The notes under the pieces: generated by a model | Seen by the model: only the letters and a program-made list of their open reading frames with translations | Told to the model about the DNA's origin: nothing | Database searches by the model: none | Shown: positions 1 through 64,000 of the stretch, one piece after another | Layout: every line of letters starts with the position of its first letter | How positions within the stretch are numbered: the stretch's first letter is position 1 | From: a bacterium | Lineage (GTDB): Bacteria > Cyanobacteriota > Vampirovibrionia > Gastranaerophilales > JBAXKC01 | Assembly (NCBI GenBank): GCA_037137535.1 | Contig: JBAXKC010000001.1 | Coordinates: forward strand, 280,584 to 344,583 | Direction of reading: 5' to 3' | DNA: 64,000 nt | Made by a program: the position numbers and the translations under genes

Positions 1-73
1 TTAAATTAATCCAAAATAATAACAGACAATAAAAAGCTAAACAAAATCAAAAAATAAAATATTTTTAATATGC

Positions 74-102
74 AAAAAGAACTCCCAATGGGAGCTCTTT
101 TT
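74..102 (-). terminator. Rho-independent terminator after zinc-ribbon gene
   Basis: aaaaagaactccc-aat-gggagctcttttt hairpin with A/T tails just past the stop at 135. Confidence 0.75.
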
Positions 103-134
103 GTTGAACCTTTTTACGTAGGCTATATAAATTC

Positions 135-422
135 CTAGTAGGAATTTGAATAGCAAGATTTACATAATACAGGTCTGTCGCTTGATGGTTTGAAAGGAAC
201 TTGAGCAGCTCCACCACAATCGGAACATACAGCATCGTACATTCTTTTTTGTTGGAATCCACCAGCACTTCTTCCGCCACCTTTTCTAGCGCTACGGCAA
301 GGCTTACATCTTTTTGGTTGGTTTGTTAAACCTTTTGATTCGTAAAATTCTTGCTCGCTTACTGTGAAATCAAATTCACAACCACAGTCTGCACATTGTA
401 AAGTAATGTCTTGATACGCCAT
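135..422 (-). CDS. Small zinc-ribbon protein (zf-trcl-like + CxxC-x17-CxxC domain)
   Basis: CADC...CKPC and CSDC-x17-CKSC motifs; F-T-x-x-EQ-x-FY-x-x-KG signature; AGGAGG SD upstream. Confidence 0.9.
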   Translation of the reverse strand: MAYQDITLQCADCGCEFDFTVSEQEFYESKGLTNQPKRCKPCRSARKGGGRSAGGFQQKRMYDAVCSDCGGAAQVPFKPSSDRPVLCKSCYSNSY

Positions 423-583
423 TATAGGCCTCCTTTTGTTAATCGATACGCTTTGAATGAGGCCTAGATAATGATATTTAACTGGCTTACTTCAAAAAAG
501 CTATCTTTTTAGTATGTAACTATCTCACTTGAGATTATAAGAAATCCTGCTTCCAAGCAAATAATTTCTTACAACTAAGACTT

Positions 584-614
584 ATTATATAACAAATAGT
601 TCCACTTATGTCAA
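584..614 (-). promoter_or_regulatory. Sigma70-type promoter of zinc-ribbon gene
   Basis: Minus strand TTGACA (614-609), 17 nt, then TATATA (591-586) preceded by TGn, overlapping TATAAT (589-584). Confidence 0.6.
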
Positions 615-755
615 CACCCAAAATAAAATATTTTTTTAAATAAAACAAAATATCCATAGATAGTTGATATAAAAGGACCTTTAAAAAACATTGAACTTAA
701 TAAATTAAAATATACCCGCCACAGATTCAATAAACTTATCCATAAAATTTCAAAC

Positions 756-799
756 AAAAAGAAACTTCTACTATCCTAAAATAGAGAAGTTTCTTTTTT
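756..799 (-). terminator. Rho-independent terminator
   Basis: aaaaagaaacttct ... agaagtttcttttt inverted repeat right after the stop at 815. Confidence 0.75.
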
Positions 800-814
800 C
801 AATTTACTTATTAA

Positions 815-2473
815 TTAAAATTTAAATTTTAATCCTGCTTGAGCCGAATAATCACCGTTGTCTAAAACATATGATAAGTTAGCATATGGATTTAATCCGT
901 TATCTTTATTTCCTGATAATTCAAGATCAAATTGTGGTGTTACGTTGCGTCCTGACTCAAGAGGTATATTTACAGCTACTCCCGCATTAACATTCACATC
1001 AGGAATACTTAAGTTAGGATATTTTGCTCTGTCCTCAACAGGAATACCAAAAGCATTATTATTGTAGAAAGCTCCTGCTCTTACATAAGGGGTATTACTA
1101 AATCCTGTTGTTTGACCTATAACTCCAAGATCTTTTGAAATTTGAGAACCATCATTAAATTTAGCAACTAAAGAACCTGATGTTTGAGTGTTATAAGGGT
1201 TATTTAAATTCAAACCAAGCCCTAATCCTAATCCATATCTTTCATTAGTAGTCGGATTGTTTTTATCGTCAAAAAGTTTATTTCCAATGTTTAAATTTGC
1301 TTGTAAAACTGCTTCACCTCTTGCAGGAGTTGTATCCACAGATAAACCTGTTCCAATTGAGCCATCATTATTTAGCTTTTCAGTTCTAAATGAAATAGCA
1401 GGATCTGTTGGCAATAATTGATTATTTGTTGAAAGTCCTAATCCTGTATTAACTATAATTCCTTCTTTTGTTTTTGGATCAACAGGTGCGTTTGTTAGGG
1501 TGCTTGCGACAGGAGAACCAAGCCTTTTATTTGAAGTAACTAAACTTATTTGAGGCTGTTCCGGAGGAGTAGGTTTATCTTCGGGCTTTGTAGGCTCTAC
1601 CGGTTTAGGATCTACGGGTTTTGTTGCGTCTGGAGTATCATAAGAACTGCTTAAGAGTTCCATTACGTTTTGATTTGTAATTTCTTTTCCATTTACATTT
1701 CCACAAAAATTCCAATGTCCAAAAGCTTCATCTTTTAATACTTGGACAGAATCACCATTTGGCATAAAGATAGCATACATTGTTTCATTATCTCTTTTTA
1801 TTCTTGCTCCGTTAGGGAAAGATATTTCTTGCCCCGGCTGAATATCTTTACCATCAACCTTTAATGTATTTGAGCCTTCATTTATTTGAATATTATTTCC
1901 GCCGATTTTTATATTGCCGCTTGTTATGCCTTCATTTCCATTTGGCAATTTTCTTACGTTTACATCGATTGAATAATCTTTATCGCCTAAGTTTTCAGCA
2001 TTAGCATCATGGTTTACAAAATTTGTAGGCTTATTTAGAGTTGATACATCTGAAACTAGACCTGTTGCATCATTATTTCCTTTTACGGTCAAAAGATTTA
2101 AATTTTCATATAATCCTTTTGGAATATCAACAGTAGTCTTGTCATGAGTTGCATTAGGGTCGCTACCTGATCCCCAGAAGAAACCCGGTAACTTTGTTGT
2201 TGTAGGCTGAGAGACTGACTTTATATCTGTACTAAAATGTCTTGCTGCATTTGCAGCTTCTACTGTTTTTTCAAAATCCGCAAAACCACTTTTAAAATCA
2301 GTGCTATTCATCAAGTTCTCTAAAGAATTTGCAGGAATATTAATACCATCCTTTTTCCAGATACTTGCCTGATCAGCCACAGCCTTTTTCTCAGCTCCGG
2401 GAACAAGTCCGGTGTTTAAAGTTACAGGTGCCTTACCTACGAGCTGACTAGCCTGATTAATGAATTCTCCCAT
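815..2473 (-). CDS. Orphan protein: beta-rich (VWD-like) domain, Pro-rich linker, putative C-terminal beta-barrel
   Basis: Long ORF; likely start MGEFINQ at 2473 (AAGGAG SD) rather than 2551; PVDPKPVEPTKPEDKPTPPEQP linker; alternating amphipathic strands ending YSAQAGLKFKF. Confidence 0.7.
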   Translation of the reverse strand: MGEFINQASQLVGKAPVTLNTGLVPGAEKKAVADQASIWKKDGINIPANSLENLMNSTDFKSGFADFEKTVEAANAARHFSTDIKSVSQPTTTKLPGFFWGSGSDPNATHDKTTVDIPKGLYENLNLLTVKGNNDATGLVSDVSTLNKPTNFVNHDANAENLGDKDYSIDVNVRKLPNGNEGITSGNIKIGGNNIQINEGSNTLKVDGKDIQPGQEISFPNGARIKRDNETMYAIFMPNGDSVQVLKDEAFGHWNFCGNVNGKEITNQNVMELLSSSYDTPDATKPVDPKPVEPTKPEDKPTPPEQPQISLVTSNKRLGSPVASTLTNAPVDPKTKEGIIVNTGLGLSTNNQLLPTDPAISFRTEKLNNDGSIGTGLSVDTTPARGEAVLQANLNIGNKLFDDKNNPTTNERYGLGLGLGLNLNNPYNTQTSGSLVAKFNDGSQISKDLGVIGQTTGFSNTPYVRAGAFYNNNAFGIPVEDRAKYPNLSIPDVNVNAGVAVNIPLESGRNVTPQFDLELSGNKDNGLNPYANLSYVLDNGDYSAQAGLKFKF

Positions 2474-2894
2474 CTTAATACTCCTTTTATAAATTTTACA
2501 TTTTAAATATTTCGTATATATTTCGTATATATTTATAAAAACATTTCGCATGAAAAAATTGCCTGTTAAAAGCCAATATTCATGTTTTTACCATAATTTT
2601 TATAAGAAAATACTACTAAACACTTTAATTACAGACCATTTGACAAATCTAAAGTTTTGTAACATTTGCTTGCGAATTATTAATTTTTTAGTCAAATAAA
2701 GAAATACCTCTTTATTGTTTGTTTTTTTATAATAAAGCATTAAAATTTAATTAAAATCAAACAATTAATTAAGTTTTAATCTATTTCAATAACCTTAGAG
2801 ATTAAAATTCAGTTTAAAAACAAAAAAATAATGCTCTATCAATTAAGAACATATTTTATTCCCCAAAATATATTTATTTTATTTAATCTAAGAA

Positions 2895-2923
2895 TTGACC
2901 AATGACAATAAATTCTCTATAAT
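2895..2923 (+). promoter_or_regulatory. Sigma70 promoter of the pilin/tail-collar operon
   Basis: TTGACC(2895-2900)-N17-TATAAT(2918-2923). Confidence 0.7.
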
Positions 2924-3039
2924 GAGATATATAGTTGAATCTACATGAATCAAACAAAAGAAATCACAATAAAATCACCATAACATCAGAAACTGACTTT
3001 CAAAAATTGTAATATTGTAAAAAAATAGGGCTGGATTGT

Positions 3040-3924
3040 TTGAAAATTAAAAATAAAAAATTATATTTTAAGACTGGCTTAACTCTTGTAGAGTCTTTAT
3101 TTGTTATGGTAATAATGAGTACAGTTTTAATATCCAGTATTCCTATTTTTGCCAATAAAAAAATACTTAGAACAGACACTCCAAATATTGGAATTGTGGC
3201 AATTTGGGCAAACCCCGGAGCCATTCCTTCAAACTTTCTTGAATGTAACGGACAAGCATATAACGTAGCTGACTATCCTGATTTATTCAACATTATTGGA
3301 ACGTCCTACGGTGGAGCAGGCTCAACTTTTAATGTCCCAAACTTACAGGGAAGAACTGCAATAGGAGCAGGAACTGGAGCTGGACTTACAAATAAAGTAT
3401 ATCAAACAACAGTAGGCTCTGAGGAAGAAAGTCTTACATTAGCTCAACTTCCAAACCATGTTCATATCTTTAACGACCCTGGACACAAACACTGGGACTC
3501 AGGACATGCTCATGGAACAAGCGACCCTGGACACAAACACTGGGACTACGGACATTCTCACACTTTATGGGATGGCTGGCACAGTCATTATTATAGAGAT
3601 GTTTATTATTCTGAGTTTGGCTCAACTCCTGTCCCATGGGACATAGGAACAAATGCCAGAAGTGATTATGACAATAAAGGTCTTGAAATTCGCAGAAATA
3701 CAAACTGGACCGGCTCGAATATCGGAATATATAATGGTTATGCAAATGTATCCTATCAAAGTAGCAATCTTGCCGCTTCTACTAATAACGGTAATGCTTC
3801 CATTCAATCAGCTCTAAGCAATGTAACCGTACCTGTAAGCGGTGGAAGTGGAACTGCAACAGGAAATCCTCATGAAAATATGCTTCCTTTTAGAGCTTTA
3901 AGATATATTATTAGAGCAAAATAA
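3040..3924 (+). CDS. Prepilin N-terminus + phage tail-collar/His-rich tail fibre protein (paralog 1)
   Basis: G|LTLVE..P22 prepilin motif; collar motif IPSNFLECNGQ..YPDLF..IG..YG..FNVPNLQGR; six HxH; C-terminal HENMLPFRALRYIIRAK. Confidence 0.88.
   Translation: MKIKNKKLYFKTGLTLVESLFVMVIMSTVLISSIPIFANKKILRTDTPNIGIVAIWANPGAIPSNFLECNGQAYNVADYPDLFNIIGTSYGGAGSTFNVPNLQGRTAIGAGTGAGLTNKVYQTTVGSEEESLTLAQLPNHVHIFNDPGHKHWDSGHAHGTSDPGHKHWDYGHSHTLWDGWHSHYYRDVYYSEFGSTPVPWDIGTNARSDYDNKGLEIRRNTNWTGSNIGIYNGYANVSYQSSNLAASTNNGNASIQSALSNVTVPVSGGSGTATGNPHENMLPFRALRYIIRAK
3474..3547 (+). repeat. 26-bp perfect intragenic direct repeat (48-nt period)
   Basis: cgaccctggacacaaacactgggact at 3474-3499 and 3522-3547 (DPGHKHWD twice). 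Confidence 0.9.
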
Positions 3925-3965
3925 TAACTGATTAATAATTACGTTTCATAAGAAAAGAGGCTGGA

Positions 3966-4943
3966 TTGACAAGAAATCTTAATACTAAAAAATCACTTAA
4001 ATTTCCAAGAAATGGTTTAACTATTTCAGAAGTATTAGTTGTTATGGTTTTATTTGGTGTTATTGCTGTTTCTTCTATACCTGCTTTTACTTCTAATGAA
4101 ACTCAAAACAGAGATTTAATAGCAAGTATTGGAAGTATTATGCTATGGGCAGGTAATGGAAATCCTCCGCCTAATTTTGTTGAATGTAATGGACAATCAC
4201 TCAACAAAGCTGATTATCCACTATTATTTGGTGTTATCGGAAATACCTACGGTTCTACAGCAACAAAATTCAACGTTCCTGACATAAGAGGCAGAGCCGT
4301 AATAGGGGCAGGACAGGGAACAGACCCAAGTCCCTATTCAGGAGTAAGCCCAAACCTGACTCTTAGAAATTTTAAAGATATAGGCGGAACTGAAACTGTC
4401 ACTCTTACAGCCGCTGATTTGCCTAATCATGCTCATGGAGTAACAGATCCCGGACATACTCATTCAGATGCGGGGCATGCCCATTCGGTTGCAGACTATG
4501 GACATTCTCATGTTGATTGGGGGCATGTTCACTCAGTATGGGATGGCGGACATTCTCATTACTATGATGATATTTATTATGCAGAAAGTATGGGTTATGC
4601 TAAATGGATATCAGGTGGTGGAGCAAATCCACATGGATATAATCACCCAAGCCCTAACGGACCTTTTGTTGGTAATGGACAAGGAGATTGGACAGACTTT
4701 GACAATGGCGGACATGATATGGGACGTTGGACAAATGCTTCACCTTCGAATTTAGCTCTTTATCCAGGCTATGCAAACCTTACCTATAATGGAACAAATG
4801 TAACCTTTGGGACAGGCTATGCTAATCTTACCTCTAATTCGGCAAACCTCACAATAGTTCCCAGCGGAGGAAGTAATCCGGTTACTCCGCATAATAATTT
4901 GTCAGCTGCTCTTGTATTAAAATATGTAATTAAAGCCCGATAA
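3966..4943 (+). CDS. Prepilin N-terminus + phage tail-collar/His-rich tail fibre protein (paralog 2)
   Basis: G|LTISE..P22; PPNFVECNGQ..YPLLF..IG..YG..FNVPDIRGR; six HxH; ends LKYVIKAR. Confidence 0.88.
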   Translation: MTRNLNTKKSLKFPRNGLTISEVLVVMVLFGVIAVSSIPAFTSNETQNRDLIASIGSIMLWAGNGNPPPNFVECNGQSLNKADYPLLFGVIGNTYGSTATKFNVPDIRGRAVIGAGQGTDPSPYSGVSPNLTLRNFKDIGGTETVTLTAADLPNHAHGVTDPGHTHSDAGHAHSVADYGHSHVDWGHVHSVWDGGHSHYYDDIYYAESMGYAKWISGGGANPHGYNHPSPNGPFVGNGQGDWTDFDNGGHDMGRWTNASPSNLALYPGYANLTYNGTNVTFGTGYANLTSNSANLTIVPSGGSNPVTPHNNLSAALVLKYVIKAR

Positions 4944-4973
4944 AACATAATACGCTTATAGAAAGAGGACAGG

Positions 4974-5864
4974 ATGTTAAATTCTTTAAAAATTAAAAAT
5001 AAGAATAAAAGATTTGGACTATCTCTTACAGAAGCGTTAGTTGTTTTAATGGTTGCAGGTGTTGCAGTTGCTGCCTCTATGCCAACAATGTCGGTAAAGA
5101 CATTACTTAAAACTAATTCAGATGTAAGTATAGGTGCTATTGTAATATGGGCAAACAATGGAGCTATTCCTGCTAATTACCTTGAATGTAACGGCCAAAC
5201 CGTAAACAAAGCAGATTATATAAACTTATACAGTATTATTAGCGGTACTTATGGACAAACGGCAACTCAATTCAATGTTCCCGATTTAAGAGGCAGGACT
5301 GTTATTGGAATGGGAAAAATAAGTGCCTTGAGCAAACAACGTAATTTTAATGATGTGGGTGGTAAAGAAAAAGTAAGACTTATTGATACAAATTTACCTG
5401 CTCATTCCCATATAGTTAACGACCCGGGTCATACTCATGCAGACCTCGGGCATACTCATCCTGTTTATGATCCGGGGCATAAACACTGGGATTATGGTCA
5501 TAGCCATGGAGTATGGGATGGTGGACATAGCCATGAATATGGCGATATATATTTTTCAGAATCATGGGGCTGGGTTCCGACACCTGATGGTTTTGGACAC
5601 TGTGCTAAAAGCGATAATGACAACTATGGTTTTCAAATGGGACGCTATACTGATCTAGCCACAAGTAATATTGGTGTTTATCCTGGTAATGCAAATTTCA
5701 CAACAGAACATACAGGTGTTTCAGCTGCTACAGGTACGGCAAATCTTGGCAATTCAGTCACAGGTGTTAACTTAAACGCACCTGCAACAGGTGGCGACGA
5801 TAATAATCTTCATGAAAATATGCCGCCGTTTTACACATTGAGATATATCATTAGAGCAAGATAA
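4974..5864 (+). CDS. Prepilin N-terminus + phage tail-collar/His-rich tail fibre protein (paralog 3)
   Basis: G|LSLTE..P22; IPANYLECNGQ..FNVPDLRGR; six HxH; ends HENMPPFYTLRYIIRAR. Confidence 0.88.
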   Translation: MLNSLKIKNKNKRFGLSLTEALVVLMVAGVAVAASMPTMSVKTLLKTNSDVSIGAIVIWANNGAIPANYLECNGQTVNKADYINLYSIISGTYGQTATQFNVPDLRGRTVIGMGKISALSKQRNFNDVGGKEKVRLIDTNLPAHSHIVNDPGHTHADLGHTHPVYDPGHKHWDYGHSHGVWDGGHSHEYGDIYFSESWGWVPTPDGFGHCAKSDNDNYGFQMGRYTDLATSNIGVYPGNANFTTEHTGVSAATGTANLGNSVTGVNLNAPATGGDDNNLHENMPPFYTLRYIIRAR

Positions 5865-5888
5865 CTAATTTTTTATATTAAATATATT

Positions 5889-5925
5889 AAAAGAGCTGTT
5901 AAACTTAAAAATTAACAGCTCTTTT
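5889..5925. terminator. Bidirectional terminator
   Basis: aaaagagctgttaa / ttaacagctctttt 14-bp inverted repeat between convergent genes. Confidence 0.85.
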
Positions 5926-5949
5926 TGATAAATAATATAATAATGCCTT

Positions 5950-6543
5950 TTAATGCTTTTCCAACTCATTTTTTATAGCCTTTAACGTTGTAGGCAAGGT
6001 GTTGTTAAGCCCATAAGAACGTAAAAAAGACGGTAAATAGAAACCAAGATCAATATACATTGTATAGGTTAATATAGAATTACCCTGATACGGTTCGATT
6101 TCCCAAGATCCGTATAATTCTTTAAAAGAACCTTCAGTTCTTTTATATATAATTGTTTTAGTTCTTTCATTTTCATCTAAATGCAATGTATATTGAAATA
6201 CGGGTAAAGCAGGAGCTGTTTTAAGTGAAACCTGCACCTTTTGGAAATTATGTCCTTTTGCAAGAATTTTATTTTGACGAACCCCAGGGACTATTCGCCC
6301 CATTCTTTCCTGATTTTCAAGTAAAGCCCATACTTTTTCAGGTGATGAATGAATTAATACTTTTCCTTCAGTTCCTTTTAAATCACCCTTGCAATTAAAA
6401 AATCTTAAAGCGACTTCACCCTTTTGCAATCTTGTAATATTTTCTATTGCCATTGCTTTATTTGGAAATTGCATTGAGAAAATCAAGGATGGGATAATAA
6501 TAAGACTCATAAGTCCGTAATGTAGTTTGAGTTTTGTATTCAT
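5950..6543 (-). CDS. SRPBCC (polyketide cyclase/START-like) family protein with N-terminal signal/TM
   Basis: IHSSPEKVWALL...GSFKELYGSWEIEP pattern. Confidence 0.75.
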   Translation of the reverse strand: MNTKLKLHYGLMSLIIIPSLIFSMQFPNKAMAIENITRLQKGEVALRFFNCKGDLKGTEGKVLIHSSPEKVWALLENQERMGRIVPGVRQNKILAKGHNFQKVQVSLKTAPALPVFQYTLHLDENERTKTIIYKRTEGSFKELYGSWEIEPYQGNSILTYTMYIDLGFYLPSFLRSYGLNNTLPTTLKAIKNELEKH

Positions 6544-6625
6544 ATTTAACCTAGCGTTTTAATAATCTTAAACTACTAGGTTATTGTAAACACTTTTTAT
6601 AGTCAACAAATAATACACTACAAAC

Positions 6626-7510
6626 TTAACAATTATCTATTTTCTTATAATTTGTTAATATCCAACTTTTTGACTTAATTTTTTCCTGTAGAATCAAATC
6701 TTGTGTTGTTAAAAACTCGATATATCTAGGATTTTTAGGATTAAGATCTTTAAATTTACAGGGATGAATAAGCATTTCAGTAATACAATTTTTGTCTTTA
6801 ATACTGTTTAAGCCTGATTCAATAGTTTGTGAGTCCATAAACCCTGTATAAGCTACACCGATTATGTAATCATTTGTTTTAACACCATATTGAGCAGCAG
6901 TTTTATGATTTATTGCTGATAAATGATTAAGCAGAGCCACTTTTATAGTATTTAAAGGATACCAGAGGTTTAAATGCTTTTGCAGTTGCGGGACTACATA
7001 AGGTTTTTCATATTGAGTCCTTACGTAAGTAATATTATATTCTTTAGCAAGTTTACATGTAATTTCAAATATTGGGGGAATAGCATGGATATGAACATGT
7101 GAATTCAAATGATCGACTTCAACTTGAGAAAGAATAAGTTCTATTTGATTTCTGAAGTCGTGTTCAATTTCTAGCAATAATTTTTTATTTTTTGATTTTG
7201 CAAGAAGAGAATGAAAACTATTTTGATAAGTTCCATCTGAAGAACATAATAACGAAGAAGCAGAATAATTTTTCAGAGTTGTTTTGCCTTCCATTATATT
7301 TAAGTGAACGCCAAGCCCCATCTCCTCACATTCAGGAAGCACTTCTTTTATAGCATGCTCAAAAGCCTCTCCATTTGCACAAAGACATGCACTTGTGAGA
7401 AAACCTTCTTTATATCCAATTTTTACGCCTTCGTTAAAATCTTTATTTATACCAAAATCATCAGCATTAAAAATAAGTAATTTTTTATTGCCCGAACTCT
7501 CCAACTTCAT
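6626..7510 (-). CDS. ChbG/HpnK/YdjC family carbohydrate deacetylase
   Basis: LIFNADDFG, GLGVHLN, DHLNSHVHIH, EMLIHP motifs. Confidence 0.9.
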   Translation of the reverse strand: MKLESSGNKKLLIFNADDFGINKDFNEGVKIGYKEGFLTSACLCANGEAFEHAIKEVLPECEEMGLGVHLNIMEGKTTLKNYSASSLLCSSDGTYQNSFHSLLAKSKNKKLLLEIEHDFRNQIELILSQVEVDHLNSHVHIHAIPPIFEITCKLAKEYNITYVRTQYEKPYVVPQLQKHLNLWYPLNTIKVALLNHLSAINHKTAAQYGVKTNDYIIGVAYTGFMDSQTIESGLNSIKDKNCITEMLIHPCKFKDLNPKNPRYIEFLTTQDLILQEKIKSKSWILTNYKKIDNC

Positions 7511-7646
7511 TTATAATGCTCCAAAATAAGTTTATTAAACTACTTTTATAACTAGGGAATAATTTATTCTTATATTAAACTCAGACTCATTATATTATAA
7601 TAATTGTAGATTGTAATAATTTTTAAATTAATAAAATGGTGGATAT

Positions 7647-8600
7647 ATGCAAAATCCTATTTTGGCGATAGTTATTCCATGTTTTAACGAACAGGATTTA
7701 ATAAAAAGCACGATTAACAGTTTACTTTGTAAAATTAAAGAACTGTCAAATTCAAATATCATAAGTGATGAAAGTTTTTTATATTTTATAGATGATGGTA
7801 GTCACGATGAAACGTGGAATATTTTGCAAAAATCCAACCAAGAAAATTCTAAAGTAAAAGCACTTAAACTTTCAAGAAACTTTGGAAATCAAAATGCTTT
7901 ACTAGCAGGACTTTTAGGAGTTCAGGCGCTTAATCCCGATTGTGTAATAACAATGGATGCCGACCTTCAGCAGGATGAAAACAGTATTAAAGAATTCATA
8001 GAAAAATACAAAAACGGTGCGGATATTGTCTGCGGAATAAGAAAAGACAACGAAACTTATTCAATTTTCAAAAATTGCACTTCAGTTTTATTCTATAAAT
8101 TAATGAACTTAATGGGGGCAAAAATTGCTGAAAATCATTCTGATTACAGGTTGATAAACAAAAAAGTCCTTAATGTATTAGCCGAATACAAAGAAGTAAA
8201 TTTATTTCTTAGAGGAATTTTTAACGAATTAGGCTTTAAAACAGAACATGTTTATTTTGATGTAAAACCCCGAGCAATAGGTCAATCAAAGTTTGGAATT
8301 TTAAAGCTGTTGTCGCTTGCGTTAAGCGGTATTACTTCCTTCAGTATAGTTCCATTAAGGATAGTCTCAGTTATAGGGTTATTAATGTCATTTTTTAGCT
8401 TTTTAATGGGAGTAGAGGTTATATACGAAAAAGTCTTTGGAACAGGAGTTATTCCTGGTTGGGCAACAATTGTAGTTGCTGTTTGCTTTATAGGCGGTGT
8501 TCAAATTTTCTGTACGGGTATTATCGGTGAATATTTAGGACAAGTCTACAAGGAAACAAAGGCAAGACCTAGATATGTAAAAGATATTGAGCTTTTATAA
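7647..8600 (+). CDS. GT2 polyprenol-phosphate glycosyltransferase (GtrB/ArnC-like)
   Basis: IVIPCFNE, IDDGSHD, SRNFGNQNALLAGL, MDADLQ; two C-terminal TMs; GEYLGQVYKETKARPRY. Confidence 0.92.
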   Translation: MQNPILAIVIPCFNEQDLIKSTINSLLCKIKELSNSNIISDESFLYFIDDGSHDETWNILQKSNQENSKVKALKLSRNFGNQNALLAGLLGVQALNPDCVITMDADLQQDENSIKEFIEKYKNGADIVCGIRKDNETYSIFKNCTSVLFYKLMNLMGAKIAENHSDYRLINKKVLNVLAEYKEVNLFLRGIFNELGFKTEHVYFDVKPRAIGQSKFGILKLLSLALSGITSFSIVPLRIVSVIGLLMSFFSFLMGVEVIYEKVFGTGVIPGWATIVVAVCFIGGVQIFCTGIIGEYLGQVYKETKARPRYVKDIELL

Positions 8601-8620
8601 ATTATCTTACTTTTAATATT

Positions 8621-8658
8621 AAAAAAACAGCCTGTTTTAAAAAAATAGGCTGTTTTTT
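8621..8658. terminator. Bidirectional terminator
   Basis: aaaaaacagcct..aggctgtttttt hairpin between convergent genes. Confidence 0.8.
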
Positions 8659-8672
8659 ATAGTTACTTAATT

Positions 8673-10376
8673 TTAATCGGAAATTATTTCTGACAATAAA
8701 GAATATTTTTTTCCTTTATTTACTATCTTAAACTTAATATTTTTAGCAGTATCTTCAAGATTTTCTGTCTTTATAATTATTACGGAATTGACAGTTAAAT
8801 CTCTTTTTAATCTTTGATAATCGCAAGTTTTTATAAAATCAACTTGTTTTTCATAATAAAAAAGAGTGCTTGGTCTAACCCCAAAATCAAAAGTTATAAG
8901 TTTTTTATTATACTGTTTTGCAAACTTTGCATAACTTACAAGTTCATTCTCACCACCATTATAAATCATAGGAATTACATAATTTATTGAAATTAATAGA
9001 ATCCCGACCATAAATAAAAGCTGTGATGTGAATAAAAGAACTTTTTTATTAAAACGAATGAATATAAAGTTTGCAATAGCTGTAATAAGTGCTAATGCAA
9101 TAGTATAAGTTTTTAGAGGAGCTGAAAGAAATACAATTCCTTTATTATTAAGCACAGGCACTATAAAAATTGCAGCAACTCCTGCTAATAAAAGAATTAC
9201 GCTAAAAATACCTGTTGATATTTTAATTCCACTATTATTTTTGCCATTTTCAATAAATTGATACCAATAATAACCTGTTAATAAAGCTGCCGCAGGATAT
9301 AGAGGCAAGATATAAGTTGCAAGTTTTGTGCTTGATGCGCTGAAGAATAACATTACTAAAGCAAAATAACAAATCATAAGAACTAATAATTTTTCGGTTC
9401 TTTTTTCTTCGTTTACTGCAAAAATATCTTTTAATTTTGTATATAAGCTCAAAATATTATCTTTGGTGAGATGTTTAATTCCATTAATTGTACTAGCTAA
9501 AAAAGAACAAATCCATGGAAAAAATCCAACTGCAAAGACAGGAAGAAAGAAGTAAAGAGGAGCCTGTCTTCCTATTCCTTTTGAATCAATAAATCTTGAA
9601 AAATGCTGTTTTATTATATAATCATTAACAAAAGCCATTCCGTTTTTATGGAATATTGCTAAATGCCATGGAAGAGAAATTGTAAAAAATATGACAAAAC
9701 CAGGTAAAATATTTTCCGGCTTAAACATTTTTTTAAGATTACCAGTAATTGTAGCGACAAAACCCATAACCGCAAAAGGTAAAATCAATCCCGGTAGGCC
9801 TTTAGCTAAAACAGCCAAAGCACTAAAAAAATAAGCTGCCCACCAATAATACTTCTGATTTGACTCTTTGCAAAAATAAGTTAAAAATCCCGAATAAATT
9901 GAAGACATGATAAATGTAGAAAGAATCATATCAATTATTGCGACTCTTGCTAAAACCAAAAATTGTATACACGAAAGTAAAATCAACGCACTAATTAAAC
10001 CAAATACTCTTGATATAGTCTTTTTACCGAAGTAATAAGTATAAAACACTGCAAAGCTGGCTGTTAAAGCAATTGGAAATCTCGCAGTAAATTCCGAAAT
10101 TTTACCAAATAACATATAAGAAGAAGCAAGCATCCAAAAATACAAAGGTGGTTTTTCATAAAAAATATTAAAATTAAGATGCATTGTTATCCAGTCGGAT
10201 TTCTGCAATATTTCCCTTGCCATATCTGCATATCTTGTCTCATCAACGTCAATTAAAGGGTTTAATCCTAATTGATGAAATAGAAAAATATAACAAAAAA
10301 CAAAAAGACATAGGCAAGACATAATTTCTGCGTGCTTTTTGCAAAATATTATTAAACTATTTATTGTATTTTTCAA
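8673..10376 (-). CDS. ArnT/PMT-family (GT-C) membrane glycosyltransferase
   Basis: DVDETRYADMAREI, YEKPPLYFW, LAKG, STKLATYILP motifs; many TMs. Confidence 0.9.
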   Translation of the reverse strand: MKNTINSLIIFCKKHAEIMSCLCLFVFCYIFLFHQLGLNPLIDVDETRYADMAREILQKSDWITMHLNFNIFYEKPPLYFWMLASSYMLFGKISEFTARFPIALTASFAVFYTYYFGKKTISRVFGLISALILLSCIQFLVLARVAIIDMILSTFIMSSIYSGFLTYFCKESNQKYYWWAAYFFSALAVLAKGLPGLILPFAVMGFVATITGNLKKMFKPENILPGFVIFFTISLPWHLAIFHKNGMAFVNDYIIKQHFSRFIDSKGIGRQAPLYFFLPVFAVGFFPWICSFLASTINGIKHLTKDNILSLYTKLKDIFAVNEEKRTEKLLVLMICYFALVMLFFSASSTKLATYILPLYPAAALLTGYYWYQFIENGKNNSGIKISTGIFSVILLLAGVAAIFIVPVLNNKGIVFLSAPLKTYTIALALITAIANFIFIRFNKKVLLFTSQLLFMVGILLISINYVIPMIYNGGENELVSYAKFAKQYNKKLITFDFGVRPSTLFYYEKQVDFIKTCDYQRLKRDLTVNSVIIIKTENLEDTAKNIKFKIVNKGKKYSLLSEIISD

Positions 10377-10526
10377 AACGGTACTTCCTCCGAAAATATA
10401 ATTTATTGGCTTTTTTAAGTATAATTTAAGAAACTATATTAAATTATACTTAAAAAGAGCTTAGTTCTTTAGTAAAAAAAGTTTAAGTAAATTAATTGTT
10501 ATAAGTTAAAATCACGAGGAAGTAAC

Positions 10527-10913
10527 TTGAAAAAAATTTTATCTCAATATTACAGATATATAATTGCAGGTTTTTTAGTTGTAGCTATAGACTTCGTTAT
10601 TTTGGCTTTTTTGACAGATTTTATTCATGTATATTACTTAATATCGGCTTGTTGTGCTTATATATTTGCCTCTGTAATTCATTATTTCATAAGTACAAAT
10701 TATATTTTTGACGAAAGCTCCATAAAAAATAAATACCATGAATTTTTAATATTTTTCGGCCTGGGGGCTATAGGATTAATATTATTTGAAATACTTATGT
10801 ATCTTTTCACAGATTATTTGGGCATCTATTATCTTGCTTCAAAAATAATAGTTTCAGGAATTATGTTTACTTTTAATTTTGCAACAAGAAAATTAATTTT
10901 ATTCCGAAATTAA
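10527..10913 (+). CDS. GtrA-family lipid-linked sugar translocase
   Basis: 128 aa, four TMs, ends FNFATRKLILF. Confidence 0.88.
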   Translation: MKKILSQYYRYIIAGFLVVAIDFVILAFLTDFIHVYYLISACCAYIFASVIHYFISTNYIFDESSIKNKYHEFLIFFGLGAIGLILFEILMYLFTDYLGIYYLASKIIVSGIMFTFNFATRKLILFRN

Positions 10914-10916
10914 GCA

Positions 10917-10942
10917 AAAAAAAACCGCCTACTCTAGGCGGT
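10917..10942 (-). terminator. Rho-independent terminator
   Basis: accgccta-ctc-taggcggt hairpin preceded by an A-run. Confidence 0.75.
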
Positions 10943-10975
10943 AAAGTGTGGGTCATATTGAATTAGTGTGAATGA

Positions 10976-11530
10976 TTACTTTGAACAGGTTGAACATTCT
11001 TTTGCTTTTGCAAAATCAAGCTCAGTTTGAGCAACATTGTTCAATAAATTTGTCAGAATATTCAATGTTACATTTCCAACGATTTCAAGAATTTCTTCTT
11101 GATCAAATCCCGCTTCTCTAGCATTAGCAAGATCAATGTCTTCAACTTTTCCTCTGGTTTCATAAACAGCGTTAGCAAGTTTTAAAGCAGCATCAGCCTT
11201 TGCGGATGAAGAAGCTCCTCTTCTGCTTAGCATAATTTCTTCTTCAGAAAGACCTGTTTTACTTGCAATTAAAGAATGAGCGGCTAAACAATATTCGCAG
11301 CTGTTTCTTTGTGCAATATATAATGCAATTCTTTCTGCAATTTTCGCATCTAATTTTCCATTAGACAGCGCACCGCTGAAGCTAAGGTAAGAATCAAGAA
11401 CAGCAGAGGAATTTGCCATCATTTTAAATACATTTGGAACACCGCCAAATTTTTGTTGAACTTTATTTAATAATTCTTTAGTTTCAGCTGAAACTTCATT
11501 TTGATTTAATAAATTTATACGATTACTCAT
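10976..11530 (-). CDS. Carboxymuconolactone decarboxylase / AhpD-like peroxidase-related protein
   Basis: ERIALYIAQRNSCEYCLAAH (E..CxxC..H) motif. Confidence 0.9.
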   Translation of the reverse strand: MSNRINLLNQNEVSAETKELLNKVQQKFGGVPNVFKMMANSSAVLDSYLSFSGALSNGKLDAKIAERIALYIAQRNSCEYCLAAHSLIASKTGLSEEEIMLSRRGASSSAKADAALKLANAVYETRGKVEDIDLANAREAGFDQEEILEIVGNVTLNILTNLLNNVAQTELDFAKAKECSTCSK

Positions 11531-11654
11531 TAATTGTCTCCTTTGAAAGTTAGTGACTAGTTTTTAACAAACTGTACCGATTAAGTATAGTTTACTAAAA
11601 CTTTTTTAATTTGTAAAGAGGTTTAATTCTTTTTTTATAAAAATTTTTAATCAA

Positions 11655-11697
11655 AATAAAAACACCTTTAATTGCATAAATTAAAGATGTTTTTATT
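11655..11697 (-). terminator. Probable terminator
   Basis: aataaaaacacctttaat / attaaagatgtttttatt near-perfect inverted repeat after the stop at 11718. Confidence 0.6.
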
Positions 11698-11717
11698 TTT
11701 AAGATATTAATGCTAAT

Positions 11718-11957
11718 TTATTTTTGAATGGCTAAAACTTCTTCTAGTCGTTCGTCCATATACTTGTAAGCATCCGCAATTCCTTGATTATAAAACTCGG
11801 GAGCAAGCTTTTCCGCAATAAATCCTAAAATAAGTTCGGCAGCTAAATCTCCCAAATCTTCTTCTCGTTCTTTAATAAAATAGTTTTTAATTTCATAAAG
11901 CATATATGCCTTTTTTTCAGCACTTAATTGTAATGCAGTAGAGTTTTTTCGAGCCAT
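11718..11957 (-). CDS. DUF2164 family protein
   Basis: YF..EREEDLGDLAAELIL.FI...LAP.FYNQGI.DA pattern. Confidence 0.85.
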   Translation of the reverse strand: MARKNSTALQLSAEKKAYMLYEIKNYFIKEREEDLGDLAAELILGFIAEKLAPEFYNQGIADAYKYMDERLEEVLAIQK

Positions 11958-12194
11958 TTATTGTAGTTCCTTTATTTTATGAAAAAATTATATACCTTTA
12001 ATAACCCAAAGTTATATAAAACACCATAAATAATATTATTTAGATTTGTCGCGAAGTAATAAAAAATCAGACACTCTCCAAGAAGCTAAAAGTGGAGAGA
12101 AGAGATTTAAACTACATTATGAAATTTGTTTACGAATTTTGACAATTTTTTGATAGACTAAATGTAAATTTACTTTTAAAATTTGAGGTAAATA

Positions 12195-13082
12195 ATGAAA
12201 AAATTGATATTTATTTTAGCTATATTTATATTTTTCTTTTCTGCATTTGCTTCAGCAAATAATTACTCCCTTCAAAAAAACCCTGATTTAAGACTAAAAG
12301 TAAAAACTGAACAAAATCAAGAAAAACTTACTGAATATAAAAAATACATTAACACCTTGCCAAAAAACAAAATTGAATCAATAACTAATGCAAAAAATAA
12401 ATATTTTCAGCTTTTTTCCGTAAGTGACAGCTTAAATTTAAAAGATAAAGCATTTTTTCTATTTCAAAAAAAATATATGGAAATTATTGACGATCAACAA
12501 AGCGCAATAGGTTTTATGGATGGATTACATATTTATAAAGAAATAAAAAAAGATTATTGTGATATTGATAAAAAACGTTTAAAACAAAAAGAAGATTATT
12601 ATAAACAATATGGATTAAAGTTAAATTATATTTATAAAGGGTATGTCCCAGATATAGATTATAATTATTTAATTAATCAATTTAAAACATATATTAGCCC
12701 ACAAATGAAGGAATATTTGAGCTTTTGTTTTAAAAATCCTAATTTAGATGTAATAGATGAAGGAGAAGTGCTAATTAATTGGGACAAATTACGTGAAAGA
12801 TTAATTTATTTAGAAAATTTTATCAATAAAAATCCTGATTTCGCAGCTAAAGATTTTGCAAAAGAATCATTAAATTGGTACTTAGATTTATACACAGGTG
12901 AAACAAGCTCTCTTTATTCTAATAATTTTGATACACAAGATTATATAAGAGATGATGCAAAGCACAGTTTTGAAATATTTATTAAACAAAATAAAAGTTC
13001 AAAATATTATTTAAGAATTTATAAAAAATACAATCAGTTGAAAAAATATAACTTTAATATTAGCAAATATAATCAATATTAA
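12195..13082 (+). CDS. Hypothetical exported protein
   Basis: MKK + hydrophobic stretch + AFA/ASA signal peptide; GAGG SD; very AT-rich. Confidence 0.7.
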   Translation: MKKLIFILAIFIFFFSAFASANNYSLQKNPDLRLKVKTEQNQEKLTEYKKYINTLPKNKIESITNAKNKYFQLFSVSDSLNLKDKAFFLFQKKYMEIIDDQQSAIGFMDGLHIYKEIKKDYCDIDKKRLKQKEDYYKQYGLKLNYIYKGYVPDIDYNYLINQFKTYISPQMKEYLSFCFKNPNLDVIDEGEVLINWDKLRERLIYLENFINKNPDFAAKDFAKESLNWYLDLYTGETSSLYSNNFDTQDYIRDDAKHSFEIFIKQNKSSKYYLRIYKKYNQLKKYNFNISKYNQY

Positions 13083-13100
13083 ATTATCCATATAATTCTA

Positions 13101-13121
13101 GTAGCAGGGTTTAAACCCTAC
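13101..13121. repeat. REP-like palindrome, copy 1
   Basis: gtagcagggtttaaaccctac (core GGGTTTAAACCC). Confidence 0.5.
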
Positions 13122-13312
13122 TAAACTTTTTCTACACAAAATAAATTAACATCAGCTTCTCTTGCTCTTAATTCAAATTCCCTACCTGAGCATTTATTTA
13201 TAAGGTCTAGCCAAATAAAGAACCCTGTTGGGTATCTTGCAAAAGAAAATCTTTTTAAATTTTCTTTTGCAAGTTCATATCTTTTAACAGCTTCTTTTCT
13301 TTTTTTGCAATG
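13121..13312 (-). pseudogene. C-terminal remnant of a MocR/PLP-dependent aminotransferase-family gene
   Basis: Manual translation HCKKRKEAVKRYELAKENLKRFSFARYPTGFFIWLDLINKCSGREFELRAREADVNLFCVEKV*, no start codon; P-x-GFFIWL-x-L...A-x-E-x-x-V pattern. Confidence 0.6.
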
Positions 13313-13333
13313 AAATTATTTATAGAACTAAAC

Positions 13334-13380
13334 TTGACATCATTTATAAAATGTTTTACTCTGGAGTGAATACTCGTTCC
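13334..13380 (+). promoter_or_regulatory. Promoter and operator of TetR gene
   Basis: TTGACA(13334)-N17-TACTCT(13357) followed by imperfect palindrome ggagtgaatactcgttcc. Confidence 0.6.
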
Positions 13381-13400
13381 AATAATTTGTACAGGTTTTT

Positions 13401-13961
13401 ATGAAGGATAAAAGAGAAAAAATTCTAAAAGCAGCCTTGGGTGTAATTTGCGAAGTCGGATTGCAATCTGCTTCAGTCTCTCAAATTGTAAAACGGGCTG
13501 ACGTTGGGATGGGGACATTATACAATTATTTCTCCAGTAAAGAAGAACTGGTTAGCGAGTTATACGAAGAGTTAATGAAAAATTTAGCGACTGCAACATA
13601 TAAAAATATTGACCCAAATCTTGACGCCAAAAATAAATTTAATAAAATATTCGCCAGTTTTATTGAATATTCTTTAAATCATCAACTCGAATTTCAATTT
13701 ATTGAGAACTATGCACATTCTCCATATATATCGAAAAAATCTTTAGATATTAAGGAAGAATTAATGAAATTTTTTGATGAATTTTTTATAGAAATTAAAA
13801 AATCGTTTGAAGTTAAAGATACAAAAAGCAGCTTTTATCTAAAATTTGTTTACGGAGCCTTATCAGGAGTCATTAAAGGTCATTTGCTGGGCTATTATAC
13901 ACTAACGGAAAAAGATATTAATATAGCCTTAAAATCTTGTTGGGATGCAATTTTAAAATAA
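13401..13961 (+). CDS. TetR/AcrR family transcriptional regulator
   Basis: ILKAA...IVKRADVGMGTLYNYFSSKEEL helix-turn-helix. Confidence 0.95.
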   Translation: MKDKREKILKAALGVICEVGLQSASVSQIVKRADVGMGTLYNYFSSKEELVSELYEELMKNLATATYKNIDPNLDAKNKFNKIFASFIEYSLNHQLEFQFIENYAHSPYISKKSLDIKEELMKFFDEFFIEIKKSFEVKDTKSSFYLKFVYGALSGVIKGHLLGYYTLTEKDINIALKSCWDAILK

Positions 13962-13979
13962 TTTTTTTTTATAAACCAC

Positions 13980-13997
13980 TGAATGAACATTCACTCA
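13980..13997 (+). promoter_or_regulatory. Second putative TetR operator
   Basis: tgaatgaacattcactca, imperfect palindrome whose reverse complement resembles 13363-13380. Confidence 0.55.
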
Positions 13998-14019
13998 AAT
14001 AATAAGGAGAAGAAATAAA

Positions 14020-14781
14020 ATGAAAACATTTTACTTTACTGGTACAGGAAACAGCTTATGCGTTGCAAAAAGAATCGGTGGAGAACTATATTCAATTCCT
14101 CAAATACTAAAGGAAGGAAAGTATAAATTTGAAGCTGATGTAATTGGTTTAGTTTTTCCGTGTTATGGCTTTGGACTGCCACGTATTGTCTTGGAATTTT
14201 TAAAACAGTCAAAATTAAAGGCTAACTTCTTTTTTGCAGTTATGACCTATGGAAATATATCAGCATCAGGACTGAAACACATAGAGGACACTGGAAGAGA
14301 AATGGGGATTCGGTTTAATTATACAAATGAAATACTAATGATTGATAATTATCTGCCTTTGTTTAAGATAGAAGACCAGCTTGAAAAAGAAAGCTCAAAA
14401 AAAATTGAAGAAAAACTGAACCAAATAATAAATGATATTAATAACAGACAAGAAAAGCAAATAAGAAAAGGAATTTTATCGAATTTTATTTCCCGTCCAG
14501 TCAATAACTTAACCATCAAACATCATTGTGATTTCGGAGATAAGGCGTTTAGTGTTAATAACAATTGCAATAGCTGCAAAATATGCGAGAAAGTTTGTCC
14601 TACAAATAATATTAAAGTTAGAGTGAAACCTGAATATATGCATAAATGCGAAAGTTGTTTTGCTTGCATTCACCATTGCCCACAAAACGCAATACATGTA
14701 AAATTTGAGAGAAGCAAAGCCAGATTTATTAATCAGAATGTGAACCTAAAAGAAATAATGGAGGCGAACAATCAATTATGA
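14020..14781 (+). CDS. EFR1-family flavodoxin-like / 4Fe-4S ferredoxin fusion
   Basis: FYFTGTGNS N-terminus; two CxxCxxCxxxCP motifs. Confidence 0.92.
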   Translation: MKTFYFTGTGNSLCVAKRIGGELYSIPQILKEGKYKFEADVIGLVFPCYGFGLPRIVLEFLKQSKLKANFFFAVMTYGNISASGLKHIEDTGREMGIRFNYTNEILMIDNYLPLFKIEDQLEKESSKKIEEKLNQIINDINNRQEKQIRKGILSNFISRPVNNLTIKHHCDFGDKAFSVNNNCNSCKICEKVCPTNNIKVRVKPEYMHKCESCFACIHHCPQNAIHVKFERSKARFINQNVNLKEIMEANNQL

Positions 14782-14872
14782 AAAGAATAAACACACAGTT
14801 TTTATTACAGGAGCAAACTGTGTCATCGGTTACGAATTAAGCAGATTATTTGTAAAAAAAATTTTGATTTAA
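14778..14872 (+). pseudogene. N-terminal remnant of a short-chain dehydrogenase (SDR)
   Basis: ATGA overlap with the upstream stop; shifted frame reads HTVFITGANCVIGYELSRLFVKK (degenerate TGxxxGIG), then stops. Confidence 0.6.
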
Positions 14873-14908
14873 ATCACTTTACAGAATGCCTAGATATATT
14901 ATTACTTG

Positions 14909-14950
14909 AGAGAATATTGGTGTGGGGTTAAACCCACACCAATATTCTCT
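14909..14950. repeat. 18-bp perfect hairpin (REP-like copy 2 / terminator)
   Basis: agagaatattggtgtggg-gttaaa-cccacaccaatattctct. Confidence 0.7.
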
Positions 14951-14970
14951 TTTAGGCTTGCCTATATTTT

Positions 14971-15279
14971 TTATTTATTGCTAGACTCTTCATATTCCTT
15001 GATAAAATCTTCCACCTGCTTAATTTGCTTTTCTTTTTTATCTATAACAGCTTGGGCAAATTGTTTTACGCCGTTGGTTTTTATCTTATTCATGTAGCTT
15101 TTAGATATTTTAAGCGTTTTTTTATCCTGTTTTAAAATTTTATTTACATATTCCAAATCATAATCAATTGCCTTTTTCTGCCCATAATCATATGGAGGTG
15201 CGGCATGAGATTGACTTGCAGCTATAAAAAGAATACTGAATGCAACTAATGCAGCTAACTTTGAATTTAATTTTTTCAT
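14971..15279 (-). CDS. Small exported helical protein (possibly DUF305-like)
   Basis: Signal peptide ending SHA; VKQFAQAVIDKKEKQIKQV resembles the DUF305 helix. Confidence 0.6.
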   Translation of the reverse strand: MKKLNSKLAALVAFSILFIAASQSHAAPPYDYGQKKAIDYDLEYVNKILKQDKKTLKISKSYMNKIKTNGVKQFAQAVIDKKEKQIKQVEDFIKEYEESSNK

Positions 15280-15363
15280 ATTAATAATCCTCTTTGTAAG
15301 TAACTTTAAACAAAATAAAAATCTCCGTTCTAACTAAAGAACAAATTTCACAGTTTCAAGTCT

Positions 15364-15750
15364 CTAAATTACGAGGATTACTGTTTTTAGAAAACTAAGT
15401 TGATTATATATTTTTTTATTACTATATATATTCCAATTTATTTTATTGTATTTTTCTTCAAAACTTACTCTAAATGAGGAAATTTGGCTCTTTCCAGCGA
15501 TAAGCCTAGATAAAGTATAATTCCTCAAAAGCTGTTGACATTGATTATGAACTATTTCTTGAGCAATACAATTGCATTTTGATTTGTCCGTTGAATAGTC
15601 CTTGCAGTGGCAAGACTCATTTTCGTATATATTTATGCCAACATGTTTAGAATCTTCAGCACCATAGCAAATACTTATTCCGCATAATATATATATACAT
15701 AAAAAAACACAAGCTATGCTTTTTTTTAAAATATTTAAATTTAGCTTCAT
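15364..15750 (-). CDS. Hypothetical Cys-containing protein with N-terminal TM
   Basis: ORF with hydrophobic N-terminus, CHC/CNC motifs, ends LKTVILVI. Confidence 0.55.
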   Translation of the reverse strand: MKLNLNILKKSIACVFLCIYILCGISICYGAEDSKHVGINIYENESCHCKDYSTDKSKCNCIAQEIVHNQCQQLLRNYTLSRLIAGKSQISSFRVSFEEKYNKINWNIYSNKKIYNQLSFLKTVILVI

Positions 15751-15826
15751 TTACTATGCACCCTAGTCTTTAATTTGAATTTTATTTTAAAGCATTATAA
15801 TTGTCAAATATGCTCTTAAAGAGTTA

Positions 15827-15850
15827 TAGTATGGTTTTAAACCCTACCTA
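15827..15850. repeat. REP-like palindrome, degenerate copy 3
   Basis: tagtatggttttaaaccctaccta; reverse complement gtagggtttaaaaccatacta resembles copy 1. Confidence 0.45.
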
Positions 15851-16990
15851 TGGGCTCTTTATGTTTAATAAAACTAAATTCTTAATATAATTATCTTGTG
15901 ACTTTTCAGCATATTTAACAGATTTTTCATCTATTTTTGCACCAGAATTTATAAGACATTCAACAATTTCTGCTTGCTTTGTTTTTATAGCATAAGTTAA
16001 AGCAGTCTTCCCCCAATATATTACATTAGGATCAGCACCTTTATTAATTAATAATTCTGCTATTTCAGACTGTTTATTAATAATAGCCCAAATTAATGGA
16101 TAAGTCCCCACCGATTTTTGATTAGGATTAGCACCGGCCTCAATTAACATTTCTGCTATTTCGGATTGTTTATTCTTAATTGCTAGGGTTAAAAAATATG
16201 GCCCCCAATCTTGTTGATTAGGATTAGCGCCTGCTTTTAATAAAACATCAACCATTCTAAGATTATTTGCTTTTATTGCCATTCCAAGTAATGAATTAAA
16301 ACCATAAGTGTCATTTGGATTCATTCCTGTTTTCATATAAGCTTCAACTAAATCAACATCATTATTTTGAACACAATTAACAATATCTATGTCTTTATAT
16401 TTGGCATGCTGATAATCGACGAGACTTTGATAATATTTATCATCTTTTACAATATTAGCAGCAGAGGACTTGATTGTTTTCAAATGATCATTAACTAAAA
16501 ACTGAAACGCCACAAGAGGATTTATGTATATCTTTGATAAAAATAATACTCTTGTCGTATCTTTGGCACCGATTAAATAATTAGACGGAAACGGCTGAAA
16601 TAATTTATCAAGAGCAATAACCTTTCCTTCTAGATAAGCAAATGATACCGCGTTTATAAGCAAATCATTTGGGCTATTATAAAACATAAGAGTTGATGTT
16701 GTCACCTTATTTATTCTATCAGGAGCCGTCATTTCTTTTAATATAATAGGCTTTCCAGTTTTGTTTGTTATTAGATACTCATATATAGCAGCCTTCTTAT
16801 CTTGAATCATTCCGAAGCCAGGCTCATATTTATTGCTAGTAATTTTTATGTTATTGTCTTCAAATTCAAGTACAGTATTACCAATTGCTGTATTTGATAT
16901 AGGTTTTTCATATGACTGAAAGCTACTTTGAGCGAAAGATGGGCTAGATAATACAACAACAGCAATAAAGACTAAAAATAATTTTTTCAT
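15848..16990 (-). CDS. Exported ankyrin-repeat protein
   Basis: Signal peptide (SFA|Q); about five repeats of L..AI.......V..LI..GA(N/D)PN. Confidence 0.88.
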   Translation of the reverse strand: MKKLFLVFIAVVVLSSPSFAQSSFQSYEKPISNTAIGNTVLEFEDNNIKITSNKYEPGFGMIQDKKAAIYEYLITNKTGKPIILKEMTAPDRINKVTTSTLMFYNSPNDLLINAVSFAYLEGKVIALDKLFQPFPSNYLIGAKDTTRVLFLSKIYINPLVAFQFLVNDHLKTIKSSAANIVKDDKYYQSLVDYQHAKYKDIDIVNCVQNNDVDLVEAYMKTGMNPNDTYGFNSLLGMAIKANNLRMVDVLLKAGANPNQQDWGPYFLTLAIKNKQSEIAEMLIEAGANPNQKSVGTYPLIWAIINKQSEIAELLINKGADPNVIYWGKTALTYAIKTKQAEIVECLINSGAKIDEKSVKYAEKSQDNYIKNLVLLNIKSP

Positions 16991-17087
16991 TAAACCCCCT
17001 TGAATAGGCTTTTAAAAACAGAATGAACCAAAATTGCAACAAAAAATCAGCCTCTATAAAATCGGCTGAAGTCTTACAAATAGAAAA

Positions 17088-17161
<74 letters not shown>

Positions 17162-17223
17162 GTATTTGAATTTCTATACAATTATACTAAAACAAATATT
17201 ATAAGAAATCAAATATTTTTTAT

Positions 17224-19377
17224 TTATTTTTTTAACAGTTCTAAACCTATTCTTTTTAATTCCTTATCAACGGTTAAAACCTTTACTTTAACGCTATCTC
17301 CAGCTGATACGATTTCATGAGGGCTTTTAATGTAGGTTTTACCCATGTTTGAAATGTGAATTAATCCGTCCTGATGAACACCTATATCAACGAATGCCCC
17401 GAAGTTGGTTACATTTGTTATACTTCCATCAAGTTCCATACCTTCGATAAGATCTTTAATTTCATTTATATCATTACTGAATTCAACTGACTTAAAGTCT
17501 TCTCTAGGGTCTAATCCCGGTTTTTTAAGCTCTTTAACAATGTCTTGAAGGGTTGGAAGTCCAATTTCTTCGGTGATATATTCTTTTAAACTTATTCCTT
17601 CAATTAACTCAACGTTTCCTATAAGGTTTTTAACATCAGTTTTAAGGTCTTTAGCCATTTTTTGAACTATTTTATAGCTTTCAGGGTGTATGCCTGAATT
17701 ATCAAGAGGGTTTTCACTTTCTCTTATTCTTAAAAAGCCTGCACATTGTTCAAAAGCCTTGTTTCCAAGTTTTGGGACTTTTATTATTTCTTTTCTTTGT
17801 TTAAAAGAACCATTTTGAGCCCTGTATTCAACTATATTTTTTGCAATTGCTTTTCCGATACCTGAAACATGTGAAAGCAATTGAGCTGAAGCTGTGTTTA
17901 ATTCAACTCCTACAAAGTTTACGGCTGATTCTACCGATAAATCAAGAGATTTTTTAAGATCACTTTGATTTACATCATGCTGATATTGACCGACACCTAT
18001 AGACTTAGGGTCGATTTTAACCAATTCTGCTAAAGGATCTTGAAGCCTTCTTGCAATGCTTATCGCTCCTCTTACAGTAACATCAAGATCAGGAAATTCT
18101 TCTATCGCTACATCAGATGCAGAGTACACTGAAGCGCCTGCTTCATTCACTACAATAGATTTAATATTTTCAATATTATTTTTTTTGAGAACGTTATTTA
18201 TAAACTGACTACTTTCTTTTGAAGCCGTACCATTTCCAATAGAAATAAGCTCAATATCATATTCTTTAATAAATCTTAAAACAGTTCTTTCGGCTTGAGC
18301 AACATTTTTTTGCGGCTCATGTGGGAATATAGCTTCATATTCTTTAAAGTTACCGTTTTTATCTATAATTGCAACCTTACAACCTGTTCTAAAGCCAGGA
18401 TCAACACCCATAATCATTTTATGCCCTGCAGGTGGAGAAAGAAGAAGATTTTTAAGATTTTTTGAAAATACATTTATAGCTTCTTTTTCAGCTTCTTCAT
18501 TTTTTGAATTAATAACCTCAGTTTCAATTGAGGGGAATATTAATCTATCAAAACAATCTTCGATTGCATCAAGAATATCTTCATAAAAAAGACTTTTATA
18601 CTGCTTGATAACCTTAGAATCAATATATTCAAGTGCTCTTTCATCATCTAAAGTTATTTTATAGCTCAATACATTTTCTTTTGCACCTCTTTTGATTGCC
18701 AGAAAACGATGTGAAGGGATTTTTTTAATTGGTTCATTAAAATCATAGTAATTTTCAAACTTAGACTTTTTACCTTCCCATTCTTTTTTAACTTTAGAGA
18801 CAAGAAGACCTGTATTAAAGGTTAAATTACGCAAATATCCTCTTATTTCAGCATTATCAGCAATACTTTCAGCTATAATGTCTTGTGCGCCTTTAAGTGC
18901 CTCTTGTGCAGTTTTAACACCTTTTTCAACATCTACATATTTATTTAATATTGTTTCTTTTGATTCATTTGTTTTTGATTGTTCTATAATAAAGTCCGCA
19001 AGCGGTTCAAGTCCTTTTTCTCTTGCGATTTGGGCTTTTGTACGTTTTTTAGGCTTATAAGGTAAATATAAATCTTCAAGTTTTTGTTTTTCGGTACAAT
19101 CTTCTATTTCCTTTTGAAGATCAGGCGTAATTTTACCTAATTCTATAATAGTTTTAAGAACAGTTTCTTTACGTTTTTGTAATTCTTTATAATATTCTAA
19201 TCTTTCAGAGACTTGCTTAACCTTTATTTCGTCAAGCTCGCCTGTTTTTTCTTTTCTATATCTTGAGATAAAAGGAATGGTAGCTCCTTCTTCAAATAAT
19301 TCAACCGTATTTTCAACTTGCCAGTTTTTTACGCCTAATTCTTTTGTTATTTGTTCAGTTATAAAATTGCCGCCCAT
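17224..19377 (-). CDS. tex: Tex family RNA-binding transcriptional accessory protein
   Basis: GATIPFISRYRKEKTG, DPGFRTGCK, DPKSIGVGQYQHD, C-terminal S1 domain. Confidence 0.97.
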   Translation of the reverse strand: MGGNFITEQITKELGVKNWQVENTVELFEEGATIPFISRYRKEKTGELDEIKVKQVSERLEYYKELQKRKETVLKTIIELGKITPDLQKEIEDCTEKQKLEDLYLPYKPKKRTKAQIAREKGLEPLADFIIEQSKTNESKETILNKYVDVEKGVKTAQEALKGAQDIIAESIADNAEIRGYLRNLTFNTGLLVSKVKKEWEGKKSKFENYYDFNEPIKKIPSHRFLAIKRGAKENVLSYKITLDDERALEYIDSKVIKQYKSLFYEDILDAIEDCFDRLIFPSIETEVINSKNEEAEKEAINVFSKNLKNLLLSPPAGHKMIMGVDPGFRTGCKVAIIDKNGNFKEYEAIFPHEPQKNVAQAERTVLRFIKEYDIELISIGNGTASKESSQFINNVLKKNNIENIKSIVVNEAGASVYSASDVAIEEFPDLDVTVRGAISIARRLQDPLAELVKIDPKSIGVGQYQHDVNQSDLKKSLDLSVESAVNFVGVELNTASAQLLSHVSGIGKAIAKNIVEYRAQNGSFKQRKEIIKVPKLGNKAFEQCAGFLRIRESENPLDNSGIHPESYKIVQKMAKDLKTDVKNLIGNVELIEGISLKEYITEEIGLPTLQDIVKELKKPGLDPREDFKSVEFSNDINEIKDLIEGMELDGSITNVTNFGAFVDIGVHQDGLIHISNMGKTYIKSPHEIVSAGDSVKVKVLTVDKELKRIGLELLKK

Positions 19378-19454
19378 TATTTTCCCCTCTTTAGATATAA
19401 AGGGAGTATACCATAAACAAGGGATAATATTAAAACCCAGCGATTTTTACGCAC

Positions 19455-19479
19455 AAAAAAGGAGCTTATCGCTCCTTTT
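19455..19479 (-). terminator. Rho-independent terminator of T1SS operon
   Basis: aaaaggagc-ttatc-gctcctttt. Confidence 0.8.
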
Positions 19480-19490
19480 AAGGTTATGTT

Positions 19491-20810
19491 TTATCTTACA
19501 CTCATACCTTCGTTAAGATATTTAATTAGAGGATAGATAAAGAACTCAATAATTCTACGTTTTCCTGTTTTAATTTCGGCGGTAAGACTCATACCGGAGG
19601 AAATACCCATTCTTTTTCCTTCAACTTTAAATTCTTTTTTCTCAGGAACGATATAAACCTCATAAACAGGGCCTAATGTCTTATCATCAATACTATCTTT
19701 TGCTATTTGAGTAACTTTTCCACCTAAAAGGCCATATTTTTGGAAGTCAAAAGTATCAACTTTAATACTTACGTCCATGTTTTTACGAATAAACCCTATA
19801 TCCTTGTTTAAAACAGTTGCTTTAATTAATAAAGGTGAATTACTGGGATACATTGAGATTAATTTCTGTGCAGGTGTTACAACACCGCCTTTTGTATGAA
19901 CAAAAAGCTCATTAATATAACCATCATCAGGAGCAGTAAGAACTTGTTTTTTATTTCTATATGCAGATTGATCTAATTGAGCTTTTAACTGAATCGATTG
20001 TTTTGTCTTATCTGCAAGTTCTTTTAATAACTCCGAACGGAAATTTTGACGAAGATAGCCCATTTCTTGAACAATTTGTCTTTTTTGCTGACTTAATTCC
20101 GATACTTTATAATTTGAACTTTGTATATTTGCCGTATTAGTTGTAATCTCATCAGCAACCTTGTCATAATCATCTTTAGGAATAATATCAATAATCGGCT
20201 TTAATCGTTTTTCTTTTGAACTGGCCGTCCCTAAAAGTTTTCTATATTGATATTTTTGAGAAACAGCAGTTCTTATTTGCTCGTCTGTTTTACTTAATTC
20301 AGTATGTTTAGCGGCAAGTTGACTGCTTATACTTTCCCTTAAGGAGTTATAAACATCTTCCTGTTCGATAATATCATTTAAATCATATTTTTTAAATGAT
20401 GGAGTAAATGCTCTACCCTCTGTAAGTGCTTTTAGTCTTTCAATTTCAAGAGAGATATATTTGTAGCTTTTTTCAAGCGATGTAAGTTCTGTTTTTGTTG
20501 TAGAAGGATCAATATCAATAACAGGTTGACCTTTTTTTACAAAATCGCCTTCTCTTACATGAATAGTTCCAACTACACCTGAATCAAGCGGCTGTATTAC
20601 CTTTATTTCACCGTCAGGAATTACTTTACCTCTGGCACTAACAACAATATCAATTTGCCCTACAGACGTCCAGATTATAAAGAAAAATATTATAGTTACA
20701 ACAATCCAAAAGACAAAACGACCTAATGGACTGACGGGTTCATCCTCTATTTCAGCAATAGCGGGTTTGAATTGATAGCTGTCATCTTTTGAAAAGATTT
20801 TTTTTAACAT
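19491..20810 (-). CDS. HlyD-family type I secretion membrane fusion protein
   Basis: N-terminal TM, coiled coil, GMSLTAEIKTGKRRIIEFFIYP C-terminus. Confidence 0.95.
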   Translation of the reverse strand: MLKKIFSKDDSYQFKPAIAEIEDEPVSPLGRFVFWIVVTIIFFFIIWTSVGQIDIVVSARGKVIPDGEIKVIQPLDSGVVGTIHVREGDFVKKGQPVIDIDPSTTKTELTSLEKSYKYISLEIERLKALTEGRAFTPSFKKYDLNDIIEQEDVYNSLRESISSQLAAKHTELSKTDEQIRTAVSQKYQYRKLLGTASSKEKRLKPIIDIIPKDDYDKVADEITTNTANIQSSNYKVSELSQQKRQIVQEMGYLRQNFRSELLKELADKTKQSIQLKAQLDQSAYRNKKQVLTAPDDGYINELFVHTKGGVVTPAQKLISMYPSNSPLLIKATVLNKDIGFIRKNMDVSIKVDTFDFQKYGLLGGKVTQIAKDSIDDKTLGPVYEVYIVPEKKEFKVEGKRMGISSGMSLTAEIKTGKRRIIEFFIYPLIKYLNEGMSVR

Positions 20811-22912
20811 TCATCGCTCTCCTGCTGGGTATAAAGATGATGGTAATAACCTTGGGCTTTCAGTAACTCATCATGAGAACCAGCTTCTATAATTTTACCT
20901 TTATCCATTGCGATAATAATATCACAATCTTTGACGGTAAACAGTCTATGCGCAATTATCAGAGTAGTTCTACCTTTTTTAATTCGGCTCATATTATTTT
21001 GAATAATTTTTTCAGATTCATAATCCAGTGCTGAGGTTGCCTCATCAAAAATCAATATCTTAGGGTTAGTAATAATAGCTCTTGCAATTGCAACTCTTTG
21101 ACGTTGTCCACCGGAAAGAGTTGAACCTCTTTCTCCTACAAGTGTATCATATCCTTCAGGCAATTGCGAAATAAACTCATGAGCTCCTGCGATTCTTGCA
21201 GCCTCAATAATTACTTCCATAGGTGCTCCCGGACGAGCTAATGAAATATTTTCTCTTATAGTTCCGCTGAACAGGTAATTATCTTGTAACACAATTCCCA
21301 TGTTATTTCTTAACCATAAAGGGTTCATATGCTTAATATCTACGTCGTCAACATAGATAGCACCTTCATTTGTAAGATAAAGTCTTTGAATTAACTTAGT
21401 AACAGTACTTTTACCGCTACCACTTCTTCCTACAAGACCAACGGACATACCGGGCTGTACGGTAAAGCAAACTCTATCAAGGATATAAGGGGAACTCATA
21501 TTGTATTTAAAACATACATTATCAAAACGAATGGATCCCTTAACATCATGGAGGGTAATTGCTTTATCCGTTTGAATTTCCACAGGGTTATTTAAAATAT
21601 CACCAAGTCTATCAACTGCAAGTAACGTTTGTTGAAATTCATTCCATAAGTTTACAAGCCTTAAAACAGGGTTAGTAAACTGATTCGCAAACATTTGAAA
21701 TGCGATTAACTGACCGATTGTTAATTTATTCTCGATAACAAGCCTTACACCTATGTAAAGTACGAAAATAGTCATTAATTTTTGCAATCCACTTGAAGTA
21801 GCACCTGTTACAGTTGCCATATTAGAAAGATTGAAACTTGATCTTACATAGTTTGAAAGATAATCTTCCCATTTCTTTTGCATAGTTCCTTCTATGGATA
21901 GAGATTTAATGGTTTGAATACCTGTTACAGACTCAACAAGATAAGAATTTGATTGAGCTGCCATTTGAAACTTATCATTAAGTCTTTTTCTAAGTTCAGG
22001 TGTAATAGTTACATAAATTACAGCGACCATAGAAATAAATGCTAATACGATAAATGTAAGTTTAACGCTGTACAAGAACATTACCGCAACAAAAACAAGT
22101 GAGAAAAATAAATCAATAATTAGAGAAACTGACTTGTTTGTAATAAATTCCCTGATAGAATCAAGCTCTCGAACTCTTGCGATAATATTTCCTACTTTTC
22201 TGTTTTCAAAATATACAAATGGAAGCGAGAATAAGTGCTTGAAAAGTTTTGCTCCTAATTTCGCATCAATTTTATTTGAAGTATGTATGAAAATATAATT
22301 TCTGGAAAGATTTAATAGGAATTCAAAAACGGTTACAGCAACGAAAGCAACTGCAAGCACATCAAGTGTTGTCAAACTGCGATGTACAATAACTTTATCG
22401 AGAATTACCTGAGTGAACAATGGTGTTATAAGTCCAAAAAGCTGAACAATAAAAGAACCTAACAATACTTCAGCTATAACTGTTTTATAGCGCATAATTT
22501 CATTATAAAACCAGATGAAACCAAAAGTGATCTTAGCTTGATTAACCTTTGGCTTTAATATAATAAAACGACCAGAACCTTCTTCGGCTAAAGCTTGAAA
22601 GGTTAACTCTTTTGATATTCTTTCAATAGTGTCAAAAATAAGAACCTTTTTATGCTCACTATTCAAACTTAAAATAATTTTATAATTTTTTTCTTTAGTT
22701 ATATAAATAGCAGGTAATGGATATTTTTCCAGCTGTTCCATAGTAATAGATTTGAACTTAGCTTTAAATCCATTATTTTGCATTATTCTAAGTAAATCGT
22801 AGTCAAGAATCTCGTTTTCATTTAAGCCATATTCTTTTATAATGGCTTGAATGTCGACATCAATTTGATTTATTCTTGCAACAACTTCAAAAGCTATTAG
22901 CCCAGTTTGCAT
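20804..22912 (-). CDS. HlyB-family type I secretion ABC transporter with C39-like domain
   Basis: GRSGSGKST Walker A, LSGGQRQR, DEATSALD; PLFTQVILDKV TMD. Confidence 0.95.
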   Translation of the reverse strand: MQTGLIAFEVVARINQIDVDIQAIIKEYGLNENEILDYDLLRIMQNNGFKAKFKSITMEQLEKYPLPAIYITKEKNYKIILSLNSEHKKVLIFDTIERISKELTFQALAEEGSGRFIILKPKVNQAKITFGFIWFYNEIMRYKTVIAEVLLGSFIVQLFGLITPLFTQVILDKVIVHRSLTTLDVLAVAFVAVTVFEFLLNLSRNYIFIHTSNKIDAKLGAKLFKHLFSLPFVYFENRKVGNIIARVRELDSIREFITNKSVSLIIDLFFSLVFVAVMFLYSVKLTFIVLAFISMVAVIYVTITPELRKRLNDKFQMAAQSNSYLVESVTGIQTIKSLSIEGTMQKKWEDYLSNYVRSSFNLSNMATVTGATSSGLQKLMTIFVLYIGVRLVIENKLTIGQLIAFQMFANQFTNPVLRLVNLWNEFQQTLLAVDRLGDILNNPVEIQTDKAITLHDVKGSIRFDNVCFKYNMSSPYILDRVCFTVQPGMSVGLVGRSGSGKSTVTKLIQRLYLTNEGAIYVDDVDIKHMNPLWLRNNMGIVLQDNYLFSGTIRENISLARPGAPMEVIIEAARIAGAHEFISQLPEGYDTLVGERGSTLSGGQRQRVAIARAIITNPKILIFDEATSALDYESEKIIQNNMSRIKKGRTTLIIAHRLFTVKDCDIIIAMDKGKIIEAGSHDELLKAQGYYHHLYTQQESDEC

Positions 22913-23007
22913 CTTTTACCCTTTAAATAACTTGTAGTAGATAGATTATAGCTATAAATTTGTTTTTTGCAAATCAACCTACAAGAGGAGTTATTTACAA
23001 AATTAAT

Positions 23008-24318
23008 TTATAACGTCTGAGCAAGAGCCTGAATTTTCTTAGCAGCTGCAACTTTTCTTATAATAGATTCTTCCAACTGTGATTTTAAATCTAATAATTC
23101 TGTCTCAATTTGGAATAATAATTCTTTTTCAACCATATTTTCACCGGAAAGTCTTTCAATCATAGAAAGTTTTTGATTAACATTTCCTAATAACTGTTGC
23201 TTACCTTTTAATTCTGCATCCATTGTAAAATAATCAACTTGTATGGATTTTAATTGATTTTTATATTGAGCAACTTTTTTGTTTTTTTCATTTTCAAGCT
23301 TTGCCAATTCAAGTCTTAATTTTTTTACATCATTCATATTTTCAAATCCATCAAATAAAGTCATTTGAGTGGAAAAGCCAAAGTTTAATGCTCTTTGTCT
23401 AATATTTTCAAGAGATTTCATGTAATTATTTTTATCATCTCCATAAAGGTTATATGAAGAGAATAATTGAAACTGAGGTAAGTATTTTTTCTTTGCAATT
23501 TCAATTTCATCCTTTTTTTTGTTTATTTCTAATTGAGCTTGTTGAAATTCAGGGGTTTTTTCCAAATTAACTACTGTAGTGGAAATATCAGGAATTTCTG
23601 CATAATCTTCAAGTTTTGTACTATCATTATACTCTTCATTTGTATAAAAAGACAATTTGTTTAAAGTGTTTTGTAATTTTGCCTGTTCTTTATTTATTTC
23701 ATCAATAGTTTTTGCCATATTAATAGCTGAGTCAGTAAGATCAATTTTTGAGATTTTACCTGCATTATATAGTTTTTCTTTTATTTTAAAAAGACCATTA
23801 TATGAGTTTAAAACAGCTTTTTTAGACGTAATAGTTTTATATGAAGACAAAGCTTCTGTATAAATATCAATTATATTTACGGTTAAATCTCTCTTTGTTT
23901 TAAATGCCTCAATACTTTTAATGGTCATATCCTTTTTAGCCATATTTAACTTACCTTTTCGTTGACCAAAATCATAAAGGTCATAATTCAAGCCTAAATA
24001 AGCTAAGTTTTGATATTGGATAGTACCAATAGTAGTCTGACCAACCGAAATTACACTGGCATTCTGACCTTGCAAATTTTTAGAATATTGGGAATTAAAT
24101 CCTGTTTGCAGTTTAGGGAAATAAGAGGACTTTGCCTTACCTATTTCCGCTTTGCTTATTCCGATATCCAGCTTAGCAGCTTTAATATCAAAAGAATTAC
24201 AGATGGCTTTGTCCAAAGTCTGCTCAAAACTTATTGACTCTGCCATCGTTGAATTTTGGCACAGACAATAAACTAAACCTATTATAAATGAGACAACCCC
24301 AGCCTTGAACTTTTTCAT
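23008..24318 (-). CDS. TolC-family outer membrane efflux protein
   Basis: Signal peptide; duplicated YFP.L / YLP.F and LYDFG / LFDGF motifs. Confidence 0.88.
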   Translation of the reverse strand: MKKFKAGVVSFIIGLVYCLCQNSTMAESISFEQTLDKAICNSFDIKAAKLDIGISKAEIGKAKSSYFPKLQTGFNSQYSKNLQGQNASVISVGQTTIGTIQYQNLAYLGLNYDLYDFGQRKGKLNMAKKDMTIKSIEAFKTKRDLTVNIIDIYTEALSSYKTITSKKAVLNSYNGLFKIKEKLYNAGKISKIDLTDSAINMAKTIDEINKEQAKLQNTLNKLSFYTNEEYNDSTKLEDYAEIPDISTTVVNLEKTPEFQQAQLEINKKKDEIEIAKKKYLPQFQLFSSYNLYGDDKNNYMKSLENIRQRALNFGFSTQMTLFDGFENMNDVKKLRLELAKLENEKNKKVAQYKNQLKSIQVDYFTMDAELKGKQQLLGNVNQKLSMIERLSGENMVEKELLFQIETELLDLKSQLEESIIRKVAAAKKIQALAQTL

Positions 24319-24532
24319 CTTAATTTCAGATCACACGATTATGGATACTAAACATATATTTGACTAAATATACCGAATTTTCAAGTAAATAAATGTATAT
24401 ATATTTAATGATAAGAATTAAAAAATACTTGACATATATTCAAATATTACTAAATATTTGCAGGCATTATATTTTTATGACAAAAAGCTCACTATTTTAA
24501 TGATAGTGAGCCTTTAAGTATTTTTATATTAA

Positions 24533-25567
24533 TTAAGTTGAGAATAACAAAAGAGAATAAGTTTCTATTATTGCTTTACCAAAAAACATTGCTATTATTG
24601 CCCCAAAAACAAGAGCCGGCCCGAATGGCAAAAATGTAAAACTTTGACGTTTTTTTGCTCCTTCAATAATGACTATTGCACCAATACCCGCAAGGAATAA
24701 AGCCACTAACATTGTTAATAACGCACCGATAGTAGTATTTGAAATACCCAGTAATTTACTTAAAGAAGGAATAGCAAGAGAAAATAACATTAACGAGGTA
24801 TAAGCAATTGATTTATAATCTTTATCCTTATACATATTAATTACAATGATTGGAATACCGACTATAACCTGAAAAATCAAGCTCAATGCAACAATTAAAA
24901 ATAATTGTTTAACTCCAAACCAAGCACCAAGTCCTGCCGCTAAAACAGTATCACCTTCGCCAAATGCTCTTTCTCCGACAAATATTTTTCCCAGTCTGGA
25001 AATAACTTCAAATAAAGCCGCTCCGACTATTGCTCCTAAAACTGAATAAAGAAAGGCTTCTGGCATAAATCCAAATACTGGAACACCAATAGATCCAGAA
25101 CCATACCCTCCGATGTCAAAGAAACTATAAAGCAAACCCAATGGGATTAATGGAATTGATACAGCATCATAAATCAACTGTTCTTTTAAATCGGTAACTG
25201 TAATTACAATTAATCCTGCGGTAAGAATCATTAAGAATAAGGTTTTTAATGACATTCCAAAACTGAGGTATAAAAGTATAAATAATAAACAGGAAGCACC
25301 TTCAACCAATGGATACTGTATACTAATTTTTGCTTTACAATGCCTGCATTTAGCTTTCAAAAGAATATAGCTTAATATTGGGACATTATCATACCATGCA
25401 ATTTTAGTATGACATTTAGGACATTCTGATCTTGGCCTCGCCATGCTTTCACCTGATAAAAGCCTTAATGCTACAACATTTAAGAAACTTCCGATTATTA
25501 AACCTAAAAAACCGGCAACAAAAACGAAATAGGATTGGCTAAAAATATTAAAAACTTCTTCTGTCAA
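24533..25567 (-). CDS. pilD: Prepilin peptidase / N-methyltransferase (A24A)
   Basis: GSFLNVVALRL, CPKC...WYDNVPILSY...CRHC, catalytic Asp motifs TDLKEQLI and GEGD, LPFGPAL. Confidence 0.93.
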   Translation of the reverse strand: MTEEVFNIFSQSYFVFVAGFLGLIIGSFLNVVALRLLSGESMARPRSECPKCHTKIAWYDNVPILSYILLKAKCRHCKAKISIQYPLVEGASCLLFILLYLSFGMSLKTLFLMILTAGLIVITVTDLKEQLIYDAVSIPLIPLGLLYSFFDIGGYGSGSIGVPVFGFMPEAFLYSVLGAIVGAALFEVISRLGKIFVGERAFGEGDTVLAAGLGAWFGVKQLFLIVALSLIFQVIVGIPIIVINMYKDKDYKSIAYTSLMLFSLAIPSLSKLLGISNTTIGALLTMLVALFLAGIGAIVIIEGAKKRQSFTFLPFGPALVFGAIIAMFFGKAIIETYSLLLFST

Positions 25568-25590
25568 TTTTATATCTCCTATGAAATTAT

Positions 25591-26397
25591 TTATTTTTTA
25601 GTAGATTCCTTTTTTGTAGTTATTATTTTAAGTAATTCGCTTAATGCTTTTTTAAGCCTTCGACTAACTTGCATTTGCGATATACCTAATTGCTTTGCTA
25701 TTTCATTTTGACTTAGATCATTGAAATAGCTTAACTCTATTACTTCTTTTAAACCTTGGCTAAGATTATTTACAGCTTCTGCAAGCATTATTCTATCTTC
25801 CTGCGCCGTTAAAAAATCCTGATATTTATTATCTATAAGTTTATCTACAAGCGTTTGCTCATTCTCAATATTACCTGAAATTACTTGGTCAAGAGAAACA
25901 AGCTGTTTTCTCCTGTCAATTTCTATAACTTCATTAATTCTATTTATCGGCAATTGAACTTGCTCGGCAATTTCCATATCAGTCGGAGGTCTGCCATATT
26001 TTAAACTTAATTGCTGAATAATTTGATTAATTCTGAAAGAAAGCTCATGTAATTCTCTCGGAGCTCTTATCATAGTTGATTTATCTCTCAAATAATGCCT
26101 TATCTCACCTGTAATAAGATAAGTAGAATATGTTTTAAAACTTGCACCTGCATTTGCGTCATACTGCTCTATTGCTTTAAGCAATCCAAGACTACCCACT
26201 TGAATCAAATCTTCAATTGGGTCAGTATTTCTTCTGGCTAAGCCATGTGAAACTTTTTTCACAAATGGTAAGTAATAGCTTACGATAAGATCTCTTATCT
26301 GTAACTTTGTTTTTTTATCTTCAGCAGCTTTATACTCTTTTAGCCAAATATTTATATCATTTTGTGATGTAATCTCTTGAAGATTCACAGTACGCAT
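25591..26397 (-). CDS. SigB/SigF/SigG family RNA polymerase sigma factor
   Basis: EDLIQVGSLGLLKAIE, GEIRHYLRDK..IRAPR, SQNEIAKQLGISQMQVSR. Confidence 0.93.
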   Translation of the reverse strand: MRTVNLQEITSQNDINIWLKEYKAAEDKKTKLQIRDLIVSYYLPFVKKVSHGLARRNTDPIEDLIQVGSLGLLKAIEQYDANAGASFKTYSTYLITGEIRHYLRDKSTMIRAPRELHELSFRINQIIQQLSLKYGRPPTDMEIAEQVQLPINRINEVIEIDRRKQLVSLDQVISGNIENEQTLVDKLIDNKYQDFLTAQEDRIMLAEAVNNLSQGLKEVIELSYFNDLSQNEIAKQLGISQMQVSRRLKKALSELLKIITTKKESTKK

Positions 26398-26492
26398 TAT
26401 CCTTTACTTGGGAAATATTAAGGCTTTCTGATTATAACATATCATTGGAGGTCATTATAATATATTTTAGAAAATCATATTAGTTATGTATT

Positions 26493-26532
26493 AAAAAAAG
26501 ATGATCCCTGTTCAATACAGCGATCATCTTTT
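26493..26532 (-). terminator. Terminator of amtB-glnK
   Basis: aaaaagatgatc..gatcatcttttt hairpin. Confidence 0.8.
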
Positions 26533-26556
26533 TGTGACTTAGAGCTTTTTTATTTA

Positions 26557-26925
<369 letters not shown>

Positions 26926-26962
26926 TTAATTATACTACAGAAAAATAATGCCTAATCTTTAA

Positions 26963-28294
26963 TTAAAGGATATAGCCTCTTTCTCCATGCTGACTTAAAT
27001 CTAATCCTTCAACTTCTTCTTCTTCACTTACTCTTAATCCTGTTAACCAATCAATACTCTTTAATATTATTGCAGTCATTAAGAATGAATAAGCAATTGC
27101 AGCTCCTATACTGATAAGTTGAATCCATAGTAATGAAGGATTGCCAAAGAATAATCCATTTGCTCCAAGTGCATTAACTGCTTTAGAAGCAAAAAGACCA
27201 GTAGCAATAGCTCCCCAAACTCCGCCAACACCATGAACACCAACAGCATCTAAGGAGTCATCGTATTTGAATTTGTATTTTAAGCTAACTGCTGCATAAC
27301 ATAATACACCGGCCACAAGACCAATTAAAATAGCAGGCATTACTGAAACATAACCACATGCCGGAGTTATAGCTACAAGACCGGCTACTGCACCAGATGC
27401 AACACCTAATACAGTAGGTTTTCCATGATGTTTCCATTCAATAATAAACCATGAGATAGCTGCTGCAGCTGCAGCTATATGTGTAACAACTACTGAAGAA
27501 ACAGCCATTTGATTAGCACCAAGTGCGCTTCCACCATTAAATCCGAACCATCCAAACCATAATAAGGCTGTACCAAGTAAGGTAAGTCCTAAATTATGAG
27601 GAGGCATTGCATTTTGAGTAAAGCCTTTTCTTTTTCCAACCATAATTGCTGCGGCAAGAGCAGAAAAACCTGAACTGATATGAACTACAAGTCCACCGGC
27701 ATAATCAAGAGCGCCTAAATTTCTTATCCAGCCTCCAAGTCCCCATACCCAATGAGCAAGAGGGAAATAAACAAAAGTGCTCCATAATACTAAAAAGATT
27801 AAATAAGATTTAAACTTAAATCGTTCAGCAAATGCTCCTGAAATTAAAGCAGGTGTAATAGCTGCAAACATCATCTGAAAAAGCATAAACTCTTGATGAG
27901 GAATAGTTGCTGCATAATCTGCATTAGGCTGTAAACCGACATGTTTAAGTCCAAACCAACTTAAATTCCCTATAATATGACCTATATCAGGTCCAAATGA
28001 TAAACTATAGCCGTAAATAACCCATAATAGAGAAACTACGCCAAGAGAGACAAAACTCTGCATAATTGTGCCGAGAATGTTTTTTCTTCTGACCATACCA
28101 CCATAGTACAAGGCTAGTGCCGGTGTCATAAGCATTACTAAACCTATTGATACAAGCATCCATGCGGTATCACCCGTGTCAATGACTGCTTTTGTCGTTT
28201 CTGCTGCCATTGCACCAGATGTAAACATAAAAAACGAAATAATAAATACTGCTGAAAGGCTTATTGCTCTTTCAATCCACTTGCTCGCGGTCAT
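26963..28294 (-). CDS. amtB: Ammonium transporter
   Basis: FQMMFAAIT, DYAGGLVVH, WFGWFGFNGGS, DDSLDAVGVHG. Confidence 0.97.
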   Translation of the reverse strand: MTASKWIERAISLSAVFIISFFMFTSGAMAAETTKAVIDTGDTAWMLVSIGLVMLMTPALALYYGGMVRRKNILGTIMQSFVSLGVVSLLWVIYGYSLSFGPDIGHIIGNLSWFGLKHVGLQPNADYAATIPHQEFMLFQMMFAAITPALISGAFAERFKFKSYLIFLVLWSTFVYFPLAHWVWGLGGWIRNLGALDYAGGLVVHISSGFSALAAAIMVGKRKGFTQNAMPPHNLGLTLLGTALLWFGWFGFNGGSALGANQMAVSSVVVTHIAAAAAAISWFIIEWKHHGKPTVLGVASGAVAGLVAITPACGYVSVMPAILIGLVAGVLCYAAVSLKYKFKYDDSLDAVGVHGVGGVWGAIATGLFASKAVNALGANGLFFGNPSLLWIQLISIGAAIAYSFLMTAIILKSIDWLTGLRVSEEEEVEGLDLSQHGERGYIL

Positions 28295-28695
28295 AATGTC
28301 CTCCTGTTTTGCGAGTTTAAATTTTTCTACATGATCTCTTCTTTATTTTAATTATTATAGAGGAATTATTTAAAAATGAAATTTTCTCATTTCCCAAAAT
28401 AGTTTTATGCTAAACAGAAATGACTATTTTTTTTGTAATAAACTTAAGTTTTGAAAATAAATAATAATAGTTTTAGATTCAAGAAATAGTGATTTTTTTC
28501 TTTATTCATCAAATTTTCAAAATAATTTAATATAAAAAAAATATTAAACTATATAAACTGCAACCCTCTAGTTAACAAAACTTAATATTTTGTATGTATT
28601 TATAAATTTGTTTATCTCATAATAGGTTTTGCAGTTAAAACATAGCTTTAAAAATACTATAAATTAATAAAAATCGTATAGAGTAGGAGAAAACT

Positions 28696-30039
28696 ATGCA
28701 AATATCTCAACCAAAAGGGATTTCAAACTTTTTTAAAATGATGCTGGATCATCCGAAAGGTCTTTATTTTTTATTCTGTGTAGAGATGTGGGAAAGATTT
28801 AGCTATTACGGGATACGTGCACTTTTATTTCTTTATATGACAGAAAAACTTATCTTTTCAGTGGGTAAAGCAGGCAGCATATACGCATGGTACACAGGAC
28901 TAATATATACTACACCATTAATCGGTGGCTATATAGCTGATAGATACTTAGGAGCAAGAAGAAGTATATTAATCGGTGGAGGATTGATGGCTCTAGGCCA
29001 ATTCTGCCTTGCAACAGGATCATTAAATTTATTTTTTGCGGCTTTAGGACTTTTGGTGTTAGGAAATGGATTTTTCAAACCCAATATATCTACAATTGTC
29101 GGAAAATTATATCCTGAAAATGACCATAGAAGAGATGGCGGATTTACTATCTTTTATATGGGAATAAATTTAGGTGCATTTTTAGCTCCATTAGTTTGTG
29201 GAACTCTGGCAAAACTATACGGTTATAAATATGGATTTATGTTTGCCGGTTTTGGAATGATACTCGGGCTTATAATCTATATACTTGGACAAAATAAGTT
29301 TTTAGCTCATTACGGACTTGCCCCCATTCACTGTAAAGAACAAAAAGAATGCCCTGCCGATGCAACTGACCTTGATAAACCTTTAACCAAAGAAGATAAA
29401 CAAAAAATAGCAGTTATTTTTACACTGGTATTTTTCAGCATATTTTTCTGGTCTTCTTTTGAACAGGCAGGCTCTTCATTAACGCTTTTTGCAGAACATT
29501 CAACCAATAGAATGCTACCGATTTTACATAAAAATATTCCTGCGAGCTTTTTTCAGTCAATTAATCCTTTTTTAATTATGATTTTAGCTCCGTTATTTTC
29601 TTCATTATGGTTAGGACTTTCAAATAAAAAATTAGATCCTTCAGCTCCTATGAAATTTGTTTTAAGCTTGAGCTTTGTTTCATTAGGATTTATAGTTATG
29701 TTTTTTGCGGCAAATTTAGCCGGTTTATCAGGAAAAGTAAGTTTCTTATGGCTTATTAGCGTATATTTTCTTCATACAATAGGTGAATTATGTCTTTCAC
29801 CTGTTGGATTATCAATGATAACCAAACTTGCTCCTTTAAGATTTGCATCAATGCTTATGGGCGTATGGCTAAGCGGAAGTTCTCTTGCTAATTTAACCGC
29901 AGGCTTTTTTGCGGGAAACTATGACAAAATCAGCCATAATTTTTTCTTCCTTATACCGGCAGTAACTTCAGGAATTGCAGCGGTTATATTATTAGCATTA
30001 GTACCTGTTCTTAAAAAGTGGATGAATGGAGTAGAGTAA
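28696..30039 (+). CDS. POT/PTR family proton-dependent oligopeptide transporter
   Basis: EMWERFSYYG, GGYIADRYLG, FYMGINLGAF, GELCLSPVG. Confidence 0.96.
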   Translation: MQISQPKGISNFFKMMLDHPKGLYFLFCVEMWERFSYYGIRALLFLYMTEKLIFSVGKAGSIYAWYTGLIYTTPLIGGYIADRYLGARRSILIGGGLMALGQFCLATGSLNLFFAALGLLVLGNGFFKPNISTIVGKLYPENDHRRDGGFTIFYMGINLGAFLAPLVCGTLAKLYGYKYGFMFAGFGMILGLIIYILGQNKFLAHYGLAPIHCKEQKECPADATDLDKPLTKEDKQKIAVIFTLVFFSIFFWSSFEQAGSSLTLFAEHSTNRMLPILHKNIPASFFQSINPFLIMILAPLFSSLWLGLSNKKLDPSAPMKFVLSLSFVSLGFIVMFFAANLAGLSGKVSFLWLISVYFLHTIGELCLSPVGLSMITKLAPLRFASMLMGVWLSGSSLANLTAGFFAGNYDKISHNFFFLIPAVTSGIAAVILLALVPVLKKWMNGVE

Positions 30040-30042
30040 TTC

Positions 30043-30699
30043 TTAAATTTCTTTTGGAATCAGCTCTTCTTGCATAGCTTTTAGAGCTGCCTGAGTTCTA
30101 TCTTCAACTTCAAGCTTTTGAAAAATATTTTTAAGGTGGGTTTTAACTGTATTAAGACTTATATAAAGCTGTTGTGATATTTCATTATTGCTACAACCTT
30201 TAGCAATAAGGCTTAGCACGTCCACTTCTCTTTCAGTTAAGCTATTTTCCTGTAATTTTATATGTTTATTTTTATTGGCCAGATTATTCAACACTATTCT
30301 TGCTATTTGAGGATCAAGCCAGCTTGCTCCGTTATATGTCGTTTTAATTACAGACACAAGTATGTTAGGGTCAATATCTTTTGTGCAGTAGGAATTAGCT
30401 CCTGCTGAAAGAGCTTCAAGCACATCATTTTCACCGTCATGAGATGTTAACATAATTATACCCGGTGGATTTTTAAGCTTTTTTATCTCTTTTACAGCTT
30501 GTATTCCATCCATTATAGGCATACCAATATCTAACAATATTATATCGGGATTAAGTTCTTTAACTGATTCAATAGCTAAAAGTCCATTCTCAGCTACTCC
30601 TACAACTTCAATATCAATAAAATGCTTAAAAGTAGTTTTAAGTCCTACTACTGTTAATTTAGAGTCATCTGCAATTATTATGCGGATTTTTTTATCCAT
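30043..30699 (-). CDS. NarL/LuxR family response regulator
   Basis: REC domain (ADD, LLDIGMP) and LTERE..VL..IAKG.SN.EI HTH. Confidence 0.96.
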   Translation of the reverse strand: MDKKIRIIIADDSKLTVVGLKTTFKHFIDIEVVGVAENGLLAIESVKELNPDIILLDIGMPIMDGIQAVKEIKKLKNPPGIIMLTSHDGENDVLEALSAGANSYCTKDIDPNILVSVIKTTYNGASWLDPQIARIVLNNLANKNKHIKLQENSLTEREVDVLSLIAKGCSNNEISQQLYISLNTVKTHLKNIFQKLEVEDRTQAALKAMQEELIPKEI

Positions 30700-30719
30700 T
30701 TTCTACCCTTTTAAATTTA

Positions 30720-32483
30720 TTAAGCAACAGGTAATGTAAATTTAAAGACTGAACCTTGCCCTTCGACACTTTCTGCCCAAATATATCCATTATGTTTATT
30801 TATAACCTGATAAGAATAATATAATCCTAATCCTGTTCCCGCAGGCTTTCTTCCTTTATTTAAAGAAAACCTTTTGAACAACTCGGGCATTTCCTCTCTA
30901 TTAAGTCCTATTCCATCATCTTTAATTGAGACTAAAACCATATCATTTAGAATTAATGGACTTTTTAAGGTAGTATAAGAATCAGATGAAGCAATTGGGT
31001 TATATATTGAATCTTTGTTCTTATAACTTTGTATTTCGCATATTATATGACCTCGATGAACTCCATTAGCAATAGCATTACTTATAAGATTATGTAAAAC
31101 TCTTTTAATTTCTCTTTCATCCGCTGATATAACAGCATTTTCTTCTTTTTCCATGTTTATAATAATTTTTTTGTCATTAGCAAGTGACTTTATTTGTCCT
31201 ATTGATTCATTTACTAATTTAACAATATCAAATTCTGATTTAAAAAGTTGAACATTTCCCATATCATATCGATAAACTTCAAGAAGAGTGCTGACCATTT
31301 CTAAAGAAGAATTATTTGTACTTTTAATGAGGCTTAAAACCTCTTCCTGTTCAGAAGTTATAGGGCCGTAATCTTCTTTTAACAGATAATTAATTGTTTG
31401 ATTTTCTGCAAGCATAGGAACTTTAAGATCATGAGTCAGCGTAGCTACAAAGTTATCTCGCAATTGCTCCTGAGTTTTAAGTTCTTCTGCCATTTTATTA
31501 AAAGTATTTGCAAGTTGAGCAATCTCGTCCTTACCTTTAATATTCACTTTTAAATCTAAATCCCCTTCTGATAACTTCCTCGCAAAATATACGAGCTTTA
31601 AAATAGGTGTTGTGATAGTGCGTGCAAACAATGCAGCAATAATTATCGCTACTATTAAGCTAATAATTGAAATAACGCTAATAGCTTTAATATTTTGTAT
31701 TAAAGGATTAATGAATTTTTCATTATTTACTCTTATAAAAGCATATCCGATTATATTTCCCAAATAACCTTTAATAGGTATTTCTTTAATAATTGAATTA
31801 GATTTTATTTCTGCTAACGATAATTTTTCACTGTTAGTAGGCTTGATTAATATTGATATATCTTGATTACTAAAATCATAGGAATTAATCATTTTTGTTC
31901 CCAAAATAAGAATTCCTTCAAATTTTTTACCCTTTAAAACAGGGTAAAAAACAATATTATATAATCCAAAAATATTTTTAGCCTTATTATTTTTATAAAA
32001 CATTCCTTCTGAAATAAGCTCCGAAGATGTTATAATCTCTCCAGAATTTACAATATTTAAGAGTTTCATCAAATTAGAATCAGGCTTTAAATAAATAAAA
32101 TTTGAATTAGAAGAAATAACCTTTTTATCTTTTGTTATAAAAACAGCTAAGTCCAGTTTTGTACTTTTAGATAATATTGAAAGTTGTTTTTCTATTTCAT
32201 TATCGGACTTTTTAATAAAATAATTCATTTTAGACAGATTAGCTATTAATAATAACTTGTTAAATTCTTGAGAAGTTTGTCGGATAAAAAATTCAGAGTT
32301 GTATTGAAGTTCATATCTAGCACTATTAAGCAAACTTTGGTTTAACATTGCATTAGAAAAATTAGTTACAGCAATCATCGGAATTATAGTAATAAATAAA
32401 ACAAGAGAAAGCAATTTAGTTGTAATAGTATCGATTGCAGGGATTTTTAAACTTTTAAATATATATTTAAGTCGTTTTATCAT
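30720..32483 (-). CDS. Sensor histidine kinase with HAMP domain
   Basis: Two TMs, HAMP, LTHDLKVP H-box, NLISNA, DDGIG, GTGLGL. Confidence 0.95.
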   Translation of the reverse strand: MIKRLKYIFKSLKIPAIDTITTKLLSLVLFITIIPMIAVTNFSNAMLNQSLLNSARYELQYNSEFFIRQTSQEFNKLLLIANLSKMNYFIKKSDNEIEKQLSILSKSTKLDLAVFITKDKKVISSNSNFIYLKPDSNLMKLLNIVNSGEIITSSELISEGMFYKNNKAKNIFGLYNIVFYPVLKGKKFEGILILGTKMINSYDFSNQDISILIKPTNSEKLSLAEIKSNSIIKEIPIKGYLGNIIGYAFIRVNNEKFINPLIQNIKAISVISIISLIVAIIIAALFARTITTPILKLVYFARKLSEGDLDLKVNIKGKDEIAQLANTFNKMAEELKTQEQLRDNFVATLTHDLKVPMLAENQTINYLLKEDYGPITSEQEEVLSLIKSTNNSSLEMVSTLLEVYRYDMGNVQLFKSEFDIVKLVNESIGQIKSLANDKKIIINMEKEENAVISADEREIKRVLHNLISNAIANGVHRGHIICEIQSYKNKDSIYNPIASSDSYTTLKSPLILNDMVLVSIKDDGIGLNREEMPELFKRFSLNKGRKPAGTGLGLYYSYQVINKHNGYIWAESVEGQGSVFKFTLPVA

Positions 32484-32677
32484 ATCTTACAGCCTAGTTC
32501 AGAATCTCTAATACAACACTAGATTATTATATCTTATTTTTAGAGAAGTTTTAAATCAAATAAAATTATTTTCAAATTATATGATTTAATTTAGTTATTA
32601 TTGTGATAAAATAACCTCCATGTCCCATCGGTACTTTAGAGAGTTAATTAATAAAATAGGTCAGCCGGCTATTAAAT

Positions 32678-33313
32678 ATGAAAACTTTAAATGATTATGT
32701 AGAGTTAATAGAAACAATAGCAAGAATAGAATACAACCGTTTATCAACTTCGTCACATTTGATAGATTTCTCCGAATTGGTTAATATTGGGGCAATAGCG
32801 GTTCATGTTCTTATTACTTCAAATAAAGATAAGGAATATAATATTTCTTATATGTCTACTGCCATAAAATGGGCGATAAGAAATGAACTTAGACGCCGTT
32901 ATAAATGGTATGCAATGAAAAGCACAGCCAAAGATGACAATGATGCACTTATTGATGCAACTGAAGAAAACCTTGATATTGAAAAAAGTAAAATCAGAGA
33001 GTCGGTTTATGAGCAAATTCTTTCAATTGAAGATATGGAAGAAGCTGATAATCCTACACAAATAAAAGATTCATCCTTAAATCCCGAAGAAAGTCTTGAA
33101 TTAAGAGAATTAAATAAAGCAATAAAAGAAGCTATGAAATTTTTACTTCCGAGAGAAAAAATGGTAATAGAGAGTAGATTTTTTAAAGGCAGAAGAATAA
33201 AAGACCTTGCCGAAGAGATGAATATTTCCTCCTCAAGAGTTTCAAGAATTATTCAATCAGGCTTAGACAAAATAAGAAATGAACTAAAGAAAAAAGATAT
33301 GTATTTAGACTAA
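32678..33313 (+). CDS. Sigma-70 family alternative sigma factor (divergent)
   Basis: Region 4 (LLPREKMVIESRF..IKDLAEEMNISSSRVSRI) and degenerate region 2 (YMSTAIKWAIRNELRR). Confidence 0.8.
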   Translation: MKTLNDYVELIETIARIEYNRLSTSSHLIDFSELVNIGAIAVHVLITSNKDKEYNISYMSTAIKWAIRNELRRRYKWYAMKSTAKDDNDALIDATEENLDIEKSKIRESVYEQILSIEDMEEADNPTQIKDSSLNPEESLELRELNKAIKEAMKFLLPREKMVIESRFFKGRRIKDLAEEMNISSSRVSRIIQSGLDKIRNELKKKDMYLD

Positions 33314-33508
33314 AAACAAGTTTTGAAACAATCAATATTATTTATCCAAATTATAAAAGACCTATACTAATAATTCATATATACGTTTTCTTTATCAGAG
33401 ATTTTATAAAGTTGTCCATATAGCTTAATGCCTTTGTAGAAGGGTTTTAATCATTAACTGGTTTATGATTATAGCAATCTATTACTTTGCATTATAAGGA
33501 TATGACTT

Positions 33509-34399
33509 ATGAAAGTATTATTCTGTACAGATGGATCTGAGGCTTCTAATTTTGCAATAAAAAAAGCTTTATCTATCTTAAAAAAAGATATAGAAATTCA
33601 TCTATTAAATTCAGGGGATTGGGGGCTACTTCCAACCTTTATTACTTTTCCATACGAAACAGAAGTTGGCTTTCCTACTGAAAAAAATATTGGTGAAGAA
33701 ATATTAAATGCCACAGAAATTTATATTAATCAGCTTGGCTTTAAGGTGGATAAAAAAGATTTTTTGTTCGGACCTGCTGATAAAGTCATATTAGAGCAAA
33801 TTAACGAAAATAAATACAATGTTGTTGTTATGGGTTCACATGGAAAGAAAGGATTTTCTAAGTGGCTTGGCAGTATTAGTAGAAAAGTTGTATTCAAATC
33901 ACCTATTCCAGTTATTATTGCCCGTCCGCCCCATAAAGAAAAAGATAAGATAGAAACTAAAGAAATATTAATTGCTGCTGATGGCTCAGCATGTTCATTT
34001 AACGCCATAACAAAAATGACTGAGCTTTTAAATATGGAAGATAGCAATATTGAAGTAATAAATGTAATTGCGGGAATTGAAAATTTACCTGTAGAAATAT
34101 CTATGGATGAAGAGTGGCTAAAAATGATAACAGAAAGACAAAATAAATTATCCGAAGAAATATTTGACAAAGTAAAAATATTATTGAGCAAAAAAGGTAT
34201 AACTGTTAAAAACAGTATTATTAAAAAAGGAGATGCTGCAAGAGAAATACTGGAATATATTAAAGAAAAGCCCAAATTATTAACAATTTCAGGATCACAT
34301 GGAAGAGAAGGTTTTTCTGATATTCTATTGGGAAGTGTAAGCAAAAGAATACTTGACAATGCCCCCAATATGGTATTAATTGTACCTATAAACAGGTAA
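33509..34399 (+). CDS. Universal stress protein (tandem USP domains)
   Basis: DGS...GSHG..G....GS(I/V)S motifs twice. Confidence 0.93.
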   Translation: MKVLFCTDGSEASNFAIKKALSILKKDIEIHLLNSGDWGLLPTFITFPYETEVGFPTEKNIGEEILNATEIYINQLGFKVDKKDFLFGPADKVILEQINENKYNVVVMGSHGKKGFSKWLGSISRKVVFKSPIPVIIARPPHKEKDKIETKEILIAADGSACSFNAITKMTELLNMEDSNIEVINVIAGIENLPVEISMDEEWLKMITERQNKLSEEIFDKVKILLSKKGITVKNSIIKKGDAAREILEYIKEKPKLLTISGSHGREGFSDILLGSVSKRILDNAPNMVLIVPINR

Positions 34400-34787
34400 T
34401 AAAAAACAGAAATATAATTCTCAATTTTAAAACCAGAGTAGTTTTAAAAACTTAACAAATGGGTAAATAAATACTATAATGCTAAATGGAAAAATTAAAA
34501 ATAATTTTTGTTAAATAAATTTTGTTTTTTTATTAAAATATTAATAAGAGTTAAATTAATAAACAGAAAGTTTGACTTGAAATAATAGTTATAGTAATGA
34601 TATGTTAATATCAAAAATATGAAAATATTTTATACATATAAAACTTGAAAAGGAGAAAATAAAAAATTTAATAAAAATAAGCAATTAATTGTCGTTTAAT
34701 GTTTTTATAAAACAAAGTTATTGGGTAATATCAATTCAATTTATTTTTTTATTGTGTAATAGGGTTAAAAAAACGAAGAGGGACACC

Positions 34788-35189
34788 ATGTCAAAACTAT
34801 CAGCTCCAAAGAGCGAAGCTCCTGCATTAGATGTAGATAAGCCTATGTTTCCAATCAGCGTTGTTGCTGATTTGTTAAAGGTTCATCAAAGAACACTAAG
34901 AATTTATGATGATGAAAATATTCTTGTGCCAAACAGATCACCAAAAAACAGAAGATTATATTCTTTTAATGATATTGAAAGAGGAAAATTCATTCAGTAT
35001 CTTACAAGAGAACTGGGAATTAACCTTGCCGGTATTAAAATAATTTTCTATCTTCTATCTCAACAAAAAATTGATTCCTCACGTTATATTGATTATTTAA
35101 GTGAAATTGCAAAAAACTTAAATCTAGGAACCGAAGAATCAGAAGAAACTGAAGAACCTGCTCCTAAAAAAGGAAAAAAAGCAGAGTAA
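34788..35189 (+). CDS. MerR/HspR-like transcriptional regulator
   Basis: PMFPISVVADLLKVHQRTLRIYD..P.RS...RRLYS, GINLAGIK; ATG at 34788 with GAGGG SD preferred over 34689. Confidence 0.9.
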   Translation: MSKLSAPKSEAPALDVDKPMFPISVVADLLKVHQRTLRIYDDENILVPNRSPKNRRLYSFNDIERGKFIQYLTRELGINLAGIKIIFYLLSQQKIDSSRYIDYLSEIAKNLNLGTEESEETEEPAPKKGKKAE

Positions 35190-35210
35190 TCAGTTTTAAC
35201 AGCAATAATT

Positions 35211-35244
35211 AATAAACAGCAGATCAAACTGCTGTTTATTTTTT
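35211..35244. terminator. Terminator between convergent genes
   Basis: aataaacagcag-atcaaa-ctgctgtttatt followed by a T-run. Confidence 0.8.
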
Positions 35245-35271
35245 TGCGATTATAAAAACATATAAATTCCT

Positions 35272-36096
35272 CTAATAAGTTGGCATTAGCTTATTTAAAA
35301 ACGAATTAACCCCTATTTGAGCATCATTATGAGAAATAGCCTTTAAAAAGTTTTCTGGCTCAACTTTTTCAGGATCAGCTGTTTTATTATTTTTTAATGT
35401 TTTTTTCAACAACATAAGCGCATTAGGTGAATTATGGGCTAATTTATTACAAATAGCTAAAACTTCCTTATGAAAAGAGTCTATTTCAATCAATTCAGAG
35501 ACTATACCTATATCATAAGCCGTTTTTGCCTTAATTAAATCACCAAGTGCCATATAATAATGAGCTTTTTTTGAGCCCATAAGTTCTTCCAATCTGTGAA
35601 TTCCGCCATATCCTGGAATTAATCCTATTTTAACCTCGGATAAAGCAAATTTTGCATCAGTAGAGGCTAAAATAATATCGCAACTGAGTATCATCTCAAA
35701 TGCTCCGCCGATTGCAACTCCATCTACTGCCGCAATTATAGTTTTAGGATGATTTTCAATATAAGATAATATTTTTCTTACTTTTAAGAGTTTTTTTTCA
35801 AACTCCGCAATATTTTCTTTAACTAATTTAAATTTACTTTCATAATCCTTTAGATTGACGCCTGCGGAAAAGATTTTTTTACCGCTTTTAGAAATTATAC
35901 TTTTTGCATTTATTAATATGATTCTGATTTCATTATTTTCTTCAAAACTTTTCAAGACATGATATATCTCGTCAAAAATCGCATAACATAGCGTATTTAG
36001 TTCTTCAGAATTATTTAGAGAGATTATACCGATTTTGTTCTCTGTTTTAACATCAATATATTTTAAATTCTTCATTTTATTTCTCCAGTTAAGCAT
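35272..36096 (-). CDS. Enoyl-CoA hydratase/isomerase family protein
   Basis: FSAGVNL, AAVDGVAIGGAFEMILSCD, EVKIGLIPGYGG. Confidence 0.92.
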   Translation of the reverse strand: MLNWRNKMKNLKYIDVKTENKIGIISLNNSEELNTLCYAIFDEIYHVLKSFEENNEIRIILINAKSIISKSGKKIFSAGVNLKDYESKFKLVKENIAEFEKKLLKVRKILSYIENHPKTIIAAVDGVAIGGAFEMILSCDIILASTDAKFALSEVKIGLIPGYGGIHRLEELMGSKKAHYYMALGDLIKAKTAYDIGIVSELIEIDSFHKEVLAICNKLAHNSPNALMLLKKTLKNNKTADPEKVEPENFLKAISHNDAQIGVNSFLNKLMPTY

Positions 36097-36268
36097 AAGA
36101 TATTATTAGTCTATTATATAAAGCTGAATTTAGACAAAAATAAATAACAAAGCATTAATATTAATAAATTAATTTGTTATTTTTAGATACTTAAAGCTGA
36201 TATTGCGTTATAATTTAATCAGATCGAATTTATTCAGTTATAGTTAAAACAGGGGTTAAAATTATAAA

Positions 36269-37072
36269 ATGACTAATAACCTTAAAAATCTAATCGAGAC
36301 AATGCCAAATCTTCCTTCAATGCCTAATATAGTTTCAGAAGCATTAAATATAATTGAAGACCCTAAATCCAATATAAATAAACTTTCAGAAGTAATTTCA
36401 AAAGATATTTCTATTACTACAGAAATTCTTAAACTTGTAAACTCAGCCTATTATGGATTTCCGGCTCAAATCACTTCAATAAATAAAGCAATGGCTTTAC
36501 TTGGGTTTAGTAAAGTTAAAAGTTTAATAATGAGTGTTGCTGTTAAACCAATGATGATGTCAACAGGCGGAAAATCGCTTTGGGAACATTCGGTAAGATG
36601 TGCGGTCGGTAGTGAAATTTTAGCAAAAAGCCTTGGAAAATCTGACACCGATGAAGCTTTTATTATGGGCTTATTACATGACATTGGTAAAACAGTTTTA
36701 GAAATATACAATAAAGACGCATCTAAAGAAATTACAAGACTTGTCGGACTTGGAGCAGATAGACTTGCTGCTGAAAAAATGATCTTTGGCTTTCAGCATA
36801 CTGAAATAGGCGAACAGCTTGTTCAAAAGTGGAAATTACCGAGTTTAATAGGTTCTAGCGTAAAATATCATCATGAACCACAAAATTCAGATAATATTAC
36901 GATGGTAGGGTGTGTATATGTTGCAGATAAAACATGTCAAGACCTATTAAAATATCCTATTCTGGATCCTGATATTACTGAAATATTTGATTTTGAAATT
37001 CCTGATCCAATGCAATTAAGAGATCAGATTTTTGAAAAAAGTCAGCATATTATTGCGGCTCTTTCAAAATAA
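36269..37072 (+). CDS. HDOD domain protein
   Basis: LPSMP, ILKLVNSAYYG, LWEHS, GLLHDIGK, WKLP. Confidence 0.93.
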   Translation: MTNNLKNLIETMPNLPSMPNIVSEALNIIEDPKSNINKLSEVISKDISITTEILKLVNSAYYGFPAQITSINKAMALLGFSKVKSLIMSVAVKPMMMSTGGKSLWEHSVRCAVGSEILAKSLGKSDTDEAFIMGLLHDIGKTVLEIYNKDASKEITRLVGLGADRLAAEKMIFGFQHTEIGEQLVQKWKLPSLIGSSVKYHHEPQNSDNITMVGCVYVADKTCQDLLKYPILDPDITEIFDFEIPDPMQLRDQIFEKSQHIIAALSK

Positions 37073-37081
37073 CTAATCAAA

Positions 37082-38332
37082 ATGATTGTATCAACACTTA
37101 TTTTAATTATTTCTTTTATTTTCATAGCTTTTGAAAAACTTCCTAAAGTGACAGTTGCAATGATAGGTGGAGCTTTAACTTTAGCATTGGGATTAATCCC
37201 TAAAGAGCGAGCATTTTACCATGTTGATTTCAGCGTGATTTTTTTGCTTGTAAGCATGATGATAATTGTTCATATTGCAAACAGAAGCGGAATGTTTAAA
37301 TGGTTGGCAATAAATATATTAAAAAAAATAGGGGCAAAACCAAAAATAATTTTACTTGCCCTATGTACTTTAACGGCTGTATTATCTGCCTTTTTAGATA
37401 ATGTGACAACTGTGTTTCTGGTAATTCCCGTAACTTTTATAATTGCGAAAGAAATAGAAATAAATCCTGTTCCTTTTTTACTATGTGAAGTTTTAGCTTC
37501 AAATATAGGAGGAACAGCTACTTTGATTGGCGACCCTCCTAACATTATTATAGGAAGTGCGGCTGGTCTTAGTTTTATGGACTTTGTAAAAGAATTAACG
37601 CCTGTAATCATCCTTATTTATTTAGCGTCTATGGCTTTATTATTGCTCTTATTCAGAAAAGAACTTGTTTGCAAACCTGAATTAAATAAAAATATTGAAA
37701 ATTTAGATAATTCTAAATCAATAAAAGATTCTAATTTAGCAATAAGATCAATAATAGTTTTATCATTGGTAATAATTGGCTTTATTTTGCGTGATGTAAT
37801 TCACATAGAGGCTTATATTGTCGCTTTTTTAGGCGCATCAGTATTACTTCTTTTTGAAAAACCAAAACAAATTCTTCATGATGTTGAATGGATGACAGTC
37901 TTTTTCTTTATAGGGCTTTTTCTTATCATCGGTGGATTCATCGAAACAGGTGGTATTGACTTATTAGCCCACCAACTTATTAAATTAACTAATGGAAACT
38001 TAAAGGTTGCAGCCATGGTTATATTATGGGGGTCTGGATTTTTATCGGCATTAATTGATAATATCCCTTATACTGCAACGATGACTCCATTAATTAAACA
38101 GCTTTCAACCAATATGAATATACATCCTCTTTGGTGGTGCTTATCTTTGGGAGCATGCCTTGGAGGGAATGCAACTGTTATTGGAGCAGCCGCAAATATT
38201 ATAGTCGCAGAAGCCTCAAGAGCGTCAGGCTATCCTATTTCATTCTTTAAATTTATGAAATACGGTGTATTAGTTACTATTGTTTCCCTTGTTATAAGCA
38301 GTTTTTATATTTATTTAAGATTTTTATGCTGA
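37082..38332 (+). CDS. ArsB/NhaD (P-protein-like) ion transporter
   Basis: SAFLDNVTT, SNIGGTATLIGDPPNIII, GACLGGNAT. Confidence 0.93.
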   Translation: MIVSTLILIISFIFIAFEKLPKVTVAMIGGALTLALGLIPKERAFYHVDFSVIFLLVSMMIIVHIANRSGMFKWLAINILKKIGAKPKIILLALCTLTAVLSAFLDNVTTVFLVIPVTFIIAKEIEINPVPFLLCEVLASNIGGTATLIGDPPNIIIGSAAGLSFMDFVKELTPVIILIYLASMALLLLLFRKELVCKPELNKNIENLDNSKSIKDSNLAIRSIIVLSLVIIGFILRDVIHIEAYIVAFLGASVLLLFEKPKQILHDVEWMTVFFFIGLFLIIGGFIETGGIDLLAHQLIKLTNGNLKVAAMVILWGSGFLSALIDNIPYTATMTPLIKQLSTNMNIHPLWWCLSLGACLGGNATVIGAAANIIVAEASRASGYPISFFKFMKYGVLVTIVSLVISSFYIYLRFLC

Positions 38333-38338
38333 TTTTAA

Positions 38339-40159
38339 TTAGCCTTTAAGGACTTCAAGAAAAACTTTACCATATTTTTCCAGTTTATTTTTCCCGACTC
38401 CTGAAATAGTACCTAATTCCGTTAAACTTTGCGGTTTTATTGTTGCCATCTCAATTAAAGTGCTGTCGTGGAAAATTATAAATGGAGGTATTTTTTGTTC
38501 TTGAGCAAGAGAAGCTCTCAACGCTCTTAATTCTTGGAATAAATCCTCATTTTCTGATTTGAGCGAAGTTGAACGCTTAGTCTTTTTAAGCATTTTCTCC
38601 TTAACCTCTTTTTTATCAAGCACATCACTGCGTAAATATATTTTTTCTTCGCCACGCAATATTTTATTTGATTTAGAGGTTAATTTAGCCGCACCATAGG
38701 CTTCCATCTCAATAGCAGCAAGTCCTGAAGCGACAATCTGCCTGAAAATAGATTTCCATTGGACTTTATTATACTCTTTGCCCACTCCGAAAGTAGTTAA
38801 TTTATCATGATTAAATCTTTTAACTTTTTCATCTTCTTTACCTGTAAGCACATTGATTAAATGAGTTATTCCAAATCTTTGGTCTGTTCTGTAAATGCAG
38901 GATAACGCTTTTTGTGCGGCAATTGTCCCATCAAAAGTTGCAACGGGATCAAGACAGCTATCACAGTTATCACAAGATTTTTCTTCGGTTTGTTCTCCAA
39001 AATAATCCAAAAGAACTTGCCTTCTGCATCTTACAGTTTCAACAAAACCTATTACTGAATCCAATTTTTGATACTCAAGCATTTTATGTTCTGTATCAGC
39101 ATTTGAGCCAGCTATAAATTGTTGAAGTTTAACTATATCTTCAAGCCCGTAAACCATCCACGCATCAGAAGGAAGTCCGTCCCTACCTGCTCTACCTGTT
39201 TCCTGATAATAGGCTTCAATACTTTTAGGCAAGTCCAAATGAGCCACAAACCTTACATCGGGCTTATTTATACCCATACCGAAAGCAATTGTCGCAACCA
39301 TTATTATGCCTTCTTTTTTAATAAATTTAGCCTGATTTTTCATTCTCACATCCGCACTAAGCCCTGCGTGATATGGCAAGGCCTTAAATCCATTTTCTTT
39401 GAGGTATTTTGCAATTTCCATAACCTTATTTCTTGAAATGCAATAGACAATACCCGAATTGTCTTTATGCTCGGTGTGTAGATAAGCCAAAAGCTGTTTT
39501 TTTTCGTTATCTTTAGCCATAACACGATAATTTATATTAGGTCTGTCAAAACTTGAAACAAAAACACGTCCCTGTTCAAGCTTTAAATGTTTAATAATAT
39601 CCTGACGGGTAAGCATATCAGCCGTTGCAGTAAGAGCAATACGAGGAATAGACGGAAATTTATCGTGTAATTTTGAAAACTCTTTATATTCCGGTCTAAA
39701 ATCATGCCCCCATTGCGAAACGCAATGCGCCTCATCAATAGCAAAAAGTGATACTTTGCATTGATGTAAAAGATTAATAAAACCGTCAGTATTTAATCTT
39801 TCGGGAGAAACATAAACAACATCCAATTCACCATTTTGCATCTGTTCTTCAACGTCATAGGCTTCTTGTTGTGATAAAGTTGAATTTAAAACAGAGGCTT
39901 TAATCCCCAATTCCGTCAAAGAATCAACCTGATCCTGCATAAGTGCAATAAGAGGCGATACGACAATTGCCACACCTTCAAGGCATAAAGCAGGTATCTG
40001 ATAGCAAAGGGACTTTCCTCCGCCTGTTGGCATTAATATTAAAGAATCTCCACCATTAATTATATGGTCAATAATTTCAGCCTGTTGACCTCTGAAAGAA
40101 CTATAACCAAAAACGGAGTGTAATACCTCAAGAGGCTTTTGTTTTAATTTAGCTGACAA
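38339..40159 (-). CDS. recQ: DNA helicase RecQ
   Basis: MPTGGGKSLCYQ, DEAHCVSQWGHDFRP, QETGRAGRDG, RQC and HRDC domains. Confidence 0.97.
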   Translation of the reverse strand: MSAKLKQKPLEVLHSVFGYSSFRGQQAEIIDHIINGGDSLILMPTGGGKSLCYQIPALCLEGVAIVVSPLIALMQDQVDSLTELGIKASVLNSTLSQQEAYDVEEQMQNGELDVVYVSPERLNTDGFINLLHQCKVSLFAIDEAHCVSQWGHDFRPEYKEFSKLHDKFPSIPRIALTATADMLTRQDIIKHLKLEQGRVFVSSFDRPNINYRVMAKDNEKKQLLAYLHTEHKDNSGIVYCISRNKVMEIAKYLKENGFKALPYHAGLSADVRMKNQAKFIKKEGIIMVATIAFGMGINKPDVRFVAHLDLPKSIEAYYQETGRAGRDGLPSDAWMVYGLEDIVKLQQFIAGSNADTEHKMLEYQKLDSVIGFVETVRCRRQVLLDYFGEQTEEKSCDNCDSCLDPVATFDGTIAAQKALSCIYRTDQRFGITHLINVLTGKEDEKVKRFNHDKLTTFGVGKEYNKVQWKSIFRQIVASGLAAIEMEAYGAAKLTSKSNKILRGEEKIYLRSDVLDKKEVKEKMLKKTKRSTSLKSENEDLFQELRALRASLAQEQKIPPFIIFHDSTLIEMATIKPQSLTELGTISGVGKNKLEKYGKVFLEVLKG

Positions 40160-40221
40160 AATGCTTTAACCTTGTTTTTTTTAAATTATTTACCAATAAT
40201 TATATCATTCTTAATAACTTT

Positions 40222-40632
40222 TTATCTTAGGCGAATATTTGCCCAATTATCTTTATAAATTTTTCTTAATTGGTCAATATCTTCTTTTTTTCCTCTATTA
40301 AAAAGTGATTGAGAAAGATCACCACCACTTTGCCCTATATTTTCAATATCTTCATCAAAATCATAAGTACCCTTTTGATTTAATTTTGCATCAAGTGCAC
40401 CATGCATTAAACTAAGCTCATAAACATTAACATTAGATGGATCACCATCAAACCCAGCTATTTCCTTTAAAGTATCCATATTTGTTGCATTAATTTTTGC
40501 ATTTTTAAAAATACTTTGAACATCATTTACAGAATACTGCATACCGGTAGGCATTCCCATTTTTTGCATACTGTTCAAATTACCTTTAACCCAGGGCATA
40601 AAATTATTAACATTTATTGAATTATCCGCCAT
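40222..40632 (-). CDS. Hypothetical protein
   Basis: 136-aa ORF with GAGG SD, co-oriented with 40656-41237. Confidence 0.65.
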   Translation of the reverse strand: MADNSINVNNFMPWVKGNLNSMQKMGMPTGMQYSVNDVQSIFKNAKINATNMDTLKEIAGFDGDPSNVNVYELSLMHGALDAKLNQKGTYDFDEDIENIGQSGGDLSQSLFNRGKKEDIDQLRKIYKDNWANIRLR

Positions 40633-40655
40633 AAATTAAATCCTCATTCAGTCAA

Positions 40656-41237
40656 TTACTTTTTCTCATAAACAGGAACAGGAGTATTTGCTGTTTGTAT
40701 ATCATTAATTAAAATAGTTTTATCTTTTTTAAACGGAGCTAAAATCTCGCCCAGTACTTGCCTAAAGGTTGTCGGAGTTGCATTTAAAAAATCGCCTGAT
40801 GTAATTTTCACTGTTTTATTATCGGGATTTTGCGGGTCCGTGCCAGTCAAAGTAGGAGGATAACTTTGCCCTGCTAAATGTTCTTCTGTATATCCAAGAC
40901 CTATGGTTGTTACTCCTGAAGTAAATAATTTAAGTTGTTCAGGGTTAACTTTATTGATATCTACACCTAGAATATTTCTTATTTCTGCATCAGCTTCTTT
41001 AGCATAATCAACTAGTGCAGCAGAACGATCTACATTCTCAGGTGATTTATACACATAATTATTATTTTCTATTACACCGCCAAAATCTGTGTATTCCGAG
41101 GGTTTTTGTGGATTAAACTTAAAATTCAAATTAAATGAATCATTTTTCATGGTATCAGCCACATTTTGAGTTGTTGTTTTACCATGTATAGCTAATTTTG
41201 TAGCGGACACAAAATTCTGAATTGATAAACTTCCCAT
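40656..41237 (-). CDS. Hypothetical protein
   Basis: 193-aa ORF, GGAG upstream, no recognisable domain. Confidence 0.65.
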   Translation of the reverse strand: MGSLSIQNFVSATKLAIHGKTTTQNVADTMKNDSFNLNFKFNPQKPSEYTDFGGVIENNNYVYKSPENVDRSAALVDYAKEADAEIRNILGVDINKVNPEQLKLFTSGVTTIGLGYTEEHLAGQSYPPTLTGTDPQNPDNKTVKITSGDFLNATPTTFRQVLGEILAPFKKDKTILINDIQTANTPVPVYEKK

Positions 41238-41329
41238 ATCTTCGTTAGTTCTCCCTTAATAAAACTCTTATTAAGATAAAAACAAACTAATAATAGAAGT
41301 TGCTAGATTAGCATATTAATTTTTAATGT

Positions 41330-42556
41330 TTAAAAATTTAAGACTTTCTCATATACTTCTTTTAATTTCTCGTAATAGGCTTTTTTAGTATAAAGATTTT
41401 CGGCCTTGTTTCTTGCTTTTTTACCCATTTCAACGGAAAGAGTTCTATCTTTATAGAGAATATTTATAGCTTCAGCCAATTTTTCGGCATCGGCAGGCTC
41501 AAATATAAGGCCTGTTTCATTATTCTCGACAATTTCTGGAATTCCGCCTATATTACTTCCTATTACTGCTTTACCATAGAAGAAAGATTCCATTGCAGAA
41601 GTCGGAAAATTATCAAAACCATTACTTGGAATAATTGTTGCAATGCAGTTTTTGTATTCTTCTTCAAGCTCTGTACCCGACATATAACCCAAAAACTTTA
41701 TATTAGGCATATCTTTAGCCAATTTTTTAAGCTTTGACTCTTCTCCGCCTGAGCCTACAAGACGTAATTCTATATCTTTTGGTAATAGCTTCATAGCTGC
41801 TATTAAAGACTTTAATCCTTTTTCATCGGACAATCTTCCGCAATAAAGAAAATAGCCGTTATCATTATAATTAGGAATTATTTCAAGCTGAGAATCTTCG
41901 AGAAAATTATTTATTGTAGTTAATTTATTCTCTGCTAATCCCGATTTTATTGCTAAATTTTTAATGGCATTTGACGGACAAATATAGAAAGAAGGATATT
42001 TATAGAGCTTCGAATTTTTATTATAGAAAAATACCGAAGCAAATTTTACACTTTCATAAAGAGAATTTCTATAACATTTATTCGTAATGCAGTTAAATAG
42101 TCCTATCCAATCACTTTTACCAAGGCAAGTTAAACCTTTACAGAAGGTTTTATTATGCCTCATAAGCCTTCCGCCAGGGCAGAACATTCCACAATCATGT
42201 ATTGTCATAACCATTGGAATATTGTATTTTTCGCAAGCATTAACAACTGATACCGTTAAATTATGTCCTATATTATTTATATGGACAATATCGGGTTTTA
42301 TCTCCTGTAAATATGCTTCTAAATTAATTTCAGCGTTTTTATTATAATATCTTTTGTAGATTTTTTTCAGAGATTTCCCTTTTCTATCTGGGAAATAATT
42401 AGAATATTTATAATCTTTTTCAAAATATTCATCCGCTTTACAGGCATAATAAAAAACTTCATGCCCCTCGGTCTGTAAAATATTTCCTAAAGAATTAACA
42501 TATTTCTCAGCTCCGCCTATAGGTTCAAAAAAGTTATTTATTATTAAAATTTTCAT
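41330..42556 (-). CDS. GT4 family glycosyltransferase
   Basis: GGAEKY, GRLSDEKG, SNIGGIPEIV. Confidence 0.92.
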   Translation of the reverse strand: MKILIINNFFEPIGGAEKYVNSLGNILQTEGHEVFYYACKADEYFEKDYKYSNYFPDRKGKSLKKIYKRYYNKNAEINLEAYLQEIKPDIVHINNIGHNLTVSVVNACEKYNIPMVMTIHDCGMFCPGGRLMRHNKTFCKGLTCLGKSDWIGLFNCITNKCYRNSLYESVKFASVFFYNKNSKLYKYPSFYICPSNAIKNLAIKSGLAENKLTTINNFLEDSQLEIIPNYNDNGYFLYCGRLSDEKGLKSLIAAMKLLPKDIELRLVGSGGEESKLKKLAKDMPNIKFLGYMSGTELEEEYKNCIATIIPSNGFDNFPTSAMESFFYGKAVIGSNIGGIPEIVENNETGLIFEPADAEKLAEAINILYKDRTLSVEMGKKARNKAENLYTKKAYYEKLKEVYEKVLNF

Positions 42557-42686
42557 ACTGTGTTCCTTTAGGAAATTAATTTCTTTTTTAATTATACATG
42601 AAGAAAACAGTTTTAAATATTTATAACTGTACTTGATTTAAGGTCTATAATAAAATTAAGGTATATAATTTAGTTGGAATTAAAGA

Positions 42687-43598
42687 ATGAATATATTAAT
42701 TACCGGCGGAGCAGGTTTTATTGGCTCTCATACAGCGGATATACTGTTAAAAAACGGCTATAACGTAATAATTGCCGATAATTTATGTTCGGGAAAAGAA
42801 AATAATTTAAACAATTCTGCTAAATTTTATAAAGTTGATATAAGCTCGCCCGAATTAGAAAAAATATTTATTGAAAATAAAATAGATTTTGTTTTTCATT
42901 TTGCAGCTCAGGCAAGCGTAAGCGTTTCTAACAAAAATCCTTTATTAGATGCCGAAAATAATATAATGGGCTCAATCAACCTTTTATCAATATGTAAAAA
43001 ATATAATGTTAAAAAATTCATAGCAGCTTCAACTGCTGCGGTCTATGGTTTTCCTGAATATTTACCTGTTGACGAAAATCATAAAACCGAATGTCTTTCT
43101 TTTTACGGATTATCTAAATTAACAATGGAAAATTACATTAAACTATTTGGTATTGATTATATAATTTTCAGATATGCCAATGTTTATGGGCCAAGACAGC
43201 TACCTCATGGCGAAGCTGGAGTCATATCAATATTTTTAGATAAAATTATAAATAATAAGCCACTTGAAATACATAGCAACGGTAATCAAACAAGAGATTT
43301 CGTTTCGGTAACAGACATAGCGAAAGTTAATTTGCTTGCTATTGAAAAAACCGATATTAAAAATAAGACGATAAACGTATCAACTAACACAAGAATAAGT
43401 ATAAATGACCTTTTTAACACATTAAAATCCTATACTGACTATAATATCGAGCCTGTTTACACACAATCAAGAGAAGGCGATATAGAGCACAGCGTTCTTG
43501 ATAATAAGCTCTGCAAGTCATTATTTGACTGGAAACCCGAAGTTTCCTTACAAGAAGGCTTAAAACAGCTTGTAGACAGTTGTAAAAACATTAATTAA
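42687..43598 (+). CDS. NAD-dependent epimerase/dehydratase (UDP-glucose 4-epimerase-like)
   Basis: ITGGAGFIGSH, YGLSK, RYANVYGPRQ. Confidence 0.93.
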   Translation: MNILITGGAGFIGSHTADILLKNGYNVIIADNLCSGKENNLNNSAKFYKVDISSPELEKIFIENKIDFVFHFAAQASVSVSNKNPLLDAENNIMGSINLLSICKKYNVKKFIAASTAAVYGFPEYLPVDENHKTECLSFYGLSKLTMENYIKLFGIDYIIFRYANVYGPRQLPHGEAGVISIFLDKIINNKPLEIHSNGNQTRDFVSVTDIAKVNLLAIEKTDIKNKTINVSTNTRISINDLFNTLKSYTDYNIEPVYTQSREGDIEHSVLDNKLCKSLFDWKPEVSLQEGLKQLVDSCKNIN

Positions 43599-43616
43599 TG
43601 TCGGAGTATAAAGTAA

Positions 43617-44534
43617 ATGCAAATCAATAGTTTTGAAACGCCAATTTTATTTATCATTTTTAATAATCCCGAAACAACAGAAAAAGTTTTTAATGAAATT
43701 AAAAAAATAAAACCAAAACAATTATTCTTATATTCTGACGGAGCTAGAACAACTGTTGAAGGCGAAAATGAAAAATGCAATAAATGCAGAGAGATCGTTA
43801 AAAATATTGATTGGGATTGCGATTTTAAAATAAATTTCAGAGAAGATAATGTTGGTCCCAGAATAGCAGTAAGTTCAGCAATTAACTGGTTCTTCGATAA
43901 TGTTGAAGAAGGTATAGTTTTAGAACATGATTGCTTACCGAATGCTTCATTTTTCATCTTTTGCAGGGAAATGTTGAACCATTATCGCAATGACACAAGA
44001 ATAATGCATATAAGCGGAAATAATTTTAAAAACGGCAAAATATACGGAGACGGAAGTTATTATTTCTCAAGAATTGCTCATATCTGGGGTTTTGCCACAT
44101 GGAAAAGAGCATGGAAACTCTATGACGTTGAGATGAAAGCTTATGAATCCTTTAAAAACAGTAAACAGATCGACAATATTTTTGACGGATATTTTGTAAA
44201 AAAACATATAATCAAATTACTCGATAAAATTGCTTTCAGAAACTCTGCAACGTGGGATCATCAATGGAACTTTGCACTGTTTTCCAATAACGGACTTTCT
44301 ATCAACCCTAATGTAAATCTAATTAAAAACATAGGATTCGGCGAAGGTGCTGTGCATTGTACCGACACGAGCAGTAAATTTGCAGATATGAAAACCGAAG
44401 AAATAAACGAAATAATCCATCCCTCTTTTATCCTTGCAAATAAAAAAGCTGATAAAGAAACTCTGAGTTATAATTTTGATTTTGGGCTTTGGACAAGAAT
44501 TAAGCGAGAATTTACAAGAACTTTTAAATTTTAA
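43617..44534 (+). CDS. Nucleotide-diphospho-sugar transferase (GT-A fold)
   Basis: [44 protein letters not shown]. Confidence 0.85.
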
Positions 44535-46620
44535 ACTCTGCTATCTGCGTTTCTAAATCTTCAGCTAAACAGTTAAGTGCAATTGAACTGCCCGAAATAT
44601 GACCAATACTTGCAGATTGCTCTTCCATTACATTTGATATCTCTTCTGCCATAGCCGCAACTTCTTGAGTTATGGAAGAAATATTTTCAACAATTTTTAC
44701 AACCTCATCAGAATGCAATGAAAGATTTTTTATTTCAATTGATACATGTTCTACATGATCTCTTGCAAGACAAGAATCCGTTTCTATAAATTTAAGAGCA
44801 GTTTTTGTTTTTTCAATTACATTTAAACTTTCTTCAACTTCAGTAACATTTTTATTTATAGTTAGAACCGCAAGATTAGTACTTGATTGAATAGCTTTAA
44901 TCATTGAGGTAACTTTATCCGTGGCTTCAGCTGATTGAACGGCAAGTTTTTTAACTTCCTCTGCTACAACTGCAAAACCTTTTCCGTTTTCTCCGGCTCT
45001 TGCCGCTTCGATAGAAGCATTAAGGGCAAGTAAATTTGTCTGTCCTGCTATACTTCTTATTAAATCAATTATTGAACTAATCTCCATACTCAAATTATTT
45101 AATTCCTCAATAGTTGAAGAAAGGGCAAGTGTTGAAGTTTTAAGATTTTTTGAATTATAAACTGCTGTTTCAGTCTGAATATTGCCTTCTTTTGAATTAT
45201 TTTCAGTATTTTGAGCTATTTTTACAGCATTTCCAAGATCAAGAGAAATTTCCTTAATTAATTCATTTATTTTATTTATATTATTTAAACTTTCATTAAC
45301 GCCACATGCCTGTTCCTGTGAACCTGAAGAAAGGACTGAAAGACTTGAAGCTACTTGCTGTGCACTTTCAGCCGTCTGAGTCGTTGATGATTTCATCAAT
45401 GAAGAAGCTGTTTTCAGATCGACAACAGTTGCATTAATACTTGAAATAAGACCTTTTAAATTGGTTGTAAACTTTTTAAAAGCTCTATTCACTTCGCCTA
45501 TTTCACTTTTGCTCTCATCATCAGGCAACACAACTGTAAAATCATTATTAGCAATTTGTAAAATATTTTTAGTAAGAACCTCTAAAGGAGTTGCTATATA
45601 ACTTCCAATAACAAAAGCAACAAATACAGTAATTATCATACCTATAAGAGTAATAATAGATAAAAGAATAATGGTATCAGTAGTTTCTTGATAAACTTCT
45701 GCCTTAGGAACTGTAACAAATAAGGTAAAGCCATTATTCAAATGAGTAAAAGAAGCTATTTTATCAACACCTTTATATTTATATTCGACAATACCAGTTT
45801 TATTATTTGCAACTTTCTCTGTTAATTTCTTAAATGATCCATTATATATTGTAGAAAGATGTTGATTTTTAGGAAATTCTTTCCCCGATAAAATATTAAA
45901 ATCTTTATTTAAAAGAAAAGCTGAGCCTGTTTTATACACTTTTATGCTATTAATTATTTCCTGTAAACCTTTAAATGAAATATCCATTCCTGCAACACCG
46001 ATAAAACGATTATTTTTATACAAGGCTTTTGAATATGTAATCATTTCAATATTGTTTACAGTAGGATCTTTATACAAATCACTCCAAACACCGCTTTTAA
46101 GCTCTTTAGGCTGATAAAACCATTTTGCAACTTTATGATCATCAAATATCTTCAAAAGATCCATTGGCTGAGCAACAAATATTCCTTTTTGCTTTATAAG
46201 CCATGAGCCATAACTTATGTTTGATTGTTTTCTTGTAGAGTCAGGATCAAAATAAAAATAAGAATCCATATTAATATCAGCATTAGATGCTATCAAATGC
46301 ATCATTTTTGCAATATTTTTTTCATATTTATCTAGATAAGCAGCATTATTAAGATTATTAAAATCAACGGAACCTTCTACTATATAATTTAACGTATCAA
46401 CCGATTTTTCAAGTTTTTCCATTAATAAATCCATGCTTTTTGCAGAATTTTGGGATTTTAATAATAATTCTTTTTGAGCATTAGATGAAGACATCTCATA
46501 GCTTTTATATATTGCTATTCCGCTAATTGTTACAGATAAAGTGAAGGAAATAAACACCATTGCAAATATTATTTTAGATTTAATAGTATTTAAATTAATT
46601 TTCATACTAAGCAGATCCAT
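44524..46620 (-). CDS. Methyl-accepting chemotaxis protein (Cache sensor + HAMP)
   Basis: [34 protein letters not shown]. Confidence 0.96.
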
Positions 46621-46706
46621 TTTTATTTTTATCCAGAGAAAAACTACCTACAAATTAAGCTCTAATGAATTATACTCTATAAATTAGAATAATTAAAGAT
46701 TTACAC

Positions 46707-46746
46707 AAAAAAATAAGGCAAATACCTTAGTATCGCCTCATTTTTT
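46707..46746 (-). terminator. Probable terminator after tRNA
   Basis: aaaaaataaggc..gcctcatttttt imperfect hairpin. Confidence 0.55.
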
Positions 46747-46818
46747 GGCATAGACTGGACTCGAACCAGTGACCGCGCGGGTATGAGCCACGTGCTCTAC
46801 CAACTGAGCTACTATGCC
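46746..46818 (-). tRNA. tRNA with CAU anticodon (probably elongator Met)
   Basis: GGCATAGTAGCTCAGTTGGTAGAGCA CGTGG CT-CAT-AC CCGCG CGGTC ACTGGTTCGAGTCCAGT CTATGCC A; G1-C72 paired so not fMet; Ile2 not excluded. Confidence 0.92.
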
Positions 46819-46885
46819 ATATTCAGTTTGTTTAATTATTATTAATCAAACCAGAAAAAATATCAAGAAAAATAATCAATTAATT

Positions 46886-47731
46886 TCAAACTTCTTTCTG
46901 ATAAAAGAAAGGTGTTTTCATATTAAACCCAATGGCTCTATGGTTATTTATACGCTCAGTAGAACCTATAAACAGAACTCCTCCCGGTTTAAGGGCATCA
47001 TAAAATTCTTTATATAGCTTGTCTTTAGCTTCATCAGTAAAATAAATAACTACATTTCTACACAAAATTAAATCAAAATCTTTTTCAAACTTGCTGTTTA
47101 AAAGATCTCTTTTTTCAAATTTAACTTTCTGTCTTAACCTTGATTCTACTTGCTGCTTATCATTGCCGACAGAAGTAAAATATTTTTTATAATCTGCCCC
47201 TATTGAACCTACTTCCATTTCTGAATAAATACCATTCTTGGCTTTTTCTAAAATAGTTTTATCAAAGTCTGAAGCAATAAGCTCACAGTCATTTAATATT
47301 TTCATTTTATCAAACATCATAGAAAGACTATATATTTCAGCACCAATAGAACAGCCTGCCGACCAGACTTTTAATTTACGAGAATTTTTCAATAACTCAG
47401 GAAGATATAGAGTTTCTAATTCTTGAAATTTTTCAGGATTTCTAAAAAATTCAGTAACGTTAATCGTTAACATATTTAAAAATTCTTCAAGTTTTTTAGA
47501 ATCTGTTTTCAGAACATTAAAATAATCATTAAGATTATCCATTCCACATCTATTCATAAGAGAAACTATTCTTCGCTCCATTTGAGTATTTTTATAATTA
47601 GTCAAGTCTAAATTTATAAGAGGAGCTATATTTTTTTTAAACGCATTAAATTCCTCAGCAGGTGGGATTTTTCCTGTCGGGACTTGAGTGAAAGCAGATA
47701 AGTCAAAGTTTTTTAATTTATTTTTATCCAT
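46886..47731 (-). CDS. cheR: Chemotaxis methyltransferase CheR
   Basis: LTINVTEFFR, WSAGCSIG.E.YS, FDLILCRNVVIYF. Confidence 0.96.
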   Translation of the reverse strand: MDKNKLKNFDLSAFTQVPTGKIPPAEEFNAFKKNIAPLINLDLTNYKNTQMERRIVSLMNRCGMDNLNDYFNVLKTDSKKLEEFLNMLTINVTEFFRNPEKFQELETLYLPELLKNSRKLKVWSAGCSIGAEIYSLSMMFDKMKILNDCELIASDFDKTILEKAKNGIYSEMEVGSIGADYKKYFTSVGNDKQQVESRLRQKVKFEKRDLLNSKFEKDFDLILCRNVVIYFTDEAKDKLYKEFYDALKPGGVLFIGSTERINNHRAIGFNMKTPFFYQKEV

Positions 47732-47736
47732 CTATT

Positions 47737-48780
47737 TTACCTATAAATTGCTTCTACAATAGCATTTGCCACATTGTGAATCGGCTCTATACGGTCTGCA
47801 TGCCCCGCATCAATTACGCACTTCGGCATTCCGTAAATTATACATGTTGATTGATCTTCAGCTATACAAAAGCCTCCTAATTTTTTAACTGCTTCTGATC
47901 CTTTTGAACCATCTTTACCCATACCTGTCAATATTACGCAAATAAGGTCTTGCTTATAAACCTTTGCAGCTGAACCTAAAGTAATATCAACAGCAGGTCT
48001 TACACCCCATACGGAAGGCTCTTGGTTAAGTGAAATTTTCCCGTTAGGCTCAACATTCATATGATAATTACCCGGAGCCAGCAACACCTTGCCAACTTCA
48101 AGCATATCACCGTCTTTAGCTTCTTTTACAGTCAATTCACTTATTTTATCAAGTCTTTGAGCAAACATTTCTGTAAATTTAGGTGGCATATGCTGAACCA
48201 CTAAAAATCTTGCCGGTAAATCTTTAGGAAGAAAAGGAATCACTTCCTTTAAAGCCTGAGGACCTCCTGTCGATGAGCCAATAACTACTGTCTTAAGGTT
48301 ATTTATACTTGATATTGTTCTTTTTGCAGGTATATTAACTAATGCCTTTGGAGTTGAAACACTTCCCATAATAGGTTTTTTAGCCATTGAAGCAGATTTT
48401 ACTTTATTTATTATATCATTTTTAAGATGTTTAAAATCTTCAGGATTATCGGGCTTAGTAATAAAATCGACAGCTCCAAGCTCAAGAGCCTTTATTGTTA
48501 CTTCAGCTCCTCTTTTTGTAAGACTGCTAATCATAACGGTAGGGGTAGGTTTTATCTTATTTAATTCTTTTAAGGTTTCAAGTCCATTCATAAATGGCAT
48601 TTCAACATCAAGAGTTATAACATCAGGTTTAAGAGCTTCAACTTGAGTTAAAGCCATTTTACCGTTTATTGCAATGCCGACCACTTCAATATCAGGATGA
48701 GAATTAAGAATATCAGACAGTATTCTTCTTATTATCGTTGAATCATCAACAACCAGAACTTTTAATTTTTTATCTAGCAT
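47737..48780 (-). CDS. cheB: Chemotaxis methylesterase CheB
   Basis: REC domain, GSSTGGP, VQHMP, LTGMGKDG. Confidence 0.97.
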   Translation of the reverse strand: MLDKKLKVLVVDDSTIIRRILSDILNSHPDIEVVGIAINGKMALTQVEALKPDVITLDVEMPFMNGLETLKELNKIKPTPTVMISSLTKRGAEVTIKALELGAVDFITKPDNPEDFKHLKNDIINKVKSASMAKKPIMGSVSTPKALVNIPAKRTISSINNLKTVVIGSSTGGPQALKEVIPFLPKDLPARFLVVQHMPPKFTEMFAQRLDKISELTVKEAKDGDMLEVGKVLLAPGNYHMNVEPNGKISLNQEPSVWGVRPAVDITLGSAAKVYKQDLICVILTGMGKDGSKGSEAVKKLGGFCIAEDQSTCIIYGMPKCVIDAGHADRIEPIHNVANAIVEAIYR

Positions 48781-48787
48781 GCTTTTA

Positions 48788-49960
48788 CTACATTCCCTTT
48801 AACCTATTATCAGGACTTACAATACTTGTTATTCTTAAACCGAAGTTATCTTCAATAACTACTACTTCACCTTTTGCGATTAGTTTTCCATTTGCAAATA
48901 ATTCTACCGGCTCACCTGCAATTTTATCCAACTCAATAACAGAACCTCTTGTTAATTCAAGAACCTTTTTAATTGGTAACTCTGTTCTTCCCAGTTCAAC
49001 AGTAAGTTTTAACTTAACATCCATGAGAAGTTTAAGATTTTTATTAGATTCTCCGTAAGGATCATTCATATCGTCAAAAGAAGCAAACTGAACAGGTTGA
49101 ACAGTAACCGGTCTTACAGGCTCTTGCGGAGGCATTGGAGGTGGCGGTATAAATTGAGGAGGAGGAGAAGAGTATTGCTGTTGCTGATACTGTGGCTGTT
49201 GATATTGTGGTTGTTGCTGAGGAGGCGGAGCCGACTGCGGTGACGGTTGTGGTGCAGCAGCAGGTTGGGGCATATCAGGAACATCATTCATTGTTTTTGT
49301 CATTTTAGCTACTAAATTTTGACAAGCAGGTAATGACATAAGCTGAACTAATTCACTATCAATTAAATCCCCTACTTTAAGCCTAAAACATATTGCAATG
49401 ATAGGAATTCCAAGTATATCGCTTGAAAAATCAAGATCGGTTCCGGGAGTATGCAACTTAACAATAGGAGGAGTTATATCAATAGACATGTTCAACATAC
49501 TTGAAAGAGTGGTGCAGCCTGAGCCAACCATTTGGTTCATAGCTTCACCGACAGCACTTAATTGAAGCTCACCTACTTCAGAGTTAGTGATCATTCCGTC
49601 ACCACCCATCATTAAATCAGCTATAACAGCAGTATCAATTGTTTTAAGCGCAAAAAGGGTTGTACCTTCAAGGCCTATACGGTATTGTATTTCAACTGCG
49701 ACTTGCTCTTCCTGACTGTCAAACATTTCATTTATAAGATGAAATTCTTTTACTTTGGGAGTGGTAATATCAACTTTTTGTCCTAATAACATAGACAATG
49801 TGGTTGCTGCCGTCCCCATGAAGATATTGCCGACTTCTCCAATTACGTCAGCTTCCATCTCACTAAGGTACTCAAAACCCATTGATGATGCATTAGCCTC
49901 GGGAGATCCTACCCCCGAAAGCAGTCTGTCTATATCTTCCTGTGACATTTTGTCGCTCAT
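48788..49960 (-). CDS. fliY: Flagellar switch phosphatase FliY (CheC-like + FliN domain)
   Basis: Two E-x-x-N motifs (EVGN, EAMN), P/Q linker, FliN C-terminus GEVVVIEDNFGLRI. Confidence 0.9.
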   Translation of the reverse strand: MSDKMSQEDIDRLLSGVGSPEANASSMGFEYLSEMEADVIGEVGNIFMGTAATTLSMLLGQKVDITTPKVKEFHLINEMFDSQEEQVAVEIQYRIGLEGTTLFALKTIDTAVIADLMMGGDGMITNSEVGELQLSAVGEAMNQMVGSGCTTLSSMLNMSIDITPPIVKLHTPGTDLDFSSDILGIPIIAICFRLKVGDLIDSELVQLMSLPACQNLVAKMTKTMNDVPDMPQPAAAPQPSPQSAPPPQQQPQYQQPQYQQQQYSSPPPQFIPPPPMPPQEPVRPVTVQPVQFASFDDMNDPYGESNKNLKLLMDVKLKLTVELGRTELPIKKVLELTRGSVIELDKIAGEPVELFANGKLIAKGEVVVIEDNFGLRITSIVSPDNRLKGM

Positions 49961-49994
49961 ACCGTTACAACTCCCGCTTATAATTAGCCTAATT

Positions 49995-51053
49995 CTATTT
50001 TAGCAGATTATCCATGCTTTCTAACTCATCTACAATACTGATTGCAACTTTATTTTTTTTCGTTCCCGGTCTTGCCAAAAATTTTGGTAAATTATTAACA
50101 TTAACAATAAGATTATCACTTACAAAGCTGTCAAGCATTAAAACATCACCGTCTTTAAGGTCAAGAAGCTCATTTACGCTTATTTCAGTATTTCCCAAAA
50201 CAACATTCATATTTACTTTTGTATTATTTAATTTAAAGAGAATATTTTCTTTATCTTCAGGTGCTTGAATAATACCCTTTGTCTGGAAAATATGTTGTGA
50301 GCTTAACTGACTTAATACTGTCTCAAGAACAGGATAAGGAAAACAAATACTTAAAAGGCCCGAATATTTACCTCCAATTTGAATTTCCAATGTTATCAAC
50401 GCAACTATTTCACCCGGTCCTGCTATTTGAATAAGAGCATAAGTGCTATCCATACCTATAATAGAACTTTGCACAGGATAGATATTTCTCCACGATTCTT
50501 CAAGCGTTTTAATAAGTTTTAAAAATACTCTTTTTACCAGAGCTTCTTCTATGTCTGTCAACTCTCTGGATTTAGCTTCACTTGAACCTATGCCGCCAAG
50601 CATTCTATCTACGATACAAGATGTTATCTCATGACTCAAGCCAACGAGAACTTGTCCCGGCAAAGGATTAAGTTCTATAACGCCAATTGTTACGGGACTT
50701 GGCATAGAGCGGGCAAATTCATCATAAGTCAACTGATCAACGGAAATTACATCGATCTCGATATGCAATCTTAAATAAGCTCCAAGCACAAGTGATAATT
50801 GCCTGCAAAATTCCTTATGAATATCCTGCAAAGCTCTTAAATGATCTTTAGAAAATTTATCAGGTCTTCTAAAGTTATATAACTTATAACCTTTTTTATC
50901 CTCATCAACGGAAATATCTTCAATAGAAGGAACCACATCAAAAGCAACGGATAAATCCGCTGAGGCTTGCGAAGAAGCCGAGTCTGGTCCTGCCGTTAAA
51001 GTTGACAGCAGCCTATCTATCTCGTCCTGTGATAGTATATCTGATTCTGCCAA
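49995..51053 (-). CDS. fliM: Flagellar motor switch protein FliM
   Basis: LSQDEIDRLL, YNFRRPDKFSK. Confidence 0.96.
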   Translation of the reverse strand: MAESDILSQDEIDRLLSTLTAGPDSASSQASADLSVAFDVVPSIEDISVDEDKKGYKLYNFRRPDKFSKDHLRALQDIHKEFCRQLSLVLGAYLRLHIEIDVISVDQLTYDEFARSMPSPVTIGVIELNPLPGQVLVGLSHEITSCIVDRMLGGIGSSEAKSRELTDIEEALVKRVFLKLIKTLEESWRNIYPVQSSIIGMDSTYALIQIAGPGEIVALITLEIQIGGKYSGLLSICFPYPVLETVLSQLSSQHIFQTKGIIQAPEDKENILFKLNNTKVNMNVVLGNTEISVNELLDLKDGDVLMLDSFVSDNLIVNVNNLPKFLARPGTKKNKVAISIVDELESMDNLLK

Positions 51054-51064
51054 GAATTATCTCC

Positions 51065-51712
51065 TTACTGGATTATAAAAGTACCGAAACTTACTCTTAA
51101 AACTTCTCTTTCTCCGCCAAAAACAGCATTTATGCCTTCTTTGATTTCATCTTTGGCTTTTTCTTTACCTTCAGCACTGGATAATTCCTCTGCCGCTTTT
51201 GAAGAAAGAACTGTAATTATACTATCTCTGATAGCAGGTTTAAATTGATCCATTTCTTTAGCAAATGCTTCCATAGGACTCGGGCCTTTTTTCTCGCCTT
51301 CACCACCGCCAGCTGCTTCTTCTTTTGGATCAGTCGGCAATTTAGAAAGCTCTACCGCCACATCTACTTTAAGATATCTTTTTGTCTTTGTATCACTAAG
51401 ATTTAATATAAATTCGCCAAGATCAAGGATTAAACCTCGTTCAACCTGATCTCCTTCTCCTGCTGCCGCTGCATCTGTGCCATCAGCACTTGCGGCTGAG
51501 TCACCACCGGCAATTTTACTTGCGATAGTCCCAACACTGCTTTGAACTATAAAATAATTACTTGCCACAAATACTATGCAAATTACTAATGTTACTATCG
51601 CATTTGTAATAATAAATTTTGTTCCGTTCAATTCCTCTGTGTCCTTTCCGTTATCACTTTGCGTGCCTTCGGCTTTTGGCTTTACACCTCTCGGTTGTGT
51701 CGATTTTACCAT
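51065..51712 (-). CDS. fliL: Flagellar basal body protein FliL
   Basis: Single TM; FILNLSD...RYLKV, IRDSIITVLSSK, ends FIIQ. Confidence 0.9.
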   Translation of the reverse strand: MVKSTQPRGVKPKAEGTQSDNGKDTEELNGTKFIITNAIVTLVICIVFVASNYFIVQSSVGTIASKIAGGDSAASADGTDAAAAGEGDQVERGLILDLGEFILNLSDTKTKRYLKVDVAVELSKLPTDPKEEAAGGGEGEKKGPSPMEAFAKEMDQFKPAIRDSIITVLSSKAAEELSSAEGKEKAKDEIKEGINAVFGGEREVLRVSFGTFIIQ

Positions 51713-51729
51713 ATCATCCGCTCCCTAAG

Positions 51730-52569
51730 TTACAAAACTTTTTGGGGTTCAAAAATTTTACTCGCTGAATTTAATATTATAATGTCAACTCTTCTGTTTG
51801 CAGAACGTCCAGTCATACTAGAATTGTCTGAAATTGGTATATTATCGCCATAACCGGCAGCAGAAAACCTTGAAGGATTGAGATTATTAGAATTCACAAA
51901 ATATCTTAAAATATTTGTTGCTCTTGCCGTAGAAAGTTCCCAGTTAGAAGGAAATTTGGCTGTTTTAATGGGAATAATATCGGTATGCCCCTCTATTTTT
52001 ATCTCATTATCACAACTTCCAAGAACAAAAGCCAGCTGATTCAAAACATTATAAGCTCGTTGTTTAATTATATCAGATCCCGCATCAAAAAGTACTGTAT
52101 CTTTTAGACGAATTAAAAGCCCTCGAGGTTCTTTTTTCACAATAATTCCGTTTATTTGCCCGAGCTTATTTTCAAGTAAGGTCTGAGTATTTTGTATAGA
52201 GATAACGTCTTTTTCTAAATTACGCTCAACTTGCTTTAATTGAGCTCTTAGTGTTTTTACTTCAGCTTTTGAACTATCTGTCTCCATAGAATGTTGCTGA
52301 ATATTCACTTTTGTAAGCGAAAAAATCTTCAAAAGTTTACGTTTTTGCTCAAGAAGCTGCTTCTCGTCTTTTAAAGACATAACGGGTTGCTTTACATTTG
52401 TAAAAACATTATCAACAGAATCGGTAAAATCTCTTAAATTACTGATATCTATCTGACTAAGCGCATATAAAACCATAAATAACGCCAATAAAAGCGTTAC
52501 AAAATCAGCATAAGAGACAAGCCATCTATTTTTATAACTTTCAGGATATTCTAAATGCTTATTTAACAT
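51730..52569 (-). CDS. motB: Flagellar stator MotB (OmpA-like domain)
   Basis: RWLVSYADFVTLLLALF, EGHTD, SNWELSTARA, NRRVDI. Confidence 0.95.
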   Translation of the reverse strand: MLNKHLEYPESYKNRWLVSYADFVTLLLALFMVLYALSQIDISNLRDFTDSVDNVFTNVKQPVMSLKDEKQLLEQKRKLLKIFSLTKVNIQQHSMETDSSKAEVKTLRAQLKQVERNLEKDVISIQNTQTLLENKLGQINGIIVKKEPRGLLIRLKDTVLFDAGSDIIKQRAYNVLNQLAFVLGSCDNEIKIEGHTDIIPIKTAKFPSNWELSTARATNILRYFVNSNNLNPSRFSAAGYGDNIPISDNSSMTGRSANRRVDIIILNSASKIFEPQKVL

Positions 52570-52570
52570 A

Positions 52571-53365
52571 CTAAAAAACCTCTTCCGCCGTAAAATCAGA
52601 GTTAAAGTTATTAGACATATTGAAATATCTTAAATACCTGAGTAGCTTTTCCTCTATTAAAGCAGGGTTTTCACCATTATGAATGGCAAGGATACCTTCC
52701 GCTATCATTTCGTTGATAACAATTCTTTCTTTTAATTTAAATCTTAATTTTCCGGCTAATGGTAAAAACAGCATATTGGCAAAACCGACTCCGTATAAAG
52801 TAGCAATAAAAGCTGTTGCAATACCTTGCCCTAATTCATGAGGACTTTCAAGATTTTTCATAACACCGATAAGTCCCAAAACTGCGCCTAAAACACCAAA
52901 AGTAGGGGAATATCCGCCAAGTGCCTCTAAAACATGTACAGAATAAGACAACCGCTCTTCTTCTGTTTGGATTTCAGAATATAAAATTTCCTTTAAAAGC
53001 TGGGTGTTATTTATATCAAGTGATAATTTAATCGAATGAGTCAGAAACGGATTTTGTATATTTTGAATATAACTTTGAATCGACAATAAACCATTTTGCC
53101 TTGCAACTGTTGATAAATCAAGAATTTGAACCGCCAGCTCAACAGGCTGCTCTTCTGTTCTCATAAAAACATTTTTAACATCTCTATAGGCTGACAGTAG
53201 ATGAGCAGGAGAAAAATTAATCATAACCGCACCAATACTACCGCCCATCACGACAATAAAGGCTAACGGCTGAAAAACAATCGACACCGATCCCGTTTCT
53301 ATAACAAGAGCGGAAAAAAGTGCTATTATTCCAATTACAAGTCCTACTATACTCCCAAAGTCCAT
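52571..53365 (-). CDS. motA: Flagellar stator MotA
   Basis: PTFGVLGAVLGLI, AFIATLYGV, GENP. Confidence 0.95.
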   Translation of the reverse strand: MDFGSIVGLVIGIIALFSALVIETGSVSIVFQPLAFIVVMGGSIGAVMINFSPAHLLSAYRDVKNVFMRTEEQPVELAVQILDLSTVARQNGLLSIQSYIQNIQNPFLTHSIKLSLDINNTQLLKEILYSEIQTEEERLSYSVHVLEALGGYSPTFGVLGAVLGLIGVMKNLESPHELGQGIATAFIATLYGVGFANMLFLPLAGKLRFKLKERIVINEMIAEGILAIHNGENPALIEEKLLRYLRYFNMSNNFNSDFTAEEVF

Positions 53366-53591
53366 TTATTTATTTTCCCCAATTTTTTAGTACAGTAAAA
53401 TCCCAATTTTCCTCATGTTAGAGAATAACTGTTTATAAGGGAAATTTCTATCCATTAAAAAAAGGATTTTATAATTTACTGTTTATTTTTGAATCAACAT
53501 AAGAAATTCTTTAGACTATGATAAAATAACAAAACAATTTGCTTAAAATAAGTGATAATATATTAATTTTTAAAATAAGGTAATTAAATTA

Positions 53592-54518
53592 ATGAAATTA
53601 AAAGAAATTTACGCTCAATCAAAAACCTCTTCGCTTAGCTCAGATAAAGTGATTTCTTTTGAAATATTCCCACCAAAATATCAATCAGAAGAAGACAAAG
53701 TCCAAAAACTTGATACTCTTTTCAATGAATTAAAAATCCTAGCAGAATTTAACCCTGCTTATATCTCTGTAACCTATGGAGCGGGTGGTTCTACAAGAGA
53801 AAGAAGCTTTGAAATCGTTTTAAAGATTAAAAATGAACTTAATATTTGTCCAATGCCTCATTATACTTGCGTTGGTTCTTCAAAAACAGAAATAAGCCAG
53901 TATTTAAATATGATACAAGAAGCAGGAATCTTGAATATCCTTGCCCTTAGAGGAGATCCACCAGCCGGAGAAGAAAAATTCATTAAAGCAGAGAATGGTT
54001 TTGGATATGCAAATGAGCTTGTTGACTTTATAAACAACAGTACCGACCTTGGTATTGCTGTTGCAGGTTATCCGGAAATACATCAGGAATGTGAAAGCTT
54101 TGAAAAAGACATTGAAAACCTTAAAAGAAAAGTTGACTCGGGCGCAGATGCAATAATAACTCAACTTTTCTATGATAATAATGTTTTTTATAATTTCGTT
54201 GAAAAAGCACAGAATGCTGGAATCAATATCCCTATAATACCAGGAATATTACCGATTACAGGACTTGTTCAAATAGAAAAGATAACTGCTATGTGTTCTG
54301 CAAAAGTACCTGAAACGCTTATGCAAAAATTAAGAGAGAATCAGGACAATAAAGAAACAGTAAAAAACATTGGCCTTACTTTTGCGAAAGACCAATGTTC
54401 TGATTTACTAAAAAATGGAGTTCCCGGAATACACTTCTATACTCTTAATAAAGCTGCTGCGGTTAAGGAAGTTATTGAAGATATAGGAATGTGTAATCCT
54501 ATAACTGTTAAGCAATAA
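53592..54518 (+). CDS. metF: Methylenetetrahydrofolate reductase
   Basis: SFEIFPPK, SVTYGAGGST, LALRGDPP, ITQLFYD, GIHFYTLN. Confidence 0.96.
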   Translation: MKLKEIYAQSKTSSLSSDKVISFEIFPPKYQSEEDKVQKLDTLFNELKILAEFNPAYISVTYGAGGSTRERSFEIVLKIKNELNICPMPHYTCVGSSKTEISQYLNMIQEAGILNILALRGDPPAGEEKFIKAENGFGYANELVDFINNSTDLGIAVAGYPEIHQECESFEKDIENLKRKVDSGADAIITQLFYDNNVFYNFVEKAQNAGINIPIIPGILPITGLVQIEKITAMCSAKVPETLMQKLRENQDNKETVKNIGLTFAKDQCSDLLKNGVPGIHFYTLNKAAAVKEVIEDIGMCNPITVKQ

Positions 54519-55452
54519 TATGTGTTCCAATTTCTTTGTTTTCAACCGCCTCTGCCGCTAATTCAGGGGTGGTTATTACTGCTCTTTTTCCGCCATTCTT
54601 AACGAATTTAATTGCAGCAAGAACTTTTGGAAGCATACTTCCTGAGCCAAATTCTTTATTTGCAACAAGTTTTTCAGCTTCTTCTACGGTAATTTTACCT
54701 AAAGATTGCTGATTTTCTTTTCCAAAATTAATATACGCATTTGCAACGCCTGTTGATATAAGCAGAATATCAGCATTTAAACTTGAAGCCAAAAGACTGG
54801 AAGTCATATCTTTATCAATTACAGCAGCAATTCCGCTGATAATGCCGTCATTTTTAACAACGGGAATACCGCCTCCGCCACAAGCAATAACAGTATTTTC
54901 AGCATCTATAAGAGTTTTAATCTGTTTAAGTTCAAGGATTTCAACAGGTAAAGGAGAAGCAACAACTTGCCTGTAACCTCTTCCGCTGTCTTCTTTCATA
55001 ATTAAGCCAAATCTTTCAGAAATAACTTCTGCATCCTGCTTGTTATAAAACTTACCGATAGGCTTTGTCGGATTTTGAAAAGCGCTGTCATTAGCATCAA
55101 CAACCGTTCTTGTAACAACAGAGACTAAATTAGGCTCTAAGCCCTCTTCTATAAAGCTTTTTTCAAGTGCGTTAGAGATAAGATAACCAAGTTGTCCTTG
55201 CGACATTGCGCCACAATAGTCCAAAGAAATGTCATAGCTTATATTTCTTGTATTTTCAACTCTTGATAAAATATTTCCGACCTGTGGTCCGTTTCCATGA
55301 GTGACAACTGTTTTATATCCTTTTTTAACAAGCTTTGCTATATTTTTTCCTGTTATATAAGCATTTTCATATTGTTCCTGCATATTTCCTTCTTGTCCGT
55401 CACGAATTAAGGAGTTTCCGCCTATCGCCACAACGACTGTCTTATAATTCAT
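54508..55452 (-). CDS. arcC: Carbamate kinase
   Basis: VAIGGNS, THGNGPQVG, NPTKPIG, GYRQVVASP, GSMLPKV. Confidence 0.95.
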   Translation of the reverse strand: MNYKTVVVAIGGNSLIRDGQEGNMQEQYENAYITGKNIAKLVKKGYKTVVTHGNGPQVGNILSRVENTRNISYDISLDYCGAMSQGQLGYLISNALEKSFIEEGLEPNLVSVVTRTVVDANDSAFQNPTKPIGKFYNKQDAEVISERFGLIMKEDSGRGYRQVVASPLPVEILELKQIKTLIDAENTVIACGGGGIPVVKNDGIISGIAAVIDKDMTSSLLASSLNADILLISTGVANAYINFGKENQQSLGKITVEEAEKLVANKEFGSGSMLPKVLAAIKFVKNGGKRAVITTPELAAEAVENKEIGTHIIA

Positions 55453-56458
55453 AATTTTTTAACTCCAATATTTTCTTTTCTGCCATACCGTTTTCTACAT
55501 GATCTCTTGCTATTATTATGCCTTCTTCTAATGTACTGCACTTACCTCCTGCCCAAAGAATTGCCGAAGTATTCAATAAAACCGCATATAGTTTTGCCTC
55601 ATTGCTTTTTCCACTTAAAACTTCTTCAACTATTTTTGCGTTTTCTTCAGCTTTTCCACCCTTTAACTCTTCTAACGTATATGTTTTTAATCCTAAATCT
55701 TCGGGATATATTGAATATTCTTCTATTTTACCGTTTTCAATTTTATAAACGTTTGTTTTTCCGCATATATTTAATTCATCGATGGTTGGATTTTCCCCAT
55801 TCACAACCATTGCACGCTCACAACCCAAATTTAATAAAACTTGAGAGAGTTTTTTTGCATAATCATTATCCGCAACCCCTAAAACCTGTCCTGTCGGTCT
55901 TATAGGATTAGTTAAAGGTCCAATATAATTAAAAAACGTTCTAAAGCCAAGCTCTTTTCTTATTGCAACTACATTTCTCGTTGAAGTATGAAAATAAGGA
56001 GCATGTAAAAAGGCTATATTAGTTGAGGACAAAGAGTTAATAACATTTTCAGATGTTCTTGAAAGTTCAAATCCCAAAGCCTCAACAACATTACTGCTTC
56101 CGCTAAGACTGGTATATCCAAAATTAGAGTGTTTTGCCATCATAACGCCACATGCAGACGCTAAAACAGCCGAAGCCGTTGAAATATTAAACGTATTAGT
56201 GCCATCTCCGCCTGTTCCGCAAGAGTCCACTATTGGCTGATTGTGACTGATATCAATTTTTTGAGCAAGCTCAATAAGTCCTTGAGCAAAACCTGTGAGT
56301 TCTTCAACAGTTTCACCTTTCATTTTTAAGGCCGTTAGAAGAGAACCTATTTGAGCATAAGTTATTTTATCTTCTGAAATCAAGGTTATTATCTGTTTTG
56401 CTTCAATCCTCGAAAGATTTTTATATTCTGTTATTCTTTTTAAAAAATCTTTTATCAT
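55442..56458 (-). CDS. trpD: Anthranilate phosphoribosyltransferase
   Basis: DSCGTGGDG..TFNIST, KHSN, GPLTNP. Confidence 0.95.
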   Translation of the reverse strand: MIKDFLKRITEYKNLSRIEAKQIITLISEDKITYAQIGSLLTALKMKGETVEELTGFAQGLIELAQKIDISHNQPIVDSCGTGGDGTNTFNISTASAVLASACGVMMAKHSNFGYTSLSGSSNVVEALGFELSRTSENVINSLSSTNIAFLHAPYFHTSTRNVVAIRKELGFRTFFNYIGPLTNPIRPTGQVLGVADNDYAKKLSQVLLNLGCERAMVVNGENPTIDELNICGKTNVYKIENGKIEEYSIYPEDLGLKTYTLEELKGGKAEENAKIVEEVLSGKSNEAKLYAVLLNTSAILWAGGKCSTLEEGIIIARDHVENGMAEKKILELKNYEL

Positions 56459-56460
56459 AT

Positions 56461-57045
56461 TTACTCTAAACTTAAAAAATTACTTAAAAGCGTATGTCCA
56501 TGCTCAGTAAGTATCGCTTCGGGATGGAACTGCACACCTACTAAATTTGGAATTTCTTTATGACGAACAGCCATAACAAGCCCATCAGGAGTTTGTGCGG
56601 TTATTTTTAGCGAAGTTCCATTAATAGAGTCTTTATCAATTAAAAGAGAGTGGTATCTCGTTGCTGTAAAAGGATTTGATATCCCTTCAAATAACTTTTC
56701 GCCCTCTTCGTAAATAATCTGCGAAGTTTTACCATGCATCAGATAAGGAGCTCTTACTACCTTTGCCCCAAATACTTCACCAATAGCCTGATGCCCAAGA
56801 CAAACACCTAAAATTGGATATTTGCCAGCTAAATCAGAAATAACCTTTTTTGAAATACCTGCTTCATCAGGAGTTCCAGGGCCGGGCGAAATTATAATAT
56901 GAGAAGGCTTGAGGGACCGGATTTCTTCAAGCGTTATTTTATCATTTCTAAAAACAACACATTCAGCGTTTAATTCGCCTAAATACTGAATTATGTTATA
57001 TACAAAAGAGTCATAATTATCTATTACGACAATCATATTTATCAA
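56461..57045 (-). CDS. trpG: Anthranilate/aminodeoxychorismate synthase component II (glutamine amidotransferase)
   Basis: IDNYDSF, SPGPG, GVCLGHQ, QFHPE. Confidence 0.93.
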   Translation of the reverse strand: MINMIVVIDNYDSFVYNIIQYLGELNAECVVFRNDKITLEEIRSLKPSHIIISPGPGTPDEAGISKKVISDLAGKYPILGVCLGHQAIGEVFGAKVVRAPYLMHGKTSQIIYEEGEKLFEGISNPFTATRYHSLLIDKDSINGTSLKITAQTPDGLVMAVRHKEIPNLVGVQFHPEAILTEHGHTLLSNFLSLE

Positions 57046-57081
57046 TCCTTATTATGTAAAAAAATAATTATAACAGCATAA

Positions 57082-57675
57082 TTAAGCGTTTAGCAATTCG
57101 TTTATAAGATTTTTAGCAAGAGTTGTTAATTCTTCAAGAGAGCCATTATTCCAAAGTATAAAATCAGCTTTTTTTATTTTTTCTTCCTGTGAAATCTGCG
57201 ATTTTATGCGTAATAAAGCTTCTTCTTCCGTAAAATTATTTCTTTTCATAAGTCTTTGAATTTGGGTAGCTGAATCTACGCCAACAATAATAATTTTATC
57301 GAACATATCAGCCATATTCGCTTCAAAAAGCAGTGGCACTACTGCAACAGCTAGCTTTTTATCATAATTATCACTAAAAAATCGATTGATTTTATCTTTT
57401 ACTATAGGATGCAATATTAATTCAAGAGCTTTAAGTTTTTCTTTGTCTTTAAATACAATAGATCCAAGCTTTTGGCGGTTAATTTTACCTTTTTCATTTA
57501 ATATATCAAGATTTTCAAAAAGAGAATAAACCTTAGAAATAACAAAATCATCATATGCCAACAAATCATGTACGATTTTATCGGAATCGATGCAAGAAAT
57601 GCCCTCTTGAATAAATATGCTTTCAACGAAGCTTTTTCCGCTTGCTATATTGCCTGTAAGTCCAAGTTTTAACAT
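57082..57675 (-). CDS. coaE: Dephospho-CoA kinase
   Basis: GLTGNIASGKS, VPLLFE, RIKSQ. Confidence 0.95.
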   Translation of the reverse strand: MLKLGLTGNIASGKSFVESIFIQEGISCIDSDKIVHDLLAYDDFVISKVYSLFENLDILNEKGKINRQKLGSIVFKDKEKLKALELILHPIVKDKINRFFSDNYDKKLAVAVVPLLFEANMADMFDKIIIVGVDSATQIQRLMKRNNFTEEEALLRIKSQISQEEKIKKADFILWNNGSLEELTTLAKNLINELLNA

Positions 57676-58643
57676 TGTTTGGGCTTGTCAATCGTGTCTT
57701 TACAAACTTGTGCTAATTTTAATCCACCTATAGCTCCTAATCCAGTTACTAAATATGTACTAAAAGCAAGTGCGTTAGATTTTAAAATTTTATTAAAAAC
57801 CGATGTAGGGAGCTTATCTTTTAAAAATTTTAATCCATGAATAGAAGCTAAACCTTCTTCTGCCAACATAGGCAAGAAGGACAAAGCCCCAAGAACAGGA
57901 GCATTATTACCTATAAATTTAACAACTTTATTTATGGGATTATTATTTTTGTCAGTCTTTTCAATTTTATTAGACTTAAAGGCAGTACAAGCCAAAATCA
58001 CAGGAATAAAGGCTGGAAACATACGCGAAGCACCAATAAAGCTATTTATAAATTTGCCTGAATTTGCATTAATAGAATGACCGATTTCATGAAATAAATA
58101 CATACTTTGTTTTTTTGCTACTACTATTTTATTTAAAGAGGGAAGAAAGCTAGCATTATCACCTTGAACTATTTGCGATGTAAGATCAACCGATAAAACA
58201 TTAACAAATTTATCAATTCGTTGATTTAATTCAACAGACTTAAATGCCTTAAATAATTTTATAATTATATTATCAGATGAATCTTTAAATATTAAATCTT
58301 TAATTTTTGAAGTAATCTGCGGTGAAGAATCTGCAACAACCAGCTCAACTTTATTTTCAAGGTTAGCCTTCTTTAAAAACTTATTAGCTAATTCTATACC
58401 TTCTTGATCAGCAAGTCCTATAGATTGATTATTATATTTATTAAAATTTGGAAATATAAAAGCATTTAAAAAAGAAGAAGTCGCTTTATTTACTGCAGCA
58501 TTAGCAACATAAGCAACGGGAACAGCAGCCACATATTTTAGAGTAGGATTTAACTCTTTTTTATTTTTATCATCATTTTTATTTGACGTAAAAGACGGAA
58601 CAGCTTTATTATTATACGCTTTTACTGCACTATTCATTATCAT
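57669..58643 (-). CDS. Hypothetical membrane protein with zinc-metallopeptidase motif
   Basis: FHEIGH plus downstream EEGLAS and AFSTY. Confidence 0.7.
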   Translation of the reverse strand: MIMNSAVKAYNNKAVPSFTSNKNDDKNKKELNPTLKYVAAVPVAYVANAAVNKATSSFLNAFIFPNFNKYNNQSIGLADQEGIELANKFLKKANLENKVELVVADSSPQITSKIKDLIFKDSSDNIIIKLFKAFKSVELNQRIDKFVNVLSVDLTSQIVQGDNASFLPSLNKIVVAKKQSMYLFHEIGHSINANSGKFINSFIGASRMFPAFIPVILACTAFKSNKIEKTDKNNNPINKVVKFIGNNAPVLGALSFLPMLAEEGLASIHGLKFLKDKLPTSVFNKILKSNALAFSTYLVTGLGAIGGLKLAQVCKDTIDKPKQC

Positions 58644-58697
58644 TTTGATAATTTCCTTATTCTAGTTAATAATAATAAAATAAACATAAGAATTAAA

Positions 58698-59816
58698 TTG
58701 CTATCTTATAGGAATATGTTAATGAATTTTAATGAACAAATAATGAGCCAATGCATAGAACTAGCAAGACTCAGTGAAGGATATGTTTCGCCTAATCCGC
58801 TTGTAGGCTCAATTGTCATGGATAAAAACGGTAATATCGCAGGCAAAGGCTGGCATAAAAAATATGGTGAAGCCCATGCCGAAGTAAATGCAATAGCCGA
58901 AGCTGGAGATGAAGCCTGTAATGATGGAACTATTTTTGTTTCGCTTGAACCATGTTCTCATTACGGAAAAACTCCTCCATGTGCTGATTTAATTATCAGC
59001 AAAGGATTTAAAAAAGTAATTGTCGGAATGATTGATCCAAACCCGAAAGTCGCAGGCGATGGAGTTAAAAAGTTAATTGATTCAGGTATAGAAGTAATTA
59101 CAGGTATTTTTGAAACTGAATGTCAAAAACTTAACGAAATTTTCATAAAACATATATTAGAAAAAAAACCTTTTATTTCAATAAAAACAGCCTCAACTCT
59201 TGACGGAAAAATAGCCGCAAGAACAGGTTCAAGCAAATGGATAACATCAGATTCGGCAAGAGAAGAAGTTCAAAGGTTACGAAACAAGTATGATGCGATT
59301 TTAACAGGTTCGGGAACAATTATTGCAGACAATCCATCACTTACAGCAAGAATAGAAAACGGAAGAAACCCTGTCAGAGTTATAATAGACAGTAAATTAA
59401 GAACTTCACCCGATTCTAAAGCCTATATAAATGACGGAACAAAAGTAATAATTGCAACCACAGAAGACCAAATTAAAGAAAAAGCTCATCTTTTTGCTGA
59501 AAACATAGAATTTTTAGCATGTCCTTTAACTCAAGAAAATATGCTAAATCTTAATTTCTTAACAGCAGAGCTTTATAAAAAAGGGATTTACAGCATATTA
59601 GTAGAAGCTGGCGGACACCTTAACGGTGGATTTATTAAAGACGGCTTAGTTGATAAAATTTACTTTTTTGTTGCCCCGAAGATTTTAGGTGACAATTCAG
59701 GATTTTCTATTATTGACGGATTTAACACAACTGACATAAACAAGAGTATTAAAATAAATTTTGGAGAAATACATAAATTTTCGCCAGATATTATGATAGA
59801 AGGTTATTTAAAATAA
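58698..59816 (+). CDS. ribD: Bifunctional riboflavin deaminase/reductase RibD
   Basis: PNPLVG, HAE, LEPCSHYGKTPPC, SKWITS, VEAGG. Confidence 0.96.
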   Translation: MLSYRNMLMNFNEQIMSQCIELARLSEGYVSPNPLVGSIVMDKNGNIAGKGWHKKYGEAHAEVNAIAEAGDEACNDGTIFVSLEPCSHYGKTPPCADLIISKGFKKVIVGMIDPNPKVAGDGVKKLIDSGIEVITGIFETECQKLNEIFIKHILEKKPFISIKTASTLDGKIAARTGSSKWITSDSAREEVQRLRNKYDAILTGSGTIIADNPSLTARIENGRNPVRVIIDSKLRTSPDSKAYINDGTKVIIATTEDQIKEKAHLFAENIEFLACPLTQENMLNLNFLTAELYKKGIYSILVEAGGHLNGGFIKDGLVDKIYFFVAPKILGDNSGFSIIDGFNTTDINKSIKINFGEIHKFSPDIMIEGYLK

Positions 59817-59977
59817 TTTTTTTTAAAAATTAAGCAATTTTTAATCTTGTTTTTGTTTTTTTTAAGAACAGTTGTAATTAACTAAAATTTATATTAAGAA
59901 CTTGCTTAAATTGTTGAATTATGACTATCTTTGTGGCAATAATAAAGTAAATTTAATAACTGGAAATATTTAGAGAC

Positions 59978-60619
59978 ATGACAACTCAGACCGAAAATAA
60001 ACTGGTATATTTTTTAGGAAACACAATGTACATAAACGTAACAAATTTATGCTCAAATCGCTGTGTTTTCTGCATAAGAGGAGTTAGCGACACAGTTGCG
60101 GGGACTAACTTATGGCTTGACGGCGAAAATGTTACCGCTGAACAAATTATCGAACAACTTGACAAAAATGAACCTCAAAAAAGAGATGAGATCGTCTTTT
60201 GTGGCTATGGAGAGCCATTAATTAAGATTGACATAATTAAAACAGTTGCATCTCATATAAAAGAAAAATATCCGAATGTGCCTGTAAGAGTAAACACAAA
60301 CGGACACGCAAACTTAATCCATAAAAGAAATGTTGTTTCAGAGCTTATCGGTTTGATTGACCGAGTTTCAATAAGTTTAAACGGTGAAAATGCCGATAAA
60401 TATGACGAAATTTCTCAATGCAAATTTGATAAAAACATAGCTTATGAAGAAGTAAAAAACTTTATTTCTGAGTGTGCTAAAAATGGAATAGCAACAACCG
60501 CAACCGTTGTATCAGGTTATAAACACTATAATGTAGACCTTTCTGCGTGCAAAGAAATCGCTGAAAGTCTCGGAGCAAAATTCAAAATAAGAGAATGGCT
60601 TGAGGAGGGTTATCAATAA
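59978..60619 (+). CDS. TatD-associated radical SAM protein
   Basis: YINVTNLCSNRCVFCIR (CxxxCxxC), EIVFCGYGEP, RVNTNG. Confidence 0.9.
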   Translation: MTTQTENKLVYFLGNTMYINVTNLCSNRCVFCIRGVSDTVAGTNLWLDGENVTAEQIIEQLDKNEPQKRDEIVFCGYGEPLIKIDIIKTVASHIKEKYPNVPVRVNTNGHANLIHKRNVVSELIGLIDRVSISLNGENADKYDEISQCKFDKNIAYEEVKNFISECAKNGIATTATVVSGYKHYNVDLSACKEIAESLGAKFKIREWLEEGYQ

Positions 60620-60732
60620 CTCTCCATTTTTTCGCTTTACACTATATTTCAATCGTATTTTAATATTCATATAGAAACAAAGAAATCGTTCGTACATACA
60701 TTCGTGTAACTTAAACAAAAGGTAGGAAGAAT

Positions 60733-62892
60733 ATGTCAAAACAACTTGATGCCATTATGAAACCTAAAGCAGTAGCTGTTATTGGTGCTTCAACAAAAGC
60801 AAAAACCATCGGCAGTGAGATCATGATTAAGCTTGTAGATTACAAATTTAACGGTGAAATTTATCCAATCAACCCTAAAGCTGATACAGTAAACGGGTTA
60901 AAAGCATATAAAAGTATCCTCGATGTTCCAGGAAATGTTGATCTTGCAGTTATCGTTGTCGCTAAAGACTTCGTAATGAGCGTAATCGATCAATGTGCTC
61001 AAAAAGGAATCAAAGGAGTTGTTATTATCTCCGCTGGATTTAAAGAAACAGGCGACGAAGGTTTAGCTCTTGAAGAAGCTCTTCTTGCTAAATTAAAAGA
61101 AAATGACATGAGAGCAGTTGGACCAAACTGTCTTGGAGTTATCAACACAAATGAAAACATCAGATTAGATGCTACATTTGCTGAAGAACTTCCTGTTGCA
61201 GGAAAAGTTGCTTTCGTTTCACAATCAGGCGCTTTAGGCGGCGGTATCTTAAACATTCTTAAAGACTTAGGAGTTGGATTCAGCCAATTTATCTCTATCG
61301 GTAACCAAGCTGATATTAACGCTGAAACAATGCTTGAATACTGGGAAAACGATGCTGATGTAAATCAAATTCTTCTTTACATGGAATCAATCGCTAATCC
61401 TGCAAACTTCAGAGAGTTAACAAGCAGAATTACAAAGAAAAAACCTGTTATTGCTCTTAAATCAGGCAGATCCGCTCAAGGTGCAAGCGCTGCTTCTTCA
61501 CACACAGGTTCATTAGCCGGTGCTGACGTTGCTGCTGCTGCTTTATTACAACAAAGTGGTGTTATCAGAGCTAATTCACTTCTTGAAATGTTTGAAATTT
61601 CAAAAGTGTTTGAAACCTGCCCAATGCCAAAAGGCAACAGAGTTGCTATTATGACAAACTCAGGTGGTCCTGGAATTATGGCCACTGATGCTTTAGTTGA
61701 ATACGGTTTAGAAATAGCTGATCTTAAAGCTGAAACAACCGAAACATTAAAAAGTTTCTTACCATCAGCAGCAAGCGTTAAAAACCCTGTTGATATGATT
61801 GCTAGTGCTCCTATCGAACACTACAAGAAAACCTTAGAAACACTTCTTCTTGATGAGAATGTTGATATGGTTATGGCTATTTACCTTCCATTTATGGGAG
61901 TTCAGCCAATGGACGCTGCTAAAGCTCTTATGGAAATTAAAGCAGCTCATCCTGAAAAACCTGTTGTAGCTGTATTTATGGCGAAACAAGAATTCTTCGC
62001 TGCTATAAGTGACGTTGAAACAAATATGCCATTCTACATGTTTGCTGAGCCTGCTGCTTATGCAATGTCAAAACTTGAAGAGCAAAGAAAATGGTTAGCA
62101 AGACCGGTTAGTGCTTGCCCTACTTTTGAAGTTGATTCAGCAAAAGCTAAACAAATCATTAAAGCTGCTCTTAAAGAAGGTAGAGATCAACTTACAACTC
62201 TTGAATCCATTGACGTTCTTGAAGCTTATGGAATCAGAAGTTGCAGATATGGTTTCGCTAACAGCGTAGATGAAGCTGCTAAAGCTGCTACCGAAATCGG
62301 ATATCCTGTTGTAATGAAAATTACTTCACCAAGAATTTCACACAAAACTGAAGTTGGCGGAGTTATCGTTGGAATTCAAAACGAAGCTGACCTTAGACAA
62401 GAATATGCAGACTTATTTGAAAGATTAATCTCAAAAGGCTTCGGTAAAGAAGACCTTGACGGTGTTATCATTCAAGAAATGGTAAAAGGAAGCAGAGAAT
62501 TAGTTTGCGGTATCGCAAAAGATCCACAATACGGACACTTAATGATGTTCGGTCTTGGCGGTATCTATGTAGAAACCATTAAAGACGTAGCTTTCAAAGT
62601 TGCTCCTTTAAGCGAAATTGATGCTCAAGAACTTATGGAATCAGTTAAAGCTTATGAAATTCTTGAAGGTGCTAGAGGCGCTGAAGAAGCTAACATTCCA
62701 CAAATCAGAGAAACTCTTCTCAGATTATCACAACTTGTTAGCGACTTTGATTTCATCGAAGAACTTGATATCAACCCGATTAAAGTTTCCGATAAAACTC
62801 AAGAAGGTATCGCTGTTGACGGACGTATCAGAATTGATATGGAAAAAGCAAAAGCAGAACTTTCATGCGGATGTGCTTGCGGCTGTAAATAA
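60733..62892 (+). CDS. ADP-forming acetate-CoA ligase (fused alpha/beta)
   Basis: GPNCLG, SQSGA, ASSHTGSLAG, HKTEVGGV, GLGGIYVE, ELDINP. Confidence 0.94.
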   Translation: MSKQLDAIMKPKAVAVIGASTKAKTIGSEIMIKLVDYKFNGEIYPINPKADTVNGLKAYKSILDVPGNVDLAVIVVAKDFVMSVIDQCAQKGIKGVVIISAGFKETGDEGLALEEALLAKLKENDMRAVGPNCLGVINTNENIRLDATFAEELPVAGKVAFVSQSGALGGGILNILKDLGVGFSQFISIGNQADINAETMLEYWENDADVNQILLYMESIANPANFRELTSRITKKKPVIALKSGRSAQGASAASSHTGSLAGADVAAAALLQQSGVIRANSLLEMFEISKVFETCPMPKGNRVAIMTNSGGPGIMATDALVEYGLEIADLKAETTETLKSFLPSAASVKNPVDMIASAPIEHYKKTLETLLLDENVDMVMAIYLPFMGVQPMDAAKALMEIKAAHPEKPVVAVFMAKQEFFAAISDVETNMPFYMFAEPAAYAMSKLEEQRKWLARPVSACPTFEVDSAKAKQIIKAALKEGRDQLTTLESIDVLEAYGIRSCRYGFANSVDEAAKAATEIGYPVVMKITSPRISHKTEVGGVIVGIQNEADLRQEYADLFERLISKGFGKEDLDGVIIQEMVKGSRELVCGIAKDPQYGHLMMFGLGGIYVETIKDVAFKVAPLSEIDAQELMESVKAYEILEGARGAEEANIPQIRETLLRLSQLVSDFDFIEELDINPIKVSDKTQEGIAVDGRIRIDMEKAKAELSCGCACGCK

Positions 62893-62918
62893 GCTGTAAA
62901 AACATTCCATAAATTTTC

Positions 62919-62951
62919 AAAAAGCCGATAATTAATTTTATCGGCTTTTTT
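62919..62951 (+). terminator. Rho-independent terminator
   Basis: aaaaagccgataa..ttatcggctttttt. Confidence 0.85.
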
Positions 62952-63417
62952 GTGTTTAGTTTATAGCTAAAGAGTATTAGGATGAGTTTAACTCCATACA
63001 AAATCTTATAAGGTTCTTTAATCAGACTTACGAAAGGTACAAATAGCGTAAGCGTTTCAGGCACAGCAAATTGTTGGCAAGGACATAAAATCAGGTGGTG
63101 TGACTACTACAGGCAGTAGAACTTGGACAGATGTTAATATCCTTACGTAGAAGTACATGCTGTATTAGGAGAAGAAGAAAAATTACTTGGAATTAAAGAA
63201 GCAAAGATGGAAGTAAGAAAAGAGTTCTATAAGCTTTTAAGATAGCTGAATTTTCAGTATTACTTAAAAACGCTATAGATAATGATATTCTAACTATACA
63301 TGATATAATAAATGCGATTAGACTTAAAAAAATAGCCAATAGGGTAATAGGTTAAGTAAATTTTTTAACAAATATTACTTTATATAAATAAGAGAAAGTT
63401 AGTATAAGGAAATTCAA

Positions 63418-63867
63418 GTGATTACTTCAAATAAAGTCAATAATATTTCTTATAAAGCCATACAAAAACCACAAATTACGACTAAAGTGCAATATCAACC
63501 ATTAACAGCTAAAGAAACAACAAATGCCTCATTGACTGGATTAGGAATAGGAACTGTTATTGGAGCAGGAATAGGATTACTAAAAAAAATAACGCATCTC
63601 AAAACCTTTGATAGAGCTTCTAGTCAAATTATGGAATATTTGATGACATATCCTGAAACTGTTAACTTAAAAGGATATAGAATAGATATTATAGGAGAGG
63701 TTTTATCAAAGAAAAGAAATGTTGCAAGACAGACTTTCTCTAATCAAATTTTAAACTGGAAAGTAGCTGAAGCTGCGGTTATAGGTGGAGCTATTGGAAC
63801 AATGGCTAGTGTACTTATTGCAAATATAAAGAAAAAAAGCAAAGCAGAATCTGAAACGGCAAATTAA
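63418..63867 (+). CDS. Hypothetical protein with two glycine-zipper-like hydrophobic segments
   Basis: GTG start with AAGGA SD; GLGIGTVIGAGIG and AAVIGGAIG. Confidence 0.65.
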   Translation: MITSNKVNNISYKAIQKPQITTKVQYQPLTAKETTNASLTGLGIGTVIGAGIGLLKKITHLKTFDRASSQIMEYLMTYPETVNLKGYRIDIIGEVLSKKRNVARQTFSNQILNWKVAEAAVIGGAIGTMASVLIANIKKKSKAESETAN

Positions 63868-64000
63868 AATAAAACAACTTTTTATAGCTAGTTATGAGTG
63901 CGCAATATTTGCCAGTGTAAACCTTAAAAAACATTCTAATATATGACAGGAGTTACGCAAAGTACCTGAAAAGTATAAAAAATAAACATCCTGATTTTTC

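Follow-up and report, generated by a model that had tools for sequence, protein, structure and literature searches.

Three tandem genes of a probable melainabacterium join a prepilin-like N-terminus to a phage tail-fibre receptor-binding module

Can a bacterium carry the receptor-binding part of a phage tail fibre on its own pili? This question is raised by three tandem paralogs on the plus strand (3040-5864; pairwise identity, 44 to 47%) of a 64,000-nucleotide stretch of bacterial DNA, referred to here as the window (GCA_037137535.1 JBAXKC010000001.1:280584-344583). The three open reading frames had been proposed by an initial annotation as an operon of type IV prepilin/tail-fibre chimeras, and we recovered them to the nucleotide. 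The host is probably a melainabacterium, that is, an uncultured, nonphotosynthetic relative of cyanobacteria; the best named Tex matches (68 to 69% identity) were to Melainabacteria or Gastranaerophilales, and type IV pilus genes are reported for the Melainabacteria lineage in the available parts of two studies (PMC5877343, PMC4451040). Together, the data presented here suggest that this bacterium has taken over phage fibres and displays them on its pili, where they would serve to hold on to other surfaces.

Each paralog consists of an open frame with its own ribosome-binding site and the same motif set (Table 1), and the intergenic gaps are short (41 nt between paralogs 1 and 2; 30 nt between paralogs 2 and 3). 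Domain order was identical in 3/3 paralogs: a Lys-rich leader, a hydrophobic helix, a Collar domain, six HxH motifs, a variable region, and a C-terminal strand. Paralog 2 differs from the other two by two insertions of about 10 and about 19 residues. Upstream, the site previously called a clear sigma-70 promoter matched the consensus at 11 of 12 positions and was joint best within 2500-6600. However, this interval held 23 promoter-like sites, compared to 18.1 ± 3.9 in shuffled sequences; because the count is near the shuffle expectation, we regard it simply as a good consensus match. The predicted terminator was borne out by folding (-20.1 kcal/mol; z = -6.38; equally good folds in 0 of 200 shuffles), having been overlooked by the terminator scanner because its 9-nt loop exceeds the 8-nt maximum. 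The same hairpin also lies just past the 3' end of a convergent gene (5950-6543, minus strand). The GC content of 4001-6000 is 0.38, somewhat above that of the flanks (0.29 to 0.33).

Table 1. Positions of the features described in the text (nucleotides counted from the first letter of the window; residues counted within each protein).
Feature	Nucleotides	Residues	Strand	Details
Sigma-70-type promoter-like site	2895-2923		+	TTGACC / 17-nt spacer / TATAAT; upstream of paralog 1
Paralog 1	3040-3924		+	294 aa, TTG start
Paralog 1 leader	3040-3078	1-13	+	
Paralog 1 alpha1N-like helix up to Pro22	3079-3144	14-35	+	
Paralog 1 Collar	3190-3357	51-106	+	PF07484
Paralog 1 HxH needle	3457-3588	140-183	+	
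Paralog 1 distal part				Variable region, then C-terminal strand ...LRYIIRAK
Paralog 2	3966-4943		+	325 aa, TTG start
Paralog 2 leader	3966-4016	1-17	+	
Paralog 2 alpha1N-like helix	4017-4082	18-39	+	
Paralog 2 Collar	4131-4298	56-111	+	PF07484
Paralog 2 HxH needle	4428-4559	155-198	+	
Paralog 3	4974-5864		+	296 aa, ATG start
Paralog 3 leader	4974-5018	1-15	+	
Paralog 3 alpha1N-like helix	5019-5084	16-37	+	
Paralog 3 Collar	5133-5303	54-110	+	PF07484
Paralog 3 HxH needle	5403-5534	144-187	+	
Paralog 3 distal part				Variable region, then C-terminal strand ...LRYIIRAR
Intrinsic-terminator-like hairpin	5889-5925		+	14-bp stem, 9-nt loop, T-run
PilD-type prepilin peptidase / N-methyltransferase	24533-25567		-	A24_N_bact E 1.5e-32; Peptidase_A24 E 8e-14

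Position by position, the N-terminus has all the features of a class III (prepilin) signal. The leaders (13, 17, and 15 residues in paralogs 1 to 3) each contain five Lys or Arg residues, no Asp or Glu, and a final Gly, and are followed by the mature starts LTLVE, LTISE, and LSLTE. Glu is found at mature position 5 and Pro at mature position 22 in 3/3 paralogs, and mature residues 1 to 21 are hydrophobic (mean Kyte-Doolittle hydropathy, 2.0 to 2.4), confirming the described series of Lys-rich leader, Gly, Leu1, Glu5, hydrophobic helix, and Pro22. Among proteins only 44 to 47% identical, the few invariant N-terminal columns include Gly(-1), Leu/Val(+1), Glu(+5), and Pro(+22). The close relative P0130 has the same type of leader and also keeps the Gly, Glu5, and Pro22 (mean hydropathy, 2.0 to 2.5 with P0130 included), and within the whole 64-kb window prepilin motifs were found in these three proteins and no others. 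The N_methyl profile scores were weak: PF07963 gave 13.2, 19.8, and 14.7 bits against a gathering cut-off of 21.2 (0/3 above), and TIGR02532 gave 12.2, 17.4, and 9.7 against 16.3 (1/3 above, paralog 2). P0130 passed the PF07963 cut-off (21.4 versus 21.2). Because the motif falls below threshold in most models, an InterPro-type search for the modular-pilin class (N-terminal IPR012902 plus an extra domain) would miss the paralogs. Weak profile matches that point the same way were to the N-termini of ComGC, ComGD, and GspG and to Geopilin domain 1 (7tgg_A; E 0.0098). A structure search of the Atlas with residues 1 to 48 returned N_methyl pilin or pseudopilin clusters for 8 of the 8 matches listed, a result that serves as a lead only given that the query is a short helix. 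Counting against a PilD-processed pilin, residue +1 is Leu, where Phe or Met is usual. By eye, signal peptidase I-like sites can be seen after the helix (IFA/N and TMS/V, the slash marking the cut).

The remainder of each protein, about 245 residues, is a genuine phage tail-fibre receptor-binding module. Collar (PF07484) scored 62.6 to 66.2 bits in 3/3 paralogs, above the cut-off of 24 (Pfam E 1e-17 to 1e-18), and the paralogs matched 15, 18, and 20 PHROG tail-fibre/collar families. The His-rich segment comprises six HxH motifs in each paralog at identical spacing (9,7,9,7,9) and is built of 48-nt (16-residue) repeat units; in gp37 and gp12, such motifs bind metal. The conserved C-terminal end is likewise real and common to most database relatives. 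A profile search of the PDB with a 45-row alignment retrieved 8kec_A, the long tail fibre of cyanophage A-1(L), at E 7e-43 (profile positions 23 to 244), and the three paralogs alone retrieved it at E 3e-10. By tblastn, 353 phage records matched the paralogs, including the fibre of Synechococcus phage S-CAM7 (paralog 3 residues 54 to 296, 30% identity, E 1e-15) and that of A-1(L) (residues 39 to 273).

These matches cover one part of the phage protein. Judged by homology, residues ~50 to the end represent the arm with which the long tail fibres of cyanophages (A-1(L) gp34, S-CAM7) bind their receptor, and they correspond likewise to T4 gp12/gp37. The original comparison with T4 gp12/gp37 therefore stands for the fold, but the closest solved relative is the arm of A-1(L) gp34. 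In gp34, a trimeric protein, residues 1 to 155 form the baseplate anchor and residues 156 to 379 a gp37-like arm that attaches to the host surface; the fibre's target is the LPS O-antigen (PMC10966104, available portion). The paralogs match the gp34 arm only: none of the 15 tblastn matches listed covered residues 1 to 38, phage matches began at residue 39 or later, and the shoulder/shaft that docks to the baseplate was absent. By analogy with these trimeric homologues, the paralogs would form an intertwined trimer, with metal ions bound at the HxH motifs. Phage fibres of this class often need chaperones, according to the accessible text of PMC9608196, and no chaperone gene was evident within the operon.

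AlphaFold2 (AF2) models of two paralogs showed a single N-terminal helix leading through a low-confidence linker to the Collar. In paralog 2, the helix spans residues 20 to 50 and the Collar residues 55 to 120 were predicted with pLDDT above 90; in paralog 3, the helix spans residues 18 to 35, and residues 50 to 140 and the C-terminus (280 to 296) exceeded 90. The C-terminus lay beside the Collar with pLDDT above 90 in both models. Sequence and fold matches to phage fibres span the whole extramembrane part, and the best Foldseek matches of both models were 8kec, 1ocy, 5iv5 gp12, and 2xgf (E 5e-8 to 6e-8), with TM-scores that were low (0.3), as expected when monomer models are compared to an intertwined trimer. 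The globular pilin head (alpha1C on an antiparallel beta-sheet) was absent from the models of paralogs 2 and 3. The absence of a head supports that part of the earlier proposal in which a phage receptor-binding fibre replaces it. The Collar itself, which had been placed about 12 residues after Pro22, was found there but begins about 15 to 16 residues past it. Because the paralogs have no globular head, they also lack the inter-head contacts that help to hold known pili together.

The genomic context supplies a presumed processing enzyme. The PilD-type peptidase was confirmed by two domain families (Table 1); its gene lies about 19 kb from the operon on the opposite strand, beside unrelated genes, and the protein looks intact, with CxxC...CxxC and GEGD visible, which we take to be PilD motifs. 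Other pilus assembly genes (ATPase, platform, secretin, major pilin) were not found within the 64 kb. In agreement with the initial report of no phage genes nearby, capsid, sheath, baseplate, and integrase families matched 0 of the 55 ORFs of the window (≥100 aa and a few shorter; E ≤ 1e-5); a PHROGs scan of 10 further unannotated ORFs left 9 without a match and 1 with a weak match to a family of unknown function, and returned no tail or head family. The window also encodes an outer-membrane efflux (OEP-family) protein, and no shufflon-like inverted repeats were found at the operon.

The prepilin-Collar architecture proved to be rare yet already on record (IPR011083 is taken here to be the Collar domain). 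It had been regarded as uncharacterized, and our literature search did return no experimental characterization, but it is not unrecorded: a PilV(Shufflon_N)-Collar fusion, UCP91044.1, is described in PMC9881135; Dataset S1 of PMC8179133, in its available portion, lists two IPR012902...IPR011083 architectures with one protein each, never in the plain two-part form; and the ESM Atlas holds a 75-member Collar + N_methyl cluster. Two further proteins are P0223, a canonical prepilin (N_methyl-fn3-3xCollar), and P0130 (251 aa), the one close relative, which shares the head-less layout, the Gly/Glu5/Pro22 pattern, and ECNGQ. In a quick maximum-likelihood tree of 45 rows, the three paralogs and P0130 formed one group (SH-aLRT 99), a grouping of four prepilin-Collar proteins that would fit a single old fusion, kept ever since. 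Among relatives, prepilin N-termini were scarce: 2 of 147 representative matches (plus 2 seemingly truncated proteins), 0 of the 117 word-index matches listed, 0 of 11 genome loci of relatives, and 0 of 16 short matches. Because the regular expression used on the word index missed one of the window's own three paralogs, we also inspected the printed N-termini visually. The fusion thus has thin comparative support, since almost all relatives have no prepilin N-terminus. The cellular Collar family is huge and uses many other anchors, e.g., signal peptides and PEP-CTERM (P0129, P0160). In the sources, its members are labeled "microcystin-dependent protein" or "tail fiber protein."

To our minds the best reading, which has about an even chance of being right, is that the paralogs form a trimeric fibre adhesin, processed by PilD and carried on the tip of a type IV filament. 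In such a protein, the baseplate anchor of a cyanophage-type long tail fibre would have been swapped for a class III signal peptide and alpha1N helix, with about 15 flexible residues linking the helix to a complete receptor-binding arm. After the Collar, this arm would continue as a metal-binding HxH needle (three repeats of 16 residues each) into a distal region of variable sequence, and its C-terminal strand would run back to the Collar. The hydrophobic helix would insert the protein into the inner membrane, and the motif together with the presence of PilD suggests that PilD would then cut after the Gly and methylate Leu1. The fibre parts may trimerise in the periplasm like their phage homologues, and the three alpha1N helices, on their flexible linkers, could then form the top layer of a filament, as in CofB/TcpB, giving one fibre at the tip of each pilus or pseudopilus. 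The variable distal region would bind a glycan, e.g., LPS O-antigen, exposed on the surface of another cell or on some other surface, in the manner of the homologous phage and virophage fibres. The products of the three genes may assemble into one 1:1:1 heterotrimer or else into three homotrimers that differ in specificity. An extended version, which we consider unlikely, holds that a 1:1:1 heterotrimer contributes its three alpha1N helices as a priming/tip complex that replaces the minor-pilin tip, and that this domesticated cyanophage module seizes LPS-type glycans and pulls by retraction. The bearers of these glycans named under this version are other bacteria, cyanobacteria, or algae (as prey, partner, or host surface).

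The N-terminus may also be read in another way. If the leader were an ordinary Sec signal or an uncleaved anchor, the paralogs would be periplasmic, inner-membrane, or secreted Collar proteins, unrelated to type IV filaments. The N_methyl scores below cut-off, the large Collar family with its many other anchors (P0129 and P0160 among them), a window that has no pilus genes besides PilD, and the small residues past the helix that by eye could suit signal peptidase I all agree with this. However, Glu +5 inside a hydrophobic stretch, Gly -1, and Pro +22 recur in 4/4 divergent proteins, which counts against it because this class III pattern is unexpected in Sec signals. About 21 hydrophobic residues are also long for a cleaved Sec signal, P0130 scores above the PF07963 cut-off, and a receptor-binding fibre held in the periplasm of a diderm (the window has an OEP-family protein) would have no obvious target. 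We judge a Sec signal or plain anchor to be rather unlikely. Quite improbable, in our estimate, is the use of the class III signal for display or export without a long filament, the proteins being assembled after PilD processing into a short stub like that of a pseudopilus or into a patch on the cell surface. Archaeal sugar-binding proteins with class III signals form a "bindosome," to which, or to the T2SS pseudopilus tip, such an arrangement may be likened. It draws on the same N-terminal evidence as tip display, and proteins with no pilin head and no adjacent pilus genes fit a noncanonical use of the signal; nevertheless, the closest precedents (modular pilins and CofB) are filament-borne in the available portions of their sources, and no result separates a stub or patch from display at a pilus tip.

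A prophage or tailocin remnant or cargo, with an N-terminus hydrophobic by chance, is highly improbable. The strong phage-fibre homology, with its 353 phage records, and the elevated GC content of 4001-6000 relative to its flanks are what such a remnant might leave. Yet phage structural and integrase families were found in 0/55 ORFs and tail or head families in none of the 10 ORFs scanned with PHROGs. The fibre's baseplate-attachment part is missing, and residues 1 to 38 are uncovered in all 15 phage matches listed. Moreover, three open frames with the same motifs and their own ribosome-binding sites stand between one promoter-like site and one terminator.

If a type IV filament does carry the paralogs, then a signal and an assembly helix are all that a pilus subunit needs to present a large trimeric module of foreign origin. 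Phage receptor-binding modules would then have moved beyond phages and tailocins onto cellular pili, and pili and phage fibres would recognize the same kind of target, surface glycans. It would also offer a testable handle on the attachment of uncultured Melainabacteria to cells or surfaces, and the combination of helix, linker, and trimeric fibre could serve as a compact, naturally occurring template for the pilus display of binders. The question of a heterotrimer ties these genes to a recent virophage result, in which three tandem Collar proteins make one fibre. If the N-terminus is a membrane anchor only, they are ordinary members of a very large cellular Collar family.

Several known systems share parts of this design. 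Modular type IV pilins are widespread (1,219 proteins in 264 architectures in Dataset S1), and their extra module is thought to be exposed at the tip for adhesion; like the paralogs, PilB of Streptococcus sanguinis combines a class III signal and alpha1N with a nonpilin module (PMC8179133, available portion). In PilB, however, the module is an addition to a small but complete pilin fold, whereas the paralogs have no head and their Collar follows about 15 residues after Pro22. In CofB of ETEC CFA/III and TcpB of V. cholerae, likewise, a flexible linker connects a pilin N-terminus to trimerising, beta-rich C-terminal domains, and the homotrimer of CofB acts as the initiator complex at the pilus tip, where it starts assembly and mediates adhesion (PMC6048534, in the part available). 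By analogy, CofB/TcpB may be the best model for three alpha1N helices carrying a trimeric fibre, although CofB retains the full type IVb pilin domain and adds an H-type lectin domain, unlike the paralogs, trimerisation of the paralogs is predicted from homologues, and no sequence relation between them appeared in the PDB searches. UCP91044.1, P0223, P0130, and the ESM Atlas cluster resemble the paralogs in combining a prepilin-type N-terminus with PF07484 in one chain. UCP91044.1 differs in having a PilV domain and in being a target of programmed inversion, while the paralogs have no shufflon-like repeats; P0223, unlike the paralogs, has three Collar domains in a single chain, separated from the helix by about 115 residues and an fn3 domain.

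On the phage side, the A-1(L) gp34 arm (PDB 8KEC), the S-CAM7 fibre, the T4 gp37 tip, and gp12 share the Collar, HxH needle, distal region, and C-terminal strand with the paralogs. Identity is about 30%, and where phage fibres have an N-terminal shoulder/shaft that docks to the baseplate, the paralogs have a prepilin-like leader and helix. The tripartite tail proteins of virophage DSLV2 also come from three paralogous genes in a row, which are Collar/gp37-like and related to the fibres of Synechococcus phages; the proteins copurify in a 1:1:1 ratio as a heterotrimeric fibre, which attaches to Synechococcus cells and for which LPS has been proposed as the receptor (PMC12724248). They are virion proteins of smaller size (about 58 kDa for the trimer) with no prepilin N-terminus, and the likeness is drawn from their description; within these bounds, DSLV2 is a direct precedent for the assembly of three tandem paralogs into one fibre. 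Finally, the mosaic adhesive trimer (MAT) fibres of Bdellovibrio are, like the paralogs, cell-encoded and similar to phage fibres, and they act as trimeric adhesins. They have another fibre fold (beta-helix/S74 type) and are not described as pilin-anchored in the available portion of PMC10769870, which reports that MAT fibres on the bacterial surface recognize the glycans of other bacteria.

Three tandem plus-strand genes (paralogs 1 to 3), each joining a prepilin-like N-terminus to a phage Collar (PF07484) fiber part, share 44 to 47% pairwise identity and are separated by intergenic gaps of 41 and 30 nt. The initial annotation had described them as an operon bounded by a promoter and a terminator, and ORF, domain, and hairpin analyses showed its coordinates and description to be correct save for small details. 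The hairpin downstream of paralog 3 folds at −20.1 kcal/mol (z = −6.4; equal folding in 0/200 shuffles). Because promoter-like sites in the AT-rich region were close to shuffle level (23 observed versus 18.1 ± 3.9), we treat the site upstream of paralog 1 as a good consensus match only. No riboswitch or leader RNA was matched in Rfam at 2500-3100, two tRNAs being the only RNA families in the whole window, and an inverted-repeat search for shufflon-type inversion signals returned short AT-rich repeats only. The GC content of 4001-6000 is 0.38 (0.29 to 0.33 in the adjoining 2-kb bins), which could reflect either Gly/His/Pro/Asp-rich coding or foreign origin.

Positions of the operon, its flanking signals, and the prepilin peptidase gene in the window
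Feature	Position	Strand	Description
Promoter-like site	2895-2923		Upstream of paralog 1; 11/12 consensus positions
Paralog 1	3040-3924	+	ORF, 294 aa
Paralog 2	3966-4943	+	ORF, 325 aa
Paralog 3	4974-5864	+	ORF, 296 aa
Terminator-like hairpin	5889-5925		Downstream of paralog 3; 14-bp stem and T-run
PilD-type gene	24533-25567	−	A24_N_bact, E 1.5e-32; Peptidase_A24, E 8e-14

The proposal that the C-terminal part derives from a phage tail fiber proved solid by Collar, PHROGs, PDB, Foldseek, and phage tblastn matches. The Collar domain, which begins about 15 residues past Pro22 (counted from the predicted cleavage site), scored above cutoff by HMM in all three paralogs (62.6 to 66.2 bits; cutoff, 24). 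After it come six HxH motifs per paralog (spacing 9, 7, 9, 7, 9), in a segment built of three tandem 16-residue (48-nt) repeats. The repeat stretches lie at 3457-3552, 4444-4559, and 5403-5498, with 79% DNA identity between the two copies in paralog 1. The region past the HxH segment is poorly conserved (3 to 6 identical columns per 20, versus 12/20 in the HxH block), and the C-terminal strand, ...LRYIIRA(K/R), is conserved and common to most relatives. In PHROGs, paralogs 1, 2, and 3 matched 15, 18, and 20 different tail-fiber or collar families, respectively. In PDB searches, a single paralog found T4 gp12 only, over Collar (E 4e-6); a three-paralog profile found 8kec_A (E 3e-10) and gp12 (E 2e-8); and a 45-member family profile matched 8kec_A over nearly the whole module (E 7e-43). 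In Foldseek searches with both available models, the leading hits were 8kec, T4 gp12 (1ocy, 5iv5), and the T4 gp37 tip (2xgf), with E values of 5e-8 to 6e-5 and TM-scores of only about 0.3.

8KEC is the tail fiber of Anabaena phage A-1(L). By tblastn against 50,697 phage records, matches were found in 353; the best coverage was given by a Synechococcus phage S-CAM7 tail fiber (residues 54 to 296; 30% identity; E 1e-15) and the second best by the A-1(L) long tail fiber (residues 39 to 273), and none of the matches listed covered residues 1 to 38. In A-1(L) gp34, a "shoulder" (residues 1 to 155) is reported to dock the fiber on the baseplate and a gp37-like "arm" (residues 156 to 379) to bind the Anabaena surface, where the target is the lipopolysaccharide (LPS) O-antigen (PMC10966104). 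The window proteins match the arm only, carrying a prepilin-like N-terminus in place of the virion anchor.

AlphaFold2 models of paralogs 3 and 2 (mean pLDDT 69.0 and 67.4, respectively) were mutually consistent, running from one N-terminal helix through a low-confidence linker to Collar (pLDDT above 90), a low-confidence middle, and a confident C-terminus; neither contained an alpha/beta pilin head. Such a confidence profile would be expected when an intertwined trimeric fiber is modeled as a monomer. Phage fibers of the Collar/gp37 class are homotrimers. In virophage DSLV2, by comparison, three Collar/gp37-like proteins that are encoded by adjacent genes and related to Synechococcus phage fibers are reported to copurify as a 1:1:1 heterotrimer (PMC12724248). 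Since the three window genes form one transcription unit, are of nearly equal length, and share an identical HxH register, assembly into a single heterotrimeric fiber is a serious possibility. Known pilus tip complexes are heteromeric, which a heterotrimer would fit. A complex prediction for the heterotrimer (paralog 1 residues 43 to 294, paralog 2 residues 48 to 325, and paralog 3 residues 46 to 296; 45-row alignment each), run without controls, speaks neither for nor against a trimer (score 0.25; mark 0.32).

Directly downstream of the operon, 6626-10913 holds YdjC-like, GT2, PMT_2 (membrane mannosyltransferase-like), and GtrA-family genes, suggestive of a periplasmic system for lipid-linked glycosylation. 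Paralogs 1, 2, and 3 contain 4, 9, and 1 N-x-S/T sequons (about 4 expected), paralog 2 alone being marginal (48/2,000 shuffles). Because the shuffle test gave no overall sequon enrichment in the fiber proteins, a tie between this cluster and the operon is unsupported.

The N-termini of the paralogs carry every position-specific feature of the class III signal, while HMM evidence is weak. Leaders of 13, 17, and 15 residues (paralogs 1, 2, and 3) each contain five Lys plus Arg and no acidic residue, end in Gly, and precede mature starts of LTLVE, LTISE, and LSLTE. The hydrophobic stretch that follows has a mean hydropathy of 2.0 to 2.4, mature residue 22 is Pro in 3/3, and eight columns are invariant in the first 40 of the paralog alignment, including Gly(−1), Leu(+1), Glu(+5), and Pro(+22). 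The class III signal of the initial annotation thus stands at each of these positions, whereas all three paralogs fall below the PF07963 (N_methyl) gathering score of 21.2 (13.2, 19.8, and 14.7 bits), and we grade the signal as probable. The TIGR02532 cutoff of 16.3 was passed by paralog 2 alone (17.4). Weak matches linked the N-termini to those of ComGC, ComGD, ComGE, and GspG, and the three-paralog profile matched a helix-only pilin, Geopilin domain 1 (E 0.0098). An ESM Atlas structure search with residues 1 to 48 returned N_methyl pilin or pseudopilin clusters in all eight matches listed, which may point to pilins and is taken as a lead only, since the query is a short helix. In a six-frame motif scan, these three were the only prepilin-like N-termini of the window.

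The predicted prepilin peptidase, PilD, was likewise borne out, both peptidase families being matched; CxxC...CxxC and GEGD, which we take to be motifs of PilD-type proteins, are visible. Its gene lies outside any pilus operon, and no other type IV pilus gene occurs in the 64-kb window. The neighbors of PilD (19491-26397, minus strand) are an HlyD/ABC transporter/OEP-family efflux set (19491-24318) and a sigma-70-family factor gene (25591-26397). In related organisms, pilA, pilB, pilC, pilT, and pilD are reported for "Candidatus Gastranaerophilus termiticola" (PMC5877343), and all genes for functional type IV pili for Vampirovibrio chlorellavorus (PMC4451040).

The window looks chromosomal: besides two tRNAs, it carries tryptophan and riboflavin genes, transporters, and genes for flagella and chemotaxis. 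The best named relatives of its Tex protein are from Melainabacteria and Gastranaerophilales MAGs (68 to 69% identity), and other relatives reach 82%; by this single marker, the organism is probably a melainabacterium. A minus-strand cluster at 44524-53365 (MCP, CheR, CheB, FliN/CheC-like, FliM, FliL, MotB, and MotA) suggests that the organism is probably flagellated. Also on the minus strand are a 380-aa ankyrin-repeat protein (15848-16990; Ank_2, E 1.9e-26) and a 95-aa protein with two treble-clef zinc fingers (135-422; zf_Tbcl, E 2.5e-20; zf_Tbcl_2, E 2.6e-17). Divergent from the operon lies a 578-aa ORF (815-2551, minus strand) with a Pro/Lys-rich linker and a terminal ...AGLKFKF that resembles outer-membrane beta-barrel C-termini; searches of Pfam, NCBIfam, PHROG, and PDB sequences gave no match to it.

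Three other explanations were weighed. The N-terminus could be an ordinary Sec signal or anchor, a view favored by the low HMM scores and by the missing pilus genes nearby; the G(−1)/E5/P22 pattern, fixed in four divergent proteins, speaks against it, and we consider it unlikely, though a contender to be taken seriously. That a genuine class III signal serves to display the fibers on the surface, no long filament being formed, appears improbable. That the genes are left over from a prophage or tailocin is very hard to credit: the genomic context speaks against it, the baseplate-docking part is missing, and, as the initial annotation had noted, phage genes are lacking nearby, with no capsid, sheath, baseplate, or integrase family among 55 ORFs scanned in the window.

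The rarity of the prepilin-Collar fusion was assessed among relatives. Collar is a large family (28,615 representatives at E ≤ 1e-3) whose members are labeled "microcystin-dependent protein" or "tail fiber protein." The closest word-index relative outside the window reached E 1e-26 only, and none of the 117 word-index matches listed had a prepilin N-terminus; the regular expression used missed one of the window's own three, hence printed N-termini were also checked by eye. Such N-termini were likewise absent from 16 matches to shorter relatives and from 11 genome loci (53 stretches in a contig profile scan with a 4-row alignment), and a plasmid search gave Collar-only matches in 42 records, none with at least 80% query coverage. 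Among the 147 family representatives listed, two had a prepilin N-terminus. One, P0130 (251 aa), has the headless layout of the paralogs, passes PF07963 (21.4 bits), and groups with all three in a quick maximum-likelihood tree of 45 rows (SH-aLRT 99). The other, P0223 (896 aa; start GFTLIELAI), carries fn3 and three Collar domains, an architecture that fits our assumption that IPR011083 is Collar. Two further proteins from the representative search, P0121 (4,832 aa) and P0144 (4,616 aa), contain 23 and 13 fn3, 11 and 6 Collar, and 10 and 5 Gp10_C stretches, respectively, and begin with residues like those midway along a pilin alpha1 helix, as though they lacked their real N-termini; as a lead only, they may be giant pilin-anchored multifiber proteins. 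P0129, P0160, and many cellular relatives have three Collar domains per chain, some with a PEP-CTERM anchor, and may represent the trimer in single-chain form, attached to the cell surface by another anchor. ESM Atlas holds a 75-member cluster (Collar 100%, N_methyl 99%; score 0.89; lead only) and a 51-member Gp10_C plus N_methyl cluster. Milman et al. report a gene that fuses PilV to Collar beside pilus operons (PMC9881135). Among the 1,219 modular pilins in Dataset S1 of Raynaud et al., IPR011083 occurs in two architectures, one protein each, and never in the plain two-part form (PMC8179133). Among the papers listed in a literature search, none paired PF07484 with PF07963. Given the few prepilin N-termini among relatives, the Atlas clusters, and these published cases, the design is, as far as our searches show, recorded but rare, with no characterization found in the literature.

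The proposal of a pilus-mounted fiber is partly supported: the fiber part is solid, the prepilin part probable, and pilus display a prediction. Alongside the gene structure, domain order, homology, missing pilin head, PilD gene, and absence of phage genes established here, the best-supported reading is that the paralogs are PilD substrates whose alpha1N helices enter a type IV filament while their fiber parts trimerize. PilD would cleave and methylate the N-termini, the helices would insert the proteins into the filament, and the fiber parts would form a trimer, possibly metal binding, at the filament tip. The poorly conserved region past the HxH needle would then be the ligand-binding end and, by analogy with gp34 and the virophage fibers, would likely recognize a surface glycan, for example LPS. 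Three helices on linkers of about 15 residues under one putative trimer would resemble minor pilins of the CofB/TcpB type, which are reported to trimerize via their C-terminal domains at the pilus tip and to initiate assembly (PMC6048534). The closest known kind is the modular type IV pilins, generally argued to be tip located (PMC8179133), from which the window proteins are set apart by the lost pilin head, an entire fiber arm of the cyanophage type, three tandem paralogs, and a probable melainabacterium host.

What the first reader, a model, noticed from the sequence alone, without database searches (positions are those of the whole stretch)
3457..5534. Six HxH motifs in identical register in all three paralogs suggest a metal-stapled, possibly heterotrimeric needle
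Seen: each paralog has a 44-aa block (3457-3588, 4428-4559, 5403-5534) with six HxH motifs separated by exactly 6,4,6,4,6 residues, although the intervening residues differ and other regions carry indels. Known: in T4-type fibre needles one HxH from each of three chains octahedrally binds one metal ion. Inference: three genes, three chains and a strict register fit a 1:1:1 heterotrimer whose three pilin helices enter the pilus tip together, analogous to minor-pilin tip complexes. Three separate homotrimers is the alternative.
Basis: partly seen in the sequence, partly recalled or inferred. Interest (0 to 1): 0.72.

Follow-up and report, generated by a model that had tools for sequence, protein, structure and literature searches.

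The report
Pilin-anchored phage-fibre needle gene triplet
Three neighbouring genes of a freshwater bacterium each join a pilus-type membrane anchor to the histidine-rich, metal-binding tip of a phage tail fibre, a rare combination that probably puts a phage-style gripping tip on the cell's own pili.

Summary
Genes A (3040-3924), B (3966-4943) and C (4974-5864) each hold six HxH motifs with spacers 6,4,6,4,6 at the stated coordinates.

Each protein has a prepilin-type leader and hydrophobic helix (G-1, E+5, P+22). A phage tail-collar domain (PF07484, E about 1e-17) follows, then the HxH array, a variable distal part and a C-terminal strand.

The closest solved relatives are homotrimeric phage fibre tips: Anabaena phage A-1(L) gp34 (8KEC), T4 gp12 and T4 gp37. 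This supports a metal-stapled trimeric needle by homology.

The fusion to a pilin anchor is rare. I found only one other single-unit example (P0139) and a few larger pilin-fused forms carrying three collar units in one chain.

Heterotrimer or three homotrimers remains undecided. For a heterotrimer:
- Small collar genes elsewhere sit as tandem triplets in 66 of 80 loci.
- Three-unit single chains are common.
- A virophage triplet was shown to form a 1:1:1 heterotrimer (PMC12724248).
- The HxH register is otherwise labile.

Against: A/B/C arose by their own triplication inside a clade whose solved members are homotrimers. My estimate is heterotrimer about 0.4, homotrimers about 0.35.

The parts
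2895..2923 (+). Promoter-like site (TTGACC, 17 nt, TATAAT) upstream of gene A
   Evidence: 11 of 12 consensus matches. No terminator-like site lies between the three genes. This is a consensus match only.
3040..3924 (+). Gene A, 294 aa: prepilin-like leader and helix, tail-collar domain, six-HxH array, variable distal part, C-terminal strand
3040..3144 (+). A residues 1-35: K-rich leader, G13(-1) | L(+1), E(+5), S(+14), P(+22)
   Evidence: TIGR02532 scores 15.5 bits against a cut-off of 16.3.
3190..3357 (+). A tail-collar domain (residues 51-106)
   Evidence: PF07484, E 2.3e-17
3457..3588 (+). A HxH array (six motifs, spacers 6,4,6,4,6)
3966..4943 (+). Gene B, 325 aa: same plan, with a 10-residue insert after the collar and 15+4 extra residues in the distal part
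3966..4082 (+). B residues 1-39: leader, G17(-1) | L(+1), E(+5), G(+14), P(+22)
   Evidence: TIGR02532 scores 20.9 bits against a cut-off of 16.3. Pfam N_methyl scores 19.8 against 21.2.
4131..4298 (+). B tail-collar domain (residues 56-111)
   Evidence: PF07484, E 2.5e-18
4428..4559 (+). B HxH array (six motifs, spacers 6,4,6,4,6)
4974..5864 (+). Gene C, 296 aa: same plan
   Evidence: AF2 monomer: helix 18-35; collar 50-140 and C-terminal 280-296 at pLDDT above 90.
4974..5084 (+). C residues 1-37: leader, G15(-1) | L(+1), E(+5), G(+14), P(+22)
   Evidence: TIGR02532 scores 13.2 bits against a cut-off of 16.3.
5133..5303 (+). C tail-collar domain (residues 54-110)
   Evidence: PF07484, E 3.3e-17
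5403..5534 (+). C HxH array (six motifs, spacers 6,4,6,4,6)
24533..25567 (-). Prepilin peptidase (A24), the enzyme expected to cut the three leaders. It is not adjacent and its link to A/B/C is inferred.
   Evidence: PF06750 E 1.5e-32, PF01478 E 8.2e-14

Best explanation
A, B and C are minimal 'modular pilins'. Each joins a prepilin-type leader and the hydrophobic first ~22 residues of a pilin helix, through a ~13-15 residue linker, to a receptor-binding tip module taken from a phage tail fibre.

Proposed working, with shown and inferred steps marked:
1. The three genes are made together from one promoter (inferred: 41- and 30-nt spacers, one promoter-like site, no terminator).
2. The prepilin peptidase cuts after the conserved Gly (inferred).
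3. Three chains join through their collar domains. Their six HxH layers stack along the axis, and each layer binds one metal ion with six His (inferred from homology to T4 gp37, T4 gp12 and A-1(L) gp34).
4. The chain turns at the variable distal part and returns, so its last strand packs on the collar (predicted).
5. The three short pilin helices enter a type IV filament as its first turn. The needle then sits at the pilus tip and its variable distal part binds a surface, probably a glycan or envelope component of another cell (inferred by analogy with modular pilins and the CofB/TcpB tip trimers).

I slightly favour one chain each of A, B and C per needle (1:1:1 heterotrimer) over three homotrimers.
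For: Module identity:
- PF07484 matches all three at E about 1e-17, and PHROG tail-fibre/collar families match at E down to 7e-24.
- A profile of the family matches 8KEC (A-1(L) long tail fibre gp34, a trimer per PMC10966104, passages read) over collar, HxH array and C-terminal strand, E 2.2e-21.
- Foldseek on the AF2 model hits 8KEC (5e-9), T4 gp12 (1OCY, 4e-7) and T4 gp37 tip 2XGF (4e-5).

Pilin anchor:
- G-1, E+5 and P+22 are present in A, B, C and in the only close relative P0139.
- The genome's own 13 pilin-like genes show the same landmarks (read by eye).
- TIGR02532 scores above its cut-off in B and P0139.
- The genome holds a prepilin peptidase, five T2SSE ATPases and three secretins.

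Precedent for pilin fusions:
- P0191 and P0255 are whole pilins followed by three collar/HxH units.
- Dataset S1 of PMC8179133 lists IPR012902-IPR003961-IPR011083 x3 and IPR012902-IPR007001-IPR011083, one protein each.

For a heterotrimer:
- There are exactly three collar genes in the genome, all here.
- Relatives of the small collar protein P0328 lie as exactly three tandem genes in 66 of 80 loci from many phyla (9 one, 4 two, 1 six). Within triplets the median identity is 42%, and HxH counts are (1,1,1) in 62 of 66.
- 119 of 147 top representative hits carry three collar units in one chain, and 93 of these have HxH counts (1,1,1). This ranking favours multi-unit proteins.
- Three consecutive collar/gp37-like proteins of virophage DSLV2 co-purify as a 1:1:1 heterotrimer (PMC12724248, abstract and passages read).
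- Only 23 of 129 pairs of other single-unit homologs with collars 50-70% identical share an HxH register. A/B/C (53-61% identical) share it in 3 of 3 pairs, and P0139 differs.
- There is no sign of gene conversion.

Expression hint: contigs of a metatranscriptome library identical to the window cover all three genes (3078-5833).
Against: Against a heterotrimer:
- On a tree, A, B, C and P0139 form their own group (support 91, FastTree). This group lies inside a starred clade of single-unit, multi-HxH proteins, apart from the small triplet family. The triplication is therefore independent.
- The solved members nearest to A/B/C are homotrimers (8KEC, T4 gp12, T4 gp37).
- P0139 has no detected paralog. 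This is weak evidence, because the word-based search also missed A/B/C.
- Tandem threes are common among ordinary pilin genes of this genome (contigs C10, C14, C6), so the number three is not special here.
- The distal part is the most diverged and carries indels (B has about 19 extra residues), as expected if the paralogs had diverged to bind different receptors.
- The comparison set for register lability is small (35 proteins), not independent, and probably rich in mosaic phage genes.

Against pilus display:
- The amphipathic half of the pilin helix and the globular pilin domain are missing.
- The genes are not in a pilus operon.
- A and C score below the TIGR02532 cut-off.

Metal binding, trimerisation and leader cleavage were not tested by any tool here.
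Confidence: 0.4

Rival explanations
1. The modules and the pilus display are as in the best explanation, but A, B and C each form their own homotrimer. They are three alternative tip adhesins with different distal binding parts. The shared HxH register is inherited and kept because the fold, or a required needle length, demands it.
For: - The nearest solved relatives are homotrimers (PMC10966104 passages).
- A/B/C arose by a separate triplication within the single-unit clade.
- The distal part is the most variable region and has indels.
- The CofB and TcpB minor pilins are homotrimers at pilus tips (PMC6048534 and PMC8179133, passages read).
- Tandem threes of ordinary pilin genes occur elsewhere in this genome.
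- The single-unit relative P0139 has no detected paralog.
Against: - The count is exactly three, and triplets or three-unit fusions recur in this family.
- A published case of three consecutive collar proteins forms a heterotrimer.
- The register is conserved through an old duplication although it is labile elsewhere (23 of 129 pairs).
- Co-expressed paralogs that descend from a homotrimer would be expected to mix unless their interfaces had diverged (general knowledge, not tested).
Confidence: 0.35
2. The N-terminal segment is only a signal-anchor or a secretion signal. The trimeric needles stay on the inner membrane or are released by a type II secretion-like route, and are never part of a pilus.
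For: - Only the first ~22 hydrophobic residues of a pilin are present, followed directly by a short linker.
- The genes are not next to pilus assembly genes.
- A and C score below the TIGR02532 cut-off.
Against: - G-1, E+5 and P+22 are kept in A, B, C and P0139, while the rest of the segment is only 27-46% identical. An ordinary membrane anchor has no need for this pattern.
- All weak family hits of the N-termini are to pilins or pseudopilins.
- Pilin-fused collar proteins with a whole pilin module exist (P0191, P0255).
Confidence: 0.15
3. The genes are leftovers of a prophage tail-fibre module with no cellular role.
For: The best family matches are phage tail-fibre families, and G+C is a little higher here (0.38 against about 0.30).
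Against: - No phage gene is found among 58 ORFs of the 64-kb window.
- All three frames are intact after a long divergence under purifying selection.
- A pilin-type N-terminus has no place in a virion fibre.
- RNA-library contigs cover the genes (weak).
Confidence: 0.03

Closest known systems
Phage fibre tips with a tail-collar domain and an HxH metal array: Anabaena myophage A-1(L) long tail fibre gp34 (PDB 8KEC), T4 gp12 (1OCY, 5IV5), T4 gp37 needle (2XGF)
   Same: Collar domain, HxH array directly after it, variable distal part, and a C-terminal strand that returns to the collar. HxH motifs of three chains binding iron octahedrally in gp37 is described in PMC11705849 (passages read), which cites the original structure paper that I did not read.
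   Different: Those proteins are parts of virions and are homotrimers encoded by one gene. Here there are three paralogous chromosomal genes with a pilin-type N-terminus, no phage genes nearby, and a 6,4,6,4,6 spacing not seen in the other 378 family proteins collected.
Modular type IV pilins (Raynaud et al. 2021, PMC8179133), including two catalogued pilin plus tail-collar architectures
   Same: [quoted passage not shown] Dataset S1 lists IPR012902-IPR003961-IPR011083 x3 and IPR012902-IPR007001-IPR011083. P0191 and P0255 found here fit the first of these.
   Different: Modular pilins as defined there have a whole pilin module. A/B/C and P0139 keep only the leader and the hydrophobic half of the helix. 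The catalogued collar cases are single table rows without description. None is a triplet of single-unit genes.
CofB (ETEC CFA/III) and TcpB (Vibrio cholerae TCP) trimeric tip minor pilins
   Same: Three pilin N-termini are tied together by a trimeric C-terminal beta-rich domain through flexible linkers. The trimer sits at the pilus tip and acts as assembly initiator and binding platform (PMC6048534, passages read).
   Different: There is no sequence relation. CofB and TcpB are homotrimers with full pilin domains and are encoded in type IVb pilus operons. Their trimer domain is an H-type lectin fold, not a collar/HxH needle.
Tripartite tail proteins of virophage DSLV2 (PMC12724248), and the tandem triplets of small 'microcystin-dependent protein'-type collar genes in bacteria
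   Same: Three consecutive paralogous collar-domain genes. DSLV2's three proteins co-purify as a 1:1:1 heterotrimer forming ~16-nm fibres. Bacterial triplets are found in 66 of 80 loci, with median 42% identity within a triplet, close to A/B/C (43-48%).
   Different: Those proteins are about 175-200 aa with one HxH or none reported and have no pilin N-terminus. A/B/C belong to another clade and triplicated independently. Whether the bacterial triplets form heterotrimers is itself untested.
GspI-GspJ-GspK pseudopilus tip heterotrimer
   Same: Three different pilin-like chains form the filament tip (mentioned in PMC8179133, passage read).
   Different: These are unrelated globular pseudopilins. 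They have no trimeric fibre, no metal array and no threefold-like symmetry.

Membership tests
Phage tail-collar domain proteins (Pfam PF07484) | Match to the Collar profile above the curated cut-off | tested here: met
   63.2, 66.2 and 62.6 bits against a cut-off of 24.
gp37/gp12/gp34-type fibre tips | HxH array after the collar that aligns with the array of a solved fibre | tested here: met
   the profile aligns positions 49-283 to 8KEC residues 159-378, HxH motifs included, E 2.2e-21.
gp37/gp12/gp34-type fibre tips | The chain returns so that the C-terminal strand packs on the collar | tested here: met
   in the AF2 monomer of C, residues 280-296 have pLDDT 94-97 and form strand 290-294 next to the collar. 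This is a prediction only. The conserved C-terminal motif is shared with homologs.
gp37/gp12/gp34-type fibre tips | Trimer with one metal ion per HxH layer | not testable with these tools
   The one complex prediction gave no verdict (see Tried and rejected). Metal content needs a bench assay.
gp37/gp12/gp34-type fibre tips | Part of a phage tail, encoded among virion genes | tested here: not met
   none of the other ORFs scanned in the window matches a phage family. The neighbours are housekeeping, transport, flagellar and chemotaxis genes.
Type IV pilins / prepilin-type N-terminal domain (TIGR02532, PF07963) | Leader ending in Gly, Glu at +5, then a hydrophobic stretch | tested here: met
   G-1, E+5 and P+22 in A, B and C. 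TIGR02532 scores B 20.9 (above 16.3), A 15.5 and C 13.2 (both below).
Type IV pilins / modular pilins | Complete pilin module (full alpha-1 helix plus beta-sheet head) | tested here: not met
   only 13-15 residues separate P+22 from the collar domain. The predicted helix ends at residue 35 of C.
Type IV pilins / modular pilins | Prepilin peptidase and filament assembly machinery in the genome | tested here: met
   A24 peptidase at 24533-25567; five T2SSE ATPases; three secretins.
Type IV pilins / modular pilins | Cleavage, N-methylation and incorporation into a filament | not testable with these tools
   Needs biochemistry or microscopy.
Heterotrimeric collar fibres (DSLV2 type) | Three consecutive paralogous collar genes | tested here: met
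   three tandem genes, and they are the only collar genes in the genome.
Heterotrimeric collar fibres (DSLV2 type) | Common descent with known triplets (position-specific orthologs) | tested here: not met
   A, B and C group with each other and with P0139, not with positions 1, 2 and 3 of the small triplets.
Heterotrimeric collar fibres (DSLV2 type) | 1:1:1 co-assembly | not testable with these tools
   Needs co-expression and pull-down, or paired multimer predictions.

The most novel reading that the evidence does not exclude
A, B and C are an obligate 1:1:1 heterotrimer. A phage receptor-binding needle held by six metal ions has been domesticated as the cap of a type IV pilus. The three chains each supply one minimal pilin helix, and together these helices form the first turn of the filament. 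The needle would therefore both seed the pilus and give it a phage-like grip on another cell's surface, in a non-photosynthetic relative of cyanobacteria whose kin include predators and epibionts.
Probability: 0.25. Interest if true: 0.8.

Novelty: new variant of a known kind. Interest (0 to 1): 0.6.

Why it matters
Phage tail-fibre tips are among the best understood devices for recognising bacterial surfaces, and type IV pili are the main extendable and retractable filaments of bacteria. A pilin anchor carrying a fibre tip would mean that cells have taken a phage's recognition device for their own use.

The three-gene form is a compact system for two open questions. The first is how trimeric tip complexes start a pilus. 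The second is how homotrimeric fibres evolve into heterotrimers and then into one-chain pseudo-trimers. All three stages now seem to exist in one family: single genes, gene triplets, and three-unit fusions.

The ectodomains are small (about 250 aa) and could be expressed and analysed directly.

Tried and rejected
- **Complex prediction of the A, B and C ectodomains with four Fe.** No verdict: score 0.28 against a mark of 0.32, and the controls were not run. It counts neither for nor against binding.
- **AF2 monomer of C.** The needle and distal part (residues about 160-270) have pLDDT below 50, so no needle geometry could be read.
- **AF2 of the pilin plus three-unit protein P0191 with a 99-row alignment.** The three collars have pLDDT above 90 and pTM is 0.59. 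The long needle parts (347-411, 564-637, 788-867) are below 50. This neither confirms nor denies a one-chain needle, and no coordinates were available to measure His geometry.
- **Fetching the DNA around P0139 and P0191.** The search for related loci found no relative in genome contigs or metagenome contigs for P0139, nor in genome contigs for P0191. The tool that looks up contigs by exact protein is closed. P0139's copy number at its locus therefore rests only on a word-based protein search, which also missed A/B/C.
- **Scans with alignments A8 and A2.** I used the single protein P0328 and the closer alignment A3 instead. A3 gave 14 loci, none with a pilin-fused multi-HxH protein.
- **Genome searches for full-length relatives.** None was found in 40 same-order genomes or in 400 genomes of the phylum.
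- **RNA-library contigs.** X2 and X5 do not cover the flanks 2500-2995 and 5848-6200, and none bridges the B-C spacer. Missing cover is no evidence. DNA carry-over in the RNA library cannot be excluded, and no further read-laying run was available to lay a silent control stretch.
- **Charge complementarity between the three HxH blocks.** Looked for by eye and not seen: all three are acidic.
- **The Trp before the last HxH of A, where B and C have Gly.** Considered as a possible knob-into-hole sign. Dropped because that position should point outward.
- **Literature searches for a described pilin plus tail-collar/HxH protein.** (11 papers listed; 4 listed) showed no such description in titles or abstracts. 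Only the two rows of Dataset S1 in PMC8179133 were found.
- **Earlier notes near this place.** None.
Full report
**1.

Three tandem + strand ORFs lie at 3040-3924 (A, 294 aa), 3966-4943 (B, 325 aa) and 4974-5864 (C, 296 aa). They are 43-48% identical to each other. A script found six HxH motifs in each, with spacers 6,4,6,4,6. The residues map exactly to 3457-3588, 4428-4559 and 5403-5534, and the three DNA blocks align without a gap.

The block is the most conserved part of the proteins (59-73% identity). Indels lie just before it and after it; B has a 10-residue and a 15+4-residue insert. The agreement is not due to recent gene conversion. Codons of identical residues agree 12/25, 12/30 and 17/29 times inside the block, against 55/101, 56/102 and 57/109 outside it.

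**2. Anatomy of each protein**

- *Leader and pilin-type helix.* A K-rich leader of 13-17 residues ends in Gly. It is followed by L-(S/T)-(L/I)-x-E and about 17 more hydrophobic residues. G-1, E+5 and P+22 are present in all three, and G+14 in B and C. E+5, G+14 and P+22 as marks of type IV pilins are recalled knowledge. The genome's own 13 pilin-like genes show the same pattern (read by eye).
- *Family scores for the N-termini.* TIGR02532 scores 20.9 bits in B (cut-off 16.3), 15.5 in A and 13.2 in C. All other weak hits of the N-terminal pieces, except one in B (PhrA_Strep, E 0.033), are to pilins or pseudopilins.
- *What is missing.* Only 13-15 residues separate P+22 from the next domain. 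The amphipathic half of the pilin helix and the pilin head are absent.
- *Tail-collar domain.* PF07484 matches at E about 1e-17.
- *HxH array, distal part and C-terminus.* After the array comes a variable distal part of about 90-115 residues. The conserved C-terminus is predicted to pack back on the collar: in the AF2 monomer of C, the collar and the last 17 residues have pLDDT above 90.

**3. Context**

The window is ordinary chromosome. None of the other ORFs scanned matches a phage family. A near-consensus promoter-like site lies at 2895-2923. The spacers between the genes are 41 and 30 nt, and there is no terminator-like site between them. The gene after C is convergent.

A prepilin peptidase lies at 24533-25567. 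The genome (2.9 Mb, 81 contigs, about 30% G+C) holds five T2SSE-type ATPases and three secretins. A, B and C are its only collar-domain genes.

The best match of a conserved neighbour protein (Tex) is a 'Candidatus Gastranaerophilales' MAG at 68% identity. This fits the make-up of the phylum sample. The organism is therefore probably a non-photosynthetic relative of cyanobacteria; this is an inference from one protein.

The DNA is held by freshwater and lake metagenome runs. Contigs of a metatranscriptome library from the probable source sample, identical to the window, cover all three genes (3078-5833). One contig runs from A across its stop and the spacer 23 nt into B. This is only a hint of expression.

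**4. Relatives**

The collar family is huge: 54,389 representatives at E up to 0.001. The pilin fusion is rare.
- 0 of 117 non-self near-length hits and 0 of 114 further hits have a pilin-type N-terminus.
- 3 of 147 top representatives have one.
- P0139 (251 aa) is a true relative over its whole length, pilin landmarks included. It is 37-43% identical to A/B/C and has a different HxH arrangement.
- P0191 (896 aa) and P0255 (712 aa) are whole pilins followed by three collar/HxH units in one chain. Their HxH counts per unit are 5,4,5 and 2,2,2.
- Two giant proteins (P0121, P0125) start with what looks like a truncated pilin helix (by eye).
- No full-length relative was found in 40 genomes of the same order, in 400 genomes of the phylum, or in a pattern scan of the species-representative genomes.
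- In print, Dataset S1 of Raynaud et al. 2021 (PMC8179133) lists two pilin plus tail-collar architectures, one protein each, without discussion. Searches for a description found none.

**5. What the module is**

A profile of the family aligns from the collar through the HxH array to the C-terminal strand of PDB 8KEC, E 2.2e-21. 8KEC is the long tail fibre gp34 of Anabaena myophage A-1(L), and that paper describes the fibres as gp34 trimers (PMC10966104, passages read).

Foldseek on the AF2 model ranks 8KEC first, then T4 gp12 and then the T4 gp37 needle 2XGF. PHROG hits are all tail-fibre or tail-collar families. That HxH motifs of three gp37 chains bind seven iron ions octahedrally is stated in PMC11705849 (passages read). 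I recall the original structure paper but did not read it here.

HxH arrays after the collar are common in the family. Spacers are almost always 6 or 4 (508 and 97 of 689 spacers of 0-15 residues) and arrays reach up to 8 motifs. 'Metal-stapled trimeric needle' is therefore the expected reading by homology. Metal binding and trimerisation were not tested.

**6. Heterotrimer or homotrimers**

*For a heterotrimer:*
- Relatives of a small collar protein (P0328, 183 aa, one HxH) lie as exactly three tandem same-strand genes in 66 of 80 loci from many phyla (9 one, 4 two, 1 six; 56 of the 67 loci of at least 6 kb).
- Within these triplets the median identity is 42% (range 31-91%), and HxH counts are (1,1,1) in 62 of 66.
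- Gene position in the triplet is clustered on a tree: 20-22 changes against about 56 in shuffles, with 0 of 500 shuffles as low. The 14 loci without exactly three units were left out.
- 119 of 147 top representatives carry three collar units in one chain, 93 of them with HxH counts (1,1,1). Matched multi-HxH sets occur in P0125 (4,4,4 and 3,3,3) and P0121. The ranking by summed score favours such proteins. Units within one chain are 44-71% identical, and the A/B/C ectodomains 47-50%.
- Three earlier notes of this scan describe the same one-chain triple modules in giant surface proteins of other genomes.
- Three consecutive collar/gp37-like proteins of virophage DSLV2 co-purify through a tag on one of them, run as about 55 kDa on native PAGE and form ~16-nm fibres (PMC12724248, abstract and passages read).
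- The HxH register is labile. Of 129 pairs of other single-unit homologs with collars 50-70% identical, 23 share a register. A/B/C (collars 53-61% identical) share it in 3 of 3 pairs, and P0139 (52-64% to them) does not.

*Against a heterotrimer:*
- A, B, C and P0139 form one group (support 91, FastTree) inside a starred clade of single-unit multi-HxH proteins, apart from the small triplets. The triplication is their own.
- The solved relatives are homotrimers.
- Ordinary pilin genes of this genome also come in tandem threes.
- The distal part has diverged most, as in receptor-binding proteins that have changed targets.
- The lability sample is small (35 proteins), its pairs are not independent, and phage genes are mosaic.
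- CofB and TcpB show that a homotrimer can sit at a pilus tip (PMC6048534 and PMC8179133, passages read).

I put the heterotrimer at about 0.4, three homotrimers at about 0.35, and other readings at the rest.

**7. How it most likely works**

The steps are inferred unless marked otherwise. One transcript yields three prepilin-like chains, and the A24 peptidase removes the leaders. Three chains join through the collars. Six HxH layers bind six metal ions along the axis. The chains turn in the variable distal part, which forms the binding surface, and return to the collar (this last point is predicted).

The three short hydrophobic helices, tied to the collar by 13-15 residue linkers, are taken up by a type IV filament machine as the first turn of a pilus. 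The needle then caps the filament. Because the pilin head is missing, a place in the filament body is unlikely.

**8. Novelty and verdict**

The parts are known: the tail-collar/HxH fibre tip, the prepilin N-terminus, and the idea of modular pilins and trimeric tip pilins. Three things are new here. A minimal pilin anchor sits directly on a six-layer HxH needle. It occurs as a triplet of diverged genes with a strictly shared register. And single genes, gene triplets and three-unit fusions all coexist in one family.

I file it as a new variant of a known kind, with interest 0.6.

Noticed in passing
L042-L121 (loci in public genomes of many phyla): Small 'microcystin-dependent protein'-type tail-collar genes (about 175-200 aa, one HxH each) lie as exactly three tandem same-strand paralogs in 66 of 80 loci. 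One locus has six. Gene position is clustered on a tree. This suggests a widespread family of cellular heterotrimers. I found no description of it beyond the virophage case.
   Followed up: partly
Proteins P0121-P0267 (public representatives): 119 of 147 top profile hits carry three collar units in one chain, mostly secreted proteins of 450-650 aa with one HxH per unit. They look like one-chain pseudo-trimers. No solved structure of this kind appeared in the PDB sequence search.
   Followed up: partly
window 815-2551 (-): A 578-aa ORF is transcribed divergently from gene A across a 488-nt AT-rich spacer. It has no Pfam, NCBIfam or PHROG match. It ends in ...KFKF, and its C-terminal half resembles outer-membrane beta-barrels only weakly (TM below 0.5). 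Any link to A-C is unknown.
   Followed up: partly
G000 contigs C10:3361-5307, C14:28574-32868, C6:69111-70654: Ordinary pilin-like genes of this genome also lie in tandem sets of three (plus two more on C14), with near-identical N-termini within a set.
   Followed up: no
window 15848-16990 (-): A 380-aa protein with ankyrin repeats. Such repeats are often seen in bacteria that live with eukaryotes.
   Followed up: no
window 44524-53365: A chemotaxis and flagellar motor cluster (MCP, CheR, CheB, FliY/FliN-like, FliM, FliL, MotB, MotA). The organism is probably motile as well as piliated.
   Followed up: no
window 4001-6000: G+C is 0.38 here against 0.25-0.33 in the neighbouring 2-kb bins. This may simply reflect the Gly/His/Asp/Pro-rich proteins.
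   Followed up: no
window 3157: One RNA-library contig (depth 2.35) lacks 2 bases inside gene A, while the DNA runs do not. At this depth it may be an assembly error.
   Followed up: no
window 135-422 (-): A small protein with two treble-clef zinc-finger domains (PF13451, PF23477).
   Followed up: no

Follow-up and report, generated by a model that had tools for sequence, protein, structure and literature searches.

A chromosomal triplet of genes joining a type IV pilin signal to a phage tail collar and needle in Gastranaerophilales

We analysed a 64,000-nucleotide stretch of contig JBAXKC010000001.1 (assembly GCA_037137535.1), called the window below, and confirmed that it carries a real and chromosomal triplet of genes in a bacterium of freshwater origin that is related to cyanobacteria. 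The three reading frames lie in tandem at the positions that a preliminary description of this DNA had given. The features on which the argument depends are the following.

2895..2923, + strand: sigma70-like promoter consensus TTGACC-17-TATAAT, 11 of 12 positions matching, joint best in positions 1-8000
3040..3924, + strand: pilin-collar-needle gene 1, 294 aa, TTG start (ORF list, Pfam, alignment); leader 3040-3078, pilin helix 3079-3144, collar 3190-3357, HxH arm 3457-3588, closing strand C-terminal
3966..4943, + strand: pilin-collar-needle gene 2, 325 aa, TTG start (ORF list, Pfam, TIGR02532, alignment); leader 3966-4016, pilin helix 4017-4082, collar 4131-4298, HxH arm 4428-4559
4765..4838, + strand: return-arm repeat of gene 2 with a 48-nt (16-residue) period, equal to that of the outgoing HxH arm (families D1, D5, D6)
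4974..5864, + strand: pilin-collar-needle gene 3, 296 aa, ATG start (ORF list, Pfam, structure model, fold search); leader 4974-5018, pilin helix 5019-5084, collar 5133-5303, HxH arm 5403-5534
5889..5925, no strand assigned: hairpin, probable bidirectional terminator, a perfect 14-bp inverted repeat (5889-5902 / 5912-5925) with a 9-nt loop
24533..25567, - strand: prepilin peptidase of the PilD type, presumed processing enzyme (A24_N_bact 1.5e-32, Peptidase_A24 8.2e-14)
239-245 kb of the same contig (C1), ~38 kb upstream of the triplet: T2SS-like locus with secretin, GspE-like and GspF-like genes

Could a pilin motif stand before a collar by chance, or by an error of assembly? The motif pattern matched only 1 of 336 other proteins gathered in the collar searches, which argues against chance. 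Since separately assembled contigs cross each pilin-collar junction (3085-3311, from another study, and 2988-3506, 3966-4748 and 4970-5281), the fusion is not a misassembly either. All three reading frames are intact, and the triplet has a GC3 of 0.21-0.24, the mean for the genome being 0.21 ± 0.035. Contigs of two RNA libraries from one sample map onto the genes, DNA carry-over being possible. RNA contigs are absent over 7006-10741 and 11676-13076 despite cover by a DNA run, and such gaps carry no weight.

The promoter had been described as clear. It stands as a consensus match only, for the scan of positions 1-8000 returned 45 sites against 36.2 ± 6.6 in shuffled sequence, a total not above the shuffles. 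The hairpin was found where a terminator had been proposed; its region (5881-5935, -17.3 kcal/mol) has A and T runs on either side and separates gene 3 from the convergent gene. It probably acts as a bidirectional terminator, and with its 9-nt loop it is absent from the list of the terminator scanner, whose loop limit is 8 nt. Among 31 flanking ORFs over ~44 kb we found no head, tail, connector or integration family, as expected from the earlier remark that no capsid, baseplate, sheath or integrase gene is nearby. No pilus gene is adjacent to the triplet.

Each protein runs in the same order. A basic leader and G|L-x-x-x-E5 are followed by an uncharged stretch up to Pro22, a linker and the collar; then come an HxH arm, a variable tip, the return arm and a closing strand. 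The leaders have 13, 17 and 15 residues with a net charge of +5, and glycine stands at -1 in all three; it is followed by LTLVE, LTISE and LSLTE (genes 1, 2, 3) and by a hydrophobic helix with proline at +22, as had been claimed. E5 is the sole charged residue before Pro22 in every case, and residues 18-35 are helical in the structure model of gene 3. The collar starts 14-15 residues past Pro22, at mature residue 37-38, and not at the ~12 residues previously given. Nothing of the globular pilin head (alpha1C and beta-sheet) is present: in the model a coil lies between helix and collar, and in place of a canonical pilin fold before the graft there is the N-terminal helix alone.

Profile searches gave a mixed picture of this N-terminus. 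By hmmscan all three proteins stay below the N_methyl (PF07963) cut-off of 21.2 bits (13.2, 19.8 and 14.7), so that of the suggested check with N_methyl and Collar models only the collar half came out positive in all three; one of the three exceeded the N_methyl cut-off in a genome-wide search, and gene 2 alone exceeded that of TIGR02532 (17.4 bits vs 16.3). The N_methyl cut-off was passed by 7 of 8 scanned fusion proteins of relatives. A profile built from 30 collar-free pilins from the same order, whose class B half is not independent because class B pilins were found via the fusion-family profile, scored the window proteins at 35.2, 31.3 and 22.9 bits; on 180 other collar ORFs it gave at most -1.5 (87 viral) and at most 1.0 (93 from genomes or metagenomes). 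The three N-termini could not be assigned to one pilin class, that of gene 3 preferring class B and those of genes 1 and 2 class A. Residue +1 is leucine in all of them, whereas the 16 ordinary pilins of the genome have Phe (10), Met (4) or Val (2) there. With Leu at +1 and low Pfam scores, these pilin signals are atypical.

The remainder of each protein is fibre-like. Collar (PF07484) is matched with E = 2.3e-17, 2.5e-18 and 3.3e-17 in genes 1, 2 and 3, and the His-rich segment noticed earlier consists of six HxH motifs per protein, spaced 9,7,9,7,9 in all three and all on the outgoing arm. The 16-residue period matches on both arms; the needle itself is not ordered in the monomer model. The conserved C-terminal motif ..H(E/N)N....L(R/K)Y(I/V)I(R/K)A aligned as claimed. 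Genes 1 and 2 share 47% and 48% identity with gene 3, variation between the paralogues is concentrated in the tip, and gene 2 has a 15-residue insertion there. The gene 3 model was built from 31 sequences and is ordered in the collar only: pLDDT exceeds 90 in the collar, the C-terminal strand 290-294 is ordered, and the needle region 153-262 lies below 50; with only two paralogues pLDDT was 29. Its best fold matches are T4 gp12 (1ocy, Z 10.3, rmsd 2.5, 96 aligned), the cyanophage A-1(L) fibre (8kec, Z 10.0) and the gp37 needle (2xgf, Z 8.9). A collar closed by the C-terminal strand was found by Pfam, model, fold search and alignment alike, and hence the two outcomes named beforehand as fatal, a missing collar match and a fold unlike a fibre, did not occur.

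The phage fibres also correct one earlier point. In gp37 the collar is the trimerisation base, the HxH region is the shaft and binding takes place at the tip; gp12 and gp37 are trimers in which His pairs of the three chains bind axial metal, and in gp37-type needles the histidines are structural and buried. Collar and HxH region had been taken for the binding part, a role which by this layout falls to the variable tip. The window proteins share with the T4 gp12/gp37 tips and the A-1(L) fibre the collar closed by the last strand, the HxH motifs and a predicted out-and-back course of the chain, but gp37 carries HxH on both arms. Unlike gp12 and gp37, they lack the virion-attachment domain, in whose place stands the pilin helix, and no tail-fibre chaperone gene (PF02413) was found in the genome.

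The genome holds five T2SSE ATPases, three T2SSF genes, three secretins, PilM, 16 ordinary pilins and one prepilin peptidase, the single A24_N_bact match of the whole genome being the gene at 24533-25567. A cognate peptidase and assembly machinery are present in the genome. A pilB/pilC set lies on contig C48.

The pilin-collar fusion forms a family in Gastranaerophilales, whose members bear a needle, lack one or are split. It occurs in another 16 genomes of the order; one more (G341) is doubtful, since neither Pfam nor PHROGs recognises a collar in its protein. The protein of G339 has no Pfam collar match but is recognised by PHROGs (1.3e-20) and hhalign (99.6%). A further 51 clusters at 90% identity contain the fusion. 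E5 and P22 are invariant in 20 of 20 aligned fusion sequences, and P22 recurs in all 51 motif-matching database proteins, although it was not included in the motif that selected them; their residue -1 is Ala in 45 and Gly in 6. The commonest members have neither needle nor tip, 43 of 51 ending directly in the closing strand, and therefore needle-tip adhesion cannot be what all members of the family do. Proteins with a needle are rare: none was seen among the 40 nearest relatives, and one more such protein (P0162) was found on a 9,170-base contig. In the split form a pilin-collar lacks the last strand and a separate secreted variable protein ends in such a strand. Of the 14 needle-less copies, 13 share one conserved site in the chromosome, and the fused homologues examined were all chromosomal, so that the confinement to prophage or contractile-injection loci that would have spoken against the proposal was not seen. 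Other trimeric fibre modules are found on pilins of the same order as well, 4 of 10 tested combining N_methyl, a YadA head and Peptidase_S74.

In a tree of the collars, computed by a quick method from 97 rows and 66 columns after the domain filter had removed the protein of G341, the window falls together with P0162 (SH-aLRT 90) and the gut forms stand apart (80), which is compatible with one origin or two. Single-protein searches with gene 3 and with P0162 gave no further fusion, nor did P0162 yield a match in the pattern scan of genome contigs. Scans with A3 (10 loci, best 80 of 292 and best 80 of 453) contained no pilin signal, and the viral scan with P0278 gave a single 19-residue match only. 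The search of 1.84 billion proteins listed the best 150, mostly multi-collar proteins, and missed weaker fusions. Outside the order, samples of the class and phylum, with 8 or 11 candidates scored per genome, gave collar-only matches. Most database matches are labelled microcystin-dependent protein or tail fiber protein.

The architecture had been thought uncharacterised. We found no experimental characterisation in the accessible parts of the literature, but the idea of a pilin with a collar is in print: Milman et al. (2023) noted a fusion of a shufflon PilV with a tail collar (UCP91044.1) among pilus genes and proposed that the phage tail domain serves target specificity (PMC9881135), and a catalogue of modular pilins lists in its Dataset S1 N_methyl-FN3-Collar x3 and N_methyl-Shufflon_N-Collar, one protein each (PMC8179133). 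A direct N_methyl-Collar is not among the four IPR011083 occurrences of that dataset (PMC8179133), and no description of a direct pilin-helix-collar fusion was found in the open-access literature searched. The concept is not categorically new, comparable joins having been known earlier, though never studied experimentally as far as these sources reach. What is new is the collar placed straight on the pilin helix, its occurrence as a triplet, and the split variant in relatives.

The shufflon PilV fusion likewise joins a pilin N-terminus to PF07484, but PilV keeps Shufflon_N, sits among pilus genes and varies by DNA inversion, whereas the window proteins vary as tandem paralogues and show neither Shufflon_N (PF04917, no match at E up to 1) nor signs of inversion: besides the terminator there are no long inverted repeats, only short A+T-rich inverted pairs, and the 31 flanking ORFs contain no integration family that could be a shufflon recombinase. 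Modular pilins such as PilB and PilC of Streptococcus sanguinis carry a class III signal and a grafted non-pilus module and are probably tip-located and adhesive; they retain alpha1C and the pilin beta-sheet, through which they pack (PMC8179133). The window proteins likewise join a pilin signal to a grafted module, PF07484, but this starts at mature residue 37-38 without a head and is an obligate trimer by homology. CofB, which like TcpB forms homotrimers at the tip of type IVb pili, is a minor-pilin initiator that trimerises through its C-terminal domains (PMC6048534), as the window proteins would by homology with phage fibres; its type IVb pilin head is complete, it carries an H-type lectin fold, and its single gene lies in a pilus operon, whereas here there are a collar and needle and three genes distant from the machinery. 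PilK and PilC/PilY1 work by beta-strand addition, with the strand supplied in cis or in trans (PMC13533445). The split relatives resemble this in having a pilin without its last strand and a separate secreted variable protein ending in one, but their acceptor is a phage collar and not a pilin sheet, the window proteins supply the strand in cis, and binding is only predicted. Bdellovibrio MAT fibres are also cell-encoded, phage-fibre-like trimeric adhesins that occur as sets of paralogues (PMC10769870); the window's bacterium offers no evidence of predation, and the words collar and pilin are absent from the main text of that report. Stand-alone collar proteins, finally, have collar and HxH body outside a virion context, but a class III signal in 0 of 117 and in some cases ordinary signal peptides.

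We consider it probable that all three are modular minor type IV pilins without a head, which form trimers via collar and needle and sit as adhesins at the tip of a type IV filament. The earlier proposal that a phage fibre has replaced the pilin head agrees with sequence, fold, the non-prophage site and the machinery of the genome; its extension to prey recognition has no support here, and the genome has no VirB4-type match. The prepilin would be held in the inner membrane by its uncharged tract, where the signal suggests cleavage by PilD after Gly and methylation of Leu1. Once in the periplasm, three such chains might join through the collar, whose fold and closing strand are modelled and whose trimeric state follows gp12 and gp37. 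Each chain would run outward along the HxH arm with its 16-residue period, turn in the variable tip and return to its own collar, closed by the last strand, while His pairs of the three chains could bind metal on the axis. Such a trimer, with three pilin helices on 14-15 residue linkers, may prime filament assembly as the CofB homotrimer does; major pilins would be added beneath it, and the needle, roughly 15 nm long by our estimate (~45 extended residues), would leave through a secretin. The variable tip might bind a putative polymer or protein on the surface of cells or particles, and a PilT-type motor could pull the cell in. Three paralogues might provide three specificities as homotrimers, or form mixed trimers, which are allowed because the HxH register is identical in all three. 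The likeliest carrier is a type IVa pilus, the alternative being the T2SS-like locus.

That locus leads to another reading, in which the proteins are tip subunits or cargo of a pseudopilus, pushed to the surface, released, or recruiting substrates in the periplasm, with no long pilus. A second set of secretin, ATPase and platform genes on the same contig, ~38 kb upstream, would suit it, with no adjoining pilin gene there among ORFs of at least 110 aa; three genes could mirror the GspI-J-K heterotrimer, and the needle-less and split forms resemble sockets more than adhesins. We regard it as unlikely: Glu5 is present in all three, whereas the capping K subunit lacks it (PMC9934059), and a rigid needle with a variable tip seems better suited to outward binding than to periplasmic work. 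Still less probable is a plain inner-membrane anchor, cleaved or not, that tethers a periplasmic trimer, for example a His-based metal store or an envelope scaffold. It would account for the weak Pfam scores, Leu +1, the missing head and six HxH motifs per chain, but an anchor needs none of Gly/Ala-1, Glu5 and Pro22, which are kept across the family; the histidines of gp37-type needles are structural, and variation is focused in the tip.

We think it very improbable that the genes are what a prophage or contractile injection system has left behind, or its spare fibres, or that they serve as anti-phage decoys. The body of each protein does match 15-20 PHROGs phage tail families, tandem collar genes occur in prophages of relatives, and contig C35 carries a Mu-like prophage with sheath and baseplate J and ends just past its fibre gene. 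Against this stand the flanks free of virion genes, the pilin helix in place of the attachment domain, the intact frames and genome-like GC3, the conserved site of the needle-less copies, and the absence of a pilin signal from 87 viral collar ORFs and from the best 25 of 374 phage records. Recipient-recognition tips of a conjugative pilus, the role proposed for the published PilV-collar fusion (PMC9881135), are equally hard to credit with no Shufflon_N, long inverted repeats or VirB4-type match, and with no match covering the pilin part among the 40 listed of 49 plasmid records.

More tentatively, and with considerable doubt, we can imagine the Gastranaerophilales collar as a general head-replacing tip platform that starts type IV assembly, with mixed trimers in the window, strand capture in the split form and a bare initiator in the needle-less form. 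Three co-expressed chains would then give up to 11 cyclic combinations and thereby a combinatorial range of binding tips that needs no DNA inversion. A pilin-borne collar lacking its strand might, in the split form, capture secreted hypervariable adhesins by beta-strand complementation, as a convergent parallel of phage origin to PilK-PilC/PilY1 licensing. Together, the in-cis, needle-less and in-trans forms would offer a natural series for asking whether, in an unrelated fold too, completing the strand triggers pilus assembly.

If the proteins indeed cap a type IV filament, a 22-residue pilin helix would suffice to mount an obligate trimeric phage fibre on it. As such the pilin head would be dispensable at the tip, and cells could adopt the host-range modules of phages for adhesion. 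This would also provide a handle on the attachment of uncultured Gastranaerophilales in lakes and guts.

In this analysis we confirm the direct fusion of a class III pilin helix to a phage tail collar; the genes are chromosomal, and the fusion belongs to a family that extends across the lineage. The three ORFs lie where the preliminary description had placed them:

3040-3924, gene 1, pilin helix fused to collar
3966-4943, gene 2, the same fusion
4974-5864, gene 3, the same fusion

Genes 1 and 2 are 47-48% identical to gene 3. In each protein a basic leader, 13-17 residues long and with terminal Gly, leads into Leu-x-x-x-Glu; an uncharged tract follows, up to Pro22, as described. The collar does follow Pro22, at a measured distance of 14-15 residues and not the ~12 first reported. 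When the suggested profile checks were run, Collar matched all three proteins (E about 1e-17), but N_methyl reached 13.2, 19.8 and 14.7 bits in genes 1-3, all below the 21.2 cut-off. Genome-wide, N_methyl scored 23.3, 19.3 and 16.4 bits for the same proteins, and the only three Collar matches were the window genes. The TIGR02532 cut-off was passed by gene 2 alone of the three. Downstream of the collar all three proteins carry six HxH motifs spaced 9,7,9,7,9. The outgoing arm shows a 48-nt period at the DNA level, and so does the return arm of gene 2, as would be expected of a hairpin-shaped chain. The inter-arm region is the most variable part and holds a 15-residue insertion in gene 2. Purine-rich stretches, alike in the three genes, precede the start codons (3020-3038, 3950-3968, 4955-4976) and were duplicated along with the genes; two of the three start with TTG.

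Separately assembled contigs, one of them from another study, cross all three pilin-collar junctions with no differing letters, so misassembly does not explain the fusion. In one RNA-run contig (depth 2.35) two letters are missing in the gene 1 linker at 3157, which may be an error. Two RNA libraries from a sample that is possibly the genome's source contained 76% and 23% of the words, with DNA carry-over possible. The proposed terminator is a perfect 14-bp hairpin; the proposed sigma70 promoter has a good consensus, but consensus sites in the region are not above chance.

The preliminary description knew of no characterisation of this architecture. Our literature searches found no study of the direct, headless fusion, but the pilin-collar concept has precedents. 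Modular pilins are well established: a catalogue counts 264 architectures, and its Dataset S1 includes two with a collar, each with an intervening domain and one protein (PMC8179133). A PilV-collar fusion was described by Milman et al., who propose that the phage domain is reused for recipient specificity (PMC9881135). Given these precedents the concept itself is not new, and the window form is a variant. The window proteins would work like modular tip pilins but lack the pilin head, and they belong to neither the shufflon nor the virion-fibre family. The ESM Atlas holds an automatic Collar + N_methyl cluster (75 proteins, score 0.88), a lead that is possibly the query's own cluster, and a second one of N_methyl with phage baseplate Gp10_C (51 members, low score of 0.77).

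AlphaFold2 (31 sequences) modelled a helix at 18-35, a collar with pLDDT above 90 and an ordered last strand at 290-294 that closes the collar; the needle was not resolved. The fibre-like fold is borne out by matches of the model to known structures: Z is 10.3 for T4 gp12, 10.0 for the cyanophage A-1(L) fibre and 8.9 for the gp37 needle tip, over 79-96 aligned residues that lie mainly in the collar. In agreement with this, the Atlas model matches a collar fibre cluster (TM 0.59, residues 28-296). Fibres of the gp12/gp37 kind are trimers stapled by metal, and their receptor site is located at the turn.

We consider it probable that the proteins act as pilus tips. PilD would process each prepilin; trimers would form in the periplasm with their three helices held in the inner membrane and would prime a filament in the way reported for the CofB homotrimer (PMC6048534); a needle about 15 nm long would be displayed, its tip would bind, and retraction would follow. 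The 14-15-residue linkers could take up the offset between the three helices in a filament. Against this mechanism count Leu at +1, the missing pilin head, the absence of adjacent pilus genes, a fibre chaperone not found in the genome, and a majority form of the family without any needle.

The machinery is present. The freshwater host (habitat from sequencing runs containing the genome; 2.95 Mb, 31% G+C) encodes five T2SSE-type ATPases, three platform genes, three secretins, PilM, 16 ordinary pilins and one PilD-type peptidase, at 24533-25567. We infer that the host belongs to Gastranaerophilales: another genome of its order encodes a protein identical to one labelled Ca. Galligastranaerophilus faecipullorum at NCBI, and that organism is a member of this order. 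The presence of pil genes in a Gastranaerophilales genome has been noted (PMC5877343). From gene order, contigs C48 and C31 probably encode a type IVa pilus, C1:239-245 kb a T2SS-like system and C7 a Tad system; a T2SS-like pseudopilus as the site of the proteins seems unlikely to us, and a plain membrane anchor improbable. Directly downstream of the peptidase gene lies a type I secretion set (HlyD, ABC transporter, outer-membrane efflux protein; 19491-24318, minus strand).

The pilin signal was checked with profile and pattern. With a profile built from 30 non-collar pilins of the same order, the window proteins score 35.2, 31.3 and 22.9 bits, and control collar ORFs at best -1.5 (87 viral) and 1.0 (93 other); the motif pattern matched one of 336 other stored proteins. 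The fusion family is a stronger argument for a genuine pilin signal than these scores: all 20 aligned fusion sequences have E5 and P22, P22, a position not used for selection, is kept in all 51 motif matches, and seven of eight scanned relatives pass the N_methyl cut-off. One cluster has Gln5 instead of Glu5.

That the genes are a phage leftover is very improbable: as first reported, virion and integration families are missing from the 31 flanking ORFs. Prophage-like regions lie on other contigs:

C35, a Mu-like prophage that includes sheath, baseplate J and, where the contig ends, a fibre gene
C17, another prophage-like region, containing an S74 protein

A conjugative pilus tip is equally improbable, as the genome has no VirB4 match. 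The divergent neighbour (815-2551, minus strand) encodes 578 residues with a Pro-rich linker and a beta-rich, possibly outer-membrane C-terminus; no Pfam family reaches its cut-off there, and RNA-library contigs map onto the gene. Beside the operon, 6626-10913 holds a surface-modification set (YdjC, a GtrB-like glycosyltransferase, a PMT-family transferase, GtrA).

Searches across the order added 16 genomes with the fusion and one doubtful one, all from one other family; class and phylum samples outside the order (8 or 11 candidates scored per genome) gave only collar-only matches. The fusion may have arisen once or twice. The needle-bearing form comprises the three window proteins, one in the related genome G339, and P0162, found by profile search of 1.84 billion representatives (37-41% identity; G|VTLAE, Pro22, collar, four HxH). 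The needle-less form (about 110-137 aa, collar closed at once) occurs in 14 genomes, in 13 at one conserved chromosomal site; the fused homologues examined are chromosomal. At this site (L149, L158, L160, L161, L166, L173-L177, L182-L184) the gene is convergent with two paralogous ~295-aa genes without Pfam match, and a pentapeptide-repeat gene is near. A split form occurs as five scattered copies in the related genome G511, each ending before the closing strand:

L168:205-1161, split pilin-collar copy
L169:3934-4980, split copy
L172:386-1353, split copy
L170, split copy
L171, split copy

In all five a signal-peptide ORF starts 14-18 nt downstream. The three complete partners have a variable, Cys-containing body, then a Gly-rich linker and a collar closing strand that reaches 18.2 bits against a closing-strand matrix (best of 2,218 genome ORFs, window genes aside, 8.2). 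Among 51 further fusion clusters in the protein database the closing strand is present in 43 and absent in eight.

Among other pilins of the order, four of ten tested combine YadA heads with an S74 fibre chaperone, and four of ten have glycine-rich domains, two of these under cut-off. The YadA pilins at L218, L219, L220 and L228 are 648-729 aa long, with repeats of the YadA head and the Peptidase_S74 chaperone at the C-terminus, and gut genomes have many such long ones each. Loci L181, L222, L226, L227, L229, L045 and L046 include pilins with glycine-rich or Lcl_C modules, a pilin-like ORF matching fibrinogen-C and another with FN3-like repeats, by eye. In prophage-like loci of gut relatives (L020, L022, L024, L027-L030, L186) 3-6 short collar genes (165-225 aa) stand in tandem behind fibre and chaperone-like genes; in another family of the class (L004, L006, L007, L008) collar proteins with a signal peptide come after collagen-like repeat proteins, with no obvious phage context.

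Beta-strand addition at pilus tips, in cis or in trans, has been shown (PMC13533445). Tentatively, the collar may serve this family as a tip platform, with mixed trimers in the window and, in the split relatives, capture of the strands of secreted adhesins in trans.
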